Below are positions 1 through 64,000 of a DNA stretch of 64,000 nucleotides, in pieces. Each line of letters opens with the position of its first letter. Within the stretch, counting starts at the first letter, position 1. A model generated the notes under the pieces. That model was not told where the DNA came from, ran no database searches, and was given only the letters and a program-made list of their open reading frames with translations. The position numbers and the translations under genes were made by a program. This stretch comes from an uncultured bacterium (lineage in GTDB: Bacteria; Planctomycetota; UBA1135): NCBI GenBank assembly GCA_937919925.1, contig CALFOT010000036.1, forward strand, positions 61,504 through 125,503, in the 5' to 3' direction.

Positions 1-300
1 ATTCTGCCCAGCATTGTAAATCCCAGTGCGGGCGAATTGCGGCAATATCCCTTCCCAGAGCGCGGCGGCTGGCCCTCCAAGATAGCGAAAAAAAAAGTTG
101 TTGAACTCCCACATCCATCGATTGGTTGGTTCTCCAAAATCCTCGGCTTGGACGAAGGAAACCTCTTCTTGAAGAAAGTAGCCAGCTCCAGGGCCTTCGT
201 ACCGAGCCCAATCCGTGCTTTTTGATTCAATCGTGGTGCAGCCGCTGACCGCAAGGAGCAGCAGGGTGAAAGCGGGTTTGGCAAAAAAGTAATGTTTCAT
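1..300 (-). CDS. mlaA: MlaA/VacJ-family outer-membrane lipoprotein; 5' part only, gene runs off the left edge
   Basis: Hand translation of the minus strand from the ATG at 300-298 gives MKHYFFAKPAFTLLLLAVSGC (signal peptide plus lipobox). It continues ...EDFGEPTNRWMWEFNNFFFRYLGGPAAALWEGILPQFARTGIYNAGQN, which fits the VacJ/MlaA signature (E-x-x-N-R-x-x-x-x-F-N ... N-x-x-x-N). It is absent from the ORF track because there is no stop in the window. Confidence 0.6.
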   Translation of the reverse strand, partial: MKHYFFAKPAFTLLLLAVSGCTTIESKSTDWARYEGPGAGYFLQEEVSFVQAEDFGEPTNRWMWEFNNFFFRYLGGPAAALWEGILPQFARTGIYNAGQN

Positions 301-384
301 GATGATTGTTTGGCCGCACGATGAATTCGTGATTGCGCGCCACTTGTGACACTTTTTCTGGCGAGTTGCCTACGGATTACACGG

Positions 385-438
385 AAAAACTAGGGGGCTA
401 GGCAACCCCCTTTGCGAATCCCTGGTTGCCTAGCCCCC
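385..438 (-). terminator. Rho-independent terminator of moaA
   Basis: Perfect 15-bp inverted repeat GGGGGCTAGGCAACC (393-407) / GGTTGCCTAGCCCCC (424-438) with a 16-nt loop. On the minus strand it is followed by TAGTTTTTCC. The stem overlaps the moaA stop codon. Confidence 0.7.
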
Positions 439-1392
439 TCGTGTGTGCATTTCCAAGCGGGTATCGGCAAGTAGATCCTCTAAATCAACTGCCGGACCAC
501 GCTGTACTTGCGCTTTACGATCTTCAGCACCACGATCGTTACGTGCACGCCACAAGTCTGCGATAGCAACGGCAAGTTGCTGATCATCATCACCATTACG
601 CAACAACTCACGCAGGTCTACACCGTGGTTGGCGTACAAACAGGAAAACCAGGTGCCGTCGGCAGCAATACGACTACGATCACATTCGCCGCAAAATGGC
701 GTGGTCGTCGAAGCAATGATGCCAAACTCAATGCCGTTGTTCAGACGATAAATACGCGCGGGCGCAGCGAGGTTGTAGGGCTTTAAGGCCTCAATCGCAC
801 CATAGTGCGTTTCGACGCGCTCCAAGATGACATCGCGCTCTAGCACCTGGCTTTCGGACCATTGCGTAGCACCACCCACATCCATGTACTCGATAAAGCG
901 TAGCTTCAAATCATTGGCCGCCGAAAACTCTAATAGATCGATGATTTCATCATCGTTTTGCCCGCGCATCATGACGGTATCAATTTTGGTGCCGCGGAAG
1001 CCGACTTCGCCAGCTATGCGAATGCCTTCCAGTACTTCGGCAAGTGCATCGCGCTGTGTGAGCTTATGGAATCGTTCGCGCTTGAGAGTATCCAGACTAA
1101 TATTCAAACGCTGCAAACCAGCGGCGTGCAAATCGGCTGCTTGAGTGGCAAGCAGAAAAGCATTGGTAGTCAGCGCAACATCTTCAAGTTCGATAATGAG
1201 ACTGAGGATCTCGGCCTTCGGCAGCCACTTGTATTCCTTTTCCGGCACGCAGTAAGTGCAGCGGAAGTTGCAACAATCTGGGACCGAAAGGCGCAAACTG
1301 CGTAACGGGCGACCATGGTAATCTACGAAAGGGTCTACGCTTCCATCGTAGAGAAATGGCAGGGTGCATGGTGGACTACCGCCGCCATGCAC
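430..1392 (-). CDS. moaA: GTP 3',8-cyclase MoaA (radical SAM) with an apparent in-frame internal deletion
   Basis: Carries the CNFRCTYC radical-SAM CX3CX2C motif, the C-terminal cluster motif FCGECDRSRIAADGTWFSC and the terminal GG. A GTG at 1392-1390 lies 15 nt after the stop of the upstream gene. The ORF stays open to 1581, but that part overlaps the neighbouring gene. The segment carrying the GGEP SAM-binding motif is missing (see findings). Confidence 0.75.
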   Translation of the reverse strand: MHGGGSPPCTLPFLYDGSVDPFVDYHGRPLRSLRLSVPDCCNFRCTYCVPEKEYKWLPKAEILSLIIELEDVALTTNAFLLATQAADLHAAGLQRLNISLDTLKRERFHKLTQRDALAEVLEGIRIAGEVGFRGTKIDTVMMRGQNDDEIIDLLEFSAANDLKLRFIEYMDVGGATQWSESQVLERDVILERVETHYGAIEALKPYNLAAPARIYRLNNGIEFGIIASTTTPFCGECDRSRIAADGTWFSCLYANHGVDLRELLRNGDDDQQLAVAIADLWRARNDRGAEDRKAQVQRGPAVDLEDLLADTRLEMHTRGG

Positions 1393-1406
1393 CCTGCCGA
1401 ACGAGA

Positions 1407-2192
1407 CTACAAAGCCGCCAAGTTGGAAGGCGTGCAAGAGCTCAAATCCAGAGCCTGCACATACAACCGGCCGCAAGCACCAGCTGGAACTTGGAACGGC
1501 AAAACCAACACACCATTCGCATCTAATGCACGCACCATCCGCAGTGTTGGATTGCTGAGGTTGAGCATAGTTCCTGCGCACGGAAAGCCACTTGGAATGA
1601 TAAAGCTACCAATTGTGGGGCTAGAAAGCAGGGCCACTTGACCAAATGGAGTGCCGTGAGCGACATCAATCGTCACATTCGGGCAAACGCCGTTAATCGC
1701 TAAAGTTGGATTTTGGGTCCATGTGTGGAAGGCGTAGTCAAACTGAGGCCAGGCCTGATAGACGGGGTTGGCAAAAACATTGCCGTCGGGATAAGGATTG
1801 TTGATGCTGCCTGCGAGGGCCATGGAGCCATTATTGGCACCAAGGACTAAATAATAAGTCGTGCCAGGAGTCACCGCGACCGGAGGCCAAAAAATTTCTA
1901 CCCAAGCACCCGCATTACCCATCGCATTACCCGAGGCAAGAATCACACCTCCGGCATTTGGCAAAGCGTCATATAGTTTGACTTCGATGTCATCGAGGCC
2001 GCCTATTCCAGGCCACATGTAAAAACCTGCGCCAGCACAATTTGCGGCGATTGGTTTAAATGACTGCGCCAAATCATCTTGCCATGTGCCGGCAATCAAA
2101 TCGCTGGCAATGGACTGGTTGACATCAATGGACTGAGCAACGAGTGGCGCGCAAGTGACGGCCAGCACCAGTAGGGAAAGGAAGCGTTTCAT
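1407..2192 (-). CDS. Secreted hypothetical protein
   Basis: 261-aa ORF with an N-terminal signal peptide, MKRFLSLLVLAVTCAPLVAQS. I recognise no family motif. Confidence 0.5.
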   Translation of the reverse strand: MKRFLSLLVLAVTCAPLVAQSIDVNQSIASDLIAGTWQDDLAQSFKPIAANCAGAGFYMWPGIGGLDDIEVKLYDALPNAGGVILASGNAMGNAGAWVEIFWPPVAVTPGTTYYLVLGANNGSMALAGSINNPYPDGNVFANPVYQAWPQFDYAFHTWTQNPTLAINGVCPNVTIDVAHGTPFGQVALLSSPTIGSFIIPSGFPCAGTMLNLSNPTLRMVRALDANGVLVLPFQVPAGACGRLYVQALDLSSCTPSNLAAL

Positions 2193-2284
2193 GGTGTTTT
2201 TGAGGGTTTTCGACCAGAGTCAAGAATCTCGTCCTATTATAACCCACAAAAACGAAACTAATATAAAATTCCGTCTGCGCCGAA

Positions 2285-2809
2285 CTAGGGGCTTGCTCCC
2301 GCACGGGCAATGTTGGACAACACTCCGGGCAGCTCTGCACGTGCTTCTTCGCAAGCACCATCCGCCGCCATGCTCCACGAACGTGCCAGCAACCGTTCTG
2401 CAACAGCAAAGCCATCCCAGTAACGGGTGTAAGTCGCGTTGCCCAATACACGCATATAATCCTCATTGCGGCTACCGACGTCAAAAAAGGAGCCTTGCAA
2501 AATGGCATCAATGCTCTTGCAAAGGCCATGTTGGTCGAGGGTATCGGCCTCAGCGAGCAGCGTGCGGACTTCTTGTTCAATGCCAGCAATCGCACCAGCC
2601 AAACCTTCTTCACTGAGGCCGTCGGCAGCTTTTTGGTGTGCTTCGGCGTGGGCCGCGCGGCGCAGCAAAATACCGCCAGCAAGGCAAAGCGCTAAGCCTA
2701 CGCCAAACATCAGCATGGCGTTGGGCTCAATAGGATCGGAGAATCCGGCGGCGCCGACGGTTGCGAGGCAGAAGCCGCCGATGAAAAATAGTTGTGCGAG
2801 GTACTTCAT
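2285..2809 (-). CDS. Hypothetical membrane-anchored protein
   Basis: The internal ATG (MKYLAQLFFIGGFCLATVGAAG...) lies 11 nt downstream of the OPT gene stop. There are two hydrophobic segments followed by a soluble domain. The longer ORF to 2938 overlaps the OPT gene. Confidence 0.45.
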   Translation of the reverse strand: MKYLAQLFFIGGFCLATVGAAGFSDPIEPNAMLMFGVGLALCLAGGILLRRAAHAEAHQKAADGLSEEGLAGAIAGIEQEVRTLLAEADTLDQHGLCKSIDAILQGSFFDVGSRNEDYMRVLGNATYTRYWDGFAVAERLLARSWSMAADGACEEARAELPGVLSNIARAGASP

Positions 2810-2820
2810 CTGTGCTTGTG

Positions 2821-4680
2821 TTACAGCGATTGCGCCACGTCTTTGATGGCGTAGATGATGTTGACGAGGGCATCCCCAACAATGAGGCCGGCCGCAACTG
2901 GTACGCCTTTGTTTTCGGTCCAATGCGCGCCCTTCCAACGGGAAAGTAGCAACGCGATGATGCCGCCGATGCCGAACACCGCCATGTATTCAAAAGGCAG
3001 ATAAAGCGACAGACCCACCATCACGCCAATGCCAGGAGAAATCAGCAGCGAGGCCAGAATGCCAATCAGGGCACCGGCGAGGTATTTACCAAGGGGTACA
3101 TCTCCGGACTGCACAATCTTGATGGCCGATTCGAGTGCTCCCGCTTGAGGTGCGCCAAGCTTGGGGACACCTTCGGGAAGCTGGTCGATGGTGCCACCGG
3201 CATTTTGATAAGCCTCCAGAGTGCTGCCTCCAGCAAGCTGTGCCCGCTCGAACAAAACGCCTGCTTGCTCGGGGCCGAAAGCATAAGCCTTCCACAATAA
3301 AACCACCGTTGCAACGGCAATGGCGGGACCAATCCAACAGGTCATGATTTGCGCAATCTGTTGCTTCGCCGGTTTGCTGCCAACCAAATAGCCGGTTTTC
3401 AAATCCGCCATCATGTCGGCGCACATCGAAGTGGCCACGCAGATTGCCGCCCCTACCGTGACAGCGGGCACGATCGAAGAACTGTCGGTGCCAAGAATTC
3501 CCATCATGATGGCAATCGCAATCAACGCGAGGCCGGACAGTGGTGACCAATCCGTGCGGCCGGTAGTTTGCGCAACCACCAGACCTGCAACCCACAACCA
3601 AATACCACCAGCAATCATGACCAGAGTTGCTTCCCCCCAACTGACACTATCCCCGCCAGCCATTTTGGTTGCGAGTAGCAGCAGTAGCAGGCCGAACGCG
3701 GAGCCAATTTTCAACACCGTCAGCGAAACTTCTTCGCTTGGTCCGCTGGCGCTACCTCCTTGCTTGAGACTCGCCAATGCTGCCTTCAAAGCCGGAGCGG
3801 CCAACAGGATACCAGCGATGGCACCACCCAAAATCATGCCGATGCCGACGTGCCGGGAGGTGAAGTGGCTGAATTTACTGAAGAAGGTTGCAGCTGCATC
3901 GCCATGGGCAAGCGAAGTCAAACTAGAAACATCGACCAACATTTCATCGGTGCTACCCAGATCGCCCGGTAACCAACCAAGCAGCAACGCGGCGGGAATC
4001 AATACCCAGTAGTTCAGGAGTGTGCCATACAGAACAACCAAGCCGCCACGCCCGGCGAGAAAACCTGCACCGATACTGAGCAGGCTGACGGCGAGGATGA
4101 GATTGAATGTGGCGGGCACGCCAAAAATTTCACCAAGGTCCACCGTTTCGCCCCACACTTTTTGCTTGACCATCACAATCGTAAAAGCAGAAACCACAAT
4201 CCCGCCAATCAACAGGCGAGATTTTTCCACACCCGCGCCCGGTGAACGCAGAATCGTGGCAACCGCCGTACCTTCGGGGAAACGCAGTCGCTCAAAATCA
4301 ATGATTTGTTTGCGCAACGGGATGATCAACATCACCCCCAGAGCGGAGCCAGCCACAGCCGCGAGTAACAAAGCGGTGTAATTGATGTCATCTTCAAAGC
4401 CGAGTAAAAACAGCACGGGCACCGTGAAAATCACCCCGGCATTCACGGTGTTCACCGAGCTCGCCACCGTCTGAAAAATATTGACCTCTAGAATCGATCC
4501 CTTGCGCAAAATACCGCGCAAAATACCGAAACCAAGTACGGCAGCCACCGTACTTCCGACAATGGTGAAGCCGATTTGGAGGCCGGCAAAGCAGATGCCC
4601 ATATTGAGCAGCGCGCCGACGAGCACCCCGCCAATTAAGGCTGCAGGCGTAAGTTCACGGTAGGCGGGTTTGGGGGCCAC
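2821..4680 (-). CDS. OPT-family oligopeptide transporter
   Basis: 619-aa polytopic membrane protein. The N-terminus, YRELTPAALIGGVLVGALLNMGICFAGLQIGFT, and the overall Gly/Ala-rich TM pattern are typical of the bacterial OPT superfamily. Confidence 0.7.
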   Translation of the reverse strand: MAPKPAYRELTPAALIGGVLVGALLNMGICFAGLQIGFTIVGSTVAAVLGFGILRGILRKGSILEVNIFQTVASSVNTVNAGVIFTVPVLFLLGFEDDINYTALLLAAVAGSALGVMLIIPLRKQIIDFERLRFPEGTAVATILRSPGAGVEKSRLLIGGIVVSAFTIVMVKQKVWGETVDLGEIFGVPATFNLILAVSLLSIGAGFLAGRGGLVVLYGTLLNYWVLIPAALLLGWLPGDLGSTDEMLVDVSSLTSLAHGDAAATFFSKFSHFTSRHVGIGMILGGAIAGILLAAPALKAALASLKQGGSASGPSEEVSLTVLKIGSAFGLLLLLLATKMAGGDSVSWGEATLVMIAGGIWLWVAGLVVAQTTGRTDWSPLSGLALIAIAIMMGILGTDSSSIVPAVTVGAAICVATSMCADMMADLKTGYLVGSKPAKQQIAQIMTCWIGPAIAVATVVLLWKAYAFGPEQAGVLFERAQLAGGSTLEAYQNAGGTIDQLPEGVPKLGAPQAGALESAIKIVQSGDVPLGKYLAGALIGILASLLISPGIGVMVGLSLYLPFEYMAVFGIGGIIALLLSRWKGAHWTENKGVPVAAGLIVGDALVNIIYAIKDVAQSL

Positions 4681-4847
4681 CCAGTTAGTCTAGTCGAGTT
4701 GATGGGGCTGTTTTGGCCTCTGGCCGGGGTTTGAAATCGCCTCGCTGCTGAATGGACTCTCAAAATCCAGATGACCCGGAAGCGTTCCACAACGCCGGAG
4801 AGTAGAATGTAGGGTTCCTCGCCTCCCAACCAACCTTAAAACATTTC

Positions 4848-6077
4848 ATGCCCCCGGAACAAGAACTGGATCGCAACCAACAAGCGATTGCCTTTGTGGC
4901 GAAAATTGGCGCTGCCTTGCATCATTACGGAACTCCGGCGAATCGTTTGGATGATGTGTTGATTGGCTTATCGAAGGAGCTGGGTTTAAAGGGTAGTTTT
5001 TTCAGTACCCCATCGGCGATTTTCTACTCCTACGATTTACCCGGTGAACGCGGTTTCGCAAGACTGCAAAGAATTTACAGCCAGGACTTGGATTTATCCA
5101 AGCTTTCGAAGTTGGACCGCTTGTTCAACCATGTGGTCGAAGGAAAAATTTCTCTGTTTGATGGCGCCGCTGAAGTTGACGGCATTATCAGTAGCCCACC
5201 TCCGTACAAAAAATGGCTGACGTTCGTGAGCTTCAGTCTGACCTCTGCGATGGCAGCAACCTATTTTCATGGTGGCCTCAAAGAAATTCTCCTCTCGGCT
5301 GCGGCAGGCTCAGTGCTGGGCGCACTTTATCTGCTCACCACCAAACTCCCTAGCCTAGTACGACTTTTTGAACCTCTCGGCGCCTTACTGGTCAGCTTGA
5401 CCACTTTATCGCTCGCGGGATTGTTTGACGCGTCTTCTGATATTGCGACACTGGCTGGAATCATCATCTTGGTGCCTGGTTTTAGCATTGCCATTGGTGC
5501 TACAGAACTCGCCTTGGGGCATGCTGTTTCTGGCGTTGCCCGGTTGGCAAACGCCATGGCAACGTTTCTCATGCTGACCATGGGGGTATTATTTGGCCAA
5601 CAAATTATCGGCATGTTAGGCGTGGAAGGCTATGCCGCCACCACCCCAACAGCCCTGCCTCCCTGGGTACAGCCTTTAGCATTAGTCGTTTCTGGAATCA
5701 CCCTCGGAATCCTGTTTAAAGCCTCTTGGAGGGATTTGCCATGGACCGTGGCCGCCGTCATGCTGCCCTTTTTAGCATTCAAGGCTGGGGTAGCCAATCT
5801 TGGTTTAGAGGGAAGTATTTTCCTCGGCGCGCTGATTGCTGGAACATTTTCAAACCTCTTCGCGCGCTGGAAAAATCGACCTTCACTGATTGTGCGCTTA
5901 CCCGGCATCTTAATCCTCGTGCCTGGCGCCACTGGATTCCTCTCCCTGGAAAGCGTGGCCAATGGCGACGTCGTGGCAGGCGTCGAGGCCATGTTCCGTG
6001 TGGGAATGACAGCAACTGCGTTGGTGACTGGTTTCCTCGTGTCCAACTTAGTCTTGCCGCCGCGCAAAGCGCTGTAG
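4848..6077 (+). CDS. ThrE-family (YjjP/YjjB-type, DUF1212+DUF3815) threonine/serine exporter-like membrane protein
   Basis: 409 aa. The N-terminal soluble part, LHHYGTPANRLDDVLIGLSKELGLKGSFFSTPSAI, is characteristic of ThrE/DUF1212. It is followed by about 10 TM helices. Confidence 0.65.
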   Translation: MPPEQELDRNQQAIAFVAKIGAALHHYGTPANRLDDVLIGLSKELGLKGSFFSTPSAIFYSYDLPGERGFARLQRIYSQDLDLSKLSKLDRLFNHVVEGKISLFDGAAEVDGIISSPPPYKKWLTFVSFSLTSAMAATYFHGGLKEILLSAAAGSVLGALYLLTTKLPSLVRLFEPLGALLVSLTTLSLAGLFDASSDIATLAGIIILVPGFSIAIGATELALGHAVSGVARLANAMATFLMLTMGVLFGQQIIGMLGVEGYAATTPTALPPWVQPLALVVSGITLGILFKASWRDLPWTVAAVMLPFLAFKAGVANLGLEGSIFLGALIAGTFSNLFARWKNRPSLIVRLPGILILVPGATGFLSLESVANGDVVAGVEAMFRVGMTATALVTGFLVSNLVLPPRKAL

Positions 6078-6106
6078 TGGTTGGCAATTCCCCTTCTTGT
6101 TGCCGC

Positions 6107-6748
6107 TTAGTAGTCGACTACGGCACCTTCCATTAAATCGGGCGGGAAGGCTTCCAGATAGTCTTCCATCGCTGCGGTGATGACACGCTGCGCATGCTCA
6201 CAACCATAAGGCTTGCCAATCTTCACGCTAGATGCCTTGCCCGGCTCCCATTTATAGGTACTGAAGTAGTGAACCAAACGCTCTACCAGAATCTTGGGCA
6301 GATCGGACAAATCACGGAGATGACCCCACTGATGATCGCAGTTCAAAATCGCGATGATTTTGTCATCGGCTTCGCCATCATCGAGCATGGGCAAGCCACC
6401 CACCACGCGCGCGTTGAGCAACGTTTCTGCGCGACCGATTGGCCGCTCACTAATCACACAGATATCAAGAGGATCCAAATCCCCTCGCGAAGCGCCTGGC
6501 ATCATGGCTTGCACGCGTTTCCCGCAATAGGTGCGTGGGATAAATCCGTACAGCGCAGGCGGCAAGGATGAGGTGCGCTGCGGCCGGTCAACGCGCAAAA
6601 AACCTGATTCCTTGTCGATTTCATACTTCACCAAATCGAAGGGCGTGATTTCGATGAAGGCGTGGACTAAAGAAGGTGCATCTTCGCCGACACTCAAACC
6701 GTGCCACGGGTGCGGCCGGAATTTATGAAACGCTTTGTGAGGAGTCAT
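6107..6748 (-). CDS. ppa: Family I inorganic pyrophosphatase
   Basis: Contains [34 protein letters not shown] and [11 protein letters not shown], the canonical PPase active-site Asp/Glu/Tyr motifs. Confidence 0.85.
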
Positions 6749-6779
6749 CGGCGAATTTTGACGTTATGCCACAGGCAAG

Positions 6780-8240
6780 TCAATCCTCAATACCAAAGCC
6801 CTCATCGTTAGTCGGGATATGCAGCAAAGTGTAGTAAACCACATCGTGCAGTAGCGTGGTACCAGCCAAGCTGCGCAGCCCTTCCACATGCAGCTCATGG
6901 ACATATCCTTCACGTAGGCCATCGACGCGGCAGTGCAAGTACCTGCCGTCATCAGAAAAATGAAACTCAGGGATCACTAATTCCTGCGTTTCCATTTCAT
7001 CGCTGCCGTAAGCGCTATGTAACTCATACGTGTAACTGCTCAAACGCAACTGCGGCGGGGAAGCTGCCATTGCGACTAGATCCACTGCAGTGGTGAACTG
7101 CAAAGTGAAGCCACTTGGTGTGGCGCGCATTTGCTGAATTTCAAAAGGCAATTTGCCACTCCACGAAAGTTTTTGCAAGCCGTAACCTTGGGTGCCAAGC
7201 GATGGCCAACCGCGATCGGACATACCTACCCACAAGCCACCATCGTTCGCTTGGCGCACACGAATCACGCCGGCATCCAAACCTTTACGGAATGGGTAAC
7301 AAGCGCCCTGCCACTCACCGGCAACTTTTTGTAAGGAAACACGCATCACCGAAGCCTGGTATTGGTCGCCGACGAATAACTGTCCGGCGAAAGGTCCAAA
7401 CGCACCATTGCTGGTATCCCAGGCCATGCCACTGGCGGAGCGCCCCATTTTGTCATAGGGAAACCACACCGCCGGCAACTGGAAATTAGGCAACTTCGTA
7501 TGAGCTTCCGGCATCAAAATGCCATCCGGATTGGGGCCAGGATAAGTGACATGCGAAGCTGGCAAATGTGCCGATTCGATACCAAAAGGGTGGCCATAAT
7601 AAGCTCCTTCTTTGACCAAGGAAAGTTTGTTCGCACCACACCACTCGCCTTGGTTATCGGTGTAGAACAATTCCCCCCAAGGACTTAATTCCAAACCTGC
7701 CGGAGAACGCAAGCCAGCGGCCATGGGCTCCATTGGCTCCCCAGGCTTCAAACGCAAAGCCCAACCGCGCCAATCTTTGTGGCCAAAGGTCTCCGCACCA
7801 AAAGCGCGGTTGGTGGTCACCCACAAATTGCCTTCGGCATCTGGACGCGGCCCAAAATTGTACTCGTGATAGTTGCCGCTGATGTCCCAATCATCGTTGA
7901 TCGTTTCGAAATCATCCGCGCGTCCATCGCCATTGGAATCACGCATGCGCAATAACTCGCCACGCGTAGCGCTATAAATCCACTCGCCTTGCTGCCATAA
8001 CCCAAGCGGCTCCTGCAAGCCATGCGCCCAGAGGGAAAATTGCGGTGCTTCTTCTAGCGGATTCGAAATACGCCAAACCTCACCGCGCCTAGTGCACACA
8101 AGCAAGCTGCCATCTTTTAGAGGCTGCATGCCGCCGACTTCCAGTTCCACAGACTTTGGAACTGCCACGCGCAACGCAGCGTAGTAATCGGCTTCGGTGG
8201 GCGTTTGTATGGCCAGTAAAATCAGGGTGAGTACTACCAT
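6780..8240 (-). CDS. Beta-propeller protein, sorbosone/glucose dehydrogenase-like (putative membrane-bound dehydrogenase domain)
   Basis: 486 aa. Segments such as GLQEPLGL...GELLRMRDSNGDGRADDFETI...GNLWVTTN are typical of SGL/PQQ-type propellers. These are usually paired with haem-binding PA14 proteins in PVC genomes. The gene overlaps the upstream cytochrome gene by 7 nt. Confidence 0.5.
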   Translation of the reverse strand: MVVLTLILLAIQTPTEADYYAALRVAVPKSVELEVGGMQPLKDGSLLVCTRRGEVWRISNPLEEAPQFSLWAHGLQEPLGLWQQGEWIYSATRGELLRMRDSNGDGRADDFETINDDWDISGNYHEYNFGPRPDAEGNLWVTTNRAFGAETFGHKDWRGWALRLKPGEPMEPMAAGLRSPAGLELSPWGELFYTDNQGEWCGANKLSLVKEGAYYGHPFGIESAHLPASHVTYPGPNPDGILMPEAHTKLPNFQLPAVWFPYDKMGRSASGMAWDTSNGAFGPFAGQLFVGDQYQASVMRVSLQKVAGEWQGACYPFRKGLDAGVIRVRQANDGGLWVGMSDRGWPSLGTQGYGLQKLSWSGKLPFEIQQMRATPSGFTLQFTTAVDLVAMAASPPQLRLSSYTYELHSAYGSDEMETQELVIPEFHFSDDGRYLHCRVDGLREGYVHELHVEGLRSLAGTTLLHDVVYYTLLHIPTNDEGFGIED

Positions 8241-10858
8241 TGCAATTCCTCCTCAATTTGGGCACGAAACCGGCCATCCACTTGCTGGAAATCGATGCCT
8301 ACGCGCTTGGTTTCACCGCGCGCATTGAAACTCTGAAACTGGAGCCCAACGATTGGCTCCGGCGCATACAGCACCAGCTTACGGTGAAAAAAAGCACCCT
8401 GCACGGCGAGCTGCGGGACTAGAGTTTCTTCCACCTCGAGCGTGCCGAAGTGGTAGCGAAAAGTTGGATTACCGTGCTCGTCACGCCGATGCCCGCGCAT
8501 CCGCCAACCCGCCTCTTTTCCACTCACGGTTGGCCAATCCTGGCCCGCGGAAAGAATGGCGAAGCTTGGCCCCGCCGGTAAATCCCTCACTTCGACACCG
8601 GCCGGAGACTCAAGTTGACCGGCGCGCCCATCCCAAGTGCCCTTTGCGTTCATAAATTCACCCCGCCACACTTTTGCCAGGCGCACGTTGTGTTGGTCGA
8701 AGGCAAGATGCACCCGCTCGGGGAAACCCACTGTTAGCACCCGTGCACTGAGGCCATCCATGAAGGTGCCAAAATACAGTGGCCGTTGCAAAGGAATCAG
8801 TGCGTAGCGATCTGGGTTTGTCACGAGGCCCAACGGCAACGGCATGGCTGCACCCAGTGAAAGAAACGCCCACAAAGCATCAATCTGCACATCAGCCCGC
8901 CCGTCACCAAGCCGGGTGAGGGCAGATTGACCGGCCTCATCCCAAAAGTTCGGCATCCGTGTGTTGTTGCGCATAGCGTGTGGATTACGCAGCCAACGTT
9001 GAAACCACTGCGGCTCTAAGCGTTCATTCATTCTGGCCAAATCAAGCCCCGGGATTCCAGGCGATGGGTGGCCGGCAAGATTGTGGCAAGAGATGCAAAC
9101 AAGTCCCTGCGTACCAGCAATTTCCTGCCCCATTTTCACCTGCTCCACATCAAATTCGCGTGCTGGACGCATACTCAGCGGCGCGCGGTTAGCGATGAGA
9201 TCGGCAGCGATGCTGGCACCAGAAGCCGCGTCAAAAGCCGGCATGCGCGTTTTCATGTAAGGCCGCACTTTGCTCCCGGCGGTAACCACTTTGTTTAACC
9301 ATGGAGTTTGCAGCTTCGCCTCAACCCCAGTCAACGACGGTGGTACGCGTCCCTCTTCGCCAAGATCTTCTAAACCGATAAAACGCCGCATCTGTTCCGC
9401 ACTTGGCGCGCCGACGCCGTCGCGTTGATGGCATGCGGTGCATTGCATCGCAGAAAGGCTGGTGGCCACCCGTTGCTCGGTGTGAAATTCTTGGGAAATC
9501 TCTGTTGGATTGGCAATGGCCACCGCCAAATGAGAACGTGCGGAGTTTGCAAATTGGTAATAGGGCACGCCTTGTAATGGGCGCGCTGCCAGGCACCCGC
9601 CCTCGGACGGCAAGTCCGCAAACGGCTGTGCTGGAAAAGGACCTACTTGTTCTAGATTGGACAGCGGATGGCAAGAACCACAGTTCAGCGTTTTGAAGAG
9701 TTGTGCACCACGAACGCGATCCCCCAAGCCCAATGCGGATGGATTGGGAAGTGGAGCGAAAGCTTCGCCCTCGTGCAGGACATCCAAAGCGGCGAACGGG
9801 CGCTCTTCAAAATTTGGGCCAGCCCACCCGGCCTCGAGACTGTGATCACCACCGGCTTCGTAATAACTGATGCGAATGGGATGAGCCCCAGCAGTAAGGG
9901 TGATGCGGACGTCGCGACGCGTATGCGCTTGATGAAAACGCGCATCCACAATCATTTCTCCATCCACAGAGAGCGTGCTGCCATCATCCGAAGCCACATA
10001 AAAATTGTACTCGCCACTTTCAGGGACCTGCAAGACTCCGTCAAATAGCACCCCATAGCGATCATGCTTTGCCCCGAAGTCGTGATGCACCTCAGTGGTG
10101 ACGCCGGCGGCTAAAAACTCCGCGGTTTCCCAAACCGGTCCTGTGGTTGCTACACCATCGTAAGCGCAAGAGCGCCATGACCATCCAGGCAATAACTGCA
10201 TGTTCCCCGGCCCCTGCTGACGTTGGGAGCGCAGCAGCCAAGAGGCCAATTGCGTGGCTTCTTCGCTAGTCAAATGCATATTTGGCATCAAGCCACTGGG
10301 ACGTGCCGCAACTGGATCTAAAAGAAAATCGCGGAGTGCAGCAACGCTAGTCATTTGCGCGAGCTTACGATCGGCAAAGGCGTTCTCATGACAAGCGATG
10401 CAACCGATTTCGCGGAATAAAGTTTCTCCTAGGCGGAGCATGTCTGGCCCCACCTCCAGCAACTGCAATTGCTGGCCCGCACTATTCTCCATGAGGAATG
10501 CGGCGAGGTCGGCAGCCATCTGGACACGCTGATTTGCAGGATACCCAGCGAGCATATGCGGCATCCGAGTGCCCGGCCGCATACTTTGGGGATCGCGCAA
10601 CCAGGCTTCCAACCACCATGGGGAAACGCGAGCACCAATCCGCTCAAGATTCGGCGCAGCAAGAGGGCGCAGAATTTTTTCTACACCAGCGGGCGCGCGA
10701 TGGCACTGGAAACATAAATTTTGTTCTAGTAACAAAATCGTAGGTTCCGGTTCTGCCGCCTGGGCCACCCACGGTGCGGCCACTGCGAAAGTGTTGGTGA
10801 GCGCCCACGCGCCGAGCAAGGAACCGATAAAGAGCGATGATTTCAAAGAGCCACCCAT
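8234..10858 (-). CDS. Exported pentahaem c-type cytochrome with a PA14 domain
   Basis: Has a signal peptide and five CXXCH motifs (CFQCH, CIACH, CGSCH, CTACH, CISCH). There is a PA14-like segment, GEYNFYVASDDGSTLSVDGEMIVD...ISYYEAGGDHSLEAGW. Confidence 0.7.
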   Translation of the reverse strand: MGGSLKSSLFIGSLLGAWALTNTFAVAAPWVAQAAEPEPTILLLEQNLCFQCHRAPAGVEKILRPLAAPNLERIGARVSPWWLEAWLRDPQSMRPGTRMPHMLAGYPANQRVQMAADLAAFLMENSAGQQLQLLEVGPDMLRLGETLFREIGCIACHENAFADRKLAQMTSVAALRDFLLDPVAARPSGLMPNMHLTSEEATQLASWLLRSQRQQGPGNMQLLPGWSWRSCAYDGVATTGPVWETAEFLAAGVTTEVHHDFGAKHDRYGVLFDGVLQVPESGEYNFYVASDDGSTLSVDGEMIVDARFHQAHTRRDVRITLTAGAHPIRISYYEAGGDHSLEAGWAGPNFEERPFAALDVLHEGEAFAPLPNPSALGLGDRVRGAQLFKTLNCGSCHPLSNLEQVGPFPAQPFADLPSEGGCLAARPLQGVPYYQFANSARSHLAVAIANPTEISQEFHTEQRVATSLSAMQCTACHQRDGVGAPSAEQMRRFIGLEDLGEEGRVPPSLTGVEAKLQTPWLNKVVTAGSKVRPYMKTRMPAFDAASGASIAADLIANRAPLSMRPAREFDVEQVKMGQEIAGTQGLVCISCHNLAGHPSPGIPGLDLARMNERLEPQWFQRWLRNPHAMRNNTRMPNFWDEAGQSALTRLGDGRADVQIDALWAFLSLGAAMPLPLGLVTNPDRYALIPLQRPLYFGTFMDGLSARVLTVGFPERVHLAFDQHNVRLAKVWRGEFMNAKGTWDGRAGQLESPAGVEVRDLPAGPSFAILSAGQDWPTVSGKEAGWRMRGHRRDEHGNPTFRYHFGTLEVEETLVPQLAVQGAFFHRKLVLYAPEPIVGLQFQSFNARGETKRVGIDFQQVDGRFRAQIEEELQW

Positions 10859-11997
10859 TGACCCTGCTCCGCACTGGCGATGACTGTTTCAATGAAGTGC
10901 ACGCCGCGTTGGCCTTCCTCCACCGTTGGATAAGCGTGCTCTATATTTTGTTCGCCCCGAATCGCACGAGCGAAAGCAGTGTAGATGTTGGCAAAGCCCT
11001 CCAGGTAACCTTCGGGGTGCCCAGCAGGCAAGCGCGTCAAACTGGCGGCAGCTGCACTCAAATAGCTATTGCCAGGGCGGCGGATTTCGGTAGCACCATC
11101 CTTATGCAAAATGCGTAAATCATTGGGGTGTTCTTGGCGCCATTCGATTGCCCCAGTGGTGCCATACACACGCAAAGTTAAGCCGTTCTCGCAGCCCGTA
11201 CAAACTTGACTGGCAATCAAACTGCCACTCGCGCCGCTGGCAAACTCCAACAACACCATGGCGTCATCATCGACTTTCCGTGTTGGCACCACGCTGCTGC
11301 GATGCCCAAACAACCGCGTAACTTTTTCACCTGTGACATGTTCCAACAACTGAAAAGCATGCGTGCCGATATCACCGAGTGCACCACCCGGGCCACTCCG
11401 CGCGGGATCAGTGCGCCAATCGGCTTGCTTATGCCCGCCTGCTTCGATGGGATCCACCAACCAGCCTTGCAAATATTCCGCGTACACTTTCAACACCCGG
11501 CCGATGCCTCCACCACGCACCAACTCACGGGCTTCCCGAATCAGCGGATAGCCGCTGTAATTATGGGTGAGTGCAAAATGACAACCACTCTGCTCCACCG
11601 CCGCAACCAGCGTATCTGCCAACGCCTTCGAAGTGGTTAACGGCTTGTCGCAGATCACGTGAAAGCCGGCTTCGAGTGCGGCGATAGCAGGCCCGTGATG
11701 CACATGATTCGGAGTGACCACGCTGACGGCTTCGATGCGCTCACTCGGCGGCAGCGCGGCTTCCGCAACCAGCATTTGCTGCCAGCTGTCGTAAACCCGC
11801 TGCGGCTCCAAACCCAAGGCGCGGCCGGTCTCTTGGCTCTTTGGTGCAGAAGCGCTAAAAGCACCTGCAATCAGCCGATAACGCCCATCCAAGGCCATGG
11901 CCATCCGGTGCACCCCGCCGATAAAAGCACCTGGGCCGCCACCCACCATGCCGATGCGAACGGGGCGAAAGCTTGCTGAGGAGGGTTTAGAACTCAT
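10843..11997 (-). CDS. Gfo/Idh/MocA-family NAD(P)-dependent oxidoreductase
   Basis: N-terminal Rossmann motif VRIGMVGGGPGAFIG. The segment VVTPNHVHHGPAIAALEAGFHVICDKP is typical of the family. Confidence 0.8.
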   Translation of the reverse strand: MSSKPSSASFRPVRIGMVGGGPGAFIGGVHRMAMALDGRYRLIAGAFSASAPKSQETGRALGLEPQRVYDSWQQMLVAEAALPPSERIEAVSVVTPNHVHHGPAIAALEAGFHVICDKPLTTSKALADTLVAAVEQSGCHFALTHNYSGYPLIREARELVRGGGIGRVLKVYAEYLQGWLVDPIEAGGHKQADWRTDPARSGPGGALGDIGTHAFQLLEHVTGEKVTRLFGHRSSVVPTRKVDDDAMVLLEFASGASGSLIASQVCTGCENGLTLRVYGTTGAIEWRQEHPNDLRILHKDGATEIRRPGNSYLSAAAASLTRLPAGHPEGYLEGFANIYTAFARAIRGEQNIEHAYPTVEEGQRGVHFIETVIASAEQGQWVAL

Positions 11998-13052
11998 CGG
12001 TCCAAGCCAAGAATACGGCGATTCGCAGCTTCGCCACTGCCTGAATCGGCGAAATCATCGAAGGAGCTTTGCGCAACCTCAATGATGTGATCCGCAATGA
12101 ACACCGCACCTTCTGCAGCACCCACTAAGTTGTCCTTGAAAGCACACTCCCATTCCAGCACCGCCCAACCTGGGAAATCATATTTGGCCATTTTTGTGAA
12201 GATGGAAACAAAATCTGTCTGACCATCCCCCAAGGAACGGAAACGTCCGGCGCGCTCACTCCAGTTTTGGTAACCGCCGTAAACACCGACCCGCCCATCA
12301 CAGCACAGTTCCGCATCTTTGACATGGAACATTTTGATGCGTGGGTGATAGAGATCCAAAAACTGCAAGTAGTCCAAACCTTGCAGCACAAAATGGCTGG
12401 GGTCATACAAAATGTTGGCGCGCGGGTGATCATCCACTGCGGCCAAGAACCGTTCCCAAGTGACGCCATCGTGCAAATCTTCACCGGGGTGAATTTCGAA
12501 GCAAACATCAATGCCGCAATCCTCGGCAAAATCCAACAAAGGGCGCCAGCGACGACCAAGTTCTGCGAAAGCTTCTTCTACCAAGCCCGCCGGGCGCGGT
12601 GGCCACGGGTACAGATAAGGCCAAGCAAGAGCGCCGCTAAATGTGGCGGTTGAGGATAAGCCAAGATTGCGTGAGGCTTGTAAAGATTTGCGTACTTGAC
12701 TCACCCCCCATTCCATACGAGCTTTGGGATTGCCGTGCACTTGCTGCGGAGCGAAGCCGTCGAAAAGTTCATCGTATGCTGGGTGCACCGCAACCAGCTG
12801 CCCTTGCAAATGAGTGGAAAGCTCGGTGGGCTGGATGCCAAAGGCCGCCATTTTGCCACGGTATTCCTGGCAGTAATCCCGCGACTCGGCTGCCAAATCA
12901 AGATTGATTGCATTGCAATCCCAGGTTGGGATTTGCACCCCCTCAAAGCCCAGACTAGCAGCCCATTCGGCTGCACGCTCGTAATCATTGAAAGGAGGTT
13001 GCTCGCCCATGTACTGAGCTAGAAAAATTGCTGGGCCTTTGATGGTTTGCAT
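11994..13052 (-). CDS. Sugar phosphate isomerase/epimerase (xylose isomerase-like TIM barrel)
   Basis: AP-endonuclease-2/TIM-barrel type pattern (FEIHPGE...HVKD). ATG at 13052; an alternative GTG start lies at 13085. There is a 4-nt overlap with the downstream Gfo gene. Confidence 0.65.
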   Translation of the reverse strand: MQTIKGPAIFLAQYMGEQPPFNDYERAAEWAASLGFEGVQIPTWDCNAINLDLAAESRDYCQEYRGKMAAFGIQPTELSTHLQGQLVAVHPAYDELFDGFAPQQVHGNPKARMEWGVSQVRKSLQASRNLGLSSTATFSGALAWPYLYPWPPRPAGLVEEAFAELGRRWRPLLDFAEDCGIDVCFEIHPGEDLHDGVTWERFLAAVDDHPRANILYDPSHFVLQGLDYLQFLDLYHPRIKMFHVKDAELCCDGRVGVYGGYQNWSERAGRFRSLGDGQTDFVSIFTKMAKYDFPGWAVLEWECAFKDNLVGAAEGAVFIADHIIEVAQSSFDDFADSGSGEAANRRILGLDR

Positions 13053-13124
13053 CGCACCCTCATTGTTGGGGCGCCGCCGCGACACGTCCAGCCGACGCGC
13101 TATTCTTGGCGGAAATAACTTGTC

Positions 13125-14306
13125 ATGAGCGCACTCTACAACCCTACTTCCACCGATCGATTTACTTTTGGCCTATGGACGGTTGGCAATCCTGGCGCAG
13201 ATCCTTTTGGCGGGCCAGTGCGGCCGCGTATCAGCCCCACCGACATTGTGCGTGGTTTGGCCAAGGCCGGTGCTTATGGGGTGAACCTGCATGACAATGA
13301 TTTGGTGCCCTTTGGTGCATCGGCGGCAGAGCAAGACCGTATCGTTGGCGAGTTCCTGGATGTGGTGCAAAGCTGTGGCTTGGTCGTGCCCATGGCCACC
13401 ACCAATCTTTTCAGCCATCCCGTATTTCGCGATGGAGCCTTTACCAGCTCCGATCCAAAAGTACGCGCCTTTGCCGTGCGCAAAGCCAAACGCGCAATCG
13501 ATATGGGAGTGGAAATGGGTGCCGAAACCATCGTGTTTTGGGGCGGACGTGAAGGTGTGGAAACGGATGCGGCACGGGATTGCCGCGATGCGCTTTGTTG
13601 GTATCGCGAGTGTGTGGATTTCCTCGCAGCATGGACATTAGACCAAGGCTATTCCTTACGCTTCGCCTTGGAAGCCAAACCGAATGAGCCCCGTGGAGAT
13701 CTGTACTTACCCACCACCGGCCATATGCTGCATTTCATTGAGACTTTGGATCACCGCGACATGGTCGGCGTGAACCCGGAAGTGGCTCATGAAAATATGT
13801 CGGGTTTGAGTATGGTGCATGCAGTGGCGCAGGCGATGGAAGTAAACAAACTGTTCCACATCGATTTGAATGCGCAGCGGATTGGCCGTTACGACCAAGA
13901 TTTACGCTTCGCCAGCGAAGATCTAAAAGGCGCATTTTTCCTGGTGCGTTTACTGGAAGGCTCTTGCGGACGGCCTGGCTACAGCGGCCCATTGCACTTT
14001 GATGCCCACGCCTACCGCACCGAAGACAGCGATGGCGTTTGGGATTTTGCAAGCGGATGCATGCGTAACTATAAAATTCTTGCCGCGAAGGCTGCCGCTT
14101 TTGATGCCGATCAAGAAGTGCAGGAAATTCTGGCCGTCAATCATGCGGATCCAGACGGCGTCGGCGTGCTGCTGAAGGATTACACGCGCGAAGGTTTGCG
14201 CGCGCTCGAAGTACTCGATTTGGACCCAGAAGCACTCGCCAAACGAGGGCACCAATACGAGCGGCTCGACCAACTTGCAATGGAACACCTGTTTGGCGTG
14301 CGCTAA
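13125..14306 (+). CDS. xylA: Xylose isomerase, short class I type
   Basis: DRFTFGLWTVGNPGADPFG N-terminus, FHDNDL-type (LHDNDL) and EAKPNEPRGD motifs, and a length of 393 aa. All are typical of Actinobacteria/Thermus-type XylA. Confidence 0.9.
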   Translation: MSALYNPTSTDRFTFGLWTVGNPGADPFGGPVRPRISPTDIVRGLAKAGAYGVNLHDNDLVPFGASAAEQDRIVGEFLDVVQSCGLVVPMATTNLFSHPVFRDGAFTSSDPKVRAFAVRKAKRAIDMGVEMGAETIVFWGGREGVETDAARDCRDALCWYRECVDFLAAWTLDQGYSLRFALEAKPNEPRGDLYLPTTGHMLHFIETLDHRDMVGVNPEVAHENMSGLSMVHAVAQAMEVNKLFHIDLNAQRIGRYDQDLRFASEDLKGAFFLVRLLEGSCGRPGYSGPLHFDAHAYRTEDSDGVWDFASGCMRNYKILAAKAAAFDADQEVQEILAVNHADPDGVGVLLKDYTREGLRALEVLDLDPEALAKRGHQYERLDQLAMEHLFGVR

Positions 14307-14308
14307 CG

Positions 14309-15751
14309 ATGGCCCAGTATCTTGGCGCAGATCTTGGCACCCAGGCGGTGAAGGTTGTTGTCTTCGACACCGACGCCAACAAAATTGTGGCGCGTGCAAG
14401 CGCAGCAGTTGCAGCACCACAATCTCCGCGCGTGGGTGCCGCAGAACAGTCCCCTGCGGATTGGTGGCGCGCTTTTGACTTGGCCTTACGCCACGCTTTA
14501 GCCCAGCCAGAGGTGTTTGCGGGGCAGATTCGCGCCTTGGGTGTTGCGGGGCAACAGCATGGTTTGGTGGCGCTCGATGAACGATTACAAGTTTTACGTC
14601 CCGCCAAGTTGTGGTGTGATGTGGAGGCCGCCGCCGAAGCACGCGAACTCAGTGCGTTGTTCGGCCGAGCGGTACCAGCAGGATTCACTGCACCGAAAAT
14701 TCTGTGGCTGCACCGCCACGAGCCGGAGTTGGCCAAGCGCTTGCGCCATGTGGCATTGCCGCACGATTGGTTGAATCTGCAACTTGGCGGGGTGCTCGCC
14801 ACCGACCACGGCGATGCTTCCGGAACGGGTCTTTACGATCCCATTTCTGGGAGCTATGAAGTTGCTGCAGCAGCTCAAATCCATGCGGATTTGCCCGCAC
14901 AACTTTTACCACTGCTGCCAGCCAATGCCAGCCATAGCCACTTGCTGCCCCAATGGGCCCAGCAGTACGGCTTGCCGCAAGACCTGCCGATTGCGGTCGG
15001 CAGCGGCGACAACATGATGAGCGCTTTGGGTGCGGGTGCCACCCAAGCAGGTGTCTGGGTGGTCAGCCTCGGCACCAGTGGCACTATTTTTGGGCATACC
15101 CCAATGGCGGTTCTTGATCCTAGCGGGTGCGTTGCGCCGTTTCGCGACGCCCTCGGCGGTGGCTTGCCTTTGGTGTGTACGCAGAACTGCACGACTGTGG
15201 TGGAAGAAGCGCGCGCGGCCTCTGGAGTAAGCCATGCCGCACTCACCGCGGCAGCTGCGGCCCTGACTCCGAGCGTGGACTCCCCCCTGTTCTTGCCTTA
15301 CTTAAATGGCGAACGCACTCCAAACTGGCCGCATGCTAGTGGAGTGCTGTTTGGATTACGCAGTGGCAGTTTGTTGCCAGCCCCTCTTTATCGAGCAGCT
15401 GTAGAAGGGGCAAGTTTGGCTTTGGCGCTGGGCCTTCAACATTTGCAAACGCTGGGTTTGCCCGTGCAGAAATTGCGCTTGGTCGGAGGCGGCGCACACA
15501 ACCCTTTCTGGGCGCGTGTGCTATGTGACCTTGTGCAACAACCTCTAGAAATTTGTGCCGAGCAAGAAACCGCCGCCCTCGGCGCAGCTTTGCAAGCACA
15601 GTGGATGGAAAACGGCGTGCATCCAAGCAGTTACCAGCCCTCCGAATACGGCCAAGCCTTACAGCCGGATCAAGGATTGGCCGCACTCTATGCCGACAAA
15701 CTGCAGCGCTTCCAGACTCTCAGCGAAAAAATGTTTGGCACATCGTCTTAG
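14309..15751 (+). CDS. xylB: Xylulokinase (FGGY carbohydrate kinase)
   Basis: LGADLGTQAVKVVVFD N-terminal FGGY motif and GGGAHNPFW C-terminal motif. The gene lies 2 nt after xylA. Confidence 0.85.
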   Translation: MAQYLGADLGTQAVKVVVFDTDANKIVARASAAVAAPQSPRVGAAEQSPADWWRAFDLALRHALAQPEVFAGQIRALGVAGQQHGLVALDERLQVLRPAKLWCDVEAAAEARELSALFGRAVPAGFTAPKILWLHRHEPELAKRLRHVALPHDWLNLQLGGVLATDHGDASGTGLYDPISGSYEVAAAAQIHADLPAQLLPLLPANASHSHLLPQWAQQYGLPQDLPIAVGSGDNMMSALGAGATQAGVWVVSLGTSGTIFGHTPMAVLDPSGCVAPFRDALGGGLPLVCTQNCTTVVEEARAASGVSHAALTAAAAALTPSVDSPLFLPYLNGERTPNWPHASGVLFGLRSGSLLPAPLYRAAVEGASLALALGLQHLQTLGLPVQKLRLVGGGAHNPFWARVLCDLVQQPLEICAEQETAALGAALQAQWMENGVHPSSYQPSEYGQALQPDQGLAALYADKLQRFQTLSEKMFGTSS

Positions 15752-15815
15752 CTGCCGACGCCATGTTGAATTGAGCATCGCATAGCGGCCTGCCCCAGAG
15801 TATCCTGTGCTTGCC

Positions 15816-16085
15816 ATGGACATCACCAACCTGACGCCTCGCCCTCTGAAAATTTCGTTACCCGGCGGCAAAGTTCTGCGCCTTGGACCGCGGATGACTG
15901 GCCAAATCACCGCCAAGGCTGCGGAGCATCCCCCGGTGAAAAAGCTCCTCGAAGATGGCGTGATTGAAATTGTCGGCGACGGCAGCACCAAAGGGACCAG
16001 CGGTGCTAGCGCGGATGCCGGCGGTGGCGCCTCCCAAGGTGGGCCAGCCAGTGGTGGAGCTATGCGCCGCAGCGGCGACCGCTAG
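15816..16085 (+). CDS. Small hypothetical protein with a Gly/Ser/Ala-rich tail
   Basis: 89-aa ORF (MDITNLTPRPLKISLPGGKVLRLGP...). The coding assignment rests only on ORF length and codon look. Confidence 0.35.
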   Translation: MDITNLTPRPLKISLPGGKVLRLGPRMTGQITAKAAEHPPVKKLLEDGVIEIVGDGSTKGTSGASADAGGGASQGGPASGGAMRRSGDR

Positions 16086-16320
16086 TCATTTTGGAGTGCC
16101 GCTACAGGAATTTCTTCGTTCATATTTCCGTCGCCCTCCTTTTTTTTCAGGCTCGCAATGAATACAGGAATGTGTCGATTAGGGCGGCTTTATACCCTTT
16201 TTTTTGCCTTCCGGCAGAATAAAGGTGATTTAGGTCTTAATATCCTGTAACCTACTGCCTGAAATTTTGAGACTCTCCTCCAAAAAACCCAAAACTCCCA
16301 AACTCCCAAATCCTTCTGCC

Positions 16321-18285
16321 ATGAACCAGGATCCTAAAAGCCCTAGCCTAACCGCCCTGTGTGGCGGTTTGATTTTGCTCGGCCTTGCTGCAGCTTCATG
16401 CGGCCGGCCCGCCGCATCGACCAGCTCTACCAGCAGCAATGTGCAAGCATTGATGTCCGCCCGTGACCTCACGGAGGCTGACGTCAACGCCGCGCTCAAA
16501 ACTTACACCCCAACCGGCGCTATTGATGATTACACCATCTTTGCCTCGGGTGGCCATGGCGGCAACGTCATCGTCATTGGCGTGCCCAGTATGCGCATCT
16601 TGAAGTACATTGCGGTGTTCGGTCCTGAGCCTTGGCAGGGTTATGGCTACGGCGACCAAACTTCTGCTCTGATTAAGAGTGGCAATAATGAAGGGGAAGA
16701 CTTGAGTTGGGGCGATGTTCACCACCCAGCACTTTCTGAAACCGGCGGCGATTACGATGGCGAATACCTATTCGTGAACGATAAAGCCAACGCACGGATT
16801 GCCGTCATCGATCTGAAGGATTTTGCCACCAAACAAATCGTGCAGTCGGGTTTGATCGAAAGCGATCACGGCGGTTGCTTTGTGACTCCAGACACCGATT
16901 ACATCTTTGAAGGCAGTCAGTACCCCGCTCCATTAGGTGGCGGTTACGCTCCTCTCTCGGATTACAAAGAGAAGTACCGCGGTGCGGTCATCTTCTGGAA
17001 GTTCGATCGCAGCATTGGCCGCATCGATGAGAGCCGCTCCTTTGCGATTGAGCTGCCCCCTTACATGCAGGATCTTTCCGACGCTGGCAAACTCGCCACC
17101 GATGGCTGGATGTTCTTGAACTCTTTCAACACCGAAATGGCAGTCGGCGGCAACCTCGATGGTGAGCCACCTCTAGAATCAGGTGCTTCGCAAAACGATA
17201 TGGACTACATGTCCATCATCAACTGGCGCAAAGCTGCGCTAGTTGCTGCTGATTCCGCGAACACCACGATGATCTCCGGCTTGCCGGTCATTTCGATCGC
17301 CACGGCAATCGCCAATGACTTGATTTTCGAGGTTCCGGAGCCCAAGAGTCCTCACGGTTGCGATGTAACCCCAGATGGCAAAGAGATTGTGGTTTCGGGC
17401 AAGCTCGATATGCACGCCACCATTTTCAATTGGGAAAAAATGAAGAGCCTCATCGATGCCAAAGATTTCGTCGGCAACGATACCTACGGCATTCCGATTC
17501 TTGGTTTCGAGAAGTCCATTCGTGGGCAAGTGAATCTCGGCCTAGGCCCTTTGCACACCCAGTTTGACGGTTTGGGCAATGCTTACACCTCGCTGTTTAT
17601 CGAGTCCGCCGTGGTTAAGTGGTCGCTGAAAGATTTGAAGGTCATCGAGAAGCTGCCGGTGCACTACAACATTGGTCACTTGATGGCTGCAGAAGGTGAT
17701 ACTGTTAGCCCTGACGGCAAATACGTCGTGGCCATGAACAAATGGGCTTTGGATCGCTTCCAGCCGGTCGGCCCGCTGTTACCGCAGAACTTCCAATTGG
17801 TGGATATTGCCGGCGACAACATGCAACTTTTGTACGACATGCCGCTGCCTCTAGGCGAGCCGCACTACGCGCAGATGATCAAGTCGGACAAGCTGCATCC
17901 TGAGAATAGCTACCCGATGGGCACGGATCCGTTGATGGATCGAATTGATCCATTTGCTGTGGAGAGTGGCAAAGAGCGCATCGAGCGCAAAGGCGATGGT
18001 GTGCATGTTTACATGACCGCCGTGCGTAGCCACTTCAAGCCCGATGCGATTACCGTCAAAAAGGGAGATACCGTACACCTCCACTTGACCAACATCGAAA
18101 CGGCGCACGATGCCACCCACGGTTTCTGCATTGGTTCCTACAATGTGAACGTCTCGCTCGAGCCTGGGGAACATAGCAACATGACTTTTGTTGCGGATCG
18201 CGTCGGTGTTTTCCCAATGTACTGCACCGAGTTCTGCTCGGCACTGCACCTGGAAATGGCCGGTTACTTTTTAGTCGAAGAGTAA
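16321..18285 (+). CDS. nosZ: Nitrous-oxide reductase NosZ, Sec-dependent (clade II-like), possibly lipidated
   Basis: WGDVHHPALSETGGDYDGEYLFVNDKANARIAVIDL is the CuZ His region. The C-terminal CuA motif is HGFCI...MYCTEFCSALHLEM. The N-terminus MNQDPKSPSLTALCGGLILLGLAAASCG has no twin-arginine motif. The ORF-track start at 16267 is a TTG, and the first ATG is at 16321. Confidence 0.9.
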   Translation: MNQDPKSPSLTALCGGLILLGLAAASCGRPAASTSSTSSNVQALMSARDLTEADVNAALKTYTPTGAIDDYTIFASGGHGGNVIVIGVPSMRILKYIAVFGPEPWQGYGYGDQTSALIKSGNNEGEDLSWGDVHHPALSETGGDYDGEYLFVNDKANARIAVIDLKDFATKQIVQSGLIESDHGGCFVTPDTDYIFEGSQYPAPLGGGYAPLSDYKEKYRGAVIFWKFDRSIGRIDESRSFAIELPPYMQDLSDAGKLATDGWMFLNSFNTEMAVGGNLDGEPPLESGASQNDMDYMSIINWRKAALVAADSANTTMISGLPVISIATAIANDLIFEVPEPKSPHGCDVTPDGKEIVVSGKLDMHATIFNWEKMKSLIDAKDFVGNDTYGIPILGFEKSIRGQVNLGLGPLHTQFDGLGNAYTSLFIESAVVKWSLKDLKVIEKLPVHYNIGHLMAAEGDTVSPDGKYVVAMNKWALDRFQPVGPLLPQNFQLVDIAGDNMQLLYDMPLPLGEPHYAQMIKSDKLHPENSYPMGTDPLMDRIDPFAVESGKERIERKGDGVHVYMTAVRSHFKPDAITVKKGDTVHLHLTNIETAHDATHGFCIGSYNVNVSLEPGEHSNMTFVADRVGVFPMYCTEFCSALHLEMAGYFLVEE

Positions 18286-18346
18286 GCCTTTCTCTCCTAA
18301 TTCTGTGGGGCGGGTGGCCGATGGTCCCCCGCCCCTTCTCCTTAAA

Positions 18347-19693
18347 ATGCCTACCCGAACGGAACGCCTGCTGCTCTACTCTCCGCTCATTGGAATTGCT
18401 CTAATGGCCGCGGCATGGCTGCTTCCTGCTCCTATTTCAGCCTCAGCCAACGGGGCCATGAGCCCGCTGCCGTCGCCGCCGCCGCGTCCGGCCCAAGGCA
18501 TTGAAGTCCACGATGTGGAAAGTTTGCAACGCTTGCTCGCCGCAGCGCCCGACGGCAGCACTTTGTTGCTGGCACCCGGGCGCTACCGCGGGCCACTGTT
18601 GATTGCGCGCGGAATTACTCTCTGGGGCCCTGCCGATGCAGTCATTGTGACCACTGGCGTAGGCACCACCGTGCAGCTGCATGGCGACGGCTCCGCAGCA
18701 CTCGGCTTCAGTATTGAAGGCAGTGGTACGCGTTACGATTTGCTCGACGCCGCACTAGAGCTGCAGGGCGAAAACTTGCGCGCCGAAGGCCTCCACATAA
18801 GCAAGGCCGTCTTCGGCATTCTCGCCAACCGCAGCCGCAACATTACTTTACGCGCCAACGATGTCGTCGGCACCGGGCAAGCTGCGATGGGGCTACGCGG
18901 CGACGGCATCCGCATTTGGGAAACCTACGATTCGGAAGTGAGCGATAATCGCATGCAAGGTGCGCGCGACATGGTGGTTTGGTACTCCAATAACAATCAT
19001 ATTTTCAAAAACGAAGTGCGCGGTTGCCGATACGGCACACACCTCATGTACAGTCACAACAACCGCGTCACAGATAACAAGTATGTGGGCAATGTGGTTG
19101 GTTTATTTTCGATGTATTCCACGAAGTTGCTGCTGCAACATAATGTGTTTGCGGCTTCCAACGGCAGCGCTGGGATGGGCCTAGGCATGAAAGAGTCCAG
19201 TGATTTACGCATCTTAGACAATCTCTTTGTGGGCAATGAACGTTGCCTGTACTTTGACAACTCGCCGTTTGAACAAGACACAACGATTGAGGTCATCGGC
19301 AACGAGTTTTATTTTTCTTCGGTGGCGTTGGATTTTCACGACTCTCCGAAAAAAGTCTTTTTGAAGGATAACTTATTCCGCGCAAACTGGTCGCTGATTG
19401 GCGTTGCAGGCCGCGGCGATGCGCTCTCTATGACTGTCTCCGGCAATGATTTTGATAGCTACCGCGGCTACGATCTCGATGATGATGGCATTGGCGATAT
19501 CCCATTTGAAGAACGTTCCATGGCAGAGCAACTCATCTCGGCGCACGCAACTCTGGCCTTGTTTCGAGGTACTCCGGCTTCCGGCATGCTCGAAGCTATC
19601 GGTCAGTTGCTGCCGCTCTACCAACCCAAAGCCTTGCTGCGCGATGAAAATCCGTCGCTGATTCTTTCCGACCGGCGCGAGGTGGCTCGATGA
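18347..19693 (+). CDS. nosD: NosD, periplasmic copper-processing beta-helix protein
   Basis: Parallel beta-helix repeats (NNNHIFKNEVRGCRYGTHLMYSHNNRVTDNKYVGNVVG). The position is immediately after nosZ. An alternative GTG start lies at 18305. Confidence 0.8.
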   Translation: MPTRTERLLLYSPLIGIALMAAAWLLPAPISASANGAMSPLPSPPPRPAQGIEVHDVESLQRLLAAAPDGSTLLLAPGRYRGPLLIARGITLWGPADAVIVTTGVGTTVQLHGDGSAALGFSIEGSGTRYDLLDAALELQGENLRAEGLHISKAVFGILANRSRNITLRANDVVGTGQAAMGLRGDGIRIWETYDSEVSDNRMQGARDMVVWYSNNNHIFKNEVRGCRYGTHLMYSHNNRVTDNKYVGNVVGLFSMYSTKLLLQHNVFAASNGSAGMGLGMKESSDLRILDNLFVGNERCLYFDNSPFEQDTTIEVIGNEFYFSSVALDFHDSPKKVFLKDNLFRANWSLIGVAGRGDALSMTVSGNDFDSYRGYDLDDDGIGDIPFEERSMAEQLISAHATLALFRGTPASGMLEAIGQLLPLYQPKALLRDENPSLILSDRREVAR

Positions 19694-20580
19694 AAATTGA
19701 ATTCAAAAATCTTGTCAAAAACTTTGGCCGCCAAGTAGCACTGACTGGTGTGGATTTGGTTTTTGAAGCAGGTAGTCGCACCGCTTTAGTGGGCCCGAAT
19801 GGCTCGGGCAAATCAACTTTGATTCGCGCGCTGATGGGCACCATTCATTGTAAGGGCGGCATATTCATCAATGACTTACCCCTGCTGCGCCAGCCCGCCC
19901 TCGATTTTGCGGTGGCCTATATTCCGCAGTTTGCGCCGCAAACCCGCGCCCCGGTACGCGACTTGGTGCAGGCCGTTTGCCTGCTGCGTAACTTAGATCT
20001 CGCAGACGTCATTAAGTGTGCCGAAGAGCTCAGTTTTGATTTAAAAACCAACCTCAACAAGGAAGTTGGTGCGCTTTCGGGTGGCATGCGGCAAAAACTG
20101 ATGATTGCCTTGGCATTTGCCGCGCCGGTGCAGTTGTTGGTGATGGATGAACCTACCGCCAGCTTGGATGCCGAAGCACGCGCTGCGTTTTTGCAAATGT
20201 TCGATCGTGTCGCCATCGATACTACCGTGATTCTGGCCAGTCACAGACCCGATGAGTTGCGTAGTTTGGTGGATCACATTGCTCTGCTGCGCGATGGCGC
20301 GGTGGCTTTCCACGGCGACGCCCGCAGCTTTCTGGCGCAGAGCTCCCAAACCGTAGTCGAACTGCGCTGCCATCTCGAAGTGGATCAAGCTTGGTTACGT
20401 GGGCTAGGCTTCAAGCGTGTCCATCCGCAACAGTGGATTGGAATTTTCTCCGCACTACAAAAAGAAGCGGTGCTGACGGCGCTCGGCTGGCAGGGCCAAA
20501 GCGCAGTCCTCGATCTCATTGTTCATGATGTCGAAAACGTTGATCTCGAATCCTTAACTGCAGAGAGCCATGCGTCCTAA
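19690..20580 (+). CDS. nosF: NosF, ABC transporter ATPase
   Basis: Walker A GPNGSGKST, signature LSGGMRQK and Walker B LLVMDEPT. There is a 4-nt overlap with nosD. Confidence 0.8.
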   Translation: MKIEFKNLVKNFGRQVALTGVDLVFEAGSRTALVGPNGSGKSTLIRALMGTIHCKGGIFINDLPLLRQPALDFAVAYIPQFAPQTRAPVRDLVQAVCLLRNLDLADVIKCAEELSFDLKTNLNKEVGALSGGMRQKLMIALAFAAPVQLLVMDEPTASLDAEARAAFLQMFDRVAIDTTVILASHRPDELRSLVDHIALLRDGAVAFHGDARSFLAQSSQTVVELRCHLEVDQAWLRGLGFKRVHPQQWIGIFSALQKEAVLTALGWQGQSAVLDLIVHDVENVDLESLTAESHAS

Positions 20581-21046
20581 GCTTCACCCCTTGCCAGCCT
20601 CGAGTGGCCAGACTGGTATTGCGGCAGCACCCTTGTTACTGCTGGGCGCCGTCATTGGCGCCATCGTGCTCTTCGTGGTGCTGTCCAATCGCCAGGCCGC
20701 CGATGGTCCGGTGCCCGTGATTTGGGATAAAACACCGTGTGCCTATTGCGCGATGCATCTAGGCGAGCCGCGCTTTGCCGCTCAGCTTGCCACCGCCGAT
20801 GGCACCACCTATTTTTACGATGATCCGGGTTGCCTGATGCTACATCAAAGCAGCCTCGGTGCGGCAACTACCATCCATGCCCGTTGGTTTCACGACGTCG
20901 AAAAAGAAGGTTGGATCGAAGCCGCAGAGGTTTCTTTCCTGCGCATAGAAAATACACCCATGGATTACGGCTTTGGCGCCGTACACCGCGGCAGCCCGCT
21001 GGCGGTGAGTCTCGAAGAAGCTACCGCTGAGGTACTTGCGCAATGA
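20570..21046 (+). CDS. nosL: NosL copper chaperone-like protein
   Basis: CAYCAMHLGEPRFAAQL...YFYDDPGCL matches the NosL C-x-x-C-x-M ... FDD-x-GC pattern. It has an N-terminal TM anchor. Confidence 0.7.
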   Translation: MRPKLHPLPASSGQTGIAAAPLLLLGAVIGAIVLFVVLSNRQAADGPVPVIWDKTPCAYCAMHLGEPRFAAQLATADGTTYFYDDPGCLMLHQSSLGAATTIHARWFHDVEKEGWIEAAEVSFLRIENTPMDYGFGAVHRGSPLAVSLEEATAEVLAQ

Positions 21047-21891
21047 TTTCCGCTGCTTTTAGACGTCAGTTTCGCGCCACCGCAGCTTTAGAAATCGCTG
21101 ATGGCCTGCGCTCGCGTTGGCTGGTTTTTGCCACCGTGGTGGATCTCCTGTTAGTAGGCATCTTTGTATTTGCGGGGATGCACGAATCGCAGGTTTTTGG
21201 CTTCACGGGCATGAATCGCGTGATGTTTTCCTGTTCCCATGCTTTAGTGGTGATTCTGCCACTCTTGGCGCTGGCGGCAACGGGTCAAGTGATTGGCCAA
21301 GCCCGTAGCACCGGTACCTTGGAGTTTCTATTCAGCAACCCACTTACACGGCCAACTTATTTCCTCGCCGTAACTGCAGTGCGCTTGTTGCTGCTCATTG
21401 GTCCGCTCGTCGTTGTTTTTGGCAGCTGCGCATTGGTCTCACGCTTTTACTTTCAAGAGGCGCTCGATATAGCTTTTATGGCCCGCACTCTGGCGGTATG
21501 TAGCGCCGAGCTGATTGCTTTCACCGGCATCGGCATGCTGATCTCGGCAACCGTGCGTCATCCTGCCCGCACTTTAATCAGCATCTTGCTGGTCTGGGCA
21601 GCATCGATTGCTTTATTAGATTTGGCCCTCATCGGCCTGCTCCTGCAATGGCGTTTGGATCCGCAATCGGTGTTTTTATTGGCTGCGCTGAACCCTGTCC
21701 AAGATGCCCGCTTGGCCCTGCTAGCCGGTGGCGATCCAGAACTTGCCACCCTCGGCCCAGTGGGCTTCTTCCTGGCAAATCGGCTTGGGAATGCCTCGCT
21801 CCTCGCGATTGGCTTGTTGTGGCCAATCGTGGTTGGAACTCTCTGTTGGTGGGCTGGTTTACGCTCTTTCCGACGCCACGATTTGCTCTAA
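21043..21891 (+). CDS. nosY: NosY, ABC-2 type permease
   Basis: 282 aa with 6 TM helices. The N-terminus ...EIADGLRSRWLVF is typical of NosY. There is a 4-nt overlap with nosL. Confidence 0.75.
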   Translation: MISAAFRRQFRATAALEIADGLRSRWLVFATVVDLLLVGIFVFAGMHESQVFGFTGMNRVMFSCSHALVVILPLLALAATGQVIGQARSTGTLEFLFSNPLTRPTYFLAVTAVRLLLLIGPLVVVFGSCALVSRFYFQEALDIAFMARTLAVCSAELIAFTGIGMLISATVRHPARTLISILLVWAASIALLDLALIGLLLQWRLDPQSVFLLAALNPVQDARLALLAGGDPELATLGPVGFFLANRLGNASLLAIGLLWPIVVGTLCWWAGLRSFRRHDLL

Positions 21892-21922
21892 TCGCACACC
21901 ATCACGCTACAATTACGCAACC

Positions 21923-22591
21923 ATGAAAGCAGCTCTAGAAAAATTCGAAATCTACTTGGATAGGCCGATTGCCTTCCGGGCGCGCTTCCTGCTGGTGCTG
22001 CTGGTCATTCCACTGATTAGCTCTTTTTTCGCCCCGCTGTGGAATATCAGCATGAAGGCGCCGCAATATCCACAGGGGCTCGAAGTCGATGTCTATGCGT
22101 ATAAGGTTGTGGGCGGCAACGAGGGCAAAGATGTCCCAGAAATCAACAATCTGAATCACTATATTGGCATGGCTCCTATCGAAGGGGAACTGCTCAAAGA
22201 CTTGGATTGGATTCCTTTCCTGCTTGGCCTCCTGGTAATCCTCACCTTACGCGCTGCTGCCATCGGCAACATCCGCACGCTGGTTGATTTAGCAATCCTA
22301 TATTGCTTTATCTGCTCCTTCCTGGGATACCGTTTCTGGTATCACCTTTATTCACTCGGCCATAATCTCGACCCTCGAGCACCGGTGTTCGTGGAGCCGT
22401 TCATGCCGGCAGTGTTCGGCTCAAAACAAATTGCCAACTTCTACATCACCAGCCTTCCTCAGGCTGGCGCCATCGGCGTCATGGTTACTGTCGGTGGAAC
22501 TCTACTCATCACGATTTGGCACTTAGGTGGCGGTTTTCTGGATAACAGAAGGAACGCAGCACTTGCCAACTTAACTTCCTCAGCCTCATAG
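21923..22591 (+). CDS. Integral membrane protein of unknown function in the nos cluster (NosB-like candidate)
   Basis: 222 aa from the ATG at 21923 (MKAALEKFEIYLDR...). It has about 4-5 TM segments and a loop KAPQYPQGLEVDVYAYKVVGG. The ORF-track start at 21728 overlaps nosY in another frame. Confidence 0.5.
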   Translation: MKAALEKFEIYLDRPIAFRARFLLVLLVIPLISSFFAPLWNISMKAPQYPQGLEVDVYAYKVVGGNEGKDVPEINNLNHYIGMAPIEGELLKDLDWIPFLLGLLVILTLRAAAIGNIRTLVDLAILYCFICSFLGYRFWYHLYSLGHNLDPRAPVFVEPFMPAVFGSKQIANFYITSLPQAGAIGVMVTVGGTLLITIWHLGGGFLDNRRNAALANLTSSAS

Positions 22592-22601
22592 GCTCCTTCC
22601 C

Positions 22602-23018
22602 GTGAAACTGCACACTCTACTTTTCCTTTCCCTGTCTCCGCTCTTGGCACTGGCTGCCTGTGGGTCTTCTGAACAACCTGCGAGCACTGGCGATAGCGCC
22701 ACGGCCACATCAACAGCACCCGCCCTCCCAACCGACCTTGAAGGCGGTGCCAAGTACTTCGCAACCACTTGCACGCCTTGCCATGGAGCAGGTGGCAAAG
22801 GCGATGGCGCGGCTTCGGCAGCGCTGGATCCTAAGCCTCGGGACCTCACGGATAGCGCTTGGCAAGCTACCATTGAGGATGATTACCTACTTAAAATCAT
22901 CCAATACGGTGGTTCTGCAGTCGGCAAGCAGCCAACCATGCCGCCAAACCCGGTACTTGCCAGCAAGCCTGAAGTGCTAAACGGCTTGGTCGCTTATGTG
23001 CGCAGCTTGGCAAAATAG
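22602..23018 (+). CDS. Monohaem class I cytochrome c lipoprotein (candidate electron donor to NosZ)
   Basis: Lipobox LLALAACGSS, one CTPCHGAGGKGDG haem site and a distal Met region QPTMPPN. Confidence 0.75.
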   Translation: MKLHTLLFLSLSPLLALAACGSSEQPASTGDSATATSTAPALPTDLEGGAKYFATTCTPCHGAGGKGDGAASAALDPKPRDLTDSAWQATIEDDYLLKIIQYGGSAVGKQPTMPPNPVLASKPEVLNGLVAYVRSLAK

Positions 23019-23033
23019 TTTTGTCTCCTAACG

Positions 23034-23077
23034 AATCAGCGCCTCAATCCATTTGGATTGGGGCGCTGATTTTTTTT
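23034..23077 (+). terminator. Rho-independent terminator after the nos / cytochrome c operon
   Basis: AATCAGCGCC-T-CAATCC-ATT-TGGATTG-G-GGCGCTGATT followed by a T7 run. Confidence 0.75.
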
Positions 23078-23088
23078 CGCAAGCAGTG

Positions 23089-23634
23089 CTACTTTGTTGG
23101 TGGGAGTAACACGGCGTCAATAATGTGCAAAATACCATTCGACGCCTTCACGGAAGCCACGATATTGGCACCGTTAATGGTGTACTTACCATCTTTCACA
23201 CCCATGGTGACTTTCGCACCGTTGGCCATGGCGATAATCATGCCATCTTTGAAAGTCGAGGTTTCCAACGCCGAGGTGGTCACGTGGTACTGCAAAATGT
23301 TTCGCAGGTCATCCACGGCTTCCGGCTTCAATAAGCCTTCCACGGTACCTGCGGGGAGTGCATCAAACGCGGCGTTGACAGGAGCGAATACGGTCAACGG
23401 GCCAGACGCCGCCACCGAAGTGACGTAATCTGCAGCCTGAAGCGCAGCGACCAAGGTGGTGTGATCTGCCGAACCAAGCGCAATGCTCACGATGTTATCG
23501 GGGGCCAAGGGTGGGATGTTTGAGCGATGCGCAACCACTGGGGCAGCAGCAACCGGCGCTTCGGGCTCGCCACAAGAAAGTAAGGTGAGTCCTGCGATGA
23601 CTGCTGGAACCAGCAAGGTAGTAATGTTTTTCAC
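23089..23634 (-). CDS. Fasciclin (FAS1) domain lipoprotein
   Basis: Lipobox LTLLSCG. FAS1 motifs TVFAPVNAAFDALPAGTVEGLL and NGILHIIDAVLLP. Confidence 0.85.
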   Translation of the reverse strand: MKNITTLLVPAVIAGLTLLSCGEPEAPVAAAPVVAHRSNIPPLAPDNIVSIALGSADHTTLVAALQAADYVTSVAASGPLTVFAPVNAAFDALPAGTVEGLLKPEAVDDLRNILQYHVTTSALETSTFKDGMIIAMANGAKVTMGVKDGKYTINGANIVASVKASNGILHIIDAVLLPPTK

Positions 23635-23765
23635 TTTGAATCCGTCTACTTGTTATCCACGCGGCAGCTTGCGTTGCGGTTGAGTGGGGCGCTAAAGGAT
23701 TAGCTCGCTGAGTCTAGCAGGATGCTTGAAGCAAGAAAAGCGAGCTCCCATGGGGTAAATAACGC

Positions 23766-23807
23766 GAAAATGAGAAATAGCTGGGAAGGCTTGCACCCCC
23801 CCAGCTA
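23766..23807 (-). terminator. Probable intrinsic terminator of the porin gene
   Basis: Stem TAGCTGGG (23778-85) / CCCAGCTA (23800-07). On the minus strand it is followed by ATTTCTCATTTTC. Confidence 0.45.
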
Positions 23808-23837
23808 CTGTTGCGTGTGACTTCAAACTCGGTTCGC

Positions 23838-24986
23838 TTAGAAGTCGAAAGCAACGCGCATGGCAATGATGGTGGTTGCGTCGAAGCTACCCATGTCGGC
23901 CTGGGTAGCGTCGAGCATGAAGCGTGTATTCGGGTTGACGTACCAGTTCAGCGCAACGGTCATCGTATCCAGCTCATCCGCAACGCTCACGGAATCAGTG
24001 AGATCAAGATTCGAAACACGTGCTGCAATTTCCCATGCACCCGCGCCTTCCTCTTTGCTGAGTGCGTTATGGTTCGGCTTGACGCGATCAAAAATACCAT
24101 GCTTGGTTTTGTAACTGCGACTTTCGCCGGTTAAAAACCAGCCAGCCTGCGCGGACCAACCTGAGAAGCTGGGATCGGTACCGGTGGTGGCATTGACATC
24201 AGCCTGCATGAATTCCAGCATGGCGTGAAAAGGGCCCTCTTGAAGAGCCGCTTCAAAACCCAACAGCAAGACGTCGTCGGCGGCGATGGCGCCGGTGTCT
24301 ACGAACTTGGCGATGAAGTGGTTTTCGGGGCGCGCTGCATAAGATACGCCACCTTTGGTATTACGCTGCGAAGCGGAAACACCAAGGTGCAGCATGCTGC
24401 GGCCTTTGTCCTCAAACCAAGGGCGGTAAACCACGCGGCCAGTGAAAGCGGTGGATTCATCGCCAGACTTTCCTTGGGCATCGGTATCGCGGAACCAACC
24501 AACCGACGCGGTGTAATCGTTGTTGTTGTGCCACAAGCTAAGGCCGGCATTCCGTTCCGGGGTGAAAGCTTCGCTGAGAGAAGAGCGCTCGATGAAAGTC
24601 GAGAAACGGCTGGAAGTGAGCAAATCGAGCCCCATTGGCTCGTTTTGATGGCCAATCACGAGGTTACCGACATGCTCCAAGTGGAGGTCCAGGATGGCAT
24701 CTTTGAGCGAGCCCGTGCCACCGGCCCAATCGTATTCCATCTTGTAGGCAACATTCTCGGCCAAGTTGCCGAAAACGCGAATCCGAGCGCGGCGCGTTTC
24801 GACACCATCGTCAAAAGTTTTGCCTAGTGCAGTTGCAAGATCATTGCCCCCAGAAATGAAGGTGAAATCTTCCATGAAGCGACCACCGATGTTGATGGTC
24901 TTCTCTCCTGGATCACCAGGAATCAGACCCGTGAGATCGACGGGGGCCAGGGCTGGGCCCTGAAGGAGTAGTAGGGTGAGAATCAT
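23838..24986 (-). CDS. Phosphate-selective porin O/P-like outer-membrane porin
   Basis: RRARIRVFGNL...YKMEYDWAGG...GHQNEPMGLDLLTSSRFSTFIERS matches the OprO/OprP family pattern. The C-terminus is the aromatic ...RVAFDF. Confidence 0.65.
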   Translation of the reverse strand: MILTLLLLQGPALAPVDLTGLIPGDPGEKTINIGGRFMEDFTFISGGNDLATALGKTFDDGVETRRARIRVFGNLAENVAYKMEYDWAGGTGSLKDAILDLHLEHVGNLVIGHQNEPMGLDLLTSSRFSTFIERSSLSEAFTPERNAGLSLWHNNNDYTASVGWFRDTDAQGKSGDESTAFTGRVVYRPWFEDKGRSMLHLGVSASQRNTKGGVSYAARPENHFIAKFVDTGAIAADDVLLLGFEAALQEGPFHAMLEFMQADVNATTGTDPSFSGWSAQAGWFLTGESRSYKTKHGIFDRVKPNHNALSKEEGAGAWEIAARVSNLDLTDSVSVADELDTMTVALNWYVNPNTRFMLDATQADMGSFDATTIIAMRVAFDF

Positions 24987-25045
24987 TTGGTGCGTATTAA
25001 AACGGCAAAATGCGGAGATTGTGTGAAGACTAGAAGGAGAATAGA

Positions 25046-26272
25046 TTAAATTGGAAACATCCCCAAATCGGTCATCGCTTCTATCCCACCAGTAAGCGGC
25101 ATGGCGTAATCCAAGAAAGCTTGGGTGACGCCTTCTACTTCGCCGAGGAACTCCTCCGGCATATCTTTGGTGTACTTGGCGACAGTATCGAGTGGCGTGA
25201 TAAAAGTGGTGCAGCGGTAGGTGCTGCCTGGTTCACGCTTCAGTGCCACCGAGCCGGAAGTGAACTCCCCCGACGTGGCTGCGGCAACAGCCGCTTGCCC
25301 CACTTCGCGCGCTTCGATGCGGTCAATCGGCGATGCATCGGCTGGGAAACTGCGCTGCAAGTAGCCAAAAGTATCGGCGCGCACGCGAATACTACCCATA
25401 TGCTCTTTCACCAAGTTCGCCAGCGAATCGCCCAAGGCCCCGGTGCCGCTGAGCTGAACATTGCCATGACTATCTTTCATGCCAGCCATGGCGCTACCGG
25501 ACATTTCTGCATAAACCTGCAGAAAGGGAGTGCCTGCGGCATTATGAATACCCTCTGAAACCGCCACCACGCAGCGCCCAAGCCGCTGATAAATTTCTTC
25601 TACTTGCTGCACGAACGATTGCGGATCAAAAACTCGTTCCGGCAAGTAGATCAAATGCGGGCCATCGTTTGGATCCCGGCGCCCGAGTGCCGCCGCCGCC
25701 GTCAACCAACCCGCATGACGCCCCATCACCACATTAATTTTGACGCCCGGCAAGCTGCGGTTATCGCGGTCGTCGCCCTGAAAGGCGTGCGCTACAAAGC
25801 GCGCCGCCGAACCATAACCCGGGCAATGATCGGTGACCCGCAAATCATTATCAATGGTTTTGGGAATATGAAAGCAGCGCATCTGGTAACCCATCGCGCG
25901 GGTTTGCTGCTCCATGATGTTGGCGGTTTCTGCCGTATCGTTGCCGCCGATGTAAAAGAAGTAACGGATATCGTGCTGCTTGAATGTTTCAATAGCAGTG
26001 GCAATATCTGCCGCCACCGGTTTCATACGCACACTGCCCAAGGCGGCCGCCGGTACATTTGCAACCGCCTCCAAAGTGGCTTGGCTTTCGGCGCCTAAAT
26101 CGACCAAATCGCCCTTCATCATGCCGGCAATCCCGTGGCGTGCGCCATAAACTTTGGTGATCGCCTCGGCTTTGACCGCAGCCTCAATCAATCCAACCAG
26201 CGATTGATTGATGACTACGGTTGGCCCGCCTGATTGCCCGATGACGGCCGCTCCTTTCAGAATTTCACTCAT
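25046..26272 (-). CDS. pfp: Pyrophosphate-dependent (or ATP) 6-phosphofructokinase, long PFK group
   Basis: Contains GQSGGPTVVINQSLVG, YIGGNDT, PKTIDNDL and MGRHAGW motifs. Length 408 aa. Confidence 0.75.
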   Translation of the reverse strand: MSEILKGAAVIGQSGGPTVVINQSLVGLIEAAVKAEAITKVYGARHGIAGMMKGDLVDLGAESQATLEAVANVPAAALGSVRMKPVAADIATAIETFKQHDIRYFFYIGGNDTAETANIMEQQTRAMGYQMRCFHIPKTIDNDLRVTDHCPGYGSAARFVAHAFQGDDRDNRSLPGVKINVVMGRHAGWLTAAAALGRRDPNDGPHLIYLPERVFDPQSFVQQVEEIYQRLGRCVVAVSEGIHNAAGTPFLQVYAEMSGSAMAGMKDSHGNVQLSGTGALGDSLANLVKEHMGSIRVRADTFGYLQRSFPADASPIDRIEAREVGQAAVAAATSGEFTSGSVALKREPGSTYRCTTFITPLDTVAKYTKDMPEEFLGEVEGVTQAFLDYAMPLTGGIEAMTDLGMFPI

Positions 26273-26353
26273 GATGGCGGGATTCTAGCAGCTTGTGCCC
26301 TGCTTCTTTCGCGCATGCTGCCGATTTCTCCGAGGCCTGAAGGACTCCAGAAA

Positions 26354-29300
26354 TCAACGTGGGAATGCCGGCAAGGAACGTCCAGATGTCCAACCGACAC
26401 CGGTAGCATCCAACTCTCTCTGCAGCGCCGGCAATTCGTTTTCAATCAGGCGCACGAGATCGTGATAAACCAAGGCAAAGGCCTCTTCAGCGATTTGCGC
26501 CTGTTCCCGCATGGTGGTCGTGGGTGCTTCGGTAGTGCCAAAAACCCCCGAGCGCGCATTGCCCAGACGGCTTTGAATGGTAGGTGCGCCTTCGTGGCCA
26601 TGCTTGGTGCGGAGGTCGTCACCGGCAATCGCGAAGCGGGCATCCGTAAGTGCGAGTTCAAGCTCACGTAAACGATCACCTTGCGCGAGAGTGCCAGCGC
26701 GACCATTGCGCACGGCCGTTTTCATTTCTGCGACATCCCGCAAAGCTGCATCGAGCACGCGCAAACTGCCACCAATGACATTTTGCAGTTGGCCAATTTC
26801 TAACTTCCACGCCAGGGTGGCGGCACGCTCTTGCGCCGACAGGCCGAAATCCACAAGGTCCACGACCCGCACCGATTGCACAGCGCCAAAAGGTACATTC
26901 GTACCATCGGCAAGAAGGAAAAGTTGCAGTTGGTAAGTGCCAGCAGAAACGAGCGGACCGCGGCCGCCATTGAGGCCACCAAAACGCAAATCCCAAACAA
27001 CCTGCTGCATCCCCTTGGCGGAAGGAGCATCTAAACGGCGCACCAACATGCTGTTGACGTCGCGAATTTCCAGCATCAGGCGCGGCTTCTCCTCGCGCTG
27101 CTCTTGACGCAGAGTTTCCCAGCCAGGATAAGGCGTACCGGGGTCTTGGTAGGTTGCATCCTCTGGGGCCACTTCAGTTTCTTCAGTTTCTTCAGTTTCT
27201 TCAGTTTCTTCGGCATTGGTTGATGCCTCAGCACCAGCCGCTTCCTCCTGAGTCGCTGCTGGGTCCGCTGCCTTTTTAGCAGCTTTCGCGGCCTCCCGAA
27301 CCTCCTCTTGACGTTTGGCCTCCAGGGACTTCCAGCCATCCAGCAAGTAGTAACGAATCAGCGCGCCGCTTTCTGGATTATCCGCGCTGTAGTGACCATC
27401 GCCTTGCGCCCCATGACGGCCACCCAGTTCATCACTTTGTGGGAAAATCAAGGCGTCGCGCACTGCGAACAGATGCAACTTTTCGTTGACCATTGCCTCG
27501 CTTAATTCGCGTAAGGGCGCATAGTTGTCGAGCACAAAAAAGCTGCGCCCAAACGAGGCGGCAATCAGATCGTTTTCGCGTTTTTGAATTGCAAGATCGC
27601 GGAAAGGAGTGGCTGGCAAGCCGCCTTTCATTTGCAGCCAGTGCTCACCGCCATCTAGGGTAGTGAAAATTCCAAACTCCGTGCCAAGGAACATCAGTTG
27701 CGCTAACACGTGGTCTTGCACCAAGCGCCATACCAAATGGCGCTCTGGCAAATCCGCCGCGATGGAACTCCAAGTGCGGCCGCGATCCGTGCTCTTCATC
27801 AAATAAGGCTTGAAGTCGCCTACTTTATGATTATCCAGTGCCGCATAAACCGTATCCGCAGCGAACAAATCCGCCTTGATATCGTTGATAAAGGCTGTTT
27901 CAGGCACATCCCCAATTGGGCCAACTGCGCGCCAGTGCTCACCCCCGTCTTCGGAAACGTGAATGCGGCCGTCATCGGTACCGATATAGAGCAGGCCTTC
28001 CACAAGTGGCGATTCGCTAATTGAGGTGATATTGCCGTACATGGACATCGCACGCAAATCCCAAACAGCATCCAGATCCCACCAACGATCCATCATTTGA
28101 AGGTTTAAGCGATCACGTTGGTGCGATAAATCGGGGCTGATGGTGGTCCAAGAATCGCCGCGGTCTTCGCTGCGGTGCAAATGATTCGAACCGAAATAGA
28201 CACGTGCTGGATTATGTGGGCTGATAAAAATCGGCGAATCCCAGTTGAAGCGAAAGTTCTCTTCGTTGGGGCCAGGTTGCGGGCGTACATCGACCGATTC
28301 TCCGGTAAGGCGATTGAAACGCCGAATATAGCCCTGTTGCGATTCACCATAAATCACATTAGGGTCACTGGGATCAATCGCGTTATCGTGGCCGTCACCG
28401 CCGAGAATGATGCGCCAATCCGAGTTGCGCACACCTTGGCGGTTGTCGGTGCGCGATGGCCCGTATTGGGTGGAGTTGTCTTGCGTGCCTCCCACAATGT
28501 TGTAGATAGGCCAATCGTTATCCACATCCACTTTGTAAAATTGCGTCAAAGCCAGGTTCGAGAAAAACCGATACGTTTGGCCGCGGTCCTGCGAAAGGTA
28601 TAAACCGCCATCACAACCCACTAACAGGAAATCCGGGTCACTCGGATGAAAGGCGACGGCATGGTTATCGACATGTTTATTGCTATTACCAACCGAGTTC
28701 CAACTCTTACCGCCATCTTCACTACGCCCTAGATTCACATTCGCCTGATACAGAGTTTCAGCCTGATGCGGATCCACCCACAACTCTTGGTAGTAGTGCG
28801 GGCCGGTACCGCCAGAAATATAATCACTCTGTTTGGACCAGCTGGCACCGGCGTTTTGCGAACGCCAAAATCCGCCGGTGGAGCCACCCAGTTCAATTGT
28901 GGCGTAAACGGTATCTGGATCACTCGGCTCGATTGCCAAACCGATTTTTCCCATATCCGCACCCGGTAAACCGCCACCCAGCTGCGTCCAAGTCGAACCA
29001 CCATCGACGGATTTATGAATTCCAGATTCTGGGCCGCCATTCACCAGTGCCCAAACGGAACGTAAACGTTGATGCTTAGCCGCATAAATCACTTGGGAAT
29101 CACGCGGGTCTAAAACAATATCCGTCACGCCGGTGTAAGCGCCGCCCGCCAAAATCTGCACCCAAGTCGCACCGCCATCCACACTCTTATACAAACCACG
29201 TTCGCCACCGCCAGACCACAGCGGCCCTTGCGCCGCCACATACACGACATTGGCATCGGTTGGGTCGACTAAAATCTTCGCGATGTGCTCGGACTCCTTC

Positions 29301-29788
29301 AATCCAAGATTGCGAAAACTTTTGCCGCCGTCATCGCTGCGATACACGCCGTCGCCAAAGCCAACATGACGCCCGCCGACGGCTTCGCCGGTACCTACCC
29401 AAATAGTGTGGTGGTTATGGGGATCGATGGTCACACAACCAATGGAGTAACTGCCGTAGTTTTCAAAAATGGGTTGAAACGTAGTTCCAGCATTGGTGGT
29501 TTTCCACAAATTCCCCGAGCCAGCCGCAACATACCAAGTGTTCGGCGACACCGGGTCCACAGCAATATCTGCAATCCGCCCCGACATAAAAGCAGGCCCC
29601 AACGAGCGAAACTCAAATGCCGCAAGCAAACCCTCATTCAACTTGGATTCCTCTTCTTCGCCCTCCGCTTCCTTTTGCTCAGCCGCAATGGCCTCGGCTT
29701 CTCCTGCCGGTGGCAGCGCTTCATGCTGGAAATCAAAATGCGCGGGACTGGCGGTCGCTGCGAGAAGGGCTAGGAGGAAGGTCACCAT
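26354..29788 (-). CDS. Large secreted BNR/Asp-box repeat protein (sortilin/VPS10-like double propeller)
   Basis: 1144 aa with a signal peptide. It has about 10 Asp-box motifs (SDDGGKSF, SVDGGATW, SVDGGSTW, SEDGGKSW, SEDRGDSW, SEDGGEHW, STDRGRTW, TLDGGEHW and others). Confidence 0.75.
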   Translation of the reverse strand: MVTFLLALLAATASPAHFDFQHEALPPAGEAEAIAAEQKEAEGEEEESKLNEGLLAAFEFRSLGPAFMSGRIADIAVDPVSPNTWYVAAGSGNLWKTTNAGTTFQPIFENYGSYSIGCVTIDPHNHHTIWVGTGEAVGGRHVGFGDGVYRSDDGGKSFRNLGLKESEHIAKILVDPTDANVVYVAAQGPLWSGGGERGLYKSVDGGATWVQILAGGAYTGVTDIVLDPRDSQVIYAAKHQRLRSVWALVNGGPESGIHKSVDGGSTWTQLGGGLPGADMGKIGLAIEPSDPDTVYATIELGGSTGGFWRSQNAGASWSKQSDYISGGTGPHYYQELWVDPHQAETLYQANVNLGRSEDGGKSWNSVGNSNKHVDNHAVAFHPSDPDFLLVGCDGGLYLSQDRGQTYRFFSNLALTQFYKVDVDNDWPIYNIVGGTQDNSTQYGPSRTDNRQGVRNSDWRIILGGDGHDNAIDPSDPNVIYGESQQGYIRRFNRLTGESVDVRPQPGPNEENFRFNWDSPIFISPHNPARVYFGSNHLHRSEDRGDSWTTISPDLSHQRDRLNLQMMDRWWDLDAVWDLRAMSMYGNITSISESPLVEGLLYIGTDDGRIHVSEDGGEHWRAVGPIGDVPETAFINDIKADLFAADTVYAALDNHKVGDFKPYLMKSTDRGRTWSSIAADLPERHLVWRLVQDHVLAQLMFLGTEFGIFTTLDGGEHWLQMKGGLPATPFRDLAIQKRENDLIAASFGRSFFVLDNYAPLRELSEAMVNEKLHLFAVRDALIFPQSDELGGRHGAQGDGHYSADNPESGALIRYYLLDGWKSLEAKRQEEVREAAKAAKKAADPAATQEEAAGAEASTNAEETEETEETEETEVAPEDATYQDPGTPYPGWETLRQEQREEKPRLMLEIRDVNSMLVRRLDAPSAKGMQQVVWDLRFGGLNGGRGPLVSAGTYQLQLFLLADGTNVPFGAVQSVRVVDLVDFGLSAQERAATLAWKLEIGQLQNVIGGSLRVLDAALRDVAEMKTAVRNGRAGTLAQGDRLRELELALTDARFAIAGDDLRTKHGHEGAPTIQSRLGNARSGVFGTTEAPTTTMREQAQIAEEAFALVYHDLVRLIENELPALQRELDATGVGWTSGRSLPAFPR
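27172..27211. repeat. 9-bp in-frame tandem repeat (CTTCAGTTT x4 plus a partial unit) encoding (EET)n
   Basis: Read directly: cttcagttt cttcagttt cttcagttt cttcagttt cttc. It translates on the minus strand to EETEETEETEETE within an acidic linker. Confidence 0.9.
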
Positions 29789-29852
29789 GAGCCAGCGATT
29801 CTAGCCGAATCGGGAGTAGGATTGGGTTTTCTCAATGTGGTACAACAGAGCC

Positions 29853-30638
29853 ATGAAATGCCACCAAGTTGACTACACGATTCACGGCGACGATATGCAG
29901 ATGGTCGAGATCGAACTCGATCCTGGGGAAGTCGTCATCGCCGAAGCAGGCTCCATGAACTGGATGGAAGATGGCATTGAGTTCGAGGCTCTTATGGGTG
30001 ACGGCTCCAAGCCCGAAACTGGTTTCTTGGGCAAGCTGATGGATGCTGGAAAACGCGTGTTGACGGGAGAATCCATCTTTATCACCCACTTCACCAACCA
30101 TGCGCATGCAAAAAGTCATGTAACTTTTGCCGCGCCTTACCCTGGCAAGATTATTCCAATTGATATGGCGGCGCTAGGTGGCGAATTGCTGTGTCAGAAA
30201 GATGCTTTTTTAGCGGCGGCTTATGGCACCGAAGTGGGCATCGCCTTTCACAAACGTTTCGGCGCAGGCCTTTTCGGCGGCGAAGGATTTATTTTGCAGC
30301 GTCTTCGTGGCGACGGCTTGGCGTTCATCCACGCCGGCGGCACCATCATCAAAAAGGAATTGCACGGAGAGTCCTTACGCATTGACACTGGTTGCATCGC
30401 TGCCTTCACACCAGGGCTGGATTATGACATTGAACGCTCCGGTGGTCTGAAATCCATGGTCTTCGGTGGCGAAGGCATTTTCCTCGCTACCCTGCGCGGC
30501 CATGGAACTGTGTGGCTACAAAGCTTGCCGTTCTCGCGCTTGGCCGGCAGAATTCTTGCTGCTGCACCCCAAAGGGGAGGTGCTAGCAAGGGTGAAGGCT
30601 CGTTGCTTGGCGGTATTAGCCGAATCTTCGAAAGCTAA
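29853..30638 (+). CDS. AIM24/TIGR00266-family protein
   Basis: [33 protein letters not shown]...[11 protein letters not shown] is typical of the family. An upstream ATG at 29835 is also possible. Confidence 0.65.
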
Positions 30639-30738
30639 GGCTGCGGCCGACGCGGATGATGGTGAAAACTCACACAAAACCCGGAAGCCCCTAAACAATC
30701 ACTCCGAGCGAATTGGCTCCGCGAACCGACCCACTTCT

Positions 30739-30758
30739 GGGTTCGCCGGACGGTGACC
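30739..30758 (+). repeat. Solo copy of the IS66 terminal-repeat motif (left border of the low-GC island)
   Basis: GGGTTCGCCGGACGGTGACC. The same 16-17 nt core, TTCGCCGGAC(G/A)GT(T/G)AC, occurs at 34764-34779 and twice at 37899-37931. It occurs inverted at 32390-32406. Confidence 0.7.
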
Positions 30759-30761
30759 ACC

Positions 30762-31943
30762 CTACGGCTTTCGTTCCACCGATTGATATTTCCAAATGAA
30801 CTCGTATTCTGGCCAATGCTCAGCGTTCCATCGCAGGTGTAACGCGCCGAAAACTTTACCTGCACCGTTACTTACAGAGTATTCAAGCTCCCGTTCTTGT
30901 TGTGAAACCAAGGTACACTCGACATTGTCGGCCAGAGAAGAGATGAGCCAATCATGGCTACCTGCGACCGCACAAAACACAGCCCAATCAGATCTCAAGC
31001 GATAAGAATACGGCCCCATTGAACGAACCTCAAAAAGAAGATCATGAAAATATGTTTCTCCAGGGATTCCCGGAAAAACACCTTCAACAGTCCACAAGGA
31101 GTTTCCCGAAACAAGATTGCCTCGCCAGATTTGAAATGAAGAGTACTCAAAAATATTTAGATCCTCGATTGTGCCAGGTAGTGCATCTCGCCAGGTGATA
31201 CCTCGCGAGACAAGTTCGCGAGAATTACCGTAGTCTCCTGTGGGCCGGCCACGAAGCAAGCGCTCCACTGATTTTCGGGATTCTGGAAACAACCTTCGTA
31301 GTGTTTTCTGGGCACTATCTTGTTGGTCAGAACTTAATGCAGGGAAGCCTTCTTGGACCATCCTTACAAGGCGACCATCCTCCCAGAAAAAACTTGCCGT
31401 TCGCCCAGAAAGACTATCGAATGAATCAACATTCATAAAGGACCCGGAATATCTCCCCCGTGATTCAATACGCACAACAAACCCTTTCGCTGTCTTCTCC
31501 CAGGATACCTTGGGGAACTCGATCAGTGAGGCAAGAAGGGAGGACTCAAGAGCTAGGCACCATAGGCCAGCCTCTTCAGGATTATCGATTTGGTCCCTTG
31601 AAAAAATTTCATGCGCTTCCCGACTGCCTAACAACCGCATGCTTCCCTCATGCTCCAGACCAACCACCATCGTCTTGTTAGTTGGTGCAGGATGAAGCGA
31701 CCACCATTCTTCTGCCCAAAGGTGCAAATAATCGCCGTTCGCCCGTTCAACAGACTGAATAATGTTCCAACTCATTCGGGACGAATGAGTTAAGCATTTT
31801 CGCTCTGCAGCTTCAAAAATCTTCTGATTCGCCACCTTTGTGGACAGCGATGGAGCAGTGCAGGAGCACAAAGCGATTAAGAAAAAAAGTCTATTAATGT
31901 GTCCCATTCTGTGCATTCCATGGCTTAACGTAGTAATCTTCAT
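30762..31943 (-). CDS. Lipoprotein of unknown function; candidate immunity protein for the adjacent orphan toxin module
   Basis: 393 aa with low GC. Signal/lipobox ...FFLIALCSCTAP. It lies directly downstream of, and overlaps, the HExxH module at 31894-32436. Confidence 0.45.
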   Translation of the reverse strand: MKITTLSHGMHRMGHINRLFFLIALCSCTAPSLSTKVANQKIFEAAERKCLTHSSRMSWNIIQSVERANGDYLHLWAEEWWSLHPAPTNKTMVVGLEHEGSMRLLGSREAHEIFSRDQIDNPEEAGLWCLALESSLLASLIEFPKVSWEKTAKGFVVRIESRGRYSGSFMNVDSFDSLSGRTASFFWEDGRLVRMVQEGFPALSSDQQDSAQKTLRRLFPESRKSVERLLRGRPTGDYGNSRELVSRGITWRDALPGTIEDLNIFEYSSFQIWRGNLVSGNSLWTVEGVFPGIPGETYFHDLLFEVRSMGPYSYRLRSDWAVFCAVAGSHDWLISSLADNVECTLVSQQERELEYSVSNGAGKVFGALHLRWNAEHWPEYEFIWKYQSVERKP

Positions 31944-32436
31944 AAGTCTGCGTACCTAAACTATAGTTCTTCATTGTAGCCATAGCCCCATCATACCCAG
32001 CCTCATCAATCTGATTTGGGGTGGCGGGTATCCCCGCAAGGGAGCCTGCTTTCATCGCTTCTGCAGCCCGGTTATAGTCCTGGGCAATTGTACTATTTGC
32101 CGTATTCCACCTATCCATGGGCCCCCAGTTGGTTTTTACTGCATCCCAGACATCAGCTGCTGTCCTATAAGCATCTATTTCCAATCTTAAAGCTTTCTCG
32201 AGATAAGCATCCCTTTTTTCTTCCATCGAACCTTCTGGATATGAGTCCGGGTCCAAATTCGCTTCTTCTCCGTTAAGGAAATCATCTGCATGGGACATTT
32301 CGTGCACCAAAACAAGGAGAAGCTGGTAGGCCATCAAGGAATTTCCAAAACCACCCATCCCCAGTTCACCGCATGAACCACCAAAGACAGTAACTGTCCG
32401 GCGAAGGTGTACAAACCTCACTCCGACCTCACCCAT
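31894..32436 (-). CDS. Orphan, 5'-truncated HExxH zincin-like toxin module (its first ~16 codons come from the IS66 end)
   Basis: LVHEMSHADD...LRLEIDAY motif, similar in layout to the RHS C-terminal domain at 36603-37241. The ORF start lies inside the IS66 terminal repeat, which begins at 32390. Confidence 0.45.
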   Translation of the reverse strand: MGEVGVRFVHLRRTVTVFGGSCGELGMGGFGNSLMAYQLLLVLVHEMSHADDFLNGEEANLDPDSYPEGSMEEKRDAYLEKALRLEIDAYRTAADVWDAVKTNWGPMDRWNTANSTIAQDYNRAAEAMKAGSLAGIPATPNQIDEAGYDGAMATMKNYSLGTQTYEDYYVKPWNAQNGTH

Positions 32437-32439
32437 CCT

Positions 32440-33921
32440 CTAATCGCAGCCCGCTTTCCGCTCTTCTTTCCAAAGTCGCGGGATCAGCTTCGCCAGCACT
32501 TCATCTTTCAAATGCGGTGCCCGCTCAAGCACATCGCATAAATATTCCCACGGGTCAATGCCCTGCAGCTTGCAAGTTCCAATCAAAGAGTAAATCCCAG
32601 CCGCACGTTTGCCGCCATCCACGCTGCCTGTGAAAAGCCAATTCTTCCGACCCACAGCAATGTTCCGAATCGTGCGCTCGGTCGCATTGTTATCAATCGG
32701 CACTTCGCCATCTCTCGCAAACACCAGCAAAGCCTCCTTGCGATTCAGAGCATAGTTCACAGCTTTACCCCAAGCACTCTTAGGCAAAGCATCGATCTTC
32801 CAAGCCTCTAGCTTCTCAAACAGTCCTGCCAAGATGGGCTCACTCTCTGTTTCACGAATCGCCACTTTCTCTTCCGCACGCAATTCGCGAATCTTCTTCT
32901 CAATCCCATACAGCTCCGAAATCTCCGACACCACCCAGCTTCCTTTATCAGGATCCGAGCGCATCGCATCCACGAAGTAACGCCGCGCATGCGCCCAGCA
33001 GCCTGCCTCACGCACTCCCTTTTTCGAAAAGAGTTCGTTGTAGCCTCCATAGCCATCGACCACGATGGTTCCTTGGTAGTTGCCAAAAAACTTCGTCGGC
33101 CCTTCACGTCCACGACCTGTCGTGAAATCAAAGTACACTTCCTTTCGATCACCAGTGCTGGACCACAAATAGCACGTCTTTCGACCACCTCCGCGATGAT
33201 TCAATTGCATGATGATCTTGGTGTCATCATTCCCCACCACCCTCGATTGAAGAATCGAATGTTTCAAGCCCCTCAAAAGCGGCCCCAAACGATCGTAGCC
33301 ATCGGCCACCCAATCACACAGCGTCGAGCGAGCAATGTCGACGCCTTCTCGCGCCATGATTTGACTCTGACGATTTAAAGGAATGTGATCTGCATACTTG
33401 GAGGTCAAAACATGCGCGATAAGCCCTGGCCCCGGACGCCCCTTCTCAATCGGACGAGGAAGAGCGGCAAGCTGCACTGGCTTTTCTTGGCACCTGCGAC
33501 ACGCATAGCGAATACGCGCATGTTCTTTCACGCGAAAAGATGCCGGAATATATTCCAGCTCCTCGGTGATGTCTTCGCCGCATGGTTTCATTGCATCGCC
33601 ACACTTGCAGGTGCAATCCTCTTTGGGCGGATGATGCTCCACGCGCTCGCGTGGAAGATGGGCTGGCAAAGGTTTACGTCCGTGTGGCGTTTTGCGACGC
33701 TCACGTTTAGGACGCGCACCTTCATCGTCCGCGACGACGACCTCTTCCGGCTCATGCACTTCTTCCATACCGAGAAAAGGTAGTTGCGGATGATCTGATT
33801 GAATCTTCTCGCTGCGTGGCCCAAAGAGTGCTTTCTTTAACAGCGCCAGTTGCTCTCGGAGATATCGATTCTCAGATTCAAGAGTCTTCACGAGAGTTTG
33901 CATCTCGAGGAGTTGACTCAT
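32440..33921 (-). CDS. tnpC: IS66-family transposase TnpC
   Basis: 493 aa. It has an N-terminal leucine-zipper-like region, a Cys-rich zinc-finger region (CTCKCGDAMKPCG...CRRCQ) and a DDE core with WAHARRYF. Confidence 0.9.
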   Translation of the reverse strand: MSQLLEMQTLVKTLESENRYLREQLALLKKALFGPRSEKIQSDHPQLPFLGMEEVHEPEEVVVADDEGARPKRERRKTPHGRKPLPAHLPRERVEHHPPKEDCTCKCGDAMKPCGEDITEELEYIPASFRVKEHARIRYACRRCQEKPVQLAALPRPIEKGRPGPGLIAHVLTSKYADHIPLNRQSQIMAREGVDIARSTLCDWVADGYDRLGPLLRGLKHSILQSRVVGNDDTKIIMQLNHRGGGRKTCYLWSSTGDRKEVYFDFTTGRGREGPTKFFGNYQGTIVVDGYGGYNELFSKKGVREAGCWAHARRYFVDAMRSDPDKGSWVVSEISELYGIEKKIRELRAEEKVAIRETESEPILAGLFEKLEAWKIDALPKSAWGKAVNYALNRKEALLVFARDGEVPIDNNATERTIRNIAVGRKNWLFTGSVDGGKRAAGIYSLIGTCKLQGIDPWEYLCDVLERAPHLKDEVLAKLIPRLWKEERKAGCD

Positions 33922-34017
33922 CGGCCAGCTCCTCTTCTACAAATTGATTCTCCCACGCGCATGACCATAAGTTACGCGATTTGAATTGCTTTGCAAGCAT
34001 GTGGAGGGAAAACTTTT

Positions 34018-34377
34018 CTACATTTTCGGTCGAGCGTAACGCTTTTTCCGCTTGGTGAAACGAAGGTCGATTCCCGCTAGAAGCATGGACAAATCTTCGC
34101 TGGTCATTTCGACTGACGGCGACAGTCCTTCACGAATTTCCGGCCAAGTAAAAGTGCCCTCTTCTAAACGCTTCGCACACAGCCAATATCCAGAGCGATC
34201 CCAAACCAGAATCTTCAAACGATTGCGGCGACGATTGCAAAACACAAAGAGATGTCCGCTGAGCGGATCCTGTTTGAGCACGCCTTCAGCAATCTGCGCC
34301 AAGGTGTCAAAGGACTTGCGCATGTCCGTGATTCCCGCTGCGAGATAGATGCCGACGGAAGGCGGGAAATTCAGCAC
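34018..34377 (-). CDS. tnpB: IS66 accessory protein TnpB (Orf2)
   Basis: [70 protein letters not shown] is the canonical IS66 Orf2 sequence pattern. A GTG at 34377 overlaps the tnpA stop. The ORF is open to 34422. Confidence 0.85.
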
Positions 34378-34736
34378 GGCGTGGAGAGGACTTGCAAGAG
34401 GCGCTGCAAGGTGTCGACGCAAAAGTTTGTGGGCACGCGCAGTGTGTGGCCGGAGGTTGTTTGGATTTCAAATGGATTCGGCGGCTCTGTCGGCGCTGTG
34501 ATTTTGACGGGCACCAGCTTTTGCGCCTGTGCATCTTTGCTTTCATCACGACGAAAACGATTTCGCCAGTACATCAAGGTGGTATAGGGAATGCCGTGCT
34601 TTTCTGCAGTGCGCTTGACGCTCACGCCGCTTTGACTTTGTTCGTCAAGCAGGGTGCGGTAGAAATCGGCGCCTTGGGATTTACGCCGAGAAGGCAGGGT
34701 ATGGGTTTCGGGGAGCTGCATGGAGGGAGCATGCAA
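34371..34736 (-). CDS. tnpA: IS66 accessory protein TnpA (Orf1, HTH)
   Basis: 121 aa. [23 protein letters not shown] is an HTH, and the ORF sits first in the IS66 operon. Confidence 0.75.
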
Positions 34737-34878
34737 TGGCCGGGGTGCCGAGAAAAGATGGGGTTCGCCGGACGGTTACCCAGTAAATGGCCTTTCCTGG
34801 AGTTTAGGTGCAAGACTTGTAGAGAGAAAAGCTCGGCCCGCATGAGCCATTATCGGCAGATGCAAGATGTTTCAATCG

Positions 34879-34915
34879 CATTACTTACGCGTCGGCTGAA
34901 TATTGGCACCATACG
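34879..34915 (+). repeat. 37-nt direct repeat, copy A (copy B at 37967-38003)
   Basis: CATTACTTACGCGTCGGCTGAATATTGGCACCATACG here and CATTACTTACGCGTCGGCTAAATATTGGCACCATACG in copy B, with 1 mismatch. In both copies it lies 35-100 nt to the right of an IS66 terminal-repeat motif. Confidence 0.85.
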
Positions 34916-34983
34916 CCGTCAGCAAAATATCGGCACCGCATCTCGTTTAGAACATCATGTCCACTGCGCCGACGGCTGTGGAT

Positions 34984-36606
34984 CTAATCCCCAGAACCCT
35001 CATCACCGGAATTCACGTTAAAGAACTCTTCGACCCAAATAAGCCATTGAGGCTCAGGGGATAGTTGGAAATTTCGAACCCCATTTACGGGGACCTCGAT
35101 GCGATCATTTCCATTTACCGGCATTACGAAGGTAAATGCTGTCTTATTGAACGGCATTCCTGGATAAATAAACGAACTAACAACCTTATAAGGACCTTCA
35201 TGCGCCACTTCGCCGGCGCATTTGTTGCCCTCAATTTCTAAATCGAAAAACCTCTGATGCGAATCGACAGCCTCCAGCTCCATAGCCGCCACCCAATTCA
35301 ACTTGATTTCATTCGAAAACCAATCTGGGAGCACAAGAGTAAAGCTCACTGGAATCGAGTCCAAGAGCTGCACTCTCTGCTTTCCTTCAACAAAATCCAG
35401 GTAAGTGTCACGAAAACCGGAGGCAACGATAAGGCCATGGTTCATCCCCTTCGGCAACAGCACCTCCTGCCACTTGTCGAGCGCAATTCTCTGAGCAGTC
35501 CCCTTCCCCCCCGGAGGAAACACTGCCAACTCCGCATTGGAAACAAGTTTACCGGCCTTGTCCTCAACTTGGAATTGAAGCGCTTTTGTTTCGCTACGCA
35601 GGTCGAAATCCAAAAGCCCCTGCCTAAGCCCAATCCTAATGCTCTCAGGAATGTAAAAATTTAGACCATTGCGTAGAACCTGGACACGCCAGCTCCCCTC
35701 AGAAATTCCAAAAATCCTAAAGGCTCCACTGGGGCCAAGCTCAGCAGTATGCGTCTCATCCTTTGCCTTAAAGACAATGACGCCGCCATGAATCCCTACA
35801 GGAAACTGGACATGGCCTTCAACTGGAGCGCCTTTCTTCATCACAATCTTCGCCGTAGTGTTCAACAAGGGAAGCTTGAACTCTTGCTTGAGATACCCAC
35901 GACACATCACTCTTAACCCACCATGGACTCCGATCTCATCGTATGAGAGCCAAAAACCGCCGGTGGATGCGGACACTGCCCGTTCTTCAACGAAAGAATC
36001 TACATCTTTAATATCCTCAACTAGATGAATCTCAGCAGATTGAATTGGGTTTCCCAACTCGTCCACAATCTGCCCAGACAATAAGTTATCCCATAATCCG
36101 TTTGGAAGAAGCTGAATCTCAGCTGGAGCGGAAGAAGAACTACTTATGGAGCTCATATCGACTATCGCCTCAAGACTGGTATCCCCTTTATTGCGAACCT
36201 TACAAGTGATCAAGGGGCGCCATAACATATTTTTTTGTGGCAGGTTGAACTGAAAGCGCCATAGATGGCTGGACTCTTGGTAACTCATGGAAATCCCCCC
36301 TTCTTTCGTGCTCCAGTAAGTTTCAATCTCTTCTGGATTTCGAAAGGCGACCCCAAAGCTGTCAACAAAGCTGACATAAACTTCTTTCCGAAGAGCACTC
36401 GCTTCATTCTGAGATGCCGACGGCGACGGCAACTTTTCCCGTGTGAATCCTACGCCAAGATCTGCCAATGGCTCAATGTCGTGAGAAGGGATGAGCTGTG
36501 CAGGCACATTTCTGTCCGAAATCAGAGCGCGGGGGGCGTCAGGAGTAAGCCAAGCGTAAGCGAAAAGGATTAGCAGACCCGTTAGCCCCAGGATGAGAAA
36601 CTTCAT
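34984..36606 (-). CDS. Membrane-anchored/exported protein with carboxypeptidase-regulatory-like beta-sandwich segments; candidate immunity protein for the RHS toxin
   Basis: 540 aa with low GC and an N-terminal TM/signal, MKFLILGLTGLLILFAYAW. Its start overlaps the RHS toxin stop by 4 nt. Segments such as GQIVDELGNPIQSAEIHLV are CarboxypepD_reg-like. Confidence 0.45.
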   Translation of the reverse strand: MKFLILGLTGLLILFAYAWLTPDAPRALISDRNVPAQLIPSHDIEPLADLGVGFTREKLPSPSASQNEASALRKEVYVSFVDSFGVAFRNPEEIETYWSTKEGGISMSYQESSHLWRFQFNLPQKNMLWRPLITCKVRNKGDTSLEAIVDMSSISSSSSAPAEIQLLPNGLWDNLLSGQIVDELGNPIQSAEIHLVEDIKDVDSFVEERAVSASTGGFWLSYDEIGVHGGLRVMCRGYLKQEFKLPLLNTTAKIVMKKGAPVEGHVQFPVGIHGGVIVFKAKDETHTAELGPSGAFRIFGISEGSWRVQVLRNGLNFYIPESIRIGLRQGLLDFDLRSETKALQFQVEDKAGKLVSNAELAVFPPGGKGTAQRIALDKWQEVLLPKGMNHGLIVASGFRDTYLDFVEGKQRVQLLDSIPVSFTLVLPDWFSNEIKLNWVAAMELEAVDSHQRFFDLEIEGNKCAGEVAHEGPYKVVSSFIYPGMPFNKTAFTFVMPVNGNDRIEVPVNGVRNFQLSPEPQWLIWVEEFFNVNSGDEGSGD

Positions 36607-38060
36607 CTCCTACCTCCTAGACTTCCGAACATGTCCCCCAAAGTCCTTCGATAATCCCTAGGAGAACCCGTGGGTATCTGGCCACCAATATACTCCGCAT
36701 CGGCTTCTGCTTCCGCGCCAATCCCTCCATTATTACGCGCAGAATCTCCACTGCCAGCATAGCCGAAAACGGCTGATGACCGAGCGCGAATTTCATCGGC
36801 TATATCGTCAGGGACATCGTCGATTGCTTCAGAAAGAAAATCCGACTCAACATCCCAGGCACCAATCTCGTCTTTCAGCCTTCTATCTATGTAGTCTTCC
36901 ATGGTTTCTGCTCCCTGCAAGCCAGTTCGGTCCCCCTGCTCGGCATGCTTCATCTCGTGAGCCAACTTTGCCAATGCCATTATGGAGTCGGCTGTACCCC
37001 CATTTTTCCAAAAGTCGATGGATATGTAAATGAGAACGGCATCATCAGTCCATTTCGTATATGCACCTCCAGCACAATTAGCGTTTTCGAGTGCGATAAT
37101 TAGAACCTTCTTTTTTTCTCGTTTCTCAATTTCTTTCTTCTGTTTCTTCAATTTGCGCTTCAAATCCTTCGATGCTTTCCCTGAGGCTCCTTCGAAATCT
37201 TTATCGATATCGACTTTCCAACCATGCCCCCCACTATTTTGTAACCCAAACGGGTCCATCCACGTGCCAGGAGTCCCGAAACCGTATTGATACAAATTCC
37301 ATGAGTCCACGGGGCCCAAAGGATCTGGGCTGAGGAAACTACCTGTCGCAGGGTCGTACCACCGCGCGCGCAAATCATAAATACCAACCTCCGCATCAAA
37401 CGGTTTGCCTAAGAAGAAGCGGGTGTTGCCATAGGCACTTTCTGTCAATGGCGAGCCCGACGCGTCCTCAATACTCACCTGCCCAAACGCACCGTAGCGA
37501 TAACGCTCCACCACATTCTTCGTCGTGCGATCAATCAGAGCAAGAATTGAGCCCTGGAAATCACGCGCCAAGGCAAAACTTCCGTCCACCAAAGGACTGA
37601 CAGAGTTCGTCATCACAACGAAGCTCTCTCCATCGGCACCACCGGCATAACCAAAGGTTTGCATGTCGTCCTTGTTGGTGCTCTCAGTAAAAGTCATTGC
37701 CAAACGAGCCCCCCAATACACAAGGCGTTCCACCGTGGTGCCACCATTTGCACCATACACCGTTTCTTCGGTTCGTACCCTGCGTCCTTCAGCATCGTAG
37801 TGATGCTTACGAATCAATTGGCTAGAGCTATTATCAACTTCGCTCAGGTGGCCCCAAGCATCCCAGCGGAAATAATGAGCTCCATCTGAAAGATGGGGTT
37901 CGCCGGACGGTGACCTTCGCCGGACAGTTACCCTTGGATGGAATGCGGAGATTTGGACCACGTCAGCATTACTTACGCGTCGGCTAAATATTGGCACCAT
38001 ACGGGCAAGCTTAGGGTTGTGCCGCGTAACCGCGCACAAAGCCAATGCATTGCGCGACAT
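36603..38060 (-). CDS. RHS repeat-associated core protein, 5'-truncated, with a C-terminal HExxH zincin-like toxin domain
   Basis: RHS/YD repeats (YDAEGRRVRT, YRYGAFGQ, YDLRARWYDPATGSFLSPDP). The core-end motif is GTWMDPFGL at aa 269-273. A Lys-rich linker follows, then LAHEMKHAEQGD...EIGAW. The first ~56 codons (37893-38060) are read through IS-repeat sequence and the neighbouring gene, so they are not native. Confidence 0.75.
   Translation of the reverse strand: MSRNALALCAVTRHNPKLARMVPIFSRRVSNADVVQISAFHPRVTVRRRSPSGEPHLSDGAHYFRWDAWGHLSEVDNSSSQLIRKHHYDAEGRRVRTEETVYGANGGTTVERLVYWGARLAMTFTESTNKDDMQTFGYAGGADGESFVVMTNSVSPLVDGSFALARDFQGSILALIDRTTKNVVERYRYGAFGQVSIEDASGSPLTESAYGNTRFFLGKPFDAEVGIYDLRARWYDPATGSFLSPDPLGPVDSWNLYQYGFGTPGTWMDPFGLQNSGGHGWKVDIDKDFEGASGKASKDLKRKLKKQKKEIEKREKKKVLIIALENANCAGGAYTKWTDDAVLIYISIDFWKNGGTADSIMALAKLAHEMKHAEQGDRTGLQGAETMEDYIDRRLKDEIGAWDVESDFLSEAIDDVPDDIADEIRARSSAVFGYAGSGDSARNNGGIGAEAEADAEYIGGQIPTGSPRDYRRTLGDMFGSLGGRR
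37889..38003 (+). repeat. IS66-end remnant: two tandem terminal-repeat motifs plus copy B of the 37-nt repeat (right border of the island)
   Basis: AAAGATGGGGTTCGCCGGACGGTGAC-C-TTCGCCGGACAGTTAC (37889-37931), then CATTACTTACGCGTCGGCTAAATATTGGCACCATACG (37967-38003). Compare 34752-34779 and 34879-34915. Confidence 0.8.
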
Positions 38061-38889
38061 CGGTCACGGAGTGATCCCAGTTAAATTCGTATTCAATCGA
38101 AATGTTGCCGCCAAAGTGTTGCCGCTTGAGCTCATCCAGCACACCCGCGATATTGGAATAACCAGTGCCAAAAACTTGGTCGTGCGCCGAGTCGATGCCG
38201 AAGGCACTGAGATCCTTCATGTGAATGCTGATGATCCGGCCTTCCAGGATTTTGAGGGCATCGACCGGGTTGATGCCAGAGCGGGTCCAGTGGCCCGTAT
38301 CGCCCGCGGCGCCAATCCGTGAATCTCGGCCTTTCACCAGCTCTAAAATGTAGTTTGGATCCCAAACTCGGTAGCTTTCTTGCTGCGGACGACGCGGATG
38401 ATTGTGAAAACCCACTCCGATTCCAGTCTCTTTGACTAACTTTTCAATCAAGTCAATCGATCCCGTAGATTCTGTGGTAAGCGCACGGAACCCCATGTTT
38501 TTCGCAAACTCAAAAATTTTGCGTGCCTCGACTTCGTTGTTAGGAATATCAACAACGCCGTAGTTCACCGCAAGTACGCCTTCTTCGGCCAACAGTTTTT
38601 TCAAACCATCGATGTGTTCTTGATCAAGGTTGTGATCCAGAAGTACATCTGGCGCGAGCAGTGCCAGTGGTTGCCCTGGATAAAACTCAATCACTTTGCC
38701 ACCCGCCGCCGCAGTTTTGGTGATGGCTTCCACTGCCGTGAAATGGTTGAAAGTCCAAGCTTGGCAACCAACTGCAAAATCACCCGTGCGATATTGCGCA
38801 GCTATCGGCTTTAAAGCAGGTTCTTGAGAAGGCAGAACAAGCACGGCAAGCGCACTACAAGCAAGAAGAGGGAGGAGACTTAGTTTCAT
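38011..38889 (-). CDS. Exported sugar phosphate isomerase/epimerase (xylose isomerase-like TIM barrel)
   Basis: Signal peptide MKLSLLPLLACSALAVLVLPSQ. TIM-barrel motifs GFHNHP...HMKD. Confidence 0.65.
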   Translation of the reverse strand: MKLSLLPLLACSALAVLVLPSQEPALKPIAAQYRTGDFAVGCQAWTFNHFTAVEAITKTAAAGGKVIEFYPGQPLALLAPDVLLDHNLDQEHIDGLKKLLAEEGVLAVNYGVVDIPNNEVEARKIFEFAKNMGFRALTTESTGSIDLIEKLVKETGIGVGFHNHPRRPQQESYRVWDPNYILELVKGRDSRIGAAGDTGHWTRSGINPVDALKILEGRIISIHMKDLSAFGIDSAHDQVFGTGYSNIAGVLDELKRQHFGGNISIEYEFNWDHSVTDVAQCIGFVRGYAAQP

Positions 38890-38898
38890 GACAAGAAT

Positions 38899-39957
38899 TC
38901 AGAATACCATTTCAGGCAACGTAGGAAGGGCGTCTTCTTCATTCGCACCCACGCCATCGTGCGTGCGTGCGGCATAATAACGCGCCAGAGCTGCATAACG
39001 CGCACCACGCATCACGTGTCGTCCAAACGGCAACAACAACAGCAGTGTCCACAACGGCCAATGCAACAAGTGACGTAGAGCCTCGACGCCACCAATCCAC
39101 AACAACTCCAAAGCGAAAGACATCAGCAACAATCCGAAGACTTGAAATGGCGAGCGCAGGAAAAAACCGATGGCGCGAAACAATGCAAGAAATGCCGAGT
39201 TGCGTTGGCCTACCACTAACGAAGCGCGGGCAAGATCGAGAATGATTTCCATCTTCCACAAACTCAAGATGTAAAGCACGGAACGAAGCGTTTCCAGCCA
39301 GCGCCCGCTGCGTTCACTTGCGGCCATTGCGGCGTCGCCATTGGGCAGCAGTTGTTCAAACACCCACTCGGCTGGCGCGCCCCAAAAAATCCAAGTGACC
39401 AAGGCGAAGAACGGCAAACCGAGCAACCAAGTGCGCAGAAATGGGAAAAAATAGCGGCCGCCGCCGCGCAGAAAATAGCGCAATGAATGACCGCGTTCTT
39501 TTTGCAAAGCCACTTTCATCCAGCCTGCCGAAAATAGCAAATTACACAAGCTGGCAAGCAGTAGCAGCACCGGCAAAGTTTGCGCCACCAGAGGAAGTTC
39601 CGTGGGAGCAGCGCGCTCCCATTCCGAGAAAATCCACGATGGCGCGAGTTGTGGCAAATGAATAGCACTGCCACCAGGGACCGGCTGCAAACTCGTAATA
39701 TGCGCATCGGCAGCCTGAAAAGCGGGTAACGCAACCACCAGCGGCAGCAACAGCGATACCGTCATCAAAACAATCAAAATGCGCGGACGCGCAAATGCGA
39801 GCAAAATGCTAGTGAATAAAATTTTGACGACCGGCTCCACATCCTGTAAGCCGCGGCGTTTGGAGGAAGCTGGGCCGTCATCCACCGGGAATGCATCGAC
39901 CACCCTGGTAGTGTGAAAATAATCCTCTTGGGATGGAGTTGAATGGCGTGGGTTCAT
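38899..39957 (-). CDS. Polytopic membrane protein, unknown function
   Basis: The ATG at 39957 gives a 4-nt overlap with the upstream M1 peptidase gene. It has about 7 hydrophobic helices and I recognise no family. Confidence 0.45.
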   Translation of the reverse strand: MNPRHSTPSQEDYFHTTRVVDAFPVDDGPASSKRRGLQDVEPVVKILFTSILLAFARPRILIVLMTVSLLLPLVVALPAFQAADAHITSLQPVPGGSAIHLPQLAPSWIFSEWERAAPTELPLVAQTLPVLLLLASLCNLLFSAGWMKVALQKERGHSLRYFLRGGGRYFFPFLRTWLLGLPFFALVTWIFWGAPAEWVFEQLLPNGDAAMAASERSGRWLETLRSVLYILSLWKMEIILDLARASLVVGQRNSAFLALFRAIGFFLRSPFQVFGLLLMSFALELLWIGGVEALRHLLHWPLWTLLLLLPFGRHVMRGARYAALARYYAARTHDGVGANEEDALPTLPEMVF

Positions 39958-42227
39958 CCAGCACCTCCATAATAAAACAACACCTGTTGCGCCCACAACA
40001 TCACTTGCACGGCATAATCCAAACTGCGTTCATGGCTGGGCTCGACGACTTGGACATTGTTCAACCAATCGCCATCAAGCAGCAAACGCCGCCGAGGATC
40101 AATTTCAACCATCACGGCGCGTTGTTCTGCATTCGGCCAGGAGTATTCCCAAACCCAATCATCACCGGCCCACACCAAATCCGTTGCGCTGCCGTCTTGC
40201 CAAGTCACGCGCACTTCGACCGGCACACCGAAATCGCTGCGGCGCGCAATACCGACACTTACGTTGAAATGCGGGGTGGACTGCTCGCCGTTTCCCGTTG
40301 CGGGCAGTAACTCATTGCGCAAATGATGAACGGAATAATCAAGTCGGTCGTTGCCGTGGTAGGCCTGTTGCCAAAAAAGATTCCAGTCGACTGGAACTTC
40401 GCCATTGGCACCATGCACCACCGTTTTGCCGCCGAACTCCAACACCGTCTCCAAAAAAGAAGTCGGTGACGGATGGCGGAAACGCCACCGTTCATGGTAA
40501 GCCCGCATCACCCGCGTCCAGTTAGGCTCGCCCATCAAACGGGCCATCGTTTCTAAAGTGAGCGCCGGACGATAGTAGGCATTCACGCGGCGTAATCCAC
40601 CATCCACTAAATCCATCGTGGGGTGCTCCAAAGGCTGCTGCCAGGGATTGGCGAACTTCTGTCGTTCGGATAACACCGCATCTTGGGTGATCCGCGGAAA
40701 GTAAGTCAGCGGCGGCAACTCTGCAAGAAAGTCTTGCAACGATTCGCGGTGACGCAATTCATAAGAGAGCGCTGGGATGGAGCGCACATCCGGCGTTTCC
40801 CAGCGTTGCAAGCCGAGCATGGCGCGAAAATCACCGGCGCCAAAAGTTGGCTGTTGCATGGGTGCACGACCGTAATACTGGTGGCCAAAAACACTATAAG
40901 TATCTAACTGCGGCTCGAACGCCAAAGCCTTCACGCGTTGCGTACTAAATGTATTGAAACCCTCATCGAGCCATGCGTGACGAAACTCATCATTGCCCAC
41001 CAAGCCATACCAAAACTGGTGGCCGAACTCATGAACCGTGACTCCCTGTGGCTGCAAGGTGCGCGCGGCAACCCCCAAACTGGCTCCTCCAGTAATCAAG
41101 CGCGGGTATTCCATGCCGCCGGTGCCGCGGGCATCATGCGCTGGATCCACGACCGAAATCGTTGGGTACGGATAGCTGCCGTACCACAAACCAAAATAGT
41201 AAATCGATTTACCAAGAGCGTCGAAATAACGTTCGGCGAGCGAAGCATGCTCTGGCTGCAACAATAAAACCATGCGCGTTGGAGTGGGCCTAACTTCTTC
41301 TAGCGTGCGCCCAAGCGCTGCCGCCACGCGTTCTTCTTCGCCATCGTTGCGATACAACTCCGCACGAAATTCGCGCTCAATAAGAGTAGCTTGTGGATCG
41401 GCGGTCCACGCAAAATCATGAACATCTTCGGCGGAGGTGAAGTAAGTGACTGTTGCATCGGGATTCGTAACCGGCGCATTTCCAAGAATAGAGCCCGTAG
41501 CGACGAATTTTCCGGCGTAACTTGCGGGGAGCGTGATCGCGACTTGGAAGTTTGCAAAATCAGCATAAAACTCGGCGAGATAACGATACGGTGGGCAGTT
41601 CCACTGCATTTTGCCATCGAGATTTTCAAACACACCAAGCTTCGGGAACCACTGGGCGGCATGGAGGTAACCATCATTTCCCCAACCGCTGCGGCGAAAA
41701 GCGCGCGGTAGCACGGCGCTGAAATCCAAACTCACGGCAACGCTACCCCCTGGAGGCACAACTTCCGGCAACACGATGCGTGCCACCGTGCGATCTAAGG
41801 GCGCACCAGGTTGAGGCAAATACTCCCAGCTCAACGGCTGGCCGCTAGCCAGGCGCACATGGCTCACAACCGTGCCACCCCATTCTGTGGGCTCTTGCAT
41901 ATCGCCAAGGCGTCGCGATTCGGTTAACCATGCGGAATCGCGATCGGCCCAAGCATTGTTGTAAACGTGCCAAAACAATTCCCCTGTGGGTACGGAGGTC
42001 GTGTTACGCCAAGTAACTTGTAGCTGCGCGCTGATGGTGTGGCCGTCTTCTGCGAGCTTGGCGTCGATTACATACGACAACAAGCGCGGGCTTTGCAGCG
42101 GTAAGGCCGTGGACAATGGCTCCTGAAAACGCAACTCCACCGCGCTGTGGGCAACAGCAGCGTGAACGGCACCGGAACCGACACCGAGGAGTAAAAACAG
42201 GGTGGGTAGGACGGCAGGAAGCCGCAT
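39954..42227 (-). CDS. Secreted M1-family zinc metallopeptidase (aminopeptidase N-like)
   Basis: Signal peptide, GGMEYP exopeptidase-type motif, HEFGHQFWY and WLDEGFNTF (HExxH-x18-E). Confidence 0.85.
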   Translation of the reverse strand: MRLPAVLPTLFLLLGVGSGAVHAAVAHSAVELRFQEPLSTALPLQSPRLLSYVIDAKLAEDGHTISAQLQVTWRNTTSVPTGELFWHVYNNAWADRDSAWLTESRRLGDMQEPTEWGGTVVSHVRLASGQPLSWEYLPQPGAPLDRTVARIVLPEVVPPGGSVAVSLDFSAVLPRAFRRSGWGNDGYLHAAQWFPKLGVFENLDGKMQWNCPPYRYLAEFYADFANFQVAITLPASYAGKFVATGSILGNAPVTNPDATVTYFTSAEDVHDFAWTADPQATLIEREFRAELYRNDGEEERVAAALGRTLEEVRPTPTRMVLLLQPEHASLAERYFDALGKSIYYFGLWYGSYPYPTISVVDPAHDARGTGGMEYPRLITGGASLGVAARTLQPQGVTVHEFGHQFWYGLVGNDEFRHAWLDEGFNTFSTQRVKALAFEPQLDTYSVFGHQYYGRAPMQQPTFGAGDFRAMLGLQRWETPDVRSIPALSYELRHRESLQDFLAELPPLTYFPRITQDAVLSERQKFANPWQQPLEHPTMDLVDGGLRRVNAYYRPALTLETMARLMGEPNWTRVMRAYHERWRFRHPSPTSFLETVLEFGGKTVVHGANGEVPVDWNLFWQQAYHGNDRLDYSVHHLRNELLPATGNGEQSTPHFNVSVGIARRSDFGVPVEVRVTWQDGSATDLVWAGDDWVWEYSWPNAEQRAVMVEIDPRRRLLLDGDWLNNVQVVEPSHERSLDYAVQVMLWAQQVLFYYGGAG

Positions 42228-42263
42228 GGGTTCATCCTACCGCCCGGATTCCCCCGAGTCGCC

Positions 42264-42890
42264 CTAGCTCTCGCCGTTCGCCGAACGCATGGCCCGACGC
42301 AAACGGGTGACTGCGTTCGAATGGATTTGGCTGACACGTGATTCGGTCAACTTCAAACGTTCGCCGATTTCACGCATCTTGACTTCCTCACGGTAATAAA
42401 GCGACATGACGATGCGCATTTTTTCCGGGAGATTGTCGATTGCCTCCTGCAGGAGATCATGCATATCCTCGTTCGCCGCGCTTTCCCCCACGGGGTGCGC
42501 CGCCAGGTTTTCGTGACCATCTTCATCTGTGGGAATCCCCAACAGGGAGGGTGGCTCCACCCCTTCCGCTCGGGCCTTGTCCCGCATGGAGCGCGGCAAA
42601 AAATCGGAACGCCTGAGGTCATCCAGGATGGCGCCCCGAATTCTATGGTAGGCGTAAGTTTTGAAACCTGCGCCGCGGCTAGGATCGTAGGAGCGAGCTG
42701 CCCGCATCAGGCCGAACATTCCTGCGGCAAAGAGATCGTCCTCAGCCACGCTGGCAGGCAGGCGCGGTTTGATGCGATTGACCACGTACCAAACGAGATG
42801 CTGCCATTGGCCAATCTCGGCTTCATATTTGGAAATTTCCGGCGCCGGCTTGACGGAGGACCCTTTAGAGGTGGATTTGGAAGTTGTCAT
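42264..42890 (-). CDS. fliA: Sigma-28 type (FliA/WhiG family) RNA polymerase sigma factor
   Basis: Region 2 is GMFGLMRAARSYDPSRGAGFKTYAYHRIRGAILDDLRR. Region 4 is MREIGERLKLTESRVSQIHSNAVTRLR. There is no region 1. Confidence 0.7.
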   Translation of the reverse strand: MTTSKSTSKGSSVKPAPEISKYEAEIGQWQHLVWYVVNRIKPRLPASVAEDDLFAAGMFGLMRAARSYDPSRGAGFKTYAYHRIRGAILDDLRRSDFLPRSMRDKARAEGVEPPSLLGIPTDEDGHENLAAHPVGESAANEDMHDLLQEAIDNLPEKMRIVMSLYYREEVKMREIGERLKLTESRVSQIHSNAVTRLRRAMRSANGES

Positions 42891-43043
42891 TTGGGATTGT
42901 GGGCTGCGATGGGAACGAAGTTGCTTTCTCTATCGTCAAGGAAGTTGCTTTTCCATTACCTGAAATCTCATATTTGTCAACACATTTCAAAATAAGGGCT
43001 TACGTTATCTAACTGAACGCATTTCTGCCGTCTTTACCCTGCA

Positions 43044-43070
43044 TTATCGGGTGATTTATACCCAACTTAA
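43044..43070 (-). promoter_or_regulatory. Candidate sigma-28-type promoter upstream of the sigma-28 gene
   Basis: The minus strand reads TTAA-N15-CCCGATAA, against the consensus TAAA-N15-GCCGATAA. It lies about 155 nt upstream of the fliA-like start codon. Confidence 0.3.
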
Positions 43071-43175
43071 GGCCTTTTAAGAGGCCTGACCTGGCCGAAT
43101 CCCCGTTCTCCCTGGAAAAACCGGCCGCGATTCGACAAACTTTCTCCATCCCTTTCCATCCAGGGCGCAACACCA

Positions 43176-44825
43176 GTGGCAAAAACGGCACACCTAACCG
43201 CTGAACAGATGGCCAGTTCGCAGCGCGAGATCTCGGTTTCCGAGTTCTTCGCCAAGAACCGGCACCTGCTCGGCTTCGATAATCCCAGCAAGGCTCTACT
43301 GACCACCATCAAGGAGGCCGTCGATAACTCGCTAGATGCCTGTGAAGAGGCCGGTATTTTGCCGGAAATCTTGGTGGAGATTATCCAACTTGAGGAGGAT
43401 CGCTTTCGCGTGGTGGTGGAAGACAACGGCCCCGGCATCGTGCGCGCACAGATTCCGAATATTTTTGGCAAGCTGCTCTATGGCTCGAAATTCCATAGTC
43501 GGCGCCAATCACGCGGCCAGCAGGGCATCGGTATTTCTGCTGCTGGCTTGTATGGGCAGATGACTTGTGGCAAGGGCCCACGTATTTGGTCCAAAACCAA
43601 GCGTGGCAAGATGCACGCATTTGAGATGCAGATGGACCTCAGCAAAAACAAGGCCATCATCACCCTAGATGAGGAGCACAGCGAGTGGCATCGCAAGGAA
43701 GGCACGCGCTTTGAGATTGATATTGAGGCCGTTTACAAACGTGGTTTACGCTCCGTTGATGATTACATCAAGCAAACGGCGGTTTCCAACCCGCACGCTG
43801 AGATTCGTTATTTGGCGCCGGGGCTCGACGCACATCGGGTGTATGAACGTGCGGTAACCGAGGTTCCCGAACGCGCCGACGAAATCAAGCCCCACCCCTA
43901 TGGCGTGGAGCTGGGCGAGTTGATGAAAATGCTCCGCGACACCGATTCGCGTTGGTTAAGCAGTTTCCTACAAGAAGAATTCTGCCGGGTGGGGCCGAAA
44001 GTCGCCAAAGACATCATCAAAGCAGCAGGTCTCAGCGAACGCTCCTACCCCACCCGTATTGCCCGCGAAGATGCCGACAAACTGTTTCGCGCGATTCAAA
44101 AAACCAAGATTTCTGCACCGCCAACAACTTGTTTATCGCCGATTGGCGAAGAGCGCATCGAGGAAGGCTTGCGTAAGGAATGCGACGCCGATTTTTATGT
44201 CACCGCCACGCGCCCACCATCGGTCTATCGCGGTAACCCTTTCCAGATTGAAGTTGGCATTGCCTGGGGCAAACCCAATAGCGACCAGCTGGATGTGGAT
44301 GAGCAGGGGCGTATCGTGAAATCGAAGCGCAAAAAAACTACCGATACGGAAGACTTACTTGGTAACGCCGATGAGCAAGTGCGGGTGCTGCGTTTTGCAA
44401 ATCGAGTACCCTTGCTGTTTCAGTTGTCAGGCTGTGGCTTCACCAAAGCTGTCATGCAAACCGCGTGGAAGAATTATGGCTTAAGTCAATCCAAGAGCTC
44501 TTTGCCGGTGGGGTCGGCGGTTTTCTTTATTCACATGGCAAGCGTTTGGGTGCCCTTTACCTCGGAAGCCAAAGAGGCCATCGCGGCATATCCGGAAATC
44601 ATCAAAGAAGTGAAGTTGGCTTTACAGGAAGCTGGGCGCAAGCTTGGCGTGCACATCCGCAAAGGCAAGAAGGTGAGTTCTGAATTCCAAAAACGCAGCT
44701 ACATCGAAAAATATTTGCCGCATGTCGGGATTGGCCTGCAAGAAATTTTGAACATTAGCATTGAAGATCGCGAAGAAGTCGTTGAGGCTCTCCGCGAAAC
44801 CATGGAAACCACGCGCAAGATCTAA
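43176..44825 (+). CDS. top6B: DNA topoisomerase VI subunit B (GHKL ATPase)
   Basis: [40 protein letters not shown] (N box), VEDNGPGI (G1) and [10 protein letters not shown] (G2). At 549 aa the length matches archaeal Top6B. The start is a GTG at 43176, with an alternative ATG at 43206. Confidence 0.85.
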
Positions 44826-44828
44826 CCG

Positions 44829-46037
44829 ATGGCTGCCAAGAAAAAAGTCACACCAAAAATCACACCAAAAGTCGCAGCCAAAGCCGCAGCCAAAATGCGC
44901 AAGGCTGGGCCGGACGAAAAAATCGGCAAAAAGGATTTGAAATCCGTCGCTTTGATTTCCATTGAGCAAGTCGCCAGCGAAATCTACACCGAAGCAAAAA
45001 AAGGCCGTTTACCGCAAATGGTCATGCCGCAGCGCAACCTTGATAACGTCACCTATGACCCCAAAAACGGCTATTTCGAGCTCAAGGGGAATATGAAAAC
45101 GCGCACCCTGGATGTCAACTCGGTGAAGACTTTTGCGCAAACGCTGCGCCTGATGTCGCTCGCGCAAGACATGGTCGCCGCAGATGATTTCGCAACTAAA
45201 CGAGAGGCTTACTACGTATCCAAAAACTGGGGCGATGCCAAGTTCAGCGAGCAACGCGAATCCGATATGGTGCTCGATGACATCGAAGGCATGTTCTCAG
45301 TCAAAGATGTCACGCGCGAGATTTTGCGTTTTGTGCCAGAAGATCATGGTGGCTCGGTGGTCGGGGCTTTGACGGTCATCGACAAAGATCCGGAAACCGG
45401 CGCGCTGATTCGCTCTGATTGCGCCGCAATGGGTTCTGGTGCCTACACCGTGCCAAGCTCCGTCGACCACCTCGGCTTTGAAACCACCGCGGAATTCATT
45501 CTGGCGATTGAAACCGGCGGTATGTTTCAACGCCTGAACCACCACCGCTACTGGCGCACGGCCAACTGCATTTTGGTGGAAATGGGCGGCGTACCCACCC
45601 GCGCCACCAGGCGATTTGTGCGGCGCCTCGCCGATGGACTCAAGCTGCCGGTCTATGCTTTCGTGGATTGTGATCCTTACGGCATTTGCAATATTTACCG
45701 CACGCTCAAAGTTGGCTCCGGCCAAGCGGCGCACGTCAACAAGCGCTACTGTGTGCCGACGGCCACCTATCTTGGCGTCACTCCGCAAGACATCACTGAT
45801 TTCGGTCTGGAAGATGCCACCCACCCGCTGCTGCCAATCGACATCAAGCGCGCCAAAGATGCTCTCAAAAACGACCCGTTTTTTCAGGCTTATCCTAAAT
45901 GGCAAAAAGCGTTGAACCAAATGTTGAAAATGGGAGTGCGCGCCGAGCAGCAGGCCTTTGCCAAATGGGGCTTGAACTTCGTGATTGAAGAGTACTTACC
46001 AGCGAAAATCAAACAGAGTAAAAAGTTTTTGCCTTAA
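44829..46037 (+). CDS. top6A: DNA topoisomerase VI subunit A (Spo11 homologue)
   Basis: KREAYYVSK (catalytic Tyr region) and Toprim motifs LAIETGGMF and FVDCDPYGI. The gene lies 3 nt after top6B. Confidence 0.85.
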   Translation: MAAKKKVTPKITPKVAAKAAAKMRKAGPDEKIGKKDLKSVALISIEQVASEIYTEAKKGRLPQMVMPQRNLDNVTYDPKNGYFELKGNMKTRTLDVNSVKTFAQTLRLMSLAQDMVAADDFATKREAYYVSKNWGDAKFSEQRESDMVLDDIEGMFSVKDVTREILRFVPEDHGGSVVGALTVIDKDPETGALIRSDCAAMGSGAYTVPSSVDHLGFETTAEFILAIETGGMFQRLNHHRYWRTANCILVEMGGVPTRATRRFVRRLADGLKLPVYAFVDCDPYGICNIYRTLKVGSGQAAHVNKRYCVPTATYLGVTPQDITDFGLEDATHPLLPIDIKRAKDALKNDPFFQAYPKWQKALNQMLKMGVRAEQQAFAKWGLNFVIEEYLPAKIKQSKKFLP

Positions 46038-46090
46038 GTCCTGACCTAGGTTGACGCAGATGGCATTGGAGGCCCAGCCTCCCCGTTGCC

Positions 46091-46603
46091 ATGAAATTCA
46101 ACCATCCCAAGACACAAGGATTTACGATTCTGGAAATCGTCGTTGCCGCCGCAATCCTGATTATGCTAGCTGGCATCGCCATGCCTACTTTTCGGGATTC
46201 TATCGCCGACGCGGAAGTGGCCTCCACGCGCTCGATGCTAGCCCGCATGCGTACCAGCATCGATTTCTACGCCTTCCAGCACCAAGAAAATTTGCCGGGT
46301 GAAGCGGTAGGTGGCGGCGTCTGGACTGCTACCACTCTGGATGAACAACTGCGCATGGCGAGTGATCTCGCTGGCAACACCGCGGCTGTAGGCACGGCTG
46401 GATTTCCCTTTGGGCCGTATTTGAACGAGGCTCTGCCCGCAAATCCGTTTAACGGCCTTTCCACTTTTACGATTATCGTTCCAGGTGGCGGATTTCAAGG
46501 TCCCGACGATACCACTGGCTGGGTGTATTGGGCCGACACCGGCACGATTCGAGCCAATACCACCGAGATCAGTCCCAATAACGGCGCGGTCTACGACCTA
46601 TGA
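46091..46603 (+). CDS. Major pseudopilin/pilin with a prepilin-type N-terminal methylation motif (GspG-like)
   Basis: MKFNHPKTQ-G/FTILEIVVAAAILIMLAGIAMPTF is a class III signal peptide with Glu at +5. Confidence 0.8.
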   Translation: MKFNHPKTQGFTILEIVVAAAILIMLAGIAMPTFRDSIADAEVASTRSMLARMRTSIDFYAFQHQENLPGEAVGGGVWTATTLDEQLRMASDLAGNTAAVGTAGFPFGPYLNEALPANPFNGLSTFTIIVPGGGFQGPDDTTGWVYWADTGTIRANTTEISPNNGAVYDL

Positions 46604-46739
46604 GCGACCCCTTTCAGAAGCGTCCTCCTCTGGCTCTCATCGCCGCTACGGTTTTTGTTGCAATGTGCTTACTCGTGACAACCTGGTGATATTCGCATCG
46701 AGAAAACCCCGAAGTTAAGGGAAATGAGCGGGATGGCCG

Positions 46740-47885
46740 ATGAGAGGGACGCTTTCTAAGAAGCAAACTCCTGTGAAATTCATCACCCGCACTTCCCCTG
46801 TCGCTGTTCATTTCGGCGCTCTGGACACCCGTCTCCTCCAGCTCAAGGAGGGACCCACTGGTTGGTCGGTGCATTGCGCCGAGACCGTGGACGGCAGTGG
46901 TCCAGCTCATCACACCGCCATCGTTGAGACTTTATTGCCCCGCTGGAAAGAACTCAAGCTGCGCGGCAAAGATTGCCTCGCGAGTATTTCCGGCGAAAAA
47001 ATTGCCGTCTCGCTGGTGCCAGTGGAGCCGCATAACCGTGAGCGAATGCAGCAAACCCTAAAGGAAACGGCAATGCGTTCGGTTGCGGATCCCGAAGGTG
47101 TCACTTATCGCTATTTGCCTCTTTCTGATGGCCTTAAGGGCAGCGATGGCCTCAGTGGCGACGACGGCATTAACGTGCGCGAAGAAATGCTGCTACTGTC
47201 CGTCGGGCAAAGTGAACTGCGACGCTGCACTACCACGCTCGAAAGTTTGCATCTCCGCCCCGTCAGTATGGAGGTTTCCGCCTTCCCATTGGCGCGCACC
47301 ATGCAGGCCATGCAGAGCCATGTAACCAGCCCGTGGGGGTTTTTACATCTGGGATTTCATCACTCCATCTTTGGCATCATGCTCGGAGGAGAGCTGCGCT
47401 TTATGAAGCCCATGCAGCTGACTGGTGAACGCCTACTCACAACCCTAGAAAAATCTTTGGCGCGTTTCGAAGAACCGGACTCGCAAGCGATTGCAAATTT
47501 ACTCAGCGGCATGCAGGAAGAACAGGAGCCTGTTGCCAAGGTCAACGCCGAAACCGTACCGCAAATCACTCTCAAAGCCGCTGGCCATGCGACCGAGCTT
47601 TTGCATACCCTTCGCTTGGAGGCAGAAGCCTTAGCGCAAGAGGTCCGCGCCTGCTTGCGTCACTTCGCCGATCGTCATCGTGGTGCCAAGTTACACAACT
47701 TGCAACTAGCCGGCTTTGGTGCAGCCCTCCCAGAAGTTGAAAACGCCTTGCAAAACGCGCTCAACTTCCCGACTACCATCGCCAAGCCGTTTACCACGCT
47801 AGGCATCAAAGCACCAGAATCTGTCCTTGCCGAGGAGCACTTGTGGTGTATTCCCCTTGGCCTTGCCATGCGAGCCTACGTATGA
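46740..47885 (+). CDS. pilM: PilM-like actin-fold assembly protein
   Basis: 381 aa with a PilM-like N-terminal layout (VAVHFGALDTRLLQLKEG...). It lies directly upstream of PilN/PilO-like bitopic proteins. Confidence 0.6.
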   Translation: MRGTLSKKQTPVKFITRTSPVAVHFGALDTRLLQLKEGPTGWSVHCAETVDGSGPAHHTAIVETLLPRWKELKLRGKDCLASISGEKIAVSLVPVEPHNRERMQQTLKETAMRSVADPEGVTYRYLPLSDGLKGSDGLSGDDGINVREEMLLLSVGQSELRRCTTTLESLHLRPVSMEVSAFPLARTMQAMQSHVTSPWGFLHLGFHHSIFGIMLGGELRFMKPMQLTGERLLTTLEKSLARFEEPDSQAIANLLSGMQEEQEPVAKVNAETVPQITLKAAGHATELLHTLRLEAEALAQEVRACLRHFADRHRGAKLHNLQLAGFGAALPEVENALQNALNFPTTIAKPFTTLGIKAPESVLAEEHLWCIPLGLAMRAYV

Positions 47886-48511
47886 GAACTGCTGACTTTT
47901 TACCTCTTGAAGCTTACGAGAATCACCTCGAGCGTCGGCGTACACCCAAGCGCTTGGCGATTCTTGGCGCGTTCGCCGTTTTGTGTTTGGTGGGCGGTGG
48001 TGCGGTGGCGCTCGAAGCAGACCACCAAAGCGGCCTTGCTGAAAAAGCAGAAGCTCCGAATCAACTCGAAACAACTGCCGGCGAGGAATTGCGCGGTTTG
48101 TACAAGGAGATGAATCAGTACGTCAGTCGTCTGGATCCACTCGCCGACCACCTCCGCATGCCTGCTCTGGGTGGCTTGCTGGCGGAACTCGCAGGCGCCG
48201 CCGGTGAGTTTGTGCAGATTGAAAAGATTGAGTGGGCCCACGACGTCAAACGTAAGGGTGTGATCAAAATTGATTCCGCCGAGATTCATCTAGCGATTAC
48301 CGCGCTGGTTCGCGGCGACCAAAACCTCGTTGACTTGCCTGCGCGCCTAGTGGATTACACCGGTTTTACGGAAGCCTACATCGGTGGCAACACTGAGCTC
48401 ATTCTGAATATGAACGATACTGTCCGTGCCACGATTTTCATCAGCGGCCCCCTGCTGCTGCCCGGTTTCGACACCCCGGTTATGCATTCGAACGGAGGAC
48501 TGCAACGATGA
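47882..48511 (+). CDS. PilN-like bitopic membrane protein
   Basis: A short cytoplasmic N-terminus, a single TM (LAILGAFAVLCLVGGGAVAL) and a periplasmic coiled-coil. There is an ATGA overlap with the pilM-like gene. Confidence 0.5.
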   Translation: MRTADFLPLEAYENHLERRRTPKRLAILGAFAVLCLVGGGAVALEADHQSGLAEKAEAPNQLETTAGEELRGLYKEMNQYVSRLDPLADHLRMPALGGLLAELAGAAGEFVQIEKIEWAHDVKRKGVIKIDSAEIHLAITALVRGDQNLVDLPARLVDYTGFTEAYIGGNTELILNMNDTVRATIFISGPLLLPGFDTPVMHSNGGLQR

Positions 48512-49068
48512 AACTCTCGCGTTACCGCCTGGCGTTTCTCGCCGGGTTTTTACTCGTGCCAGGAATGATCTGGGGCGTGCAAGTACGCCCCACTCTGGAT
48601 GAGCGAATCTCTTTCATGCAACGCCAGGAGAACGCTAAAACGGTTCAGGCCAAAAACAGCCAGTTGCCAGAACAGCGTGACGCCTTGCGCGACATGTGGA
48701 CGGAGTTTCTACCGGTTGCTGAGCATGCGCTTGCTGACTTAGCAACGGATCTCAACCCCCACCTGATTCAGAAACGCGTGTTTGCCGCCGCAGCGGAGCT
48801 CGACTGTCAAGTCCGCATTCAACAGAAGCCTAGTCTTGAGAATGACACTTCGGTGCGCTTTGTGCTCACCGGTGAAGGCCGTTACTCCAACCTAGTCAAG
48901 CTCGTGGACCAACTCGAGCAAGGGCAACACTTTGTGCGCTTTGAGAAAGTGTCGCTCACTATGCCGACTCGCGATTTCAGTAGCCCCACAGCATCTTCTG
49001 GCGGCGGATTGGTACGTATTGCGGCAATCATTTTGATTCCAGTGTGCCCCCCGGCATCGAATCCGTAG
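48508..49068 (+). CDS. PilO/GspM-like bitopic membrane protein
   Basis: 186 aa with a single N-terminal TM and a ferredoxin-like C-terminal part. There is a 4-nt overlap with the previous gene. Confidence 0.45.
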   Translation: MKLSRYRLAFLAGFLLVPGMIWGVQVRPTLDERISFMQRQENAKTVQAKNSQLPEQRDALRDMWTEFLPVAEHALADLATDLNPHLIQKRVFAAAAELDCQVRIQQKPSLENDTSVRFVLTGEGRYSNLVKLVDQLEQGQHFVRFEKVSLTMPTRDFSSPTASSGGGLVRIAAIILIPVCPPASNP

Positions 49069-49089
49069 AAGAGAAAGGAGGTTCCAAGG

Positions 49090-49770
49090 ATGGCTAGTTC
49101 GGCAACCAAAGCGCAACAAAAAGCGCAGAAAAAGAAGATCATCATCTTGTCCGTCATGATGCTCGCCACCGCCATGACCTGGGGTAAGGCGCTGTTTGCG
49201 AAAGATGAAAAGCCTCTGGCAGCGGCAAACCCAACCGCTACGGCTGTGCCTTTCGCGGGGGCCCCGCGCGGCGCTGGAGGTGCATCTGCGAGTGATTTCC
49301 AAACCAACTCAAGAACTCAAATCAGCAGCTATGCGCAAGCTACCCAGCGTATGGAAATGTGGCCTTCCGCGCTAAAACGGCGGGTTCACAGTGGCCGCAT
49401 CGAGGAGATTGTGCCTTTCGCCGCAGAAGCGGAAGTCACAGACCCAACCCCCGGTGAAGCTGTTGCCGCGAACGCTCAAACCGCTGCCTCTCCCACTCCA
49501 GCAGCTCCGGAGAAGCTCACGATTTTGTTCGAAGACTTGCATTTAAAACTCTCGTCGACGGCAATCATGGGCAAATCTCGCTACGCCAGGATCAATGGCG
49601 AGCAAGTCACGGTTGGCCAGGAAATCGAAGTTCAGGTTGGGCCAGAAACGGTCCGATATGAAGTTAGTGCGATTCATGCGCGCGAAGTGGAGATTCGCTA
49701 TTCCGGCGAAACCTACTCGTTGCGGATAAAAGTGCCTGGCTTAAACAACCGTGCACAAGAAGGAGCCTGA
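49090..49770 (+). CDS. PilP/GspC-like protein
   Basis: N-terminal TM, an Ala/Pro-rich linker and a C-terminal beta domain, LKLSSTAIMGKSRYARINGEQVTVGQEIE...VSAIHAREVEIRY, like the PilP/GspC HR domain. Confidence 0.45.
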   Translation: MASSATKAQQKAQKKKIIILSVMMLATAMTWGKALFAKDEKPLAAANPTATAVPFAGAPRGAGGASASDFQTNSRTQISSYAQATQRMEMWPSALKRRVHSGRIEEIVPFAAEAEVTDPTPGEAVAANAQTAASPTPAAPEKLTILFEDLHLKLSSTAIMGKSRYARINGEQVTVGQEIEVQVGPETVRYEVSAIHAREVEIRYSGETYSLRIKVPGLNNRAQEGA

Positions 49771-49773
49771 CCA

Positions 49774-51498
49774 ATGACTACACAACGATTCTCAACGACG
49801 ATTTTAGTGATCGCCGCCATGGCCGCAAGCACATCTGCTGCTGCTCAAGAGCAGCCTACCGGGCAAGAACCGGTAGTGGAACTAACCGCGCCGGTGCCCT
49901 TACCTTTCCAGCATTTAGACGCTGACGCCGCGATTACCGTGAACTTTCAAGATGAGGACTTGGGTGAAATCCTCGAACTATTCAGTACCAACTACGAACT
50001 GAACTTGGTGTACGGCCCCGACGTCATGGGGTCCGTCACCATGAACTTCTTTGATGCACCCGTACAAGACGCCCTGGCGAAACTACTGTCCGCAAACGGT
50101 TTCATGTACGAAATCGACGGCAAGTTTCTGATGATCAAGCCGCTGCCCACGGCGACGCCAGGTACCAGTGCTGCTTCGAAGTTCCTCCCCACGGTGATTT
50201 ACTTGAATCACGTGCGTGCTGAAGAAGCCATGCCAATGCTGCAGCCGATGCTGTCTGGCAATGAACGCATGATTTCGGGCATGAAACCGCAAAAAGGAAT
50301 CTCCTCGATTGAAGACCTAGGTGGCAATGAAGAAGCTTCGCAAGAGATTCTTGTTCTCTATGCAAGTGAGGCCAGCATCGAAAAGATCCATGATCTGCTC
50401 AAAAAAATCGACGTGCCGCCGACCCAGGTTTTGGTCGAAGCAACGATTTTGTCCGTTTCCCTCACCGATAATTTCCAACTCGGTGTAGATTTCAGCGCTT
50501 TTGGTGGCATTGACTTTCAGGCTATGGGCGGCGTCACTAGCGTAACCGATGGGATTTCCACGGACACGACTAGCGGCGGGCCCCTGGGTGGCTGGCTTGG
50601 TGGTTTGTCGCAACGCGGTTTCACCAACGCAGCCAGTGACGGCTTGCACTTTGGCATCCTGCGCAATCAAATCGGCATGTTTGTCTCCGCTCTTGAGAGC
50701 GTCAGCAACACCACCGTACTCTCAAATCCGCAGATTTTGACTTTGAACCGTCATGCTGCTGAACTCTTAGTTGGCCGCAAGCTTCCTTACATCACCACCA
50801 CCACGACCCAAACAGGAACACTGCAATCCGTGAAGTTCCTAGAAGTTGGGACCTCGTTAGTTTTTCGCCCGTTCGTAACCAATGATGGTTATGTACGCAT
50901 GGAAATCTATCCGAAGAAGTCGGATGGTTTTATCAACTCACTCGGCTTGCCTGAGGAGACCACCACCGAAGTAAAGACCAACGTATTGGTTCGCGAAGGC
51001 AACACCGTTGTGATTGGTGGATTGATCGAAACGGGTCAAGTGACGGAAACGGACCAAGTGCCATTCTTGGGCTCCATTCCTTATATTGGTGAACTTTTCC
51101 GCTCTCAGCTTGAAGTCGAGACCAAGAGTGAAATCATTGTTCTGCTCACGCCGCACATCATCGATGACGCAGGACTAGCACAACGGTCAGATAACTTCCG
51201 CATGCGCATCGATGCCGCACGCGCCACTTTGGCATCCTCGCACCACGGCTACTTACGCCCCGGTGTTGCGCGCCAAATGTACGCCCAAGCCGCCGACGCC
51301 TTGGCTGCCGGAGACCCCGCAGCTGCACTCGCAAAAGCCGAATGGGGCTTGCAAGCCATGCCTGCAGATCCAGATTTAAACGCGCTCGCCGTTCATTGTC
51401 GCCACGAAATCAGCGCGCGACTGGAAGACAAAACAGAGCTCCAAGGTGTCGTAGAGTTCTTAGACCGGGAACGTCAAAAGGAAGAGGCAAACAAATGA
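49774..51498 (+). CDS. Secretin (GspD/PilQ family)
   Basis: Signal peptide, N-domain and the secretin core VLSNPQILTLNRHAAELLVGRKLPY...VKTNVLVREGNTVVIGGLIE...QVPFLGSIPYIGELFR. Confidence 0.85.
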   Translation: MTTQRFSTTILVIAAMAASTSAAAQEQPTGQEPVVELTAPVPLPFQHLDADAAITVNFQDEDLGEILELFSTNYELNLVYGPDVMGSVTMNFFDAPVQDALAKLLSANGFMYEIDGKFLMIKPLPTATPGTSAASKFLPTVIYLNHVRAEEAMPMLQPMLSGNERMISGMKPQKGISSIEDLGGNEEASQEILVLYASEASIEKIHDLLKKIDVPPTQVLVEATILSVSLTDNFQLGVDFSAFGGIDFQAMGGVTSVTDGISTDTTSGGPLGGWLGGLSQRGFTNAASDGLHFGILRNQIGMFVSALESVSNTTVLSNPQILTLNRHAAELLVGRKLPYITTTTTQTGTLQSVKFLEVGTSLVFRPFVTNDGYVRMEIYPKKSDGFINSLGLPEETTTEVKTNVLVREGNTVVIGGLIETGQVTETDQVPFLGSIPYIGELFRSQLEVETKSEIIVLLTPHIIDDAGLAQRSDNFRMRIDAARATLASSHHGYLRPGVARQMYAQAADALAAGDPAAALAKAEWGLQAMPADPDLNALAVHCRHEISARLEDKTELQGVVEFLDRERQKEEANK

Positions 51499-52625
51499 AT
51501 AACGTCAAAGGAATCCTAGTAGTTGCTCTCTTTGGAGCCAGCTGTTCCGTCATCGGTCCACGCGATTACAGTGAAACATCTGATACAGAGGCCACCGCTC
51601 AGCGCAGTGTTTCTGTGACCCAAGACGGCAACAAGCGCGAACTTGATACCGAGCCGGTTGAAACAAGCGATTGGCAAGCCGCCAGGGGCAGCATCTTGCG
51701 CACCTTTGCTTTCCGCGCACTTGAAAAAAACTTGGTTGAAGAGGCGCGGTCGTATCTGACCGAAGCCTGTGAGATTGACCCAAACGACATCGCCTGCCAC
51801 GCTGCTTTGGCGCGTTTGTATCTGGCGGATGGTGATCAGAAGTCCGCGCTGATTTATGCGGAACGGGCAGCGCGCGTAGCGCCGAACAACCCTGAAATTA
51901 GCATGGTCTATGCGGCCGCGTTGGCGGAAAACAACCGCATGGAGGAAGCAACTGCCACCCTGGAAACCGCGTGGAACGAAGTGGAGCACAATCCAATTTT
52001 CGCACGCGCGATTTTGACTCACTACTCAGCCATGGGGCGGACCGACCAGGCCAAAGATTTTGTTCAGAAAATTTTGATGGAAGATCCTAGCCACGCGTCA
52101 TCCTGGGCTTTAGCTGGCGACTTGTTGTTGTCAGAAGGGGATCTGGAGGCTGCTGGCGAATCCTATCGCAAGGCGCTGGAAATTGACCCCAACACCCCTA
52201 CCCCGGAATCGGTACAACTGATTCTCGGCAGTACGCCAGCAGGTCAAGATCCGCTATTTAGCGTTGCGCAAGCGGCTGAAGCCAAAGGCGACTATAAGTC
52301 AGCAACCAACCTCTACCGTTTTTTGGTCGAGACCAAGCCTTTGAACATGGACGCCCGCATGGGGCTGAGCCGTGTTTTGTTGGAGCAAAAACGTTTCGAG
52401 CAAGCTGACTATCAACTCTCGCAAGTGACCCTTGGTGTACGCGGTTGGCGCGGCAACGTATTGCAAGCCAAACTCGACATCCACTTCGAACGTTACGGCC
52501 AAGCTCGCACTGCCCTTAAGCTGGCCCTCCAAGAGCGCCCGGACCAACGCGCGGCAGAACTCCTGCTGGCCTTCGTCGAAGAGCGCATTCAAGAAGATCT
52601 CGCCGACGGTCAGGAAGACGCCTGA
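51495..52625 (+). CDS. TPR-repeat lipoprotein (PilF/PilW-like pilotin candidate)
   Basis: The ATG at 51495 overlaps the secretin stop (ATGA). Lipobox VALFGASCS, and multiple TPR units. Confidence 0.6.
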   Translation: MNNVKGILVVALFGASCSVIGPRDYSETSDTEATAQRSVSVTQDGNKRELDTEPVETSDWQAARGSILRTFAFRALEKNLVEEARSYLTEACEIDPNDIACHAALARLYLADGDQKSALIYAERAARVAPNNPEISMVYAAALAENNRMEEATATLETAWNEVEHNPIFARAILTHYSAMGRTDQAKDFVQKILMEDPSHASSWALAGDLLLSEGDLEAAGESYRKALEIDPNTPTPESVQLILGSTPAGQDPLFSVAQAAEAKGDYKSATNLYRFLVETKPLNMDARMGLSRVLLEQKRFEQADYQLSQVTLGVRGWRGNVLQAKLDIHFERYGQARTALKLALQERPDQRAAELLLAFVEERIQEDLADGQEDA

Positions 52626-52628
52626 TCC

Positions 52629-54599
52629 GTGGCGGGGCATCCAAATCCATCATTGGAAACCCTGAACAAAACCTACGACTTCTCACTGCCGGCTGTTTTA
52701 AACAAGTCCCGCAGCGAAGACATCCTTGACCTGTGGGAGCAGGTGCTTGAGCATGACGTACGTGAAGTCGATGGCAGCTCAGTGGCAAGCATCGATTCCT
52801 TTGGTTTAGCGTTGTTACTCGACGGCTTGCGGCGAGCACGCTTCGAAGAGAAACCCATCACGATTTGCAATCCTGCGCCACCGTTACGAGCGGTGCGCCG
52901 GGCCTTCAACCTGCATGACTTGATCGTGTTTCCAGACGGTTTCGAAGAGCCTGTCCAGGAAGCGGAACTTGGCATGCGGCTGGGCGAAGTGCTCATCCAG
53001 CTCGGCTATCTCAAGGTTGACAGTTTAGAACAAGCGATTGCGCGTGCTCAAGAGCGGCCAGATACTTACCTCGGTCAAGTTCTGGTCGAAGAAGGCCACA
53101 TTAGTGAAGAGCAACTGGCACGCGCCCTGGCCATGCAACACGGCATGCCATACGTGGATCCAGCCAACGAAGGCGTGCTCGATGTTTCGCTCGAATGTGA
53201 TGTGCCATTTGCGGAACTGCGGGTGCACGGCATCCTCCCCTATCTGCGCCTCGGCGATACTTTAGCCGTTTCGTTGAAAGATCCGGCTGACGTTTATGCA
53301 GCCGATGTGGTGCGTAAATACACCGGCCTCTCGGTCATCGCCACCGTCGCGACACCGTTAGCAATTAATGCTGGGCTCGACCACATTCAGCGCGCCATTG
53401 CCGCAAGTGGCGGCACCGGGGATGCAACCATTGATGAGGATGGCGTCAGTTCCGAAGAGCGCTTCAATAAAATTGTGGCCAACGCAATTATTGAAGGTGC
53501 CTCTGATATTCACATTGAACCGTTTACTGATTTTTACATTTTGCGCTACCGCGTAGACGGGCGTTTGCACGAAGTCACGCGCTTAAGTGTGCAGCTTGGT
53601 CACTCTTTAGTCGCGCGCATCAAAGTGACGGCGGGCTGTGACATCGCCGAAAAACGTCTGCCGCAGGATGGCCGCATTCACTATCAAGACCGCTCGCGCG
53701 ATGTCGACTTGCGCGTCAACACCTTGCCGACGGTGAACGGCGAGAAGGCGGTAATGCGTATTTTGGACCGCAACACTTCCGCCCTGGCGTTGAATATGCT
53801 TGGCTTGCATGGCACGAACGCAAAGTGGATTGAAGAAGCGATCCACCAGCCACACGGCATGGTTTTAGTCACCGGCCCAACGGGTTCCGGTAAAACAACT
53901 ACGCTTTACAGTGTGCTGGACGAGATTGTTAATCCCGAAACAAATGTTTCTACGGTTGAGAACCCAGTGGAACGTGCCGTTAAAGGGGTGAACCAGACGC
54001 AAATCAATCAAAAGGCCGGGCTTACCTTTGAGCTCTGTCTGCGAGCGTTGCTGCGTCAAGACCCTGACGTGATTATGATTGGCGAGATTCGAGACTTTGA
54101 AACTGCAGAAATCGCAGTAGAGGCGGCCCTCACCGGCCACCTAGTACTCGCCACATTGCACACCAACGATGCCCCTGGTGCCGCATCGCGTTTGATTCAA
54201 ATGGGTATGGAGCCGTTTCTGGTGGCTGCAACTTTACGTGCCGTGGTGGCACAGCGCCTCGTACGTAAACTGTGTGAAGCATGCAAAAAACCGGTCGACT
54301 ACCCAGCCGAAGTGTTTCGTGAGTACAGCAAATATGGCCTCCAGGAAGGCCCTCACTTTTCTTCTGCGGGTTGCCCTGCATGCCGTCAAACAGGATATGA
54401 TGGGCGCCGCGGAATTTTTGAAGTGATGAAAATCACCGACAACGTACAAGATTTAATCGCCACGAACCCCTCGTCGGCAGACCTGCGCAAACTGGCGCTA
54501 AATGAAGGAATGGACTCTCTTCTCTCGGACGGAATGGACCGCGTCAACCGTGGCATTACGACTTTGGAAGAAGCTCTACGCGCAGGAGGAAAATCATGA
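52629..54599 (+). CDS. GspE/PilB-family secretion ATPase with N-terminal STAS-like and MshEN-type domains
   Basis: Walker A GPTGSGKTTT, Asp box, Walker B DPDVIMIGEIRD, His box and the tetracysteine CEACK...CPACR. For the N-terminal extension see findings. Confidence 0.85.
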   Translation: MAGHPNPSLETLNKTYDFSLPAVLNKSRSEDILDLWEQVLEHDVREVDGSSVASIDSFGLALLLDGLRRARFEEKPITICNPAPPLRAVRRAFNLHDLIVFPDGFEEPVQEAELGMRLGEVLIQLGYLKVDSLEQAIARAQERPDTYLGQVLVEEGHISEEQLARALAMQHGMPYVDPANEGVLDVSLECDVPFAELRVHGILPYLRLGDTLAVSLKDPADVYAADVVRKYTGLSVIATVATPLAINAGLDHIQRAIAASGGTGDATIDEDGVSSEERFNKIVANAIIEGASDIHIEPFTDFYILRYRVDGRLHEVTRLSVQLGHSLVARIKVTAGCDIAEKRLPQDGRIHYQDRSRDVDLRVNTLPTVNGEKAVMRILDRNTSALALNMLGLHGTNAKWIEEAIHQPHGMVLVTGPTGSGKTTTLYSVLDEIVNPETNVSTVENPVERAVKGVNQTQINQKAGLTFELCLRALLRQDPDVIMIGEIRDFETAEIAVEAALTGHLVLATLHTNDAPGAASRLIQMGMEPFLVAATLRAVVAQRLVRKLCEACKKPVDYPAEVFREYSKYGLQEGPHFSSAGCPACRQTGYDGRRGIFEVMKITDNVQDLIATNPSSADLRKLALNEGMDSLLSDGMDRVNRGITTLEEALRAGGKS

Positions 54600-55765
54600 A
54601 TTTAACCGCCCTTAAAAAGAACAAGAAGAATGCCCAACAGGACGCGATGTCCTACGGCGGAACGGTTTCAAATGATGCTGACCAGCGCCGCAAGGATGGC
54701 GCCTCCTCGGTTGCTTCGGCCGACACGCGGATCAAACTGAAACCCAAGGAAACGCTACAGCTTCTCATCCAAATGGATGCTATGTTGACCGCTGGCGTGC
54801 CGTTACTTGCAGCTTTGCGCACCCTGATTGAGCATGCGCAAACCCCACCCACGGAGCGCGTATTGACTCGTTTGACTGCAATTGTGGAAGGTGGCCAAGA
54901 CCTCTCCTACGCTTTCAAATGTCTGCCCAACTGCTTCCCTTCCTACGTCGTTCACTTAACCGCCGCCGGCGAACAATCAGGTGCTCTCGACGAGGCTTTA
55001 CAGCGCTCGATCCAGCTGCTCGACAACTCCATCGTGTTGGGTGGAAAAATCAAAGGTGCGTTGATGTACCCGGGCTTCTTGATGTTCATGACTTTTGTGA
55101 TGACCACCGGCATTCTTTACTTCTTAGTGCCGAAATTCGAAAGCCTGATGATGAAGAAGCCAGAGTTACTACCGTGGACCACCAAGCTGGTCTTGGGTGC
55201 CTCGCAAACTTTGCGTGCCCAACCGGCACTGGTGTTTGGAATCTTTACGGTGATTTTTGTTGCGGTTGTGTTCTTAGTCAAATCAAAAAGAGCACGGGGA
55301 ACCTTGTTCGATATCGTCAGCCACGTACCAGTGTTAGGTGACTTGATTTTCAAAGCTTATCTGTCGCGCTCTGTAGGTACTTTGGCGCTGACGCTGGAAT
55401 CCGGCGTACCGATTTTGACTGGCCTCGATCACGCTCGCCAAGTCTCCGAACTGCCGCGCTTGCAGGCTCTCTGGGTACAAACTGCTGAAATCGTCCGCGA
55501 TGGTAAGCCCATGTTCACCGCCATGGCGGGTGAAGATCTACCCCCGGCATTGATCCAAATGATTATTGCCGGTGAGTCTTCCGGAACGCTAGATACCAGT
55601 TTGCGTCGAGCTGCCGAGTTCCTCGACCGCGAAACGCAAGCTGCACTCAACGCATTTACTAGTCTGCTCGGCCCGGCCACGGTAGTGATTGCCGGTGGCG
55701 TGGTTGGCTTCATTGTCATCGCTCTGATGACCCCGATCCTCACGATGGCCAAATACGTCGGATAA
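54596..55765 (+). CDS. GspF/PilC-family platform protein
   Basis: 389 aa with two T2SSF repeats and 3 TM helices. There is a 4-nt overlap with the ATPase gene. Confidence 0.8.
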   Translation: MNLTALKKNKKNAQQDAMSYGGTVSNDADQRRKDGASSVASADTRIKLKPKETLQLLIQMDAMLTAGVPLLAALRTLIEHAQTPPTERVLTRLTAIVEGGQDLSYAFKCLPNCFPSYVVHLTAAGEQSGALDEALQRSIQLLDNSIVLGGKIKGALMYPGFLMFMTFVMTTGILYFLVPKFESLMMKKPELLPWTTKLVLGASQTLRAQPALVFGIFTVIFVAVVFLVKSKRARGTLFDIVSHVPVLGDLIFKAYLSRSVGTLALTLESGVPILTGLDHARQVSELPRLQALWVQTAEIVRDGKPMFTAMAGEDLPPALIQMIIAGESSGTLDTSLRRAAEFLDRETQAALNAFTSLLGPATVVIAGGVVGFIVIALMTPILTMAKYVG

Positions 55766-55768
55766 ATC

Positions 55769-56191
55769 ATGAAGAATAAATCTAAGAACGGCTTCACGCT
55801 CATTGAGGTTGCCATCGCAGTGGTACTCATCGTGATTGTCGGTACCTCAGCTATTACGGCACTGCGGGTTGGCATGAAAACGGTCAGCGGCACGCAGACC
55901 ACCGCCATCGCGGCCTCCGCGATTCGCGAATTCCGTGAGTTCACTTTCCAGTACACCATTGAGGAAATCGATGCCCTCAACGGCACCACTCACGCAGCTG
56001 TTTTGGGAGACGGCAGCTTGATGCCCAACACCGAAGATTTGCTGTTGCAACTCGCCGTCTCGCCGGTGGATGATTTCAATCCAGGCGTAGTGGTGAACCC
56101 CGCCGATTCCCGGACCCGGGTCGTGACTCTCGCTGTGGTCCAAGACGATGTCCAACTTATGGAGGCGGTATGGCTAGTAGCAGAACACTAG
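55769..56191 (+). CDS. Minor pseudopilin (GspI-like size)
   Basis: KN-G/FTLIEVAIAVVLIVIV prepilin motif. Length 140 aa. Confidence 0.7.
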   Translation: MKNKSKNGFTLIEVAIAVVLIVIVGTSAITALRVGMKTVSGTQTTAIAASAIREFREFTFQYTIEEIDALNGTTHAAVLGDGSLMPNTEDLLLQLAVSPVDDFNPGVVVNPADSRTRVVTLAVVQDDVQLMEAVWLVAEH

Positions 56192-56646
56192 AGCGTGGCT
56201 TTTCCCTGATTGAAGTGGTGATGGTTGCTGCCATCGCCCTGATTCTGTTTGCCATGGCTGTGCCTGCTGTGCAGAACAACGACGCTGCCGGTGCGGTTGC
56301 ACGCAGCATTGTTTCTGATGCCGTGCGCGCACGCTCCTACTCACGCCGCACTTGGGAATCCGTGACGATGCAGGTTGATTCTAACCATGCGCGCTGGCGT
56401 ACTTTGCGCGAAAACGGTGTACCGCTCAGCACCGTTGGCGGCGATGCCTTCGGCTGGCGCTATTTGCCACCTGGCGTGGAGTTTCGAACCATCGAAGGCA
56501 TGCCAAGTGACTTGGTCTTTTTCCCTAACGGACGCGCGTCCCAATCTGCCGCGGTTCATGTGGTGTTTGGCAACAATGTTTGGTTGCTAGGCGTCGATTC
56601 CATCAGTGCACGCATTCGTGCCGAGCCCGTCTCCATTCCGGAGTAG
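56170..56646 (+). CDS. Minor pseudopilin (GspH/FimT-like)
   Basis: ER-G/FSLIEVVMVAAIALILFAMAVP prepilin motif. Length 158 aa. Confidence 0.7.
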   Translation: MASSRTLERGFSLIEVVMVAAIALILFAMAVPAVQNNDAAGAVARSIVSDAVRARSYSRRTWESVTMQVDSNHARWRTLRENGVPLSTVGGDAFGWRYLPPGVEFRTIEGMPSDLVFFPNGRASQSAAVHVVFGNNVWLLGVDSISARIRAEPVSIPE

Positions 56647-56649
56647 ATT

Positions 56650-57198
56650 ATGAGAATTCACATCCAGCGAAAGAATCTAGGTTTCACCTTGGTGGAAATC
56701 ATGATTGCAACCACCATTGCCATGGTGCTGCTATTCGGCGCGCTTTACTCCACCAGTGAAACACTCAACGTGGTGCGTGAAGGCGACGCCGTCGTCCATA
56801 CCGATGTACACGCGCGCCGGGCGCTTGATCGGGTACTGAAAGATTTTCGCTACTCCGCAGCGCTGGAAGTTACCGGGGATGCCGTCACCGGCTGGAACAT
56901 TGAAGTGACCACCACTGGCACTTTGGACCCGGGCGTGATTACTTACGCTTGGACTCCCGCAACGAAAAAGCTGATGGTTACCGGCCTCAGCGGAGTCGAA
57001 ATGGTTCTGAATGATTTGCGCAGCTTCGATCTCACCACCCTCACCGACGTCATCGATGGCGTGACCGTCATCACCCGTGTGTCGATGACTTGGGTGCTCG
57101 GAATCACTTCCGGGAGTGAAGCGGGCGCGGAAGCCATCAATGCAGAACGCTCCCTCACCCTTGGGGGAGCCACTTGGGTGCGCCGCAATGACACCTAG
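56650..57198 (+). CDS. Minor pseudopilin (GspJ/PulJ-like)
   Basis: NL-G/FTLVEIMIATTIAMVLLFG prepilin motif. Length 182 aa. Confidence 0.7.
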   Translation: MRIHIQRKNLGFTLVEIMIATTIAMVLLFGALYSTSETLNVVREGDAVVHTDVHARRALDRVLKDFRYSAALEVTGDAVTGWNIEVTTTGTLDPGVITYAWTPATKKLMVTGLSGVEMVLNDLRSFDLTTLTDVIDGVTVITRVSMTWVLGITSGSEAGAEAINAERSLTLGGATWVRRNDT

Positions 57199-57232
57199 TT
57201 GCTAGGGATTGATGTGGGGCGAAAATCCTCAC

Positions 57233-57304
57233 GGAAACACTAACCACATTGCGATTGGGGTGTTTCCTTCCCTGCCGCAGTCCTTCGGGGCTGCGGTTTT
57301 TTTT
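57233..57304 (+). terminator. Two tandem hairpins. The second is a strong intrinsic terminator (possible attenuator) immediately upstream of the GspK-like gene.
   Basis: Hairpin 1 is GGAAACAC (57233-40) / GTGTTTCC (57260-67). Hairpin 2 is CCGCAGTCC-TTCG-GGGCTGCGG (57275-96), followed by T8 (57297-304). The next start codon is at 57345. Confidence 0.65.
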
Positions 57305-57344
57305 ATTCAGTCGCCGCCTCAGCATCCGCAAAGGACTTAGAGAA

Positions 57345-59141
57345 ATGAAAAATTTCACCAATAATATGGCGCACCAAGAGCGCGGCACAGTGCTGATTCT
57401 GGTACTGATTATTACCAGTCTGCTGGCGACTGCGGCTTGGAGCTACACCGATGAGGTGGATAGCCTTGTCGACAACACGCGTGATGAAGGCGGTGCTTTA
57501 CGCGCCCAATTTGCGGCCGAATCCGGTATGGAATATGCACAACGCAGGCTCACGATTGATCCCTATTGGTCTGGTACGGGCCAAGGTGGATTTACTCTTC
57601 CGGATGGAATCACCAATTTCGTGATTACCACGGGGATTGACCCCAATTGGGTCGATGAGGACAAAGACGGTCACGATGACGAAATCGAGGGCGGAGGTGA
57701 AGGCGGAGGCGAAGGCAGTTCGCCACCGTGTGAAGAGGATCTCGACCACAACGGCTGTGAAGGTGATGAAGACGAACACCAGCATGGCCACGACCACGAT
57801 TGTGAAGACGACGAAGATGACGGTTACGGTGGCGGCCATAGCCTTGGCGATCACAGTGATTGTGACCACCGCGGCGAGCATGATGATGACCACGATGGTT
57901 GCGACCACGATGGTGATGAAGCCAACCACGACGACGACGACTGCGATCACGATCACGACAGTGATGGTCGATGCGATCACGATGGCCACCACCGCGACCA
58001 CGACGGTGATTGTGACCACGACGAAGATGACGACGATGATTGTGGTCACGACCACGACTTAGACGGCAGCTGCGATCACGAAGGTAATCACGATGCGGAT
58101 GACGAAGATCCGGATGACGATTGTGACCACGATGATGATGGTGCAGACGACTGCAGCCATGACCATGACGGCGATGGCCTTTGTGACCACGCTCACGACG
58201 GTGACGGCGATTTCCACGATGGCGACGTCAGCGACAACCAAGTCAACCTCATTCGCGTACTCGGCACCGCCGGGGAAGCACGGGCGCAGCTAGGCGCAGC
58301 CGTGAAGGTTTACCCTGGCGAAAGCGGTACTTCGGATATGGCGCTGATTTTCCTCGGCAAAAACTACCACATGCTGCGAAGCACCGTCATTGGCGATGCC
58401 CTGTTTACGGACATGGAAAACAAAGTGAATGACTGGGTATTTGATGCCTACGGTATCGGCCACTACGTGCAGGGCGGGTCCATCCACGATGGCGTCACCA
58501 ACCTCGTACAAAGTGCTGTAGATGGCACGCTGTACAAGTTCCGTGATGATCGCGCCTACCAGGATTTGGGCGAGGAACGCGTCATCGTTGATAACGCCGT
58601 TGCTCCGGCTTACGATCTTTCCGGCTTCTTGGTTCCAGGCCCTGGCAAAACCATTTACACCGGCATTTCCAGTCTTGAGGGTGTGCACCTGGACGATACT
58701 GCAGTGTTCATTCTTGACCCAGGCGTCAAGCTAACGCTGACGAGCTGTAACTTCCGCGGCGGCATGGTGGTCTACTGTCCCACCACTTACAAACTGCGAG
58801 ATGGTTACCGCAACCAGGTTTACCTGAAGGGTGGTACGAGCATCGGTGGCGGCCACGAGGGTGCAGAATCGAACCTAGGTTTGCTCGCTCCTGCAGTCAA
58901 ACTCACCAGCGCGCCCAATAGCGGCTATGGGATCACTGGCTTCACCTACGTCAATGAAGTAGGGGCCATGAAAGATACTTTCTTCCACGGACAGTTGGTG
59001 GTGTTGAATCAGGTCAGCAACCTTAAAGATTCGTTGATCATCTACGATGAGGCCATCGCCATGGCACCGCCACAGAGCGTTGGTTTTGGCACCACCATCG
59101 GTAGCACCGACATCATCTCGGTCTACGAAGACTTCGACTAG
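57345..59141 (+). CDS. GspK/PilX-like tip pseudopilin with an Asp/His/Cys-rich repeat insertion
   Basis: MKNFTNNMAHQERGTVLILVLIITSLLATAAW is a GspK/PilX_N-type N-terminus. The gene is last in the minor-pseudopilin row, and codon use is consistent. The ORF-track start at 57249 would include the terminator. Confidence 0.65.
   Translation: MKNFTNNMAHQERGTVLILVLIITSLLATAAWSYTDEVDSLVDNTRDEGGALRAQFAAESGMEYAQRRLTIDPYWSGTGQGGFTLPDGITNFVITTGIDPNWVDEDKDGHDDEIEGGGEGGGEGSSPPCEEDLDHNGCEGDEDEHQHGHDHDCEDDEDDGYGGGHSLGDHSDCDHRGEHDDDHDGCDHDGDEANHDDDDCDHDHDSDGRCDHDGHHRDHDGDCDHDEDDDDDCGHDHDLDGSCDHEGNHDADDEDPDDDCDHDDDGADDCSHDHDGDGLCDHAHDGDGDFHDGDVSDNQVNLIRVLGTAGEARAQLGAAVKVYPGESGTSDMALIFLGKNYHMLRSTVIGDALFTDMENKVNDWVFDAYGIGHYVQGGSIHDGVTNLVQSAVDGTLYKFRDDRAYQDLGEERVIVDNAVAPAYDLSGFLVPGPGKTIYTGISSLEGVHLDDTAVFILDPGVKLTLTSCNFRGGMVVYCPTTYKLRDGYRNQVYLKGGTSIGGGHEGAESNLGLLAPAVKLTSAPNSGYGITGFTYVNEVGAMKDTFFHGQLVVLNQVSNLKDSLIIYDEAIAMAPPQSVGFGTTIGSTDIISVYEDFD
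57654..58235 (+). repeat. Degenerate coding repeat array encoding the Asp/His/Cys-rich module
   Basis: About 11 units of C-[DGS]-H-[DE]-x-D-x-D-G-x (CDHDHDSDGR, CDHDGHHRDHDGD, CDHDEDDDDD, CGHDHDLDGS, CDHDDDGADD, CSHDHDGDGL and others). The DNA is dominated by GAC/GAT/CAC/TGT/TGC codons. Confidence 0.85.
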
Positions 59142-59157
59142 AGCCTTCTGTTCGCTA

Positions 59158-59197
59158 AACAGCGGCCTCCCTACGCGGGGAGGCCGCTGTTTTCTTA
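59158..59197 (+). terminator. Rho-independent terminator ending the secretion/pilus cluster
   Basis: AACAGCGGCCTCC-CTACGC-GGGGAGGCCGCTGTT followed by TTTCTT. Confidence 0.75.
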
Positions 59198-59207
59198 CAA
59201 TCCGCGA

Positions 59208-60470
59208 ATGGCCACTCGTAAAGACCCTAAGCAGCGCCACGGCTGCCAGCAATCCGGCGCCGGTTTGCGGCACCGCCCAGTGACCGAATCGAAGCACCTC
59301 GATCACCTTTTTGAGAGCAGCTTCCCGTCGTTCGGTGGCGCGTTTTTGCGCCGCATCTGGACCCTACTCGATGAAGCCATCGGCATGGGCCTACCGATGA
59401 CCATGTCTGTTTCGGGCCCCGTCACCGCCAGCGGCCAGCACTACGCATGGCTCAATCCGCTGCTCGACACCGGGTGGTTTGCTTATCTTTCCGTCACCGA
59501 TGCCATCTGTTATCACGATGCGCACCGCGCGCTCGAGTCGGTGTCCGAAAGCGACTTCACCGAAGTACCAATTTTTGGCGACGACGGCCAACTGCGTGAT
59601 GAAGAAATCATTCGCATCACCGACATCGGTTTCCCCGAAGGTGTGCTGCTCGATACGGATCGTTACCTGTGCCGCTTGTTGCGGTTGCCAGAATTTCAGC
59701 GCCGCATGACTGGCCCGGAGTTCCGCAACTTACTGGGTGCTCACTTCGCCGCTGCCGAACAAGCATGCGGTGCGCAAGAAGGTTTGATGGCCTTGTGCCA
59801 GCGCAAATCCATTCCTGTGTTTGTCGGCGCCCCCGCCGATGGCTCGGTGTTTTTAAATTCCACTCTGCTGTGGGCCCTCGCCCAAACCGGCGGAGATGCG
59901 TATGCCTTCGAGCTCGACTTGCACGGCGAGGTCATGGAATCCTGCGCCTACCACCACTGGGGTTTGTTCGAATCCGCTGCGCAGAATCTCGGCACCGTCA
60001 TCCTCGGCGGCGGCGTCCCGAAAAACTTCAGCCTGCAACCCGAACCAGCGCTCAGCCAAATTTTTGGTTTCGACGACATTCGCGGTTACTTGTACGACAT
60101 CCAAATTACCACTGCACCGGTCACCGATGGTTCGCTCTCAAGCTGTCCACCGGCGGAAGCCGTGACTTGGGGCAAAGTGGATAAAGAAAACTACCGCCAA
60201 ACCACCGAGAGTTTTACCTGCGATTACTCCATCGTGATGCCGCTCCTCACCAAGGCGCTGCTGGATAAACGCGCGCGTTTGCAGCGTTTGCAGCAAGAAC
60301 TCGGCATGGAAACCCTGCTCGAACGTCATCCAGAAGCCGCGGGTTATCTGCGCCCTACCGACGGCTTCCGCCTGTTTGATCAGCGCGCCACCTTGCTGGC
60401 TACCTTGATGAGCAAAGTGCGCGATAATGCCGCCCGTCTGCGCGCCGACTCCGGCCTGTCCCCCGCCTGA
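59208..60470 (+). CDS. Deoxyhypusine synthase-like (DHS/homospermidine synthase family) protein
   Basis: 420 aa. LGGGVPKNF and the SVSGPVTASG...SVTDAICYHD layout resemble the bacterial DHS-like family. This is recognition by motif only. Confidence 0.55.
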   Translation: MATRKDPKQRHGCQQSGAGLRHRPVTESKHLDHLFESSFPSFGGAFLRRIWTLLDEAIGMGLPMTMSVSGPVTASGQHYAWLNPLLDTGWFAYLSVTDAICYHDAHRALESVSESDFTEVPIFGDDGQLRDEEIIRITDIGFPEGVLLDTDRYLCRLLRLPEFQRRMTGPEFRNLLGAHFAAAEQACGAQEGLMALCQRKSIPVFVGAPADGSVFLNSTLLWALAQTGGDAYAFELDLHGEVMESCAYHHWGLFESAAQNLGTVILGGGVPKNFSLQPEPALSQIFGFDDIRGYLYDIQITTAPVTDGSLSSCPPAEAVTWGKVDKENYRQTTESFTCDYSIVMPLLTKALLDKRARLQRLQQELGMETLLERHPEAAGYLRPTDGFRLFDQRATLLATLMSKVRDNAARLRADSGLSPA

Positions 60471-60475
60471 GCCCC

Positions 60476-61219
60476 ATGATTTCCGTCGTCGTTCCAATCC
60501 TGAATGAATCCGGCAACATCAATCCCTTGATTGATGAGATTCACGCTGCGCTAAAGGGGCGTTTTGCAACGTACGAAATCATCTACGTGGATGATGGCTC
60601 TACCGATTCTTCGCCGGCCGAACTTGCCGCGCGTATGGCCATTGATCCGCAGCTACGGGTGATACGTCACCACCAAGCTTGCGGGCAAAGTTCGGGGGTG
60701 CGCACCGGTGTTAAGCACGCGCGTTTTGAGTGGATTGCAACCCTCGATGGCGATGGGCAAAACCACCCAGGGGATATTCCAGCGTTGTGGGCTGCGAAGC
60801 CGGAACATATCACTCCGGCACACCCCTGGTTGGCCATTGGTCATCGGGTAGAGCGCCGCGACACCAACTCCAAGCGTTGGGCGTCACGCTTTGCCAATCG
60901 TCTACGCGCCAAAGTGTTGCAAGACGATACCCCCGATACCGGTTGCGGCATCAAACTATTCTCGCGCCAAACTTTTCTCGATATGCCGTGGTTCAATCAT
61001 ATGCACCGCTACTTGCCCGCCTTGGTGCGCCGTGCCGGAGGGACTTCGGTGTCGGTGCCAGTGCGCCACCGCGAACGTGGCGCGGGTACTTCCAAATACG
61101 GAGTCTTCGACCGCGCTTGGGTTGGCATGCGCGATTTGCGCGGCGTAAAGTGGCTGATGGCGCGCAACGCCGTGCCCCAAGTAGAAGAAATCAAACCTGC
61201 CCCAAAAGACTCTCAGTGA
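60476..61219 (+). CDS. GT2-family polyprenyl-phosphate glycosyltransferase (ArnC/GtrB/DPM1-like)
   Basis: ISVVVPILNESGNI...YEIIYVDDGSTDSS...LDGDGQNHP...DTGCGIKLF. Confidence 0.8.
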   Translation: MISVVVPILNESGNINPLIDEIHAALKGRFATYEIIYVDDGSTDSSPAELAARMAIDPQLRVIRHHQACGQSSGVRTGVKHARFEWIATLDGDGQNHPGDIPALWAAKPEHITPAHPWLAIGHRVERRDTNSKRWASRFANRLRAKVLQDDTPDTGCGIKLFSRQTFLDMPWFNHMHRYLPALVRRAGGTSVSVPVRHRERGAGTSKYGVFDRAWVGMRDLRGVKWLMARNAVPQVEEIKPAPKDSQ

Positions 61220-61569
61220 CCTGGCTCGAAGAAATCCTTACCAACGCCAAAAATCCCATCGCCATTCTTGGCTTTGTCGGGCAAGGGGTGTTCTTTATGC
61301 GCTTTTTAGTGCAATGGCTGGCAACCGAACGCGAACGACGCAGTGTGATTCCTGTAGCTTTTTGGTATTTCTCCATCGGCGGTGCCCTACTGCTGTTGCT
61401 GTACGGAATCCTCGACCGCGATCCCGTGATTCTGCTGGGCCAAAGCACGGGGTTGGCGATTTACATGCGCAACCTCTATTTCATCCGTCGCGGCAACCCT
61501 AGCGGCATGATTGCGCCAGTGGTCGATCCCGCAGACCACGCCGACGTCAGCAAGCAGAGCGAAGAATGA
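61216..61569 (+). CDS. Small membrane protein with a lipid-A-biosynthesis N-terminal (LpxB_N-type) domain
   Basis: The GTG at 61216 overlaps the GT2 stop (GTGA). ILGFVGQGVFFMRFLVQWLATERERRSVIPVAFWYFSIGGALLLLLYGILDRDPVILLGQ matches the domain pattern. The rest of ORF 60730-61569 is an out-of-frame overlap with the GT2 gene. Confidence 0.65.
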   Translation: MTWLEEILTNAKNPIAILGFVGQGVFFMRFLVQWLATERERRSVIPVAFWYFSIGGALLLLLYGILDRDPVILLGQSTGLAIYMRNLYFIRRGNPSGMIAPVVDPADHADVSKQSEE

Positions 61570-63224
61570 GCAACGCCGCAGTGAGCCGGCCAGCTCCGAT
61601 TTTGCTACTGCTGATTCCAGCCATTGCTGCGGTTTGGTATGCGCGCCCGCTGCTGCCGGTAGATGAAACACGTTACACCGCAGTCGCTTGGGAAATGTGG
61701 CGCAGCGGTGATTTTTTAGTGCCGCACCTCAATGGCGAAACTTACGCGCATAAGCCGCCGATGCTTTTTTGGCTGATTCAGGCGGGTTGGTCGGTGTTCG
61801 GTGTCCAGATGTGGTGGCCACGGCTGCTGGGGGCGTTCGCGTTGTGCTTGAACGCTTTCATGATTCAACGCCTTGGCCAACGCCTGTGGCCCGAGCTGCC
61901 GCAGCGAGGCTCGCTGGCGGCCATGCTGTTTGTTGGCGCACTCTTCCCCTTTCTGTTCTCCACGGTCTTGATGTTCGACTTATGGCTGGTCCCTGCAGTG
62001 CTGCTGGGATGGACCGCGCTCGTGGATGCGCATCACGGGGCTAGGTTACGACGCAGCGCCCTGAGCTTCACCCTGGCGGTTGGGCTAGGCCTCTTGACCA
62101 AAGGCCCAGTCACCTTGCTTTTTCTGCTTCCTCCGGTCCTAGCGGCAGCGCACTGGAGTGGCCACGCGGGCAACTCCGCGAACGGCAAGACCGCTGGGCG
62201 GCGGGCGGGCAATCCTAAAAAGGTCTACGCCACTGGCGGTATCGGCCTGTTGCTTGGTATAGGCCTAGCTTTACTGTGGGCTATTCCGGCTGGCTTCAGT
62301 GGTGGCGAAGCCTACCGCAACGCCATTTTTTGGGGGCAAACCGCCGGGCGTATCCAAGATAGTTTTGCGCACTCGCGACCAATATGGTGGTTTTTGCCGT
62401 TGCTTCCGGGCATGTTATTCCCGTGGCTGTGGTGGCCGCGCACTTACCAAGGTTGGCGCGGGCTCAGTAACGGCGCCAAAGATGTCAGCCGCCTGATGTT
62501 TTGGTGTCTGGCACCAGCATTTGTGTTCCTCTGTTTGATGGACGGCAAACAACCGCATTATTTACTGCCGTTGTTCAGTATGGCCGCCCTCGCGCTGGCT
62601 TGGAATCTCGATCACTCCCCACACTTTGGCCTGCGTGCCAGTTTGTTGCCATTGCTGCTGCCGCTCCTGGTGGGCGCCGCCATGGCCTTGGCGCCGTTGT
62701 GGGTGGGCACGGAAAGCCCGCCGCTTGCGTGGCTTCATCCACCCGTACTCGCGCTCTCCGGAGCACTGCTACTGGTGATGCTGCGGCCAGCGTGGGTGAT
62801 GCTGCAAAAAGAACCGCAACGCCCGCTGGTCTTAGCGTTCCTAGCCCCCTTAACGGTCATCACCGTGCATCTAGGCATGGGCCGCGCGTTTTATCAAGAA
62901 TACGATTTACAACCCATGGCCACCCAAGTCGCTGCCTGGCAAGACGATCAAATCGCCGTTGGTTTCCACGGCGCCGCTTATTACGGCCAGTTTGATTTCC
63001 TGGGGCGTTTGCAGCAACCACTCGGCAACCCAGAAACGCTTGACGCCCTGCGCGACTGGCTTGTGGCCAATCCCGCAGGGCGTATGCTGGTGGTGATTGG
63101 GCGCGACGAAAATCCGCGCTTTGGCCCCGCACCTTATCCACCGCTTCCGCATGGAAGTCGACAATTACAAGTTTGGGAAAGCGCAGCGTTACTCCAACGC
63201 CTCAACAATCTCCACCTCGACTAG
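61566..63224 (+). CDS. ArnT/PMT-like (GT39/GT83) membrane glycosyltransferase
   Basis: PLLPVDETRYTAVAWEMWRSGDFLVPHLNGETYAHKPPMLFWLIQAGW (DE/K-P motif region). It has about 12 TM helices. Confidence 0.75.
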   Translation: MSNAAVSRPAPILLLLIPAIAAVWYARPLLPVDETRYTAVAWEMWRSGDFLVPHLNGETYAHKPPMLFWLIQAGWSVFGVQMWWPRLLGAFALCLNAFMIQRLGQRLWPELPQRGSLAAMLFVGALFPFLFSTVLMFDLWLVPAVLLGWTALVDAHHGARLRRSALSFTLAVGLGLLTKGPVTLLFLLPPVLAAAHWSGHAGNSANGKTAGRRAGNPKKVYATGGIGLLLGIGLALLWAIPAGFSGGEAYRNAIFWGQTAGRIQDSFAHSRPIWWFLPLLPGMLFPWLWWPRTYQGWRGLSNGAKDVSRLMFWCLAPAFVFLCLMDGKQPHYLLPLFSMAALALAWNLDHSPHFGLRASLLPLLLPLLVGAAMALAPLWVGTESPPLAWLHPPVLALSGALLLVMLRPAWVMLQKEPQRPLVLAFLAPLTVITVHLGMGRAFYQEYDLQPMATQVAAWQDDQIAVGFHGAAYYGQFDFLGRLQQPLGNPETLDALRDWLVANPAGRMLVVIGRDENPRFGPAPYPPLPHGSRQLQVWESAALLQRLNNLHLD

Positions 63225-63772
63225 AGATACCAAGAAACGCCGAGGTTTATGGCAAGGCCACTGCCATCCGGGTTTGGAGAATCAAAGAAGTAGAAGGTTT
63301 CCTCGAGAGCTAGCTCCACCGCAACGCTCTTGCTGATGAACTCCAACATGCCGATGGACAGCTGGAAAGTGCTGAAATCAACACTTGCTGGGCCTGCATC
63401 GACCGAGCCCATGCCGACTCCAAGCTCCGCAAAGGTGCGAAGCGGGCCAACGGTAGTGGAGTAAGCGCGCGCATAAACCGCAAAAGAGACGGCTTCTAAA
63501 TTGGCACTGCCATGCTTTTTATTGACGTCCTCAATGTTGACGGAGCCACCAAGCTCCACCTTATCGGTAACAAAGTAACCCGCGTTGCCATTGAGGTGTC
63601 TGGCACTGCCGTCCATGGTGCCGGTGCCATTCGTGGAGTAGCCCAAGTCGCCACCAAGGCGAATGGTGCCCGAGGTGAAGTTATTACCGACTGGCTTAGC
63701 ACGATTAGGGGAGCTGGAGCAGCTAATGAGGCCGACCAAGGGAAGCAGGAGCAGAATCTTATGCAGGTACAT
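63221..63772 (-). CDS. Small outer-membrane beta-barrel lipoprotein
   Basis: Lipobox LVGLISCSS. It shows the alternating beta-strand pattern of an OMP_b-brl type 8-stranded barrel. Confidence 0.5.
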   Translation of the reverse strand: MYLHKILLLLPLVGLISCSSSPNRAKPVGNNFTSGTIRLGGDLGYSTNGTGTMDGSARHLNGNAGYFVTDKVELGGSVNIEDVNKKHGSANLEAVSFAVYARAYSTTVGPLRTFAELGVGMGSVDAGPASVDFSTFQLSIGMLEFISKSVAVELALEETFYFFDSPNPDGSGLAINLGVSWYL

Positions 63773-63864
63773 CGTTAGGCTTGATGTTGGGGTAAGCGCA
63801 GAGATTAGGTGCGTTCCCCTATCGAGTCAATCAGAGAGAGTCACCGGGTCTTTCGGAGGGCAAT

Positions 63865-63909
63865 AGAAAACGCCCCCTCAACTGGCGAAGAAGCCAGCGA
63901 GGGGGCGCT
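63865..63909 (-). terminator. Rho-independent terminator of the partial gene at the right edge
   Basis: The minus strand reads GCGCCCCCTCGCTGGC-TTCTTC-GCCAGTTGAGGGGGCG, followed by TTTTCTATT. Confidence 0.65.
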
Positions 63910-63920
63910 AATTGGCTGTC

Positions 63921-64000
63921 TTACAGAATGACAGACGAGTGAATGTTGGACAGATTCCCAGCTTCCGCAGCCTGAATCCACACGGTGCGACCGGAACCAC
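63921..64000 (-). CDS. 3' end of an unidentified gene that runs off the right edge
   Basis: Hand translation gives ...GSGRTVWIQAAEAGNLSNIHSSVIL* ending at the TAA (63923-63921), followed by a terminator. It is too short to name. Confidence 0.3.
   Translation of the reverse strand, partial: GSGRTVWIQAAEAGNLSNIHSSVIL

What the first reader, a model, noticed from the sequence alone, without database searches (positions are those of the whole stretch)
57654..58235. Asp/His/Cys-rich repeat module inside a GspK/PilX-like tip pseudopilin
The last gene of the pseudopilin row (57345-59141) begins like GspK/PilX (QERGTVLILVLIITSLLATAAW). It then carries a block of about 194 aa made almost only of D, H, C, G and E. 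By hand count the block has about 73 Asp, about 30 His and 13 Cys.

Cys residues recur every 10-17 positions in a degenerate unit C-D-H-D-x-D-x-D-G-x. Examples are CDHDHDSDGR, CDHDGHHRDHDGD, CGHDHDLDGS, CSHDHDGDGL and CDHAHDGDGDF.

The D-x-D-x-D-G-x-x-C-D-x-D spacing recalls thrombospondin type-3 Ca-binding, disulfide-stapled repeats. Here the variable positions are filled with His, as in Ni/Zn/Cu/Co-binding His-rich proteins. GspK-type proteins cap the pseudopilus, so this would put a dense metal-chelating wire at the tip of a surface or periplasmic fibre. Possible roles are metal scavenging, mineral or metal-oxide adhesion, or Ca/metal-gated extension. I know of no described pseudopilin with such a module.
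Basis: partly seen in the sequence, partly recalled or inferred. Interest (0 to 1): 0.82.

Follow-up and report, generated by a model that had tools for sequence, protein, structure and literature searches.

The report
Asp/His/Cys-rich insert in tip pilin
The last gene of a type IV-filament operon in an uncultured Planctomycetota bacterium encodes a tip-type pilin carrying a real, strongly conserved 194-residue insert made almost only of Asp, His, Gly, Glu and Cys, which most likely binds many metal ions, though nothing here shows what it does.

Summary
Gene 57345-59141 (+) encodes 598 aa, and residues 104-297 (nt 57654-58235) hold 72 Asp, 30 His, 31 Gly, 17 Glu and 13 Cys.

The block is not an assembly artefact or a drifting low-complexity tract. 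It recurs in register in at least six other assemblies. Its amino-acid identity (72-86%) matches that of the flanking folded domains, while synonymous sites are near saturation. All five full-length window-type and P0015-type blocks have exactly 13 Cys.

Relatives of about 405 aa lack the block, so it is a clean insertion into one loop of the pilin module.

The host protein is not a classical GspK. It has a GspK-like N-terminus but no full GspK model match. By fold it is closest to ComZ of Thermus, a tip pilin that combines a GspK-like pilin module with an ice-binding-protein-type beta-solenoid.

The block matches no Pfam, NCBIfam or PDB sequence, including TSP type 3. It does carry tandem Dx[DN]xDG calcium-loop motifs, invariant Cys-x-His and a net charge of about -85.

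Best reading: a metal-templated, high-capacity cation-binding head on a modular tip pilin. It is a new variant of a known kind, with its function untested.

The parts
57345..59141 (+). Gene for a 598-aa modular tip-type pilin (ComZ/GspK-like) that carries the insert
   Evidence: ORF. Translation and start. Family of 270 representatives at E<=1e-3, mostly about 400 aa. Fold match to ComZ 6qvi.
57375..57440 (+). GspK-like N-terminus QERG|TVLILVLIITSLLATAAW: Gly(-1), hydrophobic alpha1, no Glu+5
   Evidence: NCBIfam NF037980 positions 1-59, E 9.5e-4. The Gly is invariant in 44 family members. Predicted helix 15-71.
57345..57653 (+). N-terminal part of the pilin module (alpha1 and first beta-strand, aa 1-103)
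   Evidence: AF2 secondary structure H15-33, H48-71, E90-98. Aligns with block-less relatives.
57654..57728 (+). Variable Gly/Glu/Asp linker at the start of the insert (aa 104-128)
   Evidence: The only part of the block with indels among orthologues. Weak 12-nt repeat.
57729..57860 (+). Less regular Cys/His/Asp part of the insert (aa 129-172, Cys 1-3)
   Evidence: Conserved in window-type orthologues but replaced in paralogue P0015.
57861..58235 (+). Conserved core of the insert (aa 173-297): ten C-[DGS]-H units forming a roughly 35-aa super-repeat with three Cys each
   Evidence: 78-86% identity to window-type orthologues and 72% to paralogue P0015, with no indels among window-type orthologues (P0015 has one extra residue). 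Over the aligned block, identity to P0015 is 70% against 64% for the flanks. Three exact matches to the CxHDHDxDGxCDH pattern, 0 expected.
58236..58319 (+). Beta-strands 2-3 of the pilin module, directly after the insert
   Evidence: E300-309 and E312-323, pLDDT 86-89. Aligned in all relatives.
58344..59087 (+). Ice-binding-protein-type beta-solenoid module
   Evidence: pLDDT 80-96. Foldseek hits to IBPs (4nuh E 8e-4; 3uyv 6.2e-5 for the relative) and to the ComZ solenoid.
59103..59132 (+). Last beta-strand, returning after the solenoid (same order of elements as in ComZ)
   Evidence: E587-596. ComZ topology as described in PMC6561018.
55769..57198 (+). Three prepilin-type minor (pseudo)pilin genes (140, 158 and 182 aa), weakly GspI/H/J-like
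   Evidence: PF07963 N_methyl and TIGR02532 hits; weak GspH, GspI and GspJ hits.
52629..55765 (+). Assembly ATPase (STAS + MshEN + T2SSE) and GspF/PilC platform protein
   Evidence: PF00437 3e-130, PF13466, PF05157, PF00482 9e-44. PilB/GspE and GspF NCBIfam hits.
46740..52625 (+). PilM-like gene, three unassigned ORFs, secretin (49774-51498) and TPR lipoprotein (probable start 51495)
   Evidence: PF11104, PF00263, STN and TPR hits. The same gene order is seen in L016 and L017.

Best explanation
The gene encodes a modular tip-type minor pilin of a type IV-filament (T2SS/T4P-like) machine. It has a GspK-like N-terminal helix and small pilin sheet, plus a ComZ-like beta-solenoid.

In one sub-clade of uncultured Planctomycetota, a module of 140-200 residues was inserted into the loop after the first beta-strand of the pilin sheet. 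I propose that this module has no hydrophobic core and folds only around bound divalent cations.
- Tandem Dx[DN]xDG loops would bind Ca2+, which is abundant outside the cell.
- The evenly spaced Cys would either staple consecutive loops as disulfides or, under anoxia, act as ligands.
- The invariant His in each Cys-x-His unit, with neighbouring Asp, would provide sites for transition metals.

Displayed on the first-assembled (tip) subunit, the module would act as a high-capacity, metal-dependent binding head. Its role would be attachment to cationic, mineral or metal-oxide surfaces, or capture of metal ions.

Shown here: the architecture, the insertion, its conservation and its motif content. 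Inferred: tip location, metal binding, the redox state of the Cys, and the physiological role.
For: **Composition and non-random pattern.** D72, H30, C13, G31 and E17 in 194 aa; shuffle tests. Net charge without His is -85 in the window and -51 to -96 in relatives. Dx[DN]xDG occurs 5-11 times in window-type and P0015-type blocks.

**Position-specific purifying selection.**
- Block identity is 72-78%, and 78-86% in the core. The flanking folded domains show 75-85%.
- Meanwhile 42-45% of conserved two-fold codons differ, which is close to saturation.
- Identity expected from composition alone is about 0.20 (my arithmetic from the counts).
- There are no indels in the core.
- Against paralogue P0015, the block (70%) is better conserved than the flanks (64%).
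- All five full-length window-type and P0015-type blocks have exactly 13 Cys. In L004 one Cys was lost and another gained.

**Recurrent D/H insert.** A second lineage (P0017) carries a different D/H-rich insert at the same loop.

**No hydrophobic core.** Apart from the single residue between DG and the next Cys, the core has almost no hydrophobic residues. This fits an ion-templated fold.

**Host protein.** It is last in the pseudopilin row. ComZ is the top structural match: E 4.9e-7 for block-less relative P0010 and 1.7e-3 for the window protein. ComZ is argued to be a tip pilin with a GspK-like pilin domain (PMC6561018).

**Precedents.** GspK/XcpX bind 2-3 Ca2+ (PMC6211770). Dx[DN]xDG binds Ca2+ in at least twelve structural contexts, including thrombospondin (PMC3123361). 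Grafting functional modules onto pilins is widespread (PMC8179133).
Against: - No metal-binding family model matches the block.
- AlphaFold2 gives pLDDT below 40 and no secondary structure for residues 106-297. However, it models no ions and had only two sequences covering this region.
- Nothing in the neighbourhood points to metal uptake or mineral attachment.
- No major pilin or retraction ATPase is evident in the operon, so it is not known whether the fibre reaches the surface.
- An odd number of Cys cannot be fully paired.
- The P0017-type insert has only 3 Cys and is a recent DNA-level tandem repeat. Cys stapling is therefore not essential to whatever D/H-rich inserts do at this loop.
Confidence: 0.45

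Rival explanations
1. Purely structural calcium wire. The block is a shortened, divergent analogue or homologue of thrombospondin type 3 repeats. Ca2+-filled Dx[DN]xDG loops are held by consecutive disulfides and form a rigid stalk or spacer. The His residues have no ligand role.
For: - The C-D-x-D-x-D-x-D-G unit, the tandem Dx[DN]xDG motifs and the regular Cys spacing.
- A super-repeat of about 35 aa, close to the TSP3 repeat length as I recall it (not tested here).
- Thrombospondin uses Dx[DN]xDG in binuclear Ca sites (PMC3123361).
- The TSP type 3 region has many Ca sites and thiol-disulfide isomerisation (PMC2289535).
- Ca2+ sites are known in GspK.
Against: - There is no hit to Pfam TSP_3 even at E<=10, and no thrombospondin or COMP hit in PDB searches.
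- The His after each Cys-Asp is invariant across orthologues and the paralogue. A pure Ca wire does not require this.
- The P0017-type insert keeps D and H but almost no Cys.
Confidence: 0.2
2. Disordered polyanionic spacer. Selection acts only on charge and composition. The block would serve as an entropic or electrostatic bristle that keeps the tip hydrated, repels surfaces or phage, or eases passage through the secretin. It would have no defined structure or specific ligand.
For: - AF2 predicts coil with pLDDT below 40.
- The composition is extreme and no family matches.
- The N-terminal Gly/Glu linker varies in length.
- The P0017 insert is a recent DNA-level repeat.
Against: - The core is conserved in register at 78-86% with no indels despite near-saturated synonymous change. 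Composition alone predicts about 20% identity.
- The Cys count and positions are conserved.
- C-x-H and Cys spacing are far from random.
Confidence: 0.15
3. Pseudopilus-internal role. The fibre is a short periplasmic T2SS-type pseudopilus. The acidic block would contact the secretin gate or basic secreted substrates as an electrostatic plug or cargo hook, rather than an external target.
For: - The operon has GspE/F-like genes, a secretin and an H/I/J/K-like row, but no obvious major pilin or PilT.
- The N-terminus is GspK-like.
- Relatives carry 2-3 tandem tip paralogues, which could match different cargos.
Against: - The ATPase scores slightly better against PilB than GspE. PilM-like and TPR (PilW/PilF-like) genes point to a T4P-type machine.
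- The closest structure is a T4P tip pilin, ComZ.
- No candidate cargo genes are evident nearby.
Confidence: 0.12
4. Assembly artefact or decaying pseudogene segment.
For: - Contigs L002 and L003 start inside the block.
- L001 has an in-frame stop later in the gene.
- P0003 looks chimeric at this repeat.
Against: - The same block, in frame, occurs in at least six other assemblies with many synonymous differences.
- L005, otherwise the same sequence type as L001, has Glu in place of the stop.
Confidence: 0.02

Closest known systems
ComZ of Thermus thermophilus (PDB 6QVI), competence-pilus tip pilin
   Same: - Best structural match: E 4.9e-7 for block-less relative P0010 and 1.7e-3 for the window protein.
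- Same build: a GspK-like pilin module plus an ice-binding-protein-type beta-solenoid, with a final strand after the solenoid.
- Encoded next to other minor pilins.
   Different: - No detectable sequence similarity.
- ComZ has no Asp/His/Cys insert.
- ComZ binds DNA, whereas a block with charge about -85 would repel DNA unless bridged by cations.
GspK / XcpX, the T2SS tip minor pseudopilin
   Same: - Last gene of the minor-pseudopilin row.
- N-terminus with Gly(-1) and no Glu+5.
- A large protein with a domain grafted into the pilin fold.
- GspK binds 2-3 Ca2+.
   Different: - The full GspK model is not met (18.8 bits against a cut-off of 130), and there is no PF03934 hit.
- It has a beta-solenoid instead of the alpha-domain.
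- It has a 194-aa ion-binding-like insert rather than discrete Ca sites.
Modular pilins (for example PilB and PilC of Streptococcus sanguinis)
   Same: A pilin carrier with functional modules grafted on for display at the filament tip. PilB's vWA module holds a metal ion at its MIDAS site (PMC8179133).
   Different: - Here there are two additions: a solenoid and a core-less D/H/C insert. The D/H/C insert lies inside the pilin sheet rather than at the C-terminus.
- No InterPro or Pfam domain describes the insert.
Thrombospondin/COMP type 3 repeats and other Dx[DN]xDG calcium loops
   Same: Tandem Dx[DN]xDG motifs, Asp-rich and without a hydrophobic core, with interspersed Cys. The unit C-D-x-D-x-D-x-D-G resembles the TSP3 C-type motif as I recall it.
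   Different: - No profile match.
- Units are 10-17 aa with one Cys each.
- The variable positions are filled by invariant His.
His/Asp-rich high-capacity cation binders (sarcoplasmic histidine-rich Ca-binding protein, Hpn-type Ni proteins, ZnuA His/Asp loops), recalled from general knowledge
   Same: Extreme His plus acidic composition that suggests multivalent metal binding.
   Different: These are soluble storage or chaperone proteins or transporter loops, not filament subunits. There is no shared repeat unit and no regular Cys. None was tested here.

Membership tests
GspK (T2SS minor pseudopilin K; NF037980 / PF03934) | N-terminal prepilin-like segment with Gly(-1), a hydrophobic helix and no Glu at +5 | tested here: met
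   QERG|TVLIL.... The Gly is invariant in 44 relatives. NF037980 positions 1-59, E 9.5e-4.
GspK (T2SS minor pseudopilin K; NF037980 / PF03934) | Whole-protein match to the curated GspK models | tested here: not met
   18.8 bits against a cut-off of 130. No PF03934 hit for the whole protein or its parts at E<=10.
GspK (T2SS minor pseudopilin K; NF037980 / PF03934) | Alpha-helical domain inserted in the pilin sheet | tested here: not met
   The models show an all-beta solenoid after the sheet. No GspK chain appears among the Foldseek hits.
GspK (T2SS minor pseudopilin K; NF037980 / PF03934) | Last gene of the minor pseudopilin row, downstream of the ATPase and platform genes | tested here: met
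   Gene order 52629-59141. The same order is seen in L016 and L017.
PilX_N (PF14341) | Match to the PilX N-terminal model | tested here: not met
   E 3.9, 8 bits against a cut-off of 25.5.
ComZ-like tip pilin (pilin module plus IBP-type beta-solenoid) | Fold-level match covering both modules | tested here: met
   6qvi E 4.9e-7, probability 1.0, about 530 aligned columns for relative P0010; E 1.7e-3 for the window model. TM-scores are low (0.18-0.31).
ComZ-like tip pilin (pilin module plus IBP-type beta-solenoid) | Sequence homology to ComZ | tested here: not met
   The family profile found no PDB chain with a credible score.
ComZ-like tip pilin (pilin module plus IBP-type beta-solenoid) | Location at the filament tip; DNA binding | not testable with these tools
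   This needs imaging or biochemistry. For ComZ itself the tip location was argued on steric grounds.
Thrombospondin type 3 repeat (PF02412) | Match to the TSP_3 profile or to solved TSP/COMP sequences | tested here: not met
   No Pfam family at E<=10 for the block. PDB phmmer and profile searches gave no TSP or COMP hit. HMMER's bias filter may suppress such matches.
Thrombospondin type 3 repeat (PF02412) | Tandem Dx[DN]xDG calcium loops | tested here: met
   6 strict DxDxDG in the window block; 5-11 Dx[DN]xDG in related window-type and P0015-type blocks. Shuffle mean 1.5, with 71 of 20,000 shuffles reaching 6.
Thrombospondin type 3 repeat (PF02412) | Cys paired in disulfides that staple successive repeats; Ca2+ actually bound | not testable with these tools
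   13 Cys, an odd number, conserved in count. Redox state and metal content need experiments.
EF-hand / Excalibur-type DxDxDG domains | The loop is flanked by helices (EF-hand) or matches the Excalibur model | tested here: not met
   No helices are predicted in 106-297, and there is no Pfam hit.
Modular pilins (sensu PMC8179133) | IPR012902 / N_methyl class III signal motif plus an extra non-pilin domain | tested here: inconclusive
   Extra modules are present. PF07963 is not detected in this protein, though it is detected in two of the three upstream pilins. TIGR02532 exceeds its cut-off in only two of them. GspK-type N-termini commonly lack Glu+5.

The most novel reading that the evidence does not exclude
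The filament is a metal- or mineral-targeting device. A type IV fibre would carry, on its first-assembled subunit, an ion-templated Asp/His/Cys module able to hold tens of cations. The cell would use it to capture scarce trace metals (Zn, Co, Ni, Cu, Fe, possibly lanthanides) or to anchor to carbonate or metal-oxide particles. Alternative tandem tip paralogues (K1, K2, K3) would swap the target specificity of the same machine.
Probability: 0.15. Interest if true: 0.8.

Novelty: new variant of a known kind. Interest (0 to 1): 0.55.

Why it matters
Type IV filaments gain new functions by grafting modules onto tip pilins. Known grafts are folded domains such as lectins, vWA domains and solenoids.

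This graft is different. It is a 194-residue, core-less module with net charge about -85 that no database family describes. Yet it is conserved position by position as tightly as the folded parts of the protein, and in one paralogue pair more tightly.

If it is ion-templated, it would be a bacterial counterpart of calcium-wire architectures placed on a dynamic fibre. It would also extend pilus functions towards metal or mineral interaction in marine Planctomycetota.

It is also a useful test case for two points:
- Low-complexity sequence can be under strict positional constraint.
- Structure predictors that ignore ions can label such modules as disordered.

The module is small enough to test directly by recombinant expression.

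Tried and rejected
1. **Family scans.** Pfam was run on the whole protein and on its three parts at E<=10. NCBIfam was run on the whole protein at E<=1. Nothing matched the block or the C-terminal domain.

2. **PDB sequence searches.** Searches with the block, the block profile A3 and the family profile A2 gave only chance-level hits.

3. **Block profile against the 5.8-billion-protein set.** 8000 word-sharing candidates were collected and none scored. Even known orthologues were missed, so this search was uninformative, probably because of the candidate cap and bias filter.

4. **Back-translated DNA patterns in metagenome contigs.** CxHDHDxDGxCDH gave 0 hits and DHDGDCDHD gave 6. The six were microsatellite-like tracts or unrelated small proteins (L012, L015), with no further pilin context. 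The collection evidently lacks the known JGI contigs.

5. **Nei-Gojobori dN/dS.** Synonymous sites were saturated and the method is biased for two-fold codons. I replaced it with the fraction of conserved residues that use a different codon.

6. **Accession searches for habitat.** Looking up sample and accession identifiers in the paper library found nothing relevant.

7. **Kvansakul 2004 (TSP3 structure).** The paper is not held.

8. **Tandem duplication of the gene.** The long matches from the search for related loci (about 2.5 kb) first suggested this. For L005, L006, L008 and L009 I infer that the extra length comes from the upstream pseudopilin gene rather than a second copy. True tandem paralogues do exist in L004, L016 and L017.

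9. **Genome-wide compositional quirk.** Rejected, because no other D/H-rich stretch occurs in the window.

10. **Opposite-strand and off-frame ORFs in the block.** ORFs 57498-58055 (-), 57637-58062 (+) and 58059-58241 (-) are shadows of the GAY/CAY codon run, not genes.
Full report
**1. The observation**

ORF 57345-59141 (+) encodes 598 aa. Orthologues start at the equivalent Met (MKCFTENY..., MKFFNKNV...), which supports the ATG at 57345 over the upstream TTG at 57249.

Residues 104-297 (nt 57654-58235) contain 72 Asp, 31 Gly, 30 His, 17 Glu and 13 Cys. The other 404 residues contain 29 Asp, 7 His and 2 Cys. One detail is off: the recurring spacing is D-x-D-x-D-G-x-C-D-H, with one residue between Gly and Cys, not two.

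The pattern is not what this composition gives by chance. In 20,000 shuffles of the block:
- C-x-H occurs at 10 of 13 Cys against a mean of 1.97, and no shuffle reaches 10.
- A minimum Cys spacing of 9 or more is reached in 3 shuffles.
- DxDxDG occurs 6 times against a mean of 1.5, and 71 shuffles reach 6.

No other D/H-rich stretch exists in any frame of the window. At the DNA level there are only short, weak repeats, so the block is not a recent microsatellite-type expansion. The ORFs on the other strand and in other frames within the block are shadows of the GAY/CAY codon run.

**2. Real, inserted and conserved**

A search with the C-terminal 301 aa found two kinds of relatives.
- Close relatives (79-85% identical) carry the block, or begin just after it in truncated contigs.
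- A larger set of proteins, mostly 405-421 aa (about 50% identical, two more distant), lack it completely.

In the alignment the block is a clean insertion between ...GIDPNW and SDNQVNLIRV....

The block is present, in frame and in register, in several independent assemblies:
- L001/L005, an uncultured Planctomycetales MAG.
- L004, Planctomycetota MAG Ust_12.
- JGI contigs L002 and L003, which begin inside the block, so assemblers do break there.
- ENA contigs L017-L019.

Ust_12 also has a block-less paralogue elsewhere in its genome (L007).

Three numbers bear on constraint.
- Amino-acid identity. Against L005 and L004 the block is 78% and 72% identical, and the core (aa 173-297) is 86% and 78% identical. 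The N- and C-terminal folded parts are 75-85% identical.
- Synonymous change. 42-45% of conserved two-fold-degenerate codons use the other codon, where 50% is saturation.
- Expected identity. Two unrelated sequences of this composition would be about 20% identical (my arithmetic from the counts).

The core has no indels. Against the more distant tandem paralogue P0015, the flanks are 64% identical and the aligned block 70%. All five full-length window-type or P0015-type blocks have exactly 13 Cys. In L004 one Cys is replaced by His and a new Cys appears two units later.

This is position-specific purifying selection, not selection for composition alone. The block is also not an artefact.

**3. 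Internal anatomy**

- After a variable Gly/Glu linker (aa 104-128) and a less regular part (aa 129-172), the core is a run of ten units that each begin C-[DGS]-H.
- The units form a super-repeat of about 35 aa with three Cys: [C-x-H-D-H-D-x-D-G-x] [C-D-H-x-G-x-H-...-D] [C-D-H-D-x-D-x-x-D-D].
- Across four sequences the invariant residues are the Cys, the His two positions later, most Asp, and the Gly of DG.
- The residue between DG and the next Cys is the main variable site and is often aromatic or aliphatic.
- Net charge without His is -85.

**4. The host protein and its operon**

The gene order upstream is as follows:
- a PilM-like gene and three unassigned ORFs;
- a secretin;
- a TPR lipoprotein;
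- an assembly ATPase with STAS, MshEN (c-di-GMP-binding type) and T2SSE domains;
- a GspF/PilC platform protein;
- three prepilin-type genes, weakly GspI-, GspH- and GspJ-like.

The target gene is last in this row.

Its N-terminus (QERG|TVLILVLIITSLLATAAW) matches positions 1-59 of the NCBIfam GspK model at E 9.5e-4. The score is 18.8 bits against a cut-off of 130. The Gly is invariant in 44 family members, and position +5 is Leu rather than Glu, as in GspK. There is no Pfam hit for any part, and PilX_N scores E 3.9.

AlphaFold2 models give the following.
- The window protein has a long N-terminal helix, one strand, the block (pLDDT below 40, coil), two strands, then a confident beta-rich domain (pLDDT 80-96) and a final strand.
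- A block-less relative, P0010, modelled with 44 sequences reaches mean pLDDT 85.5.

Foldseek against the PDB gives these matches.
- For P0010 the top match is ComZ of Thermus thermophilus (6qvi, E 4.9e-7, probability 1.0), followed by ice-binding-protein beta-helices.
- For the window model, an ice-binding protein comes first (4nuh, E 8e-4) and ComZ second (E 1.7e-3).
- TM-scores are low (0.18-0.31 for ComZ).

The ComZ paper reports exactly this pairing. Its pilin domain is closest to GspK and its solenoid closest to the ice-binding protein FfIBP. The authors argue that its bulk places it at the tip (PMC6561018).

I therefore file the host as a ComZ/GspK-like modular tip pilin. This rests on fold and gene position, not on sequence membership in either family. 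The family has 270 representatives at E<=1e-3, mostly about 400 aa. Only three 50%-identity clusters carry a long D/H insert at this loop: the window type, P0015 and P0017.

**5. Related operons**

L016, L017 and L004 show the same operon and the same downstream genes: a deoxyhypusine/homospermidine-synthase-like gene, then GT2, LAB_N and PMT_2. They differ in carrying two or three tandem paralogues of the tip pilin:
- K1 has no D/H block but has a charged insert elsewhere.
- K2 is the P0015 type.
- K3 is the window type.

The window has only K3. L016 carries P0017, whose insert sits at the same loop. That insert is also Asp/His-rich (75 Asp, 24 His) but has only 3 Cys. It is a DNA-level tandem repeat with period 93 nt and 90% matches.

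An Asp/His-rich insert at this loop has therefore either arisen twice or been remodelled. Several alternative tip subunits can serve a single machine.

**6. What the block is not**

It matches no Pfam or NCBIfam model and no PDB sequence, including TSP_3, EF-hand and Excalibur. These searches use bias filters that penalise such composition, so absence of a hit is weak evidence against distant homology. It is still enough to deny family membership.

A profile search of the large protein set was uninformative. Two DNA-pattern scans found no second protein context for the module. Literature searches found no Asp/His-rich pilin.

**7. Mechanism**

The following are shown: the architecture, the insertion, positional conservation, motif enrichment, and the near absence of hydrophobic residues in the core.

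The following are inferred. A sequence with no possible hydrophobic core, a charge near -85 and residue-level conservation most plausibly folds around bound cations.
- Dx[DN]xDG is a calcium-binding loop that recurs in at least twelve structural contexts, including thrombospondin (PMC3123361).
- GspK and XcpX themselves bind two or three Ca2+ (PMC6211770).
- The invariant Cys-x-His, with many neighbouring Asp, is the ligand set typical of Zn, Ni, Co and Cu sites (general coordination chemistry). A pure Ca wire would not need it.
- The even spacing and conserved count of Cys fit either consecutive disulfides or thiolate ligands. The window also encodes NosZ and NosD, which hints at a low-oxygen lifestyle in which thiolates could persist. 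This is only a hint.

My best explanation is a metal-templated, high-capacity cation-binding head on the tip subunit, used for metal-dependent attachment or capture (confidence 0.45).

The rivals are:
- a Ca-only structural wire (0.20);
- a disordered polyanionic spacer (0.15), which the in-register conservation contradicts;
- an internal T2SS role at the secretin or with cargo (0.12);
- an artefact (0.02).

**8. Comparison and novelty**

It works like a modular pilin, in which a carrier pilin presents a grafted module (PMC8179133). Structurally it is like ComZ. The insert resembles TSP type 3 or DxDxDG calcium architecture in motif only.

It is not a member of GspK, PilX, TSP_3 or EF-hand by their models. 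I rate it a new variant of a known kind: a modular tip pilin with a previously undescribed ion-binding-like insert.

Interest is 0.55. The conservation of so extreme a sequence is surprising and directly testable. Against that, its function is unknown, the organisms are uncultured, and the general principle of grafting modules onto pilins is established.

Noticed in passing
L004 7071-8627; L016 6584-7918; L017 6439-7908, 8001-9647 and 9690-11504: Related Planctomycetota operons carry two or three tandem paralogues of the solenoid tip pilin. K1 lacks the D/H block, and K2 and K3 carry it. The window has only the K3 type, directly after the GspJ-like gene. This suggests interchangeable tip subunits for one machine.
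   Followed up: partly
L016 8001-9668 (P0017): A more distant family member has a different Asp/His-rich insert at the same loop (75 Asp, 24 His, only 3 Cys). It is built from a 93-nt tandem repeat with 90% matches. The insert is either independent or a remodelled version of the window type.
   Followed up: partly
P0003 (455 aa, JGI contig of 1642 nt): A NifX/NifB-like domain (PF02579) is joined directly to the last units of the D/H/C block and the solenoid domain. This is probably a chimeric assembly through the repeat, but a real fusion is not excluded.
   Followed up: no
L001 about 1336-1341, compared with L005: The orthologue on L001 has an in-frame stop (VFDG*VASY). The near-identical L005 has Glu at that position. 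This is a sequencing error or a population-level nonsense variant.
   Followed up: partly
window 52629-54599: The pilus/T2SS ATPase has an N-terminal STAS domain and an MshEN-type c-di-GMP-binding motif (NF053729, E 4.6e-14). This implies second-messenger or partner-switch control of fibre assembly. The architecture is conserved in L016 and L017.
   Followed up: no
window 16267-19693: The window encodes a nitrous-oxide reductase NosZ-like protein (nos_propeller plus cupredoxin/COX2 domains) followed by NosD. This indicates N2O respiration in this Planctomycetota genome.
   Followed up: no
window 43176-46037: Topoisomerase VI subunits B and A lie side by side. This enzyme is uncommon in bacteria.
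   Followed up: no
window 32440-33921: There is an IS66-family transposase with all four IS66 Pfam domains, in a region of lower GC (about 0.50-0.52).
   Followed up: no
window 59208-63224: Four genes lie immediately downstream: a deoxyhypusine/homospermidine-synthase-like gene, a GT2 glycosyltransferase, an ORF at 60730-61569 (not scanned here; LAB_N in the relatives) and a PMT_2 (ArnT-like) gene. They follow the pilin gene in the window and in most related loci whose contigs extend that far (L002, L016, L017, L019; PMT_2 is absent in L016). Any functional link to the filament is unknown.
   Followed up: no
L015 about 60-440; L012 (- strand ORF of 230 aa): Two unrelated metagenomic proteins have Asp/His/Cys-rich tracts. 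One is a small secreted protein (...HDHDHGHDHDHDGDCDHDDDHDDHDDDGCCDD...). The other is a PEP-CTERM-anchored protein with an acidic DHDGDCDHDD segment. They show that such tracts occur in other exported proteins.
   Followed up: no
window 8234-10858: A large protein combines several cytochrome c motifs with a PA14 domain. It sits next to a GSDH/DUF7133-type protein and an oxidoreductase.
   Followed up: no
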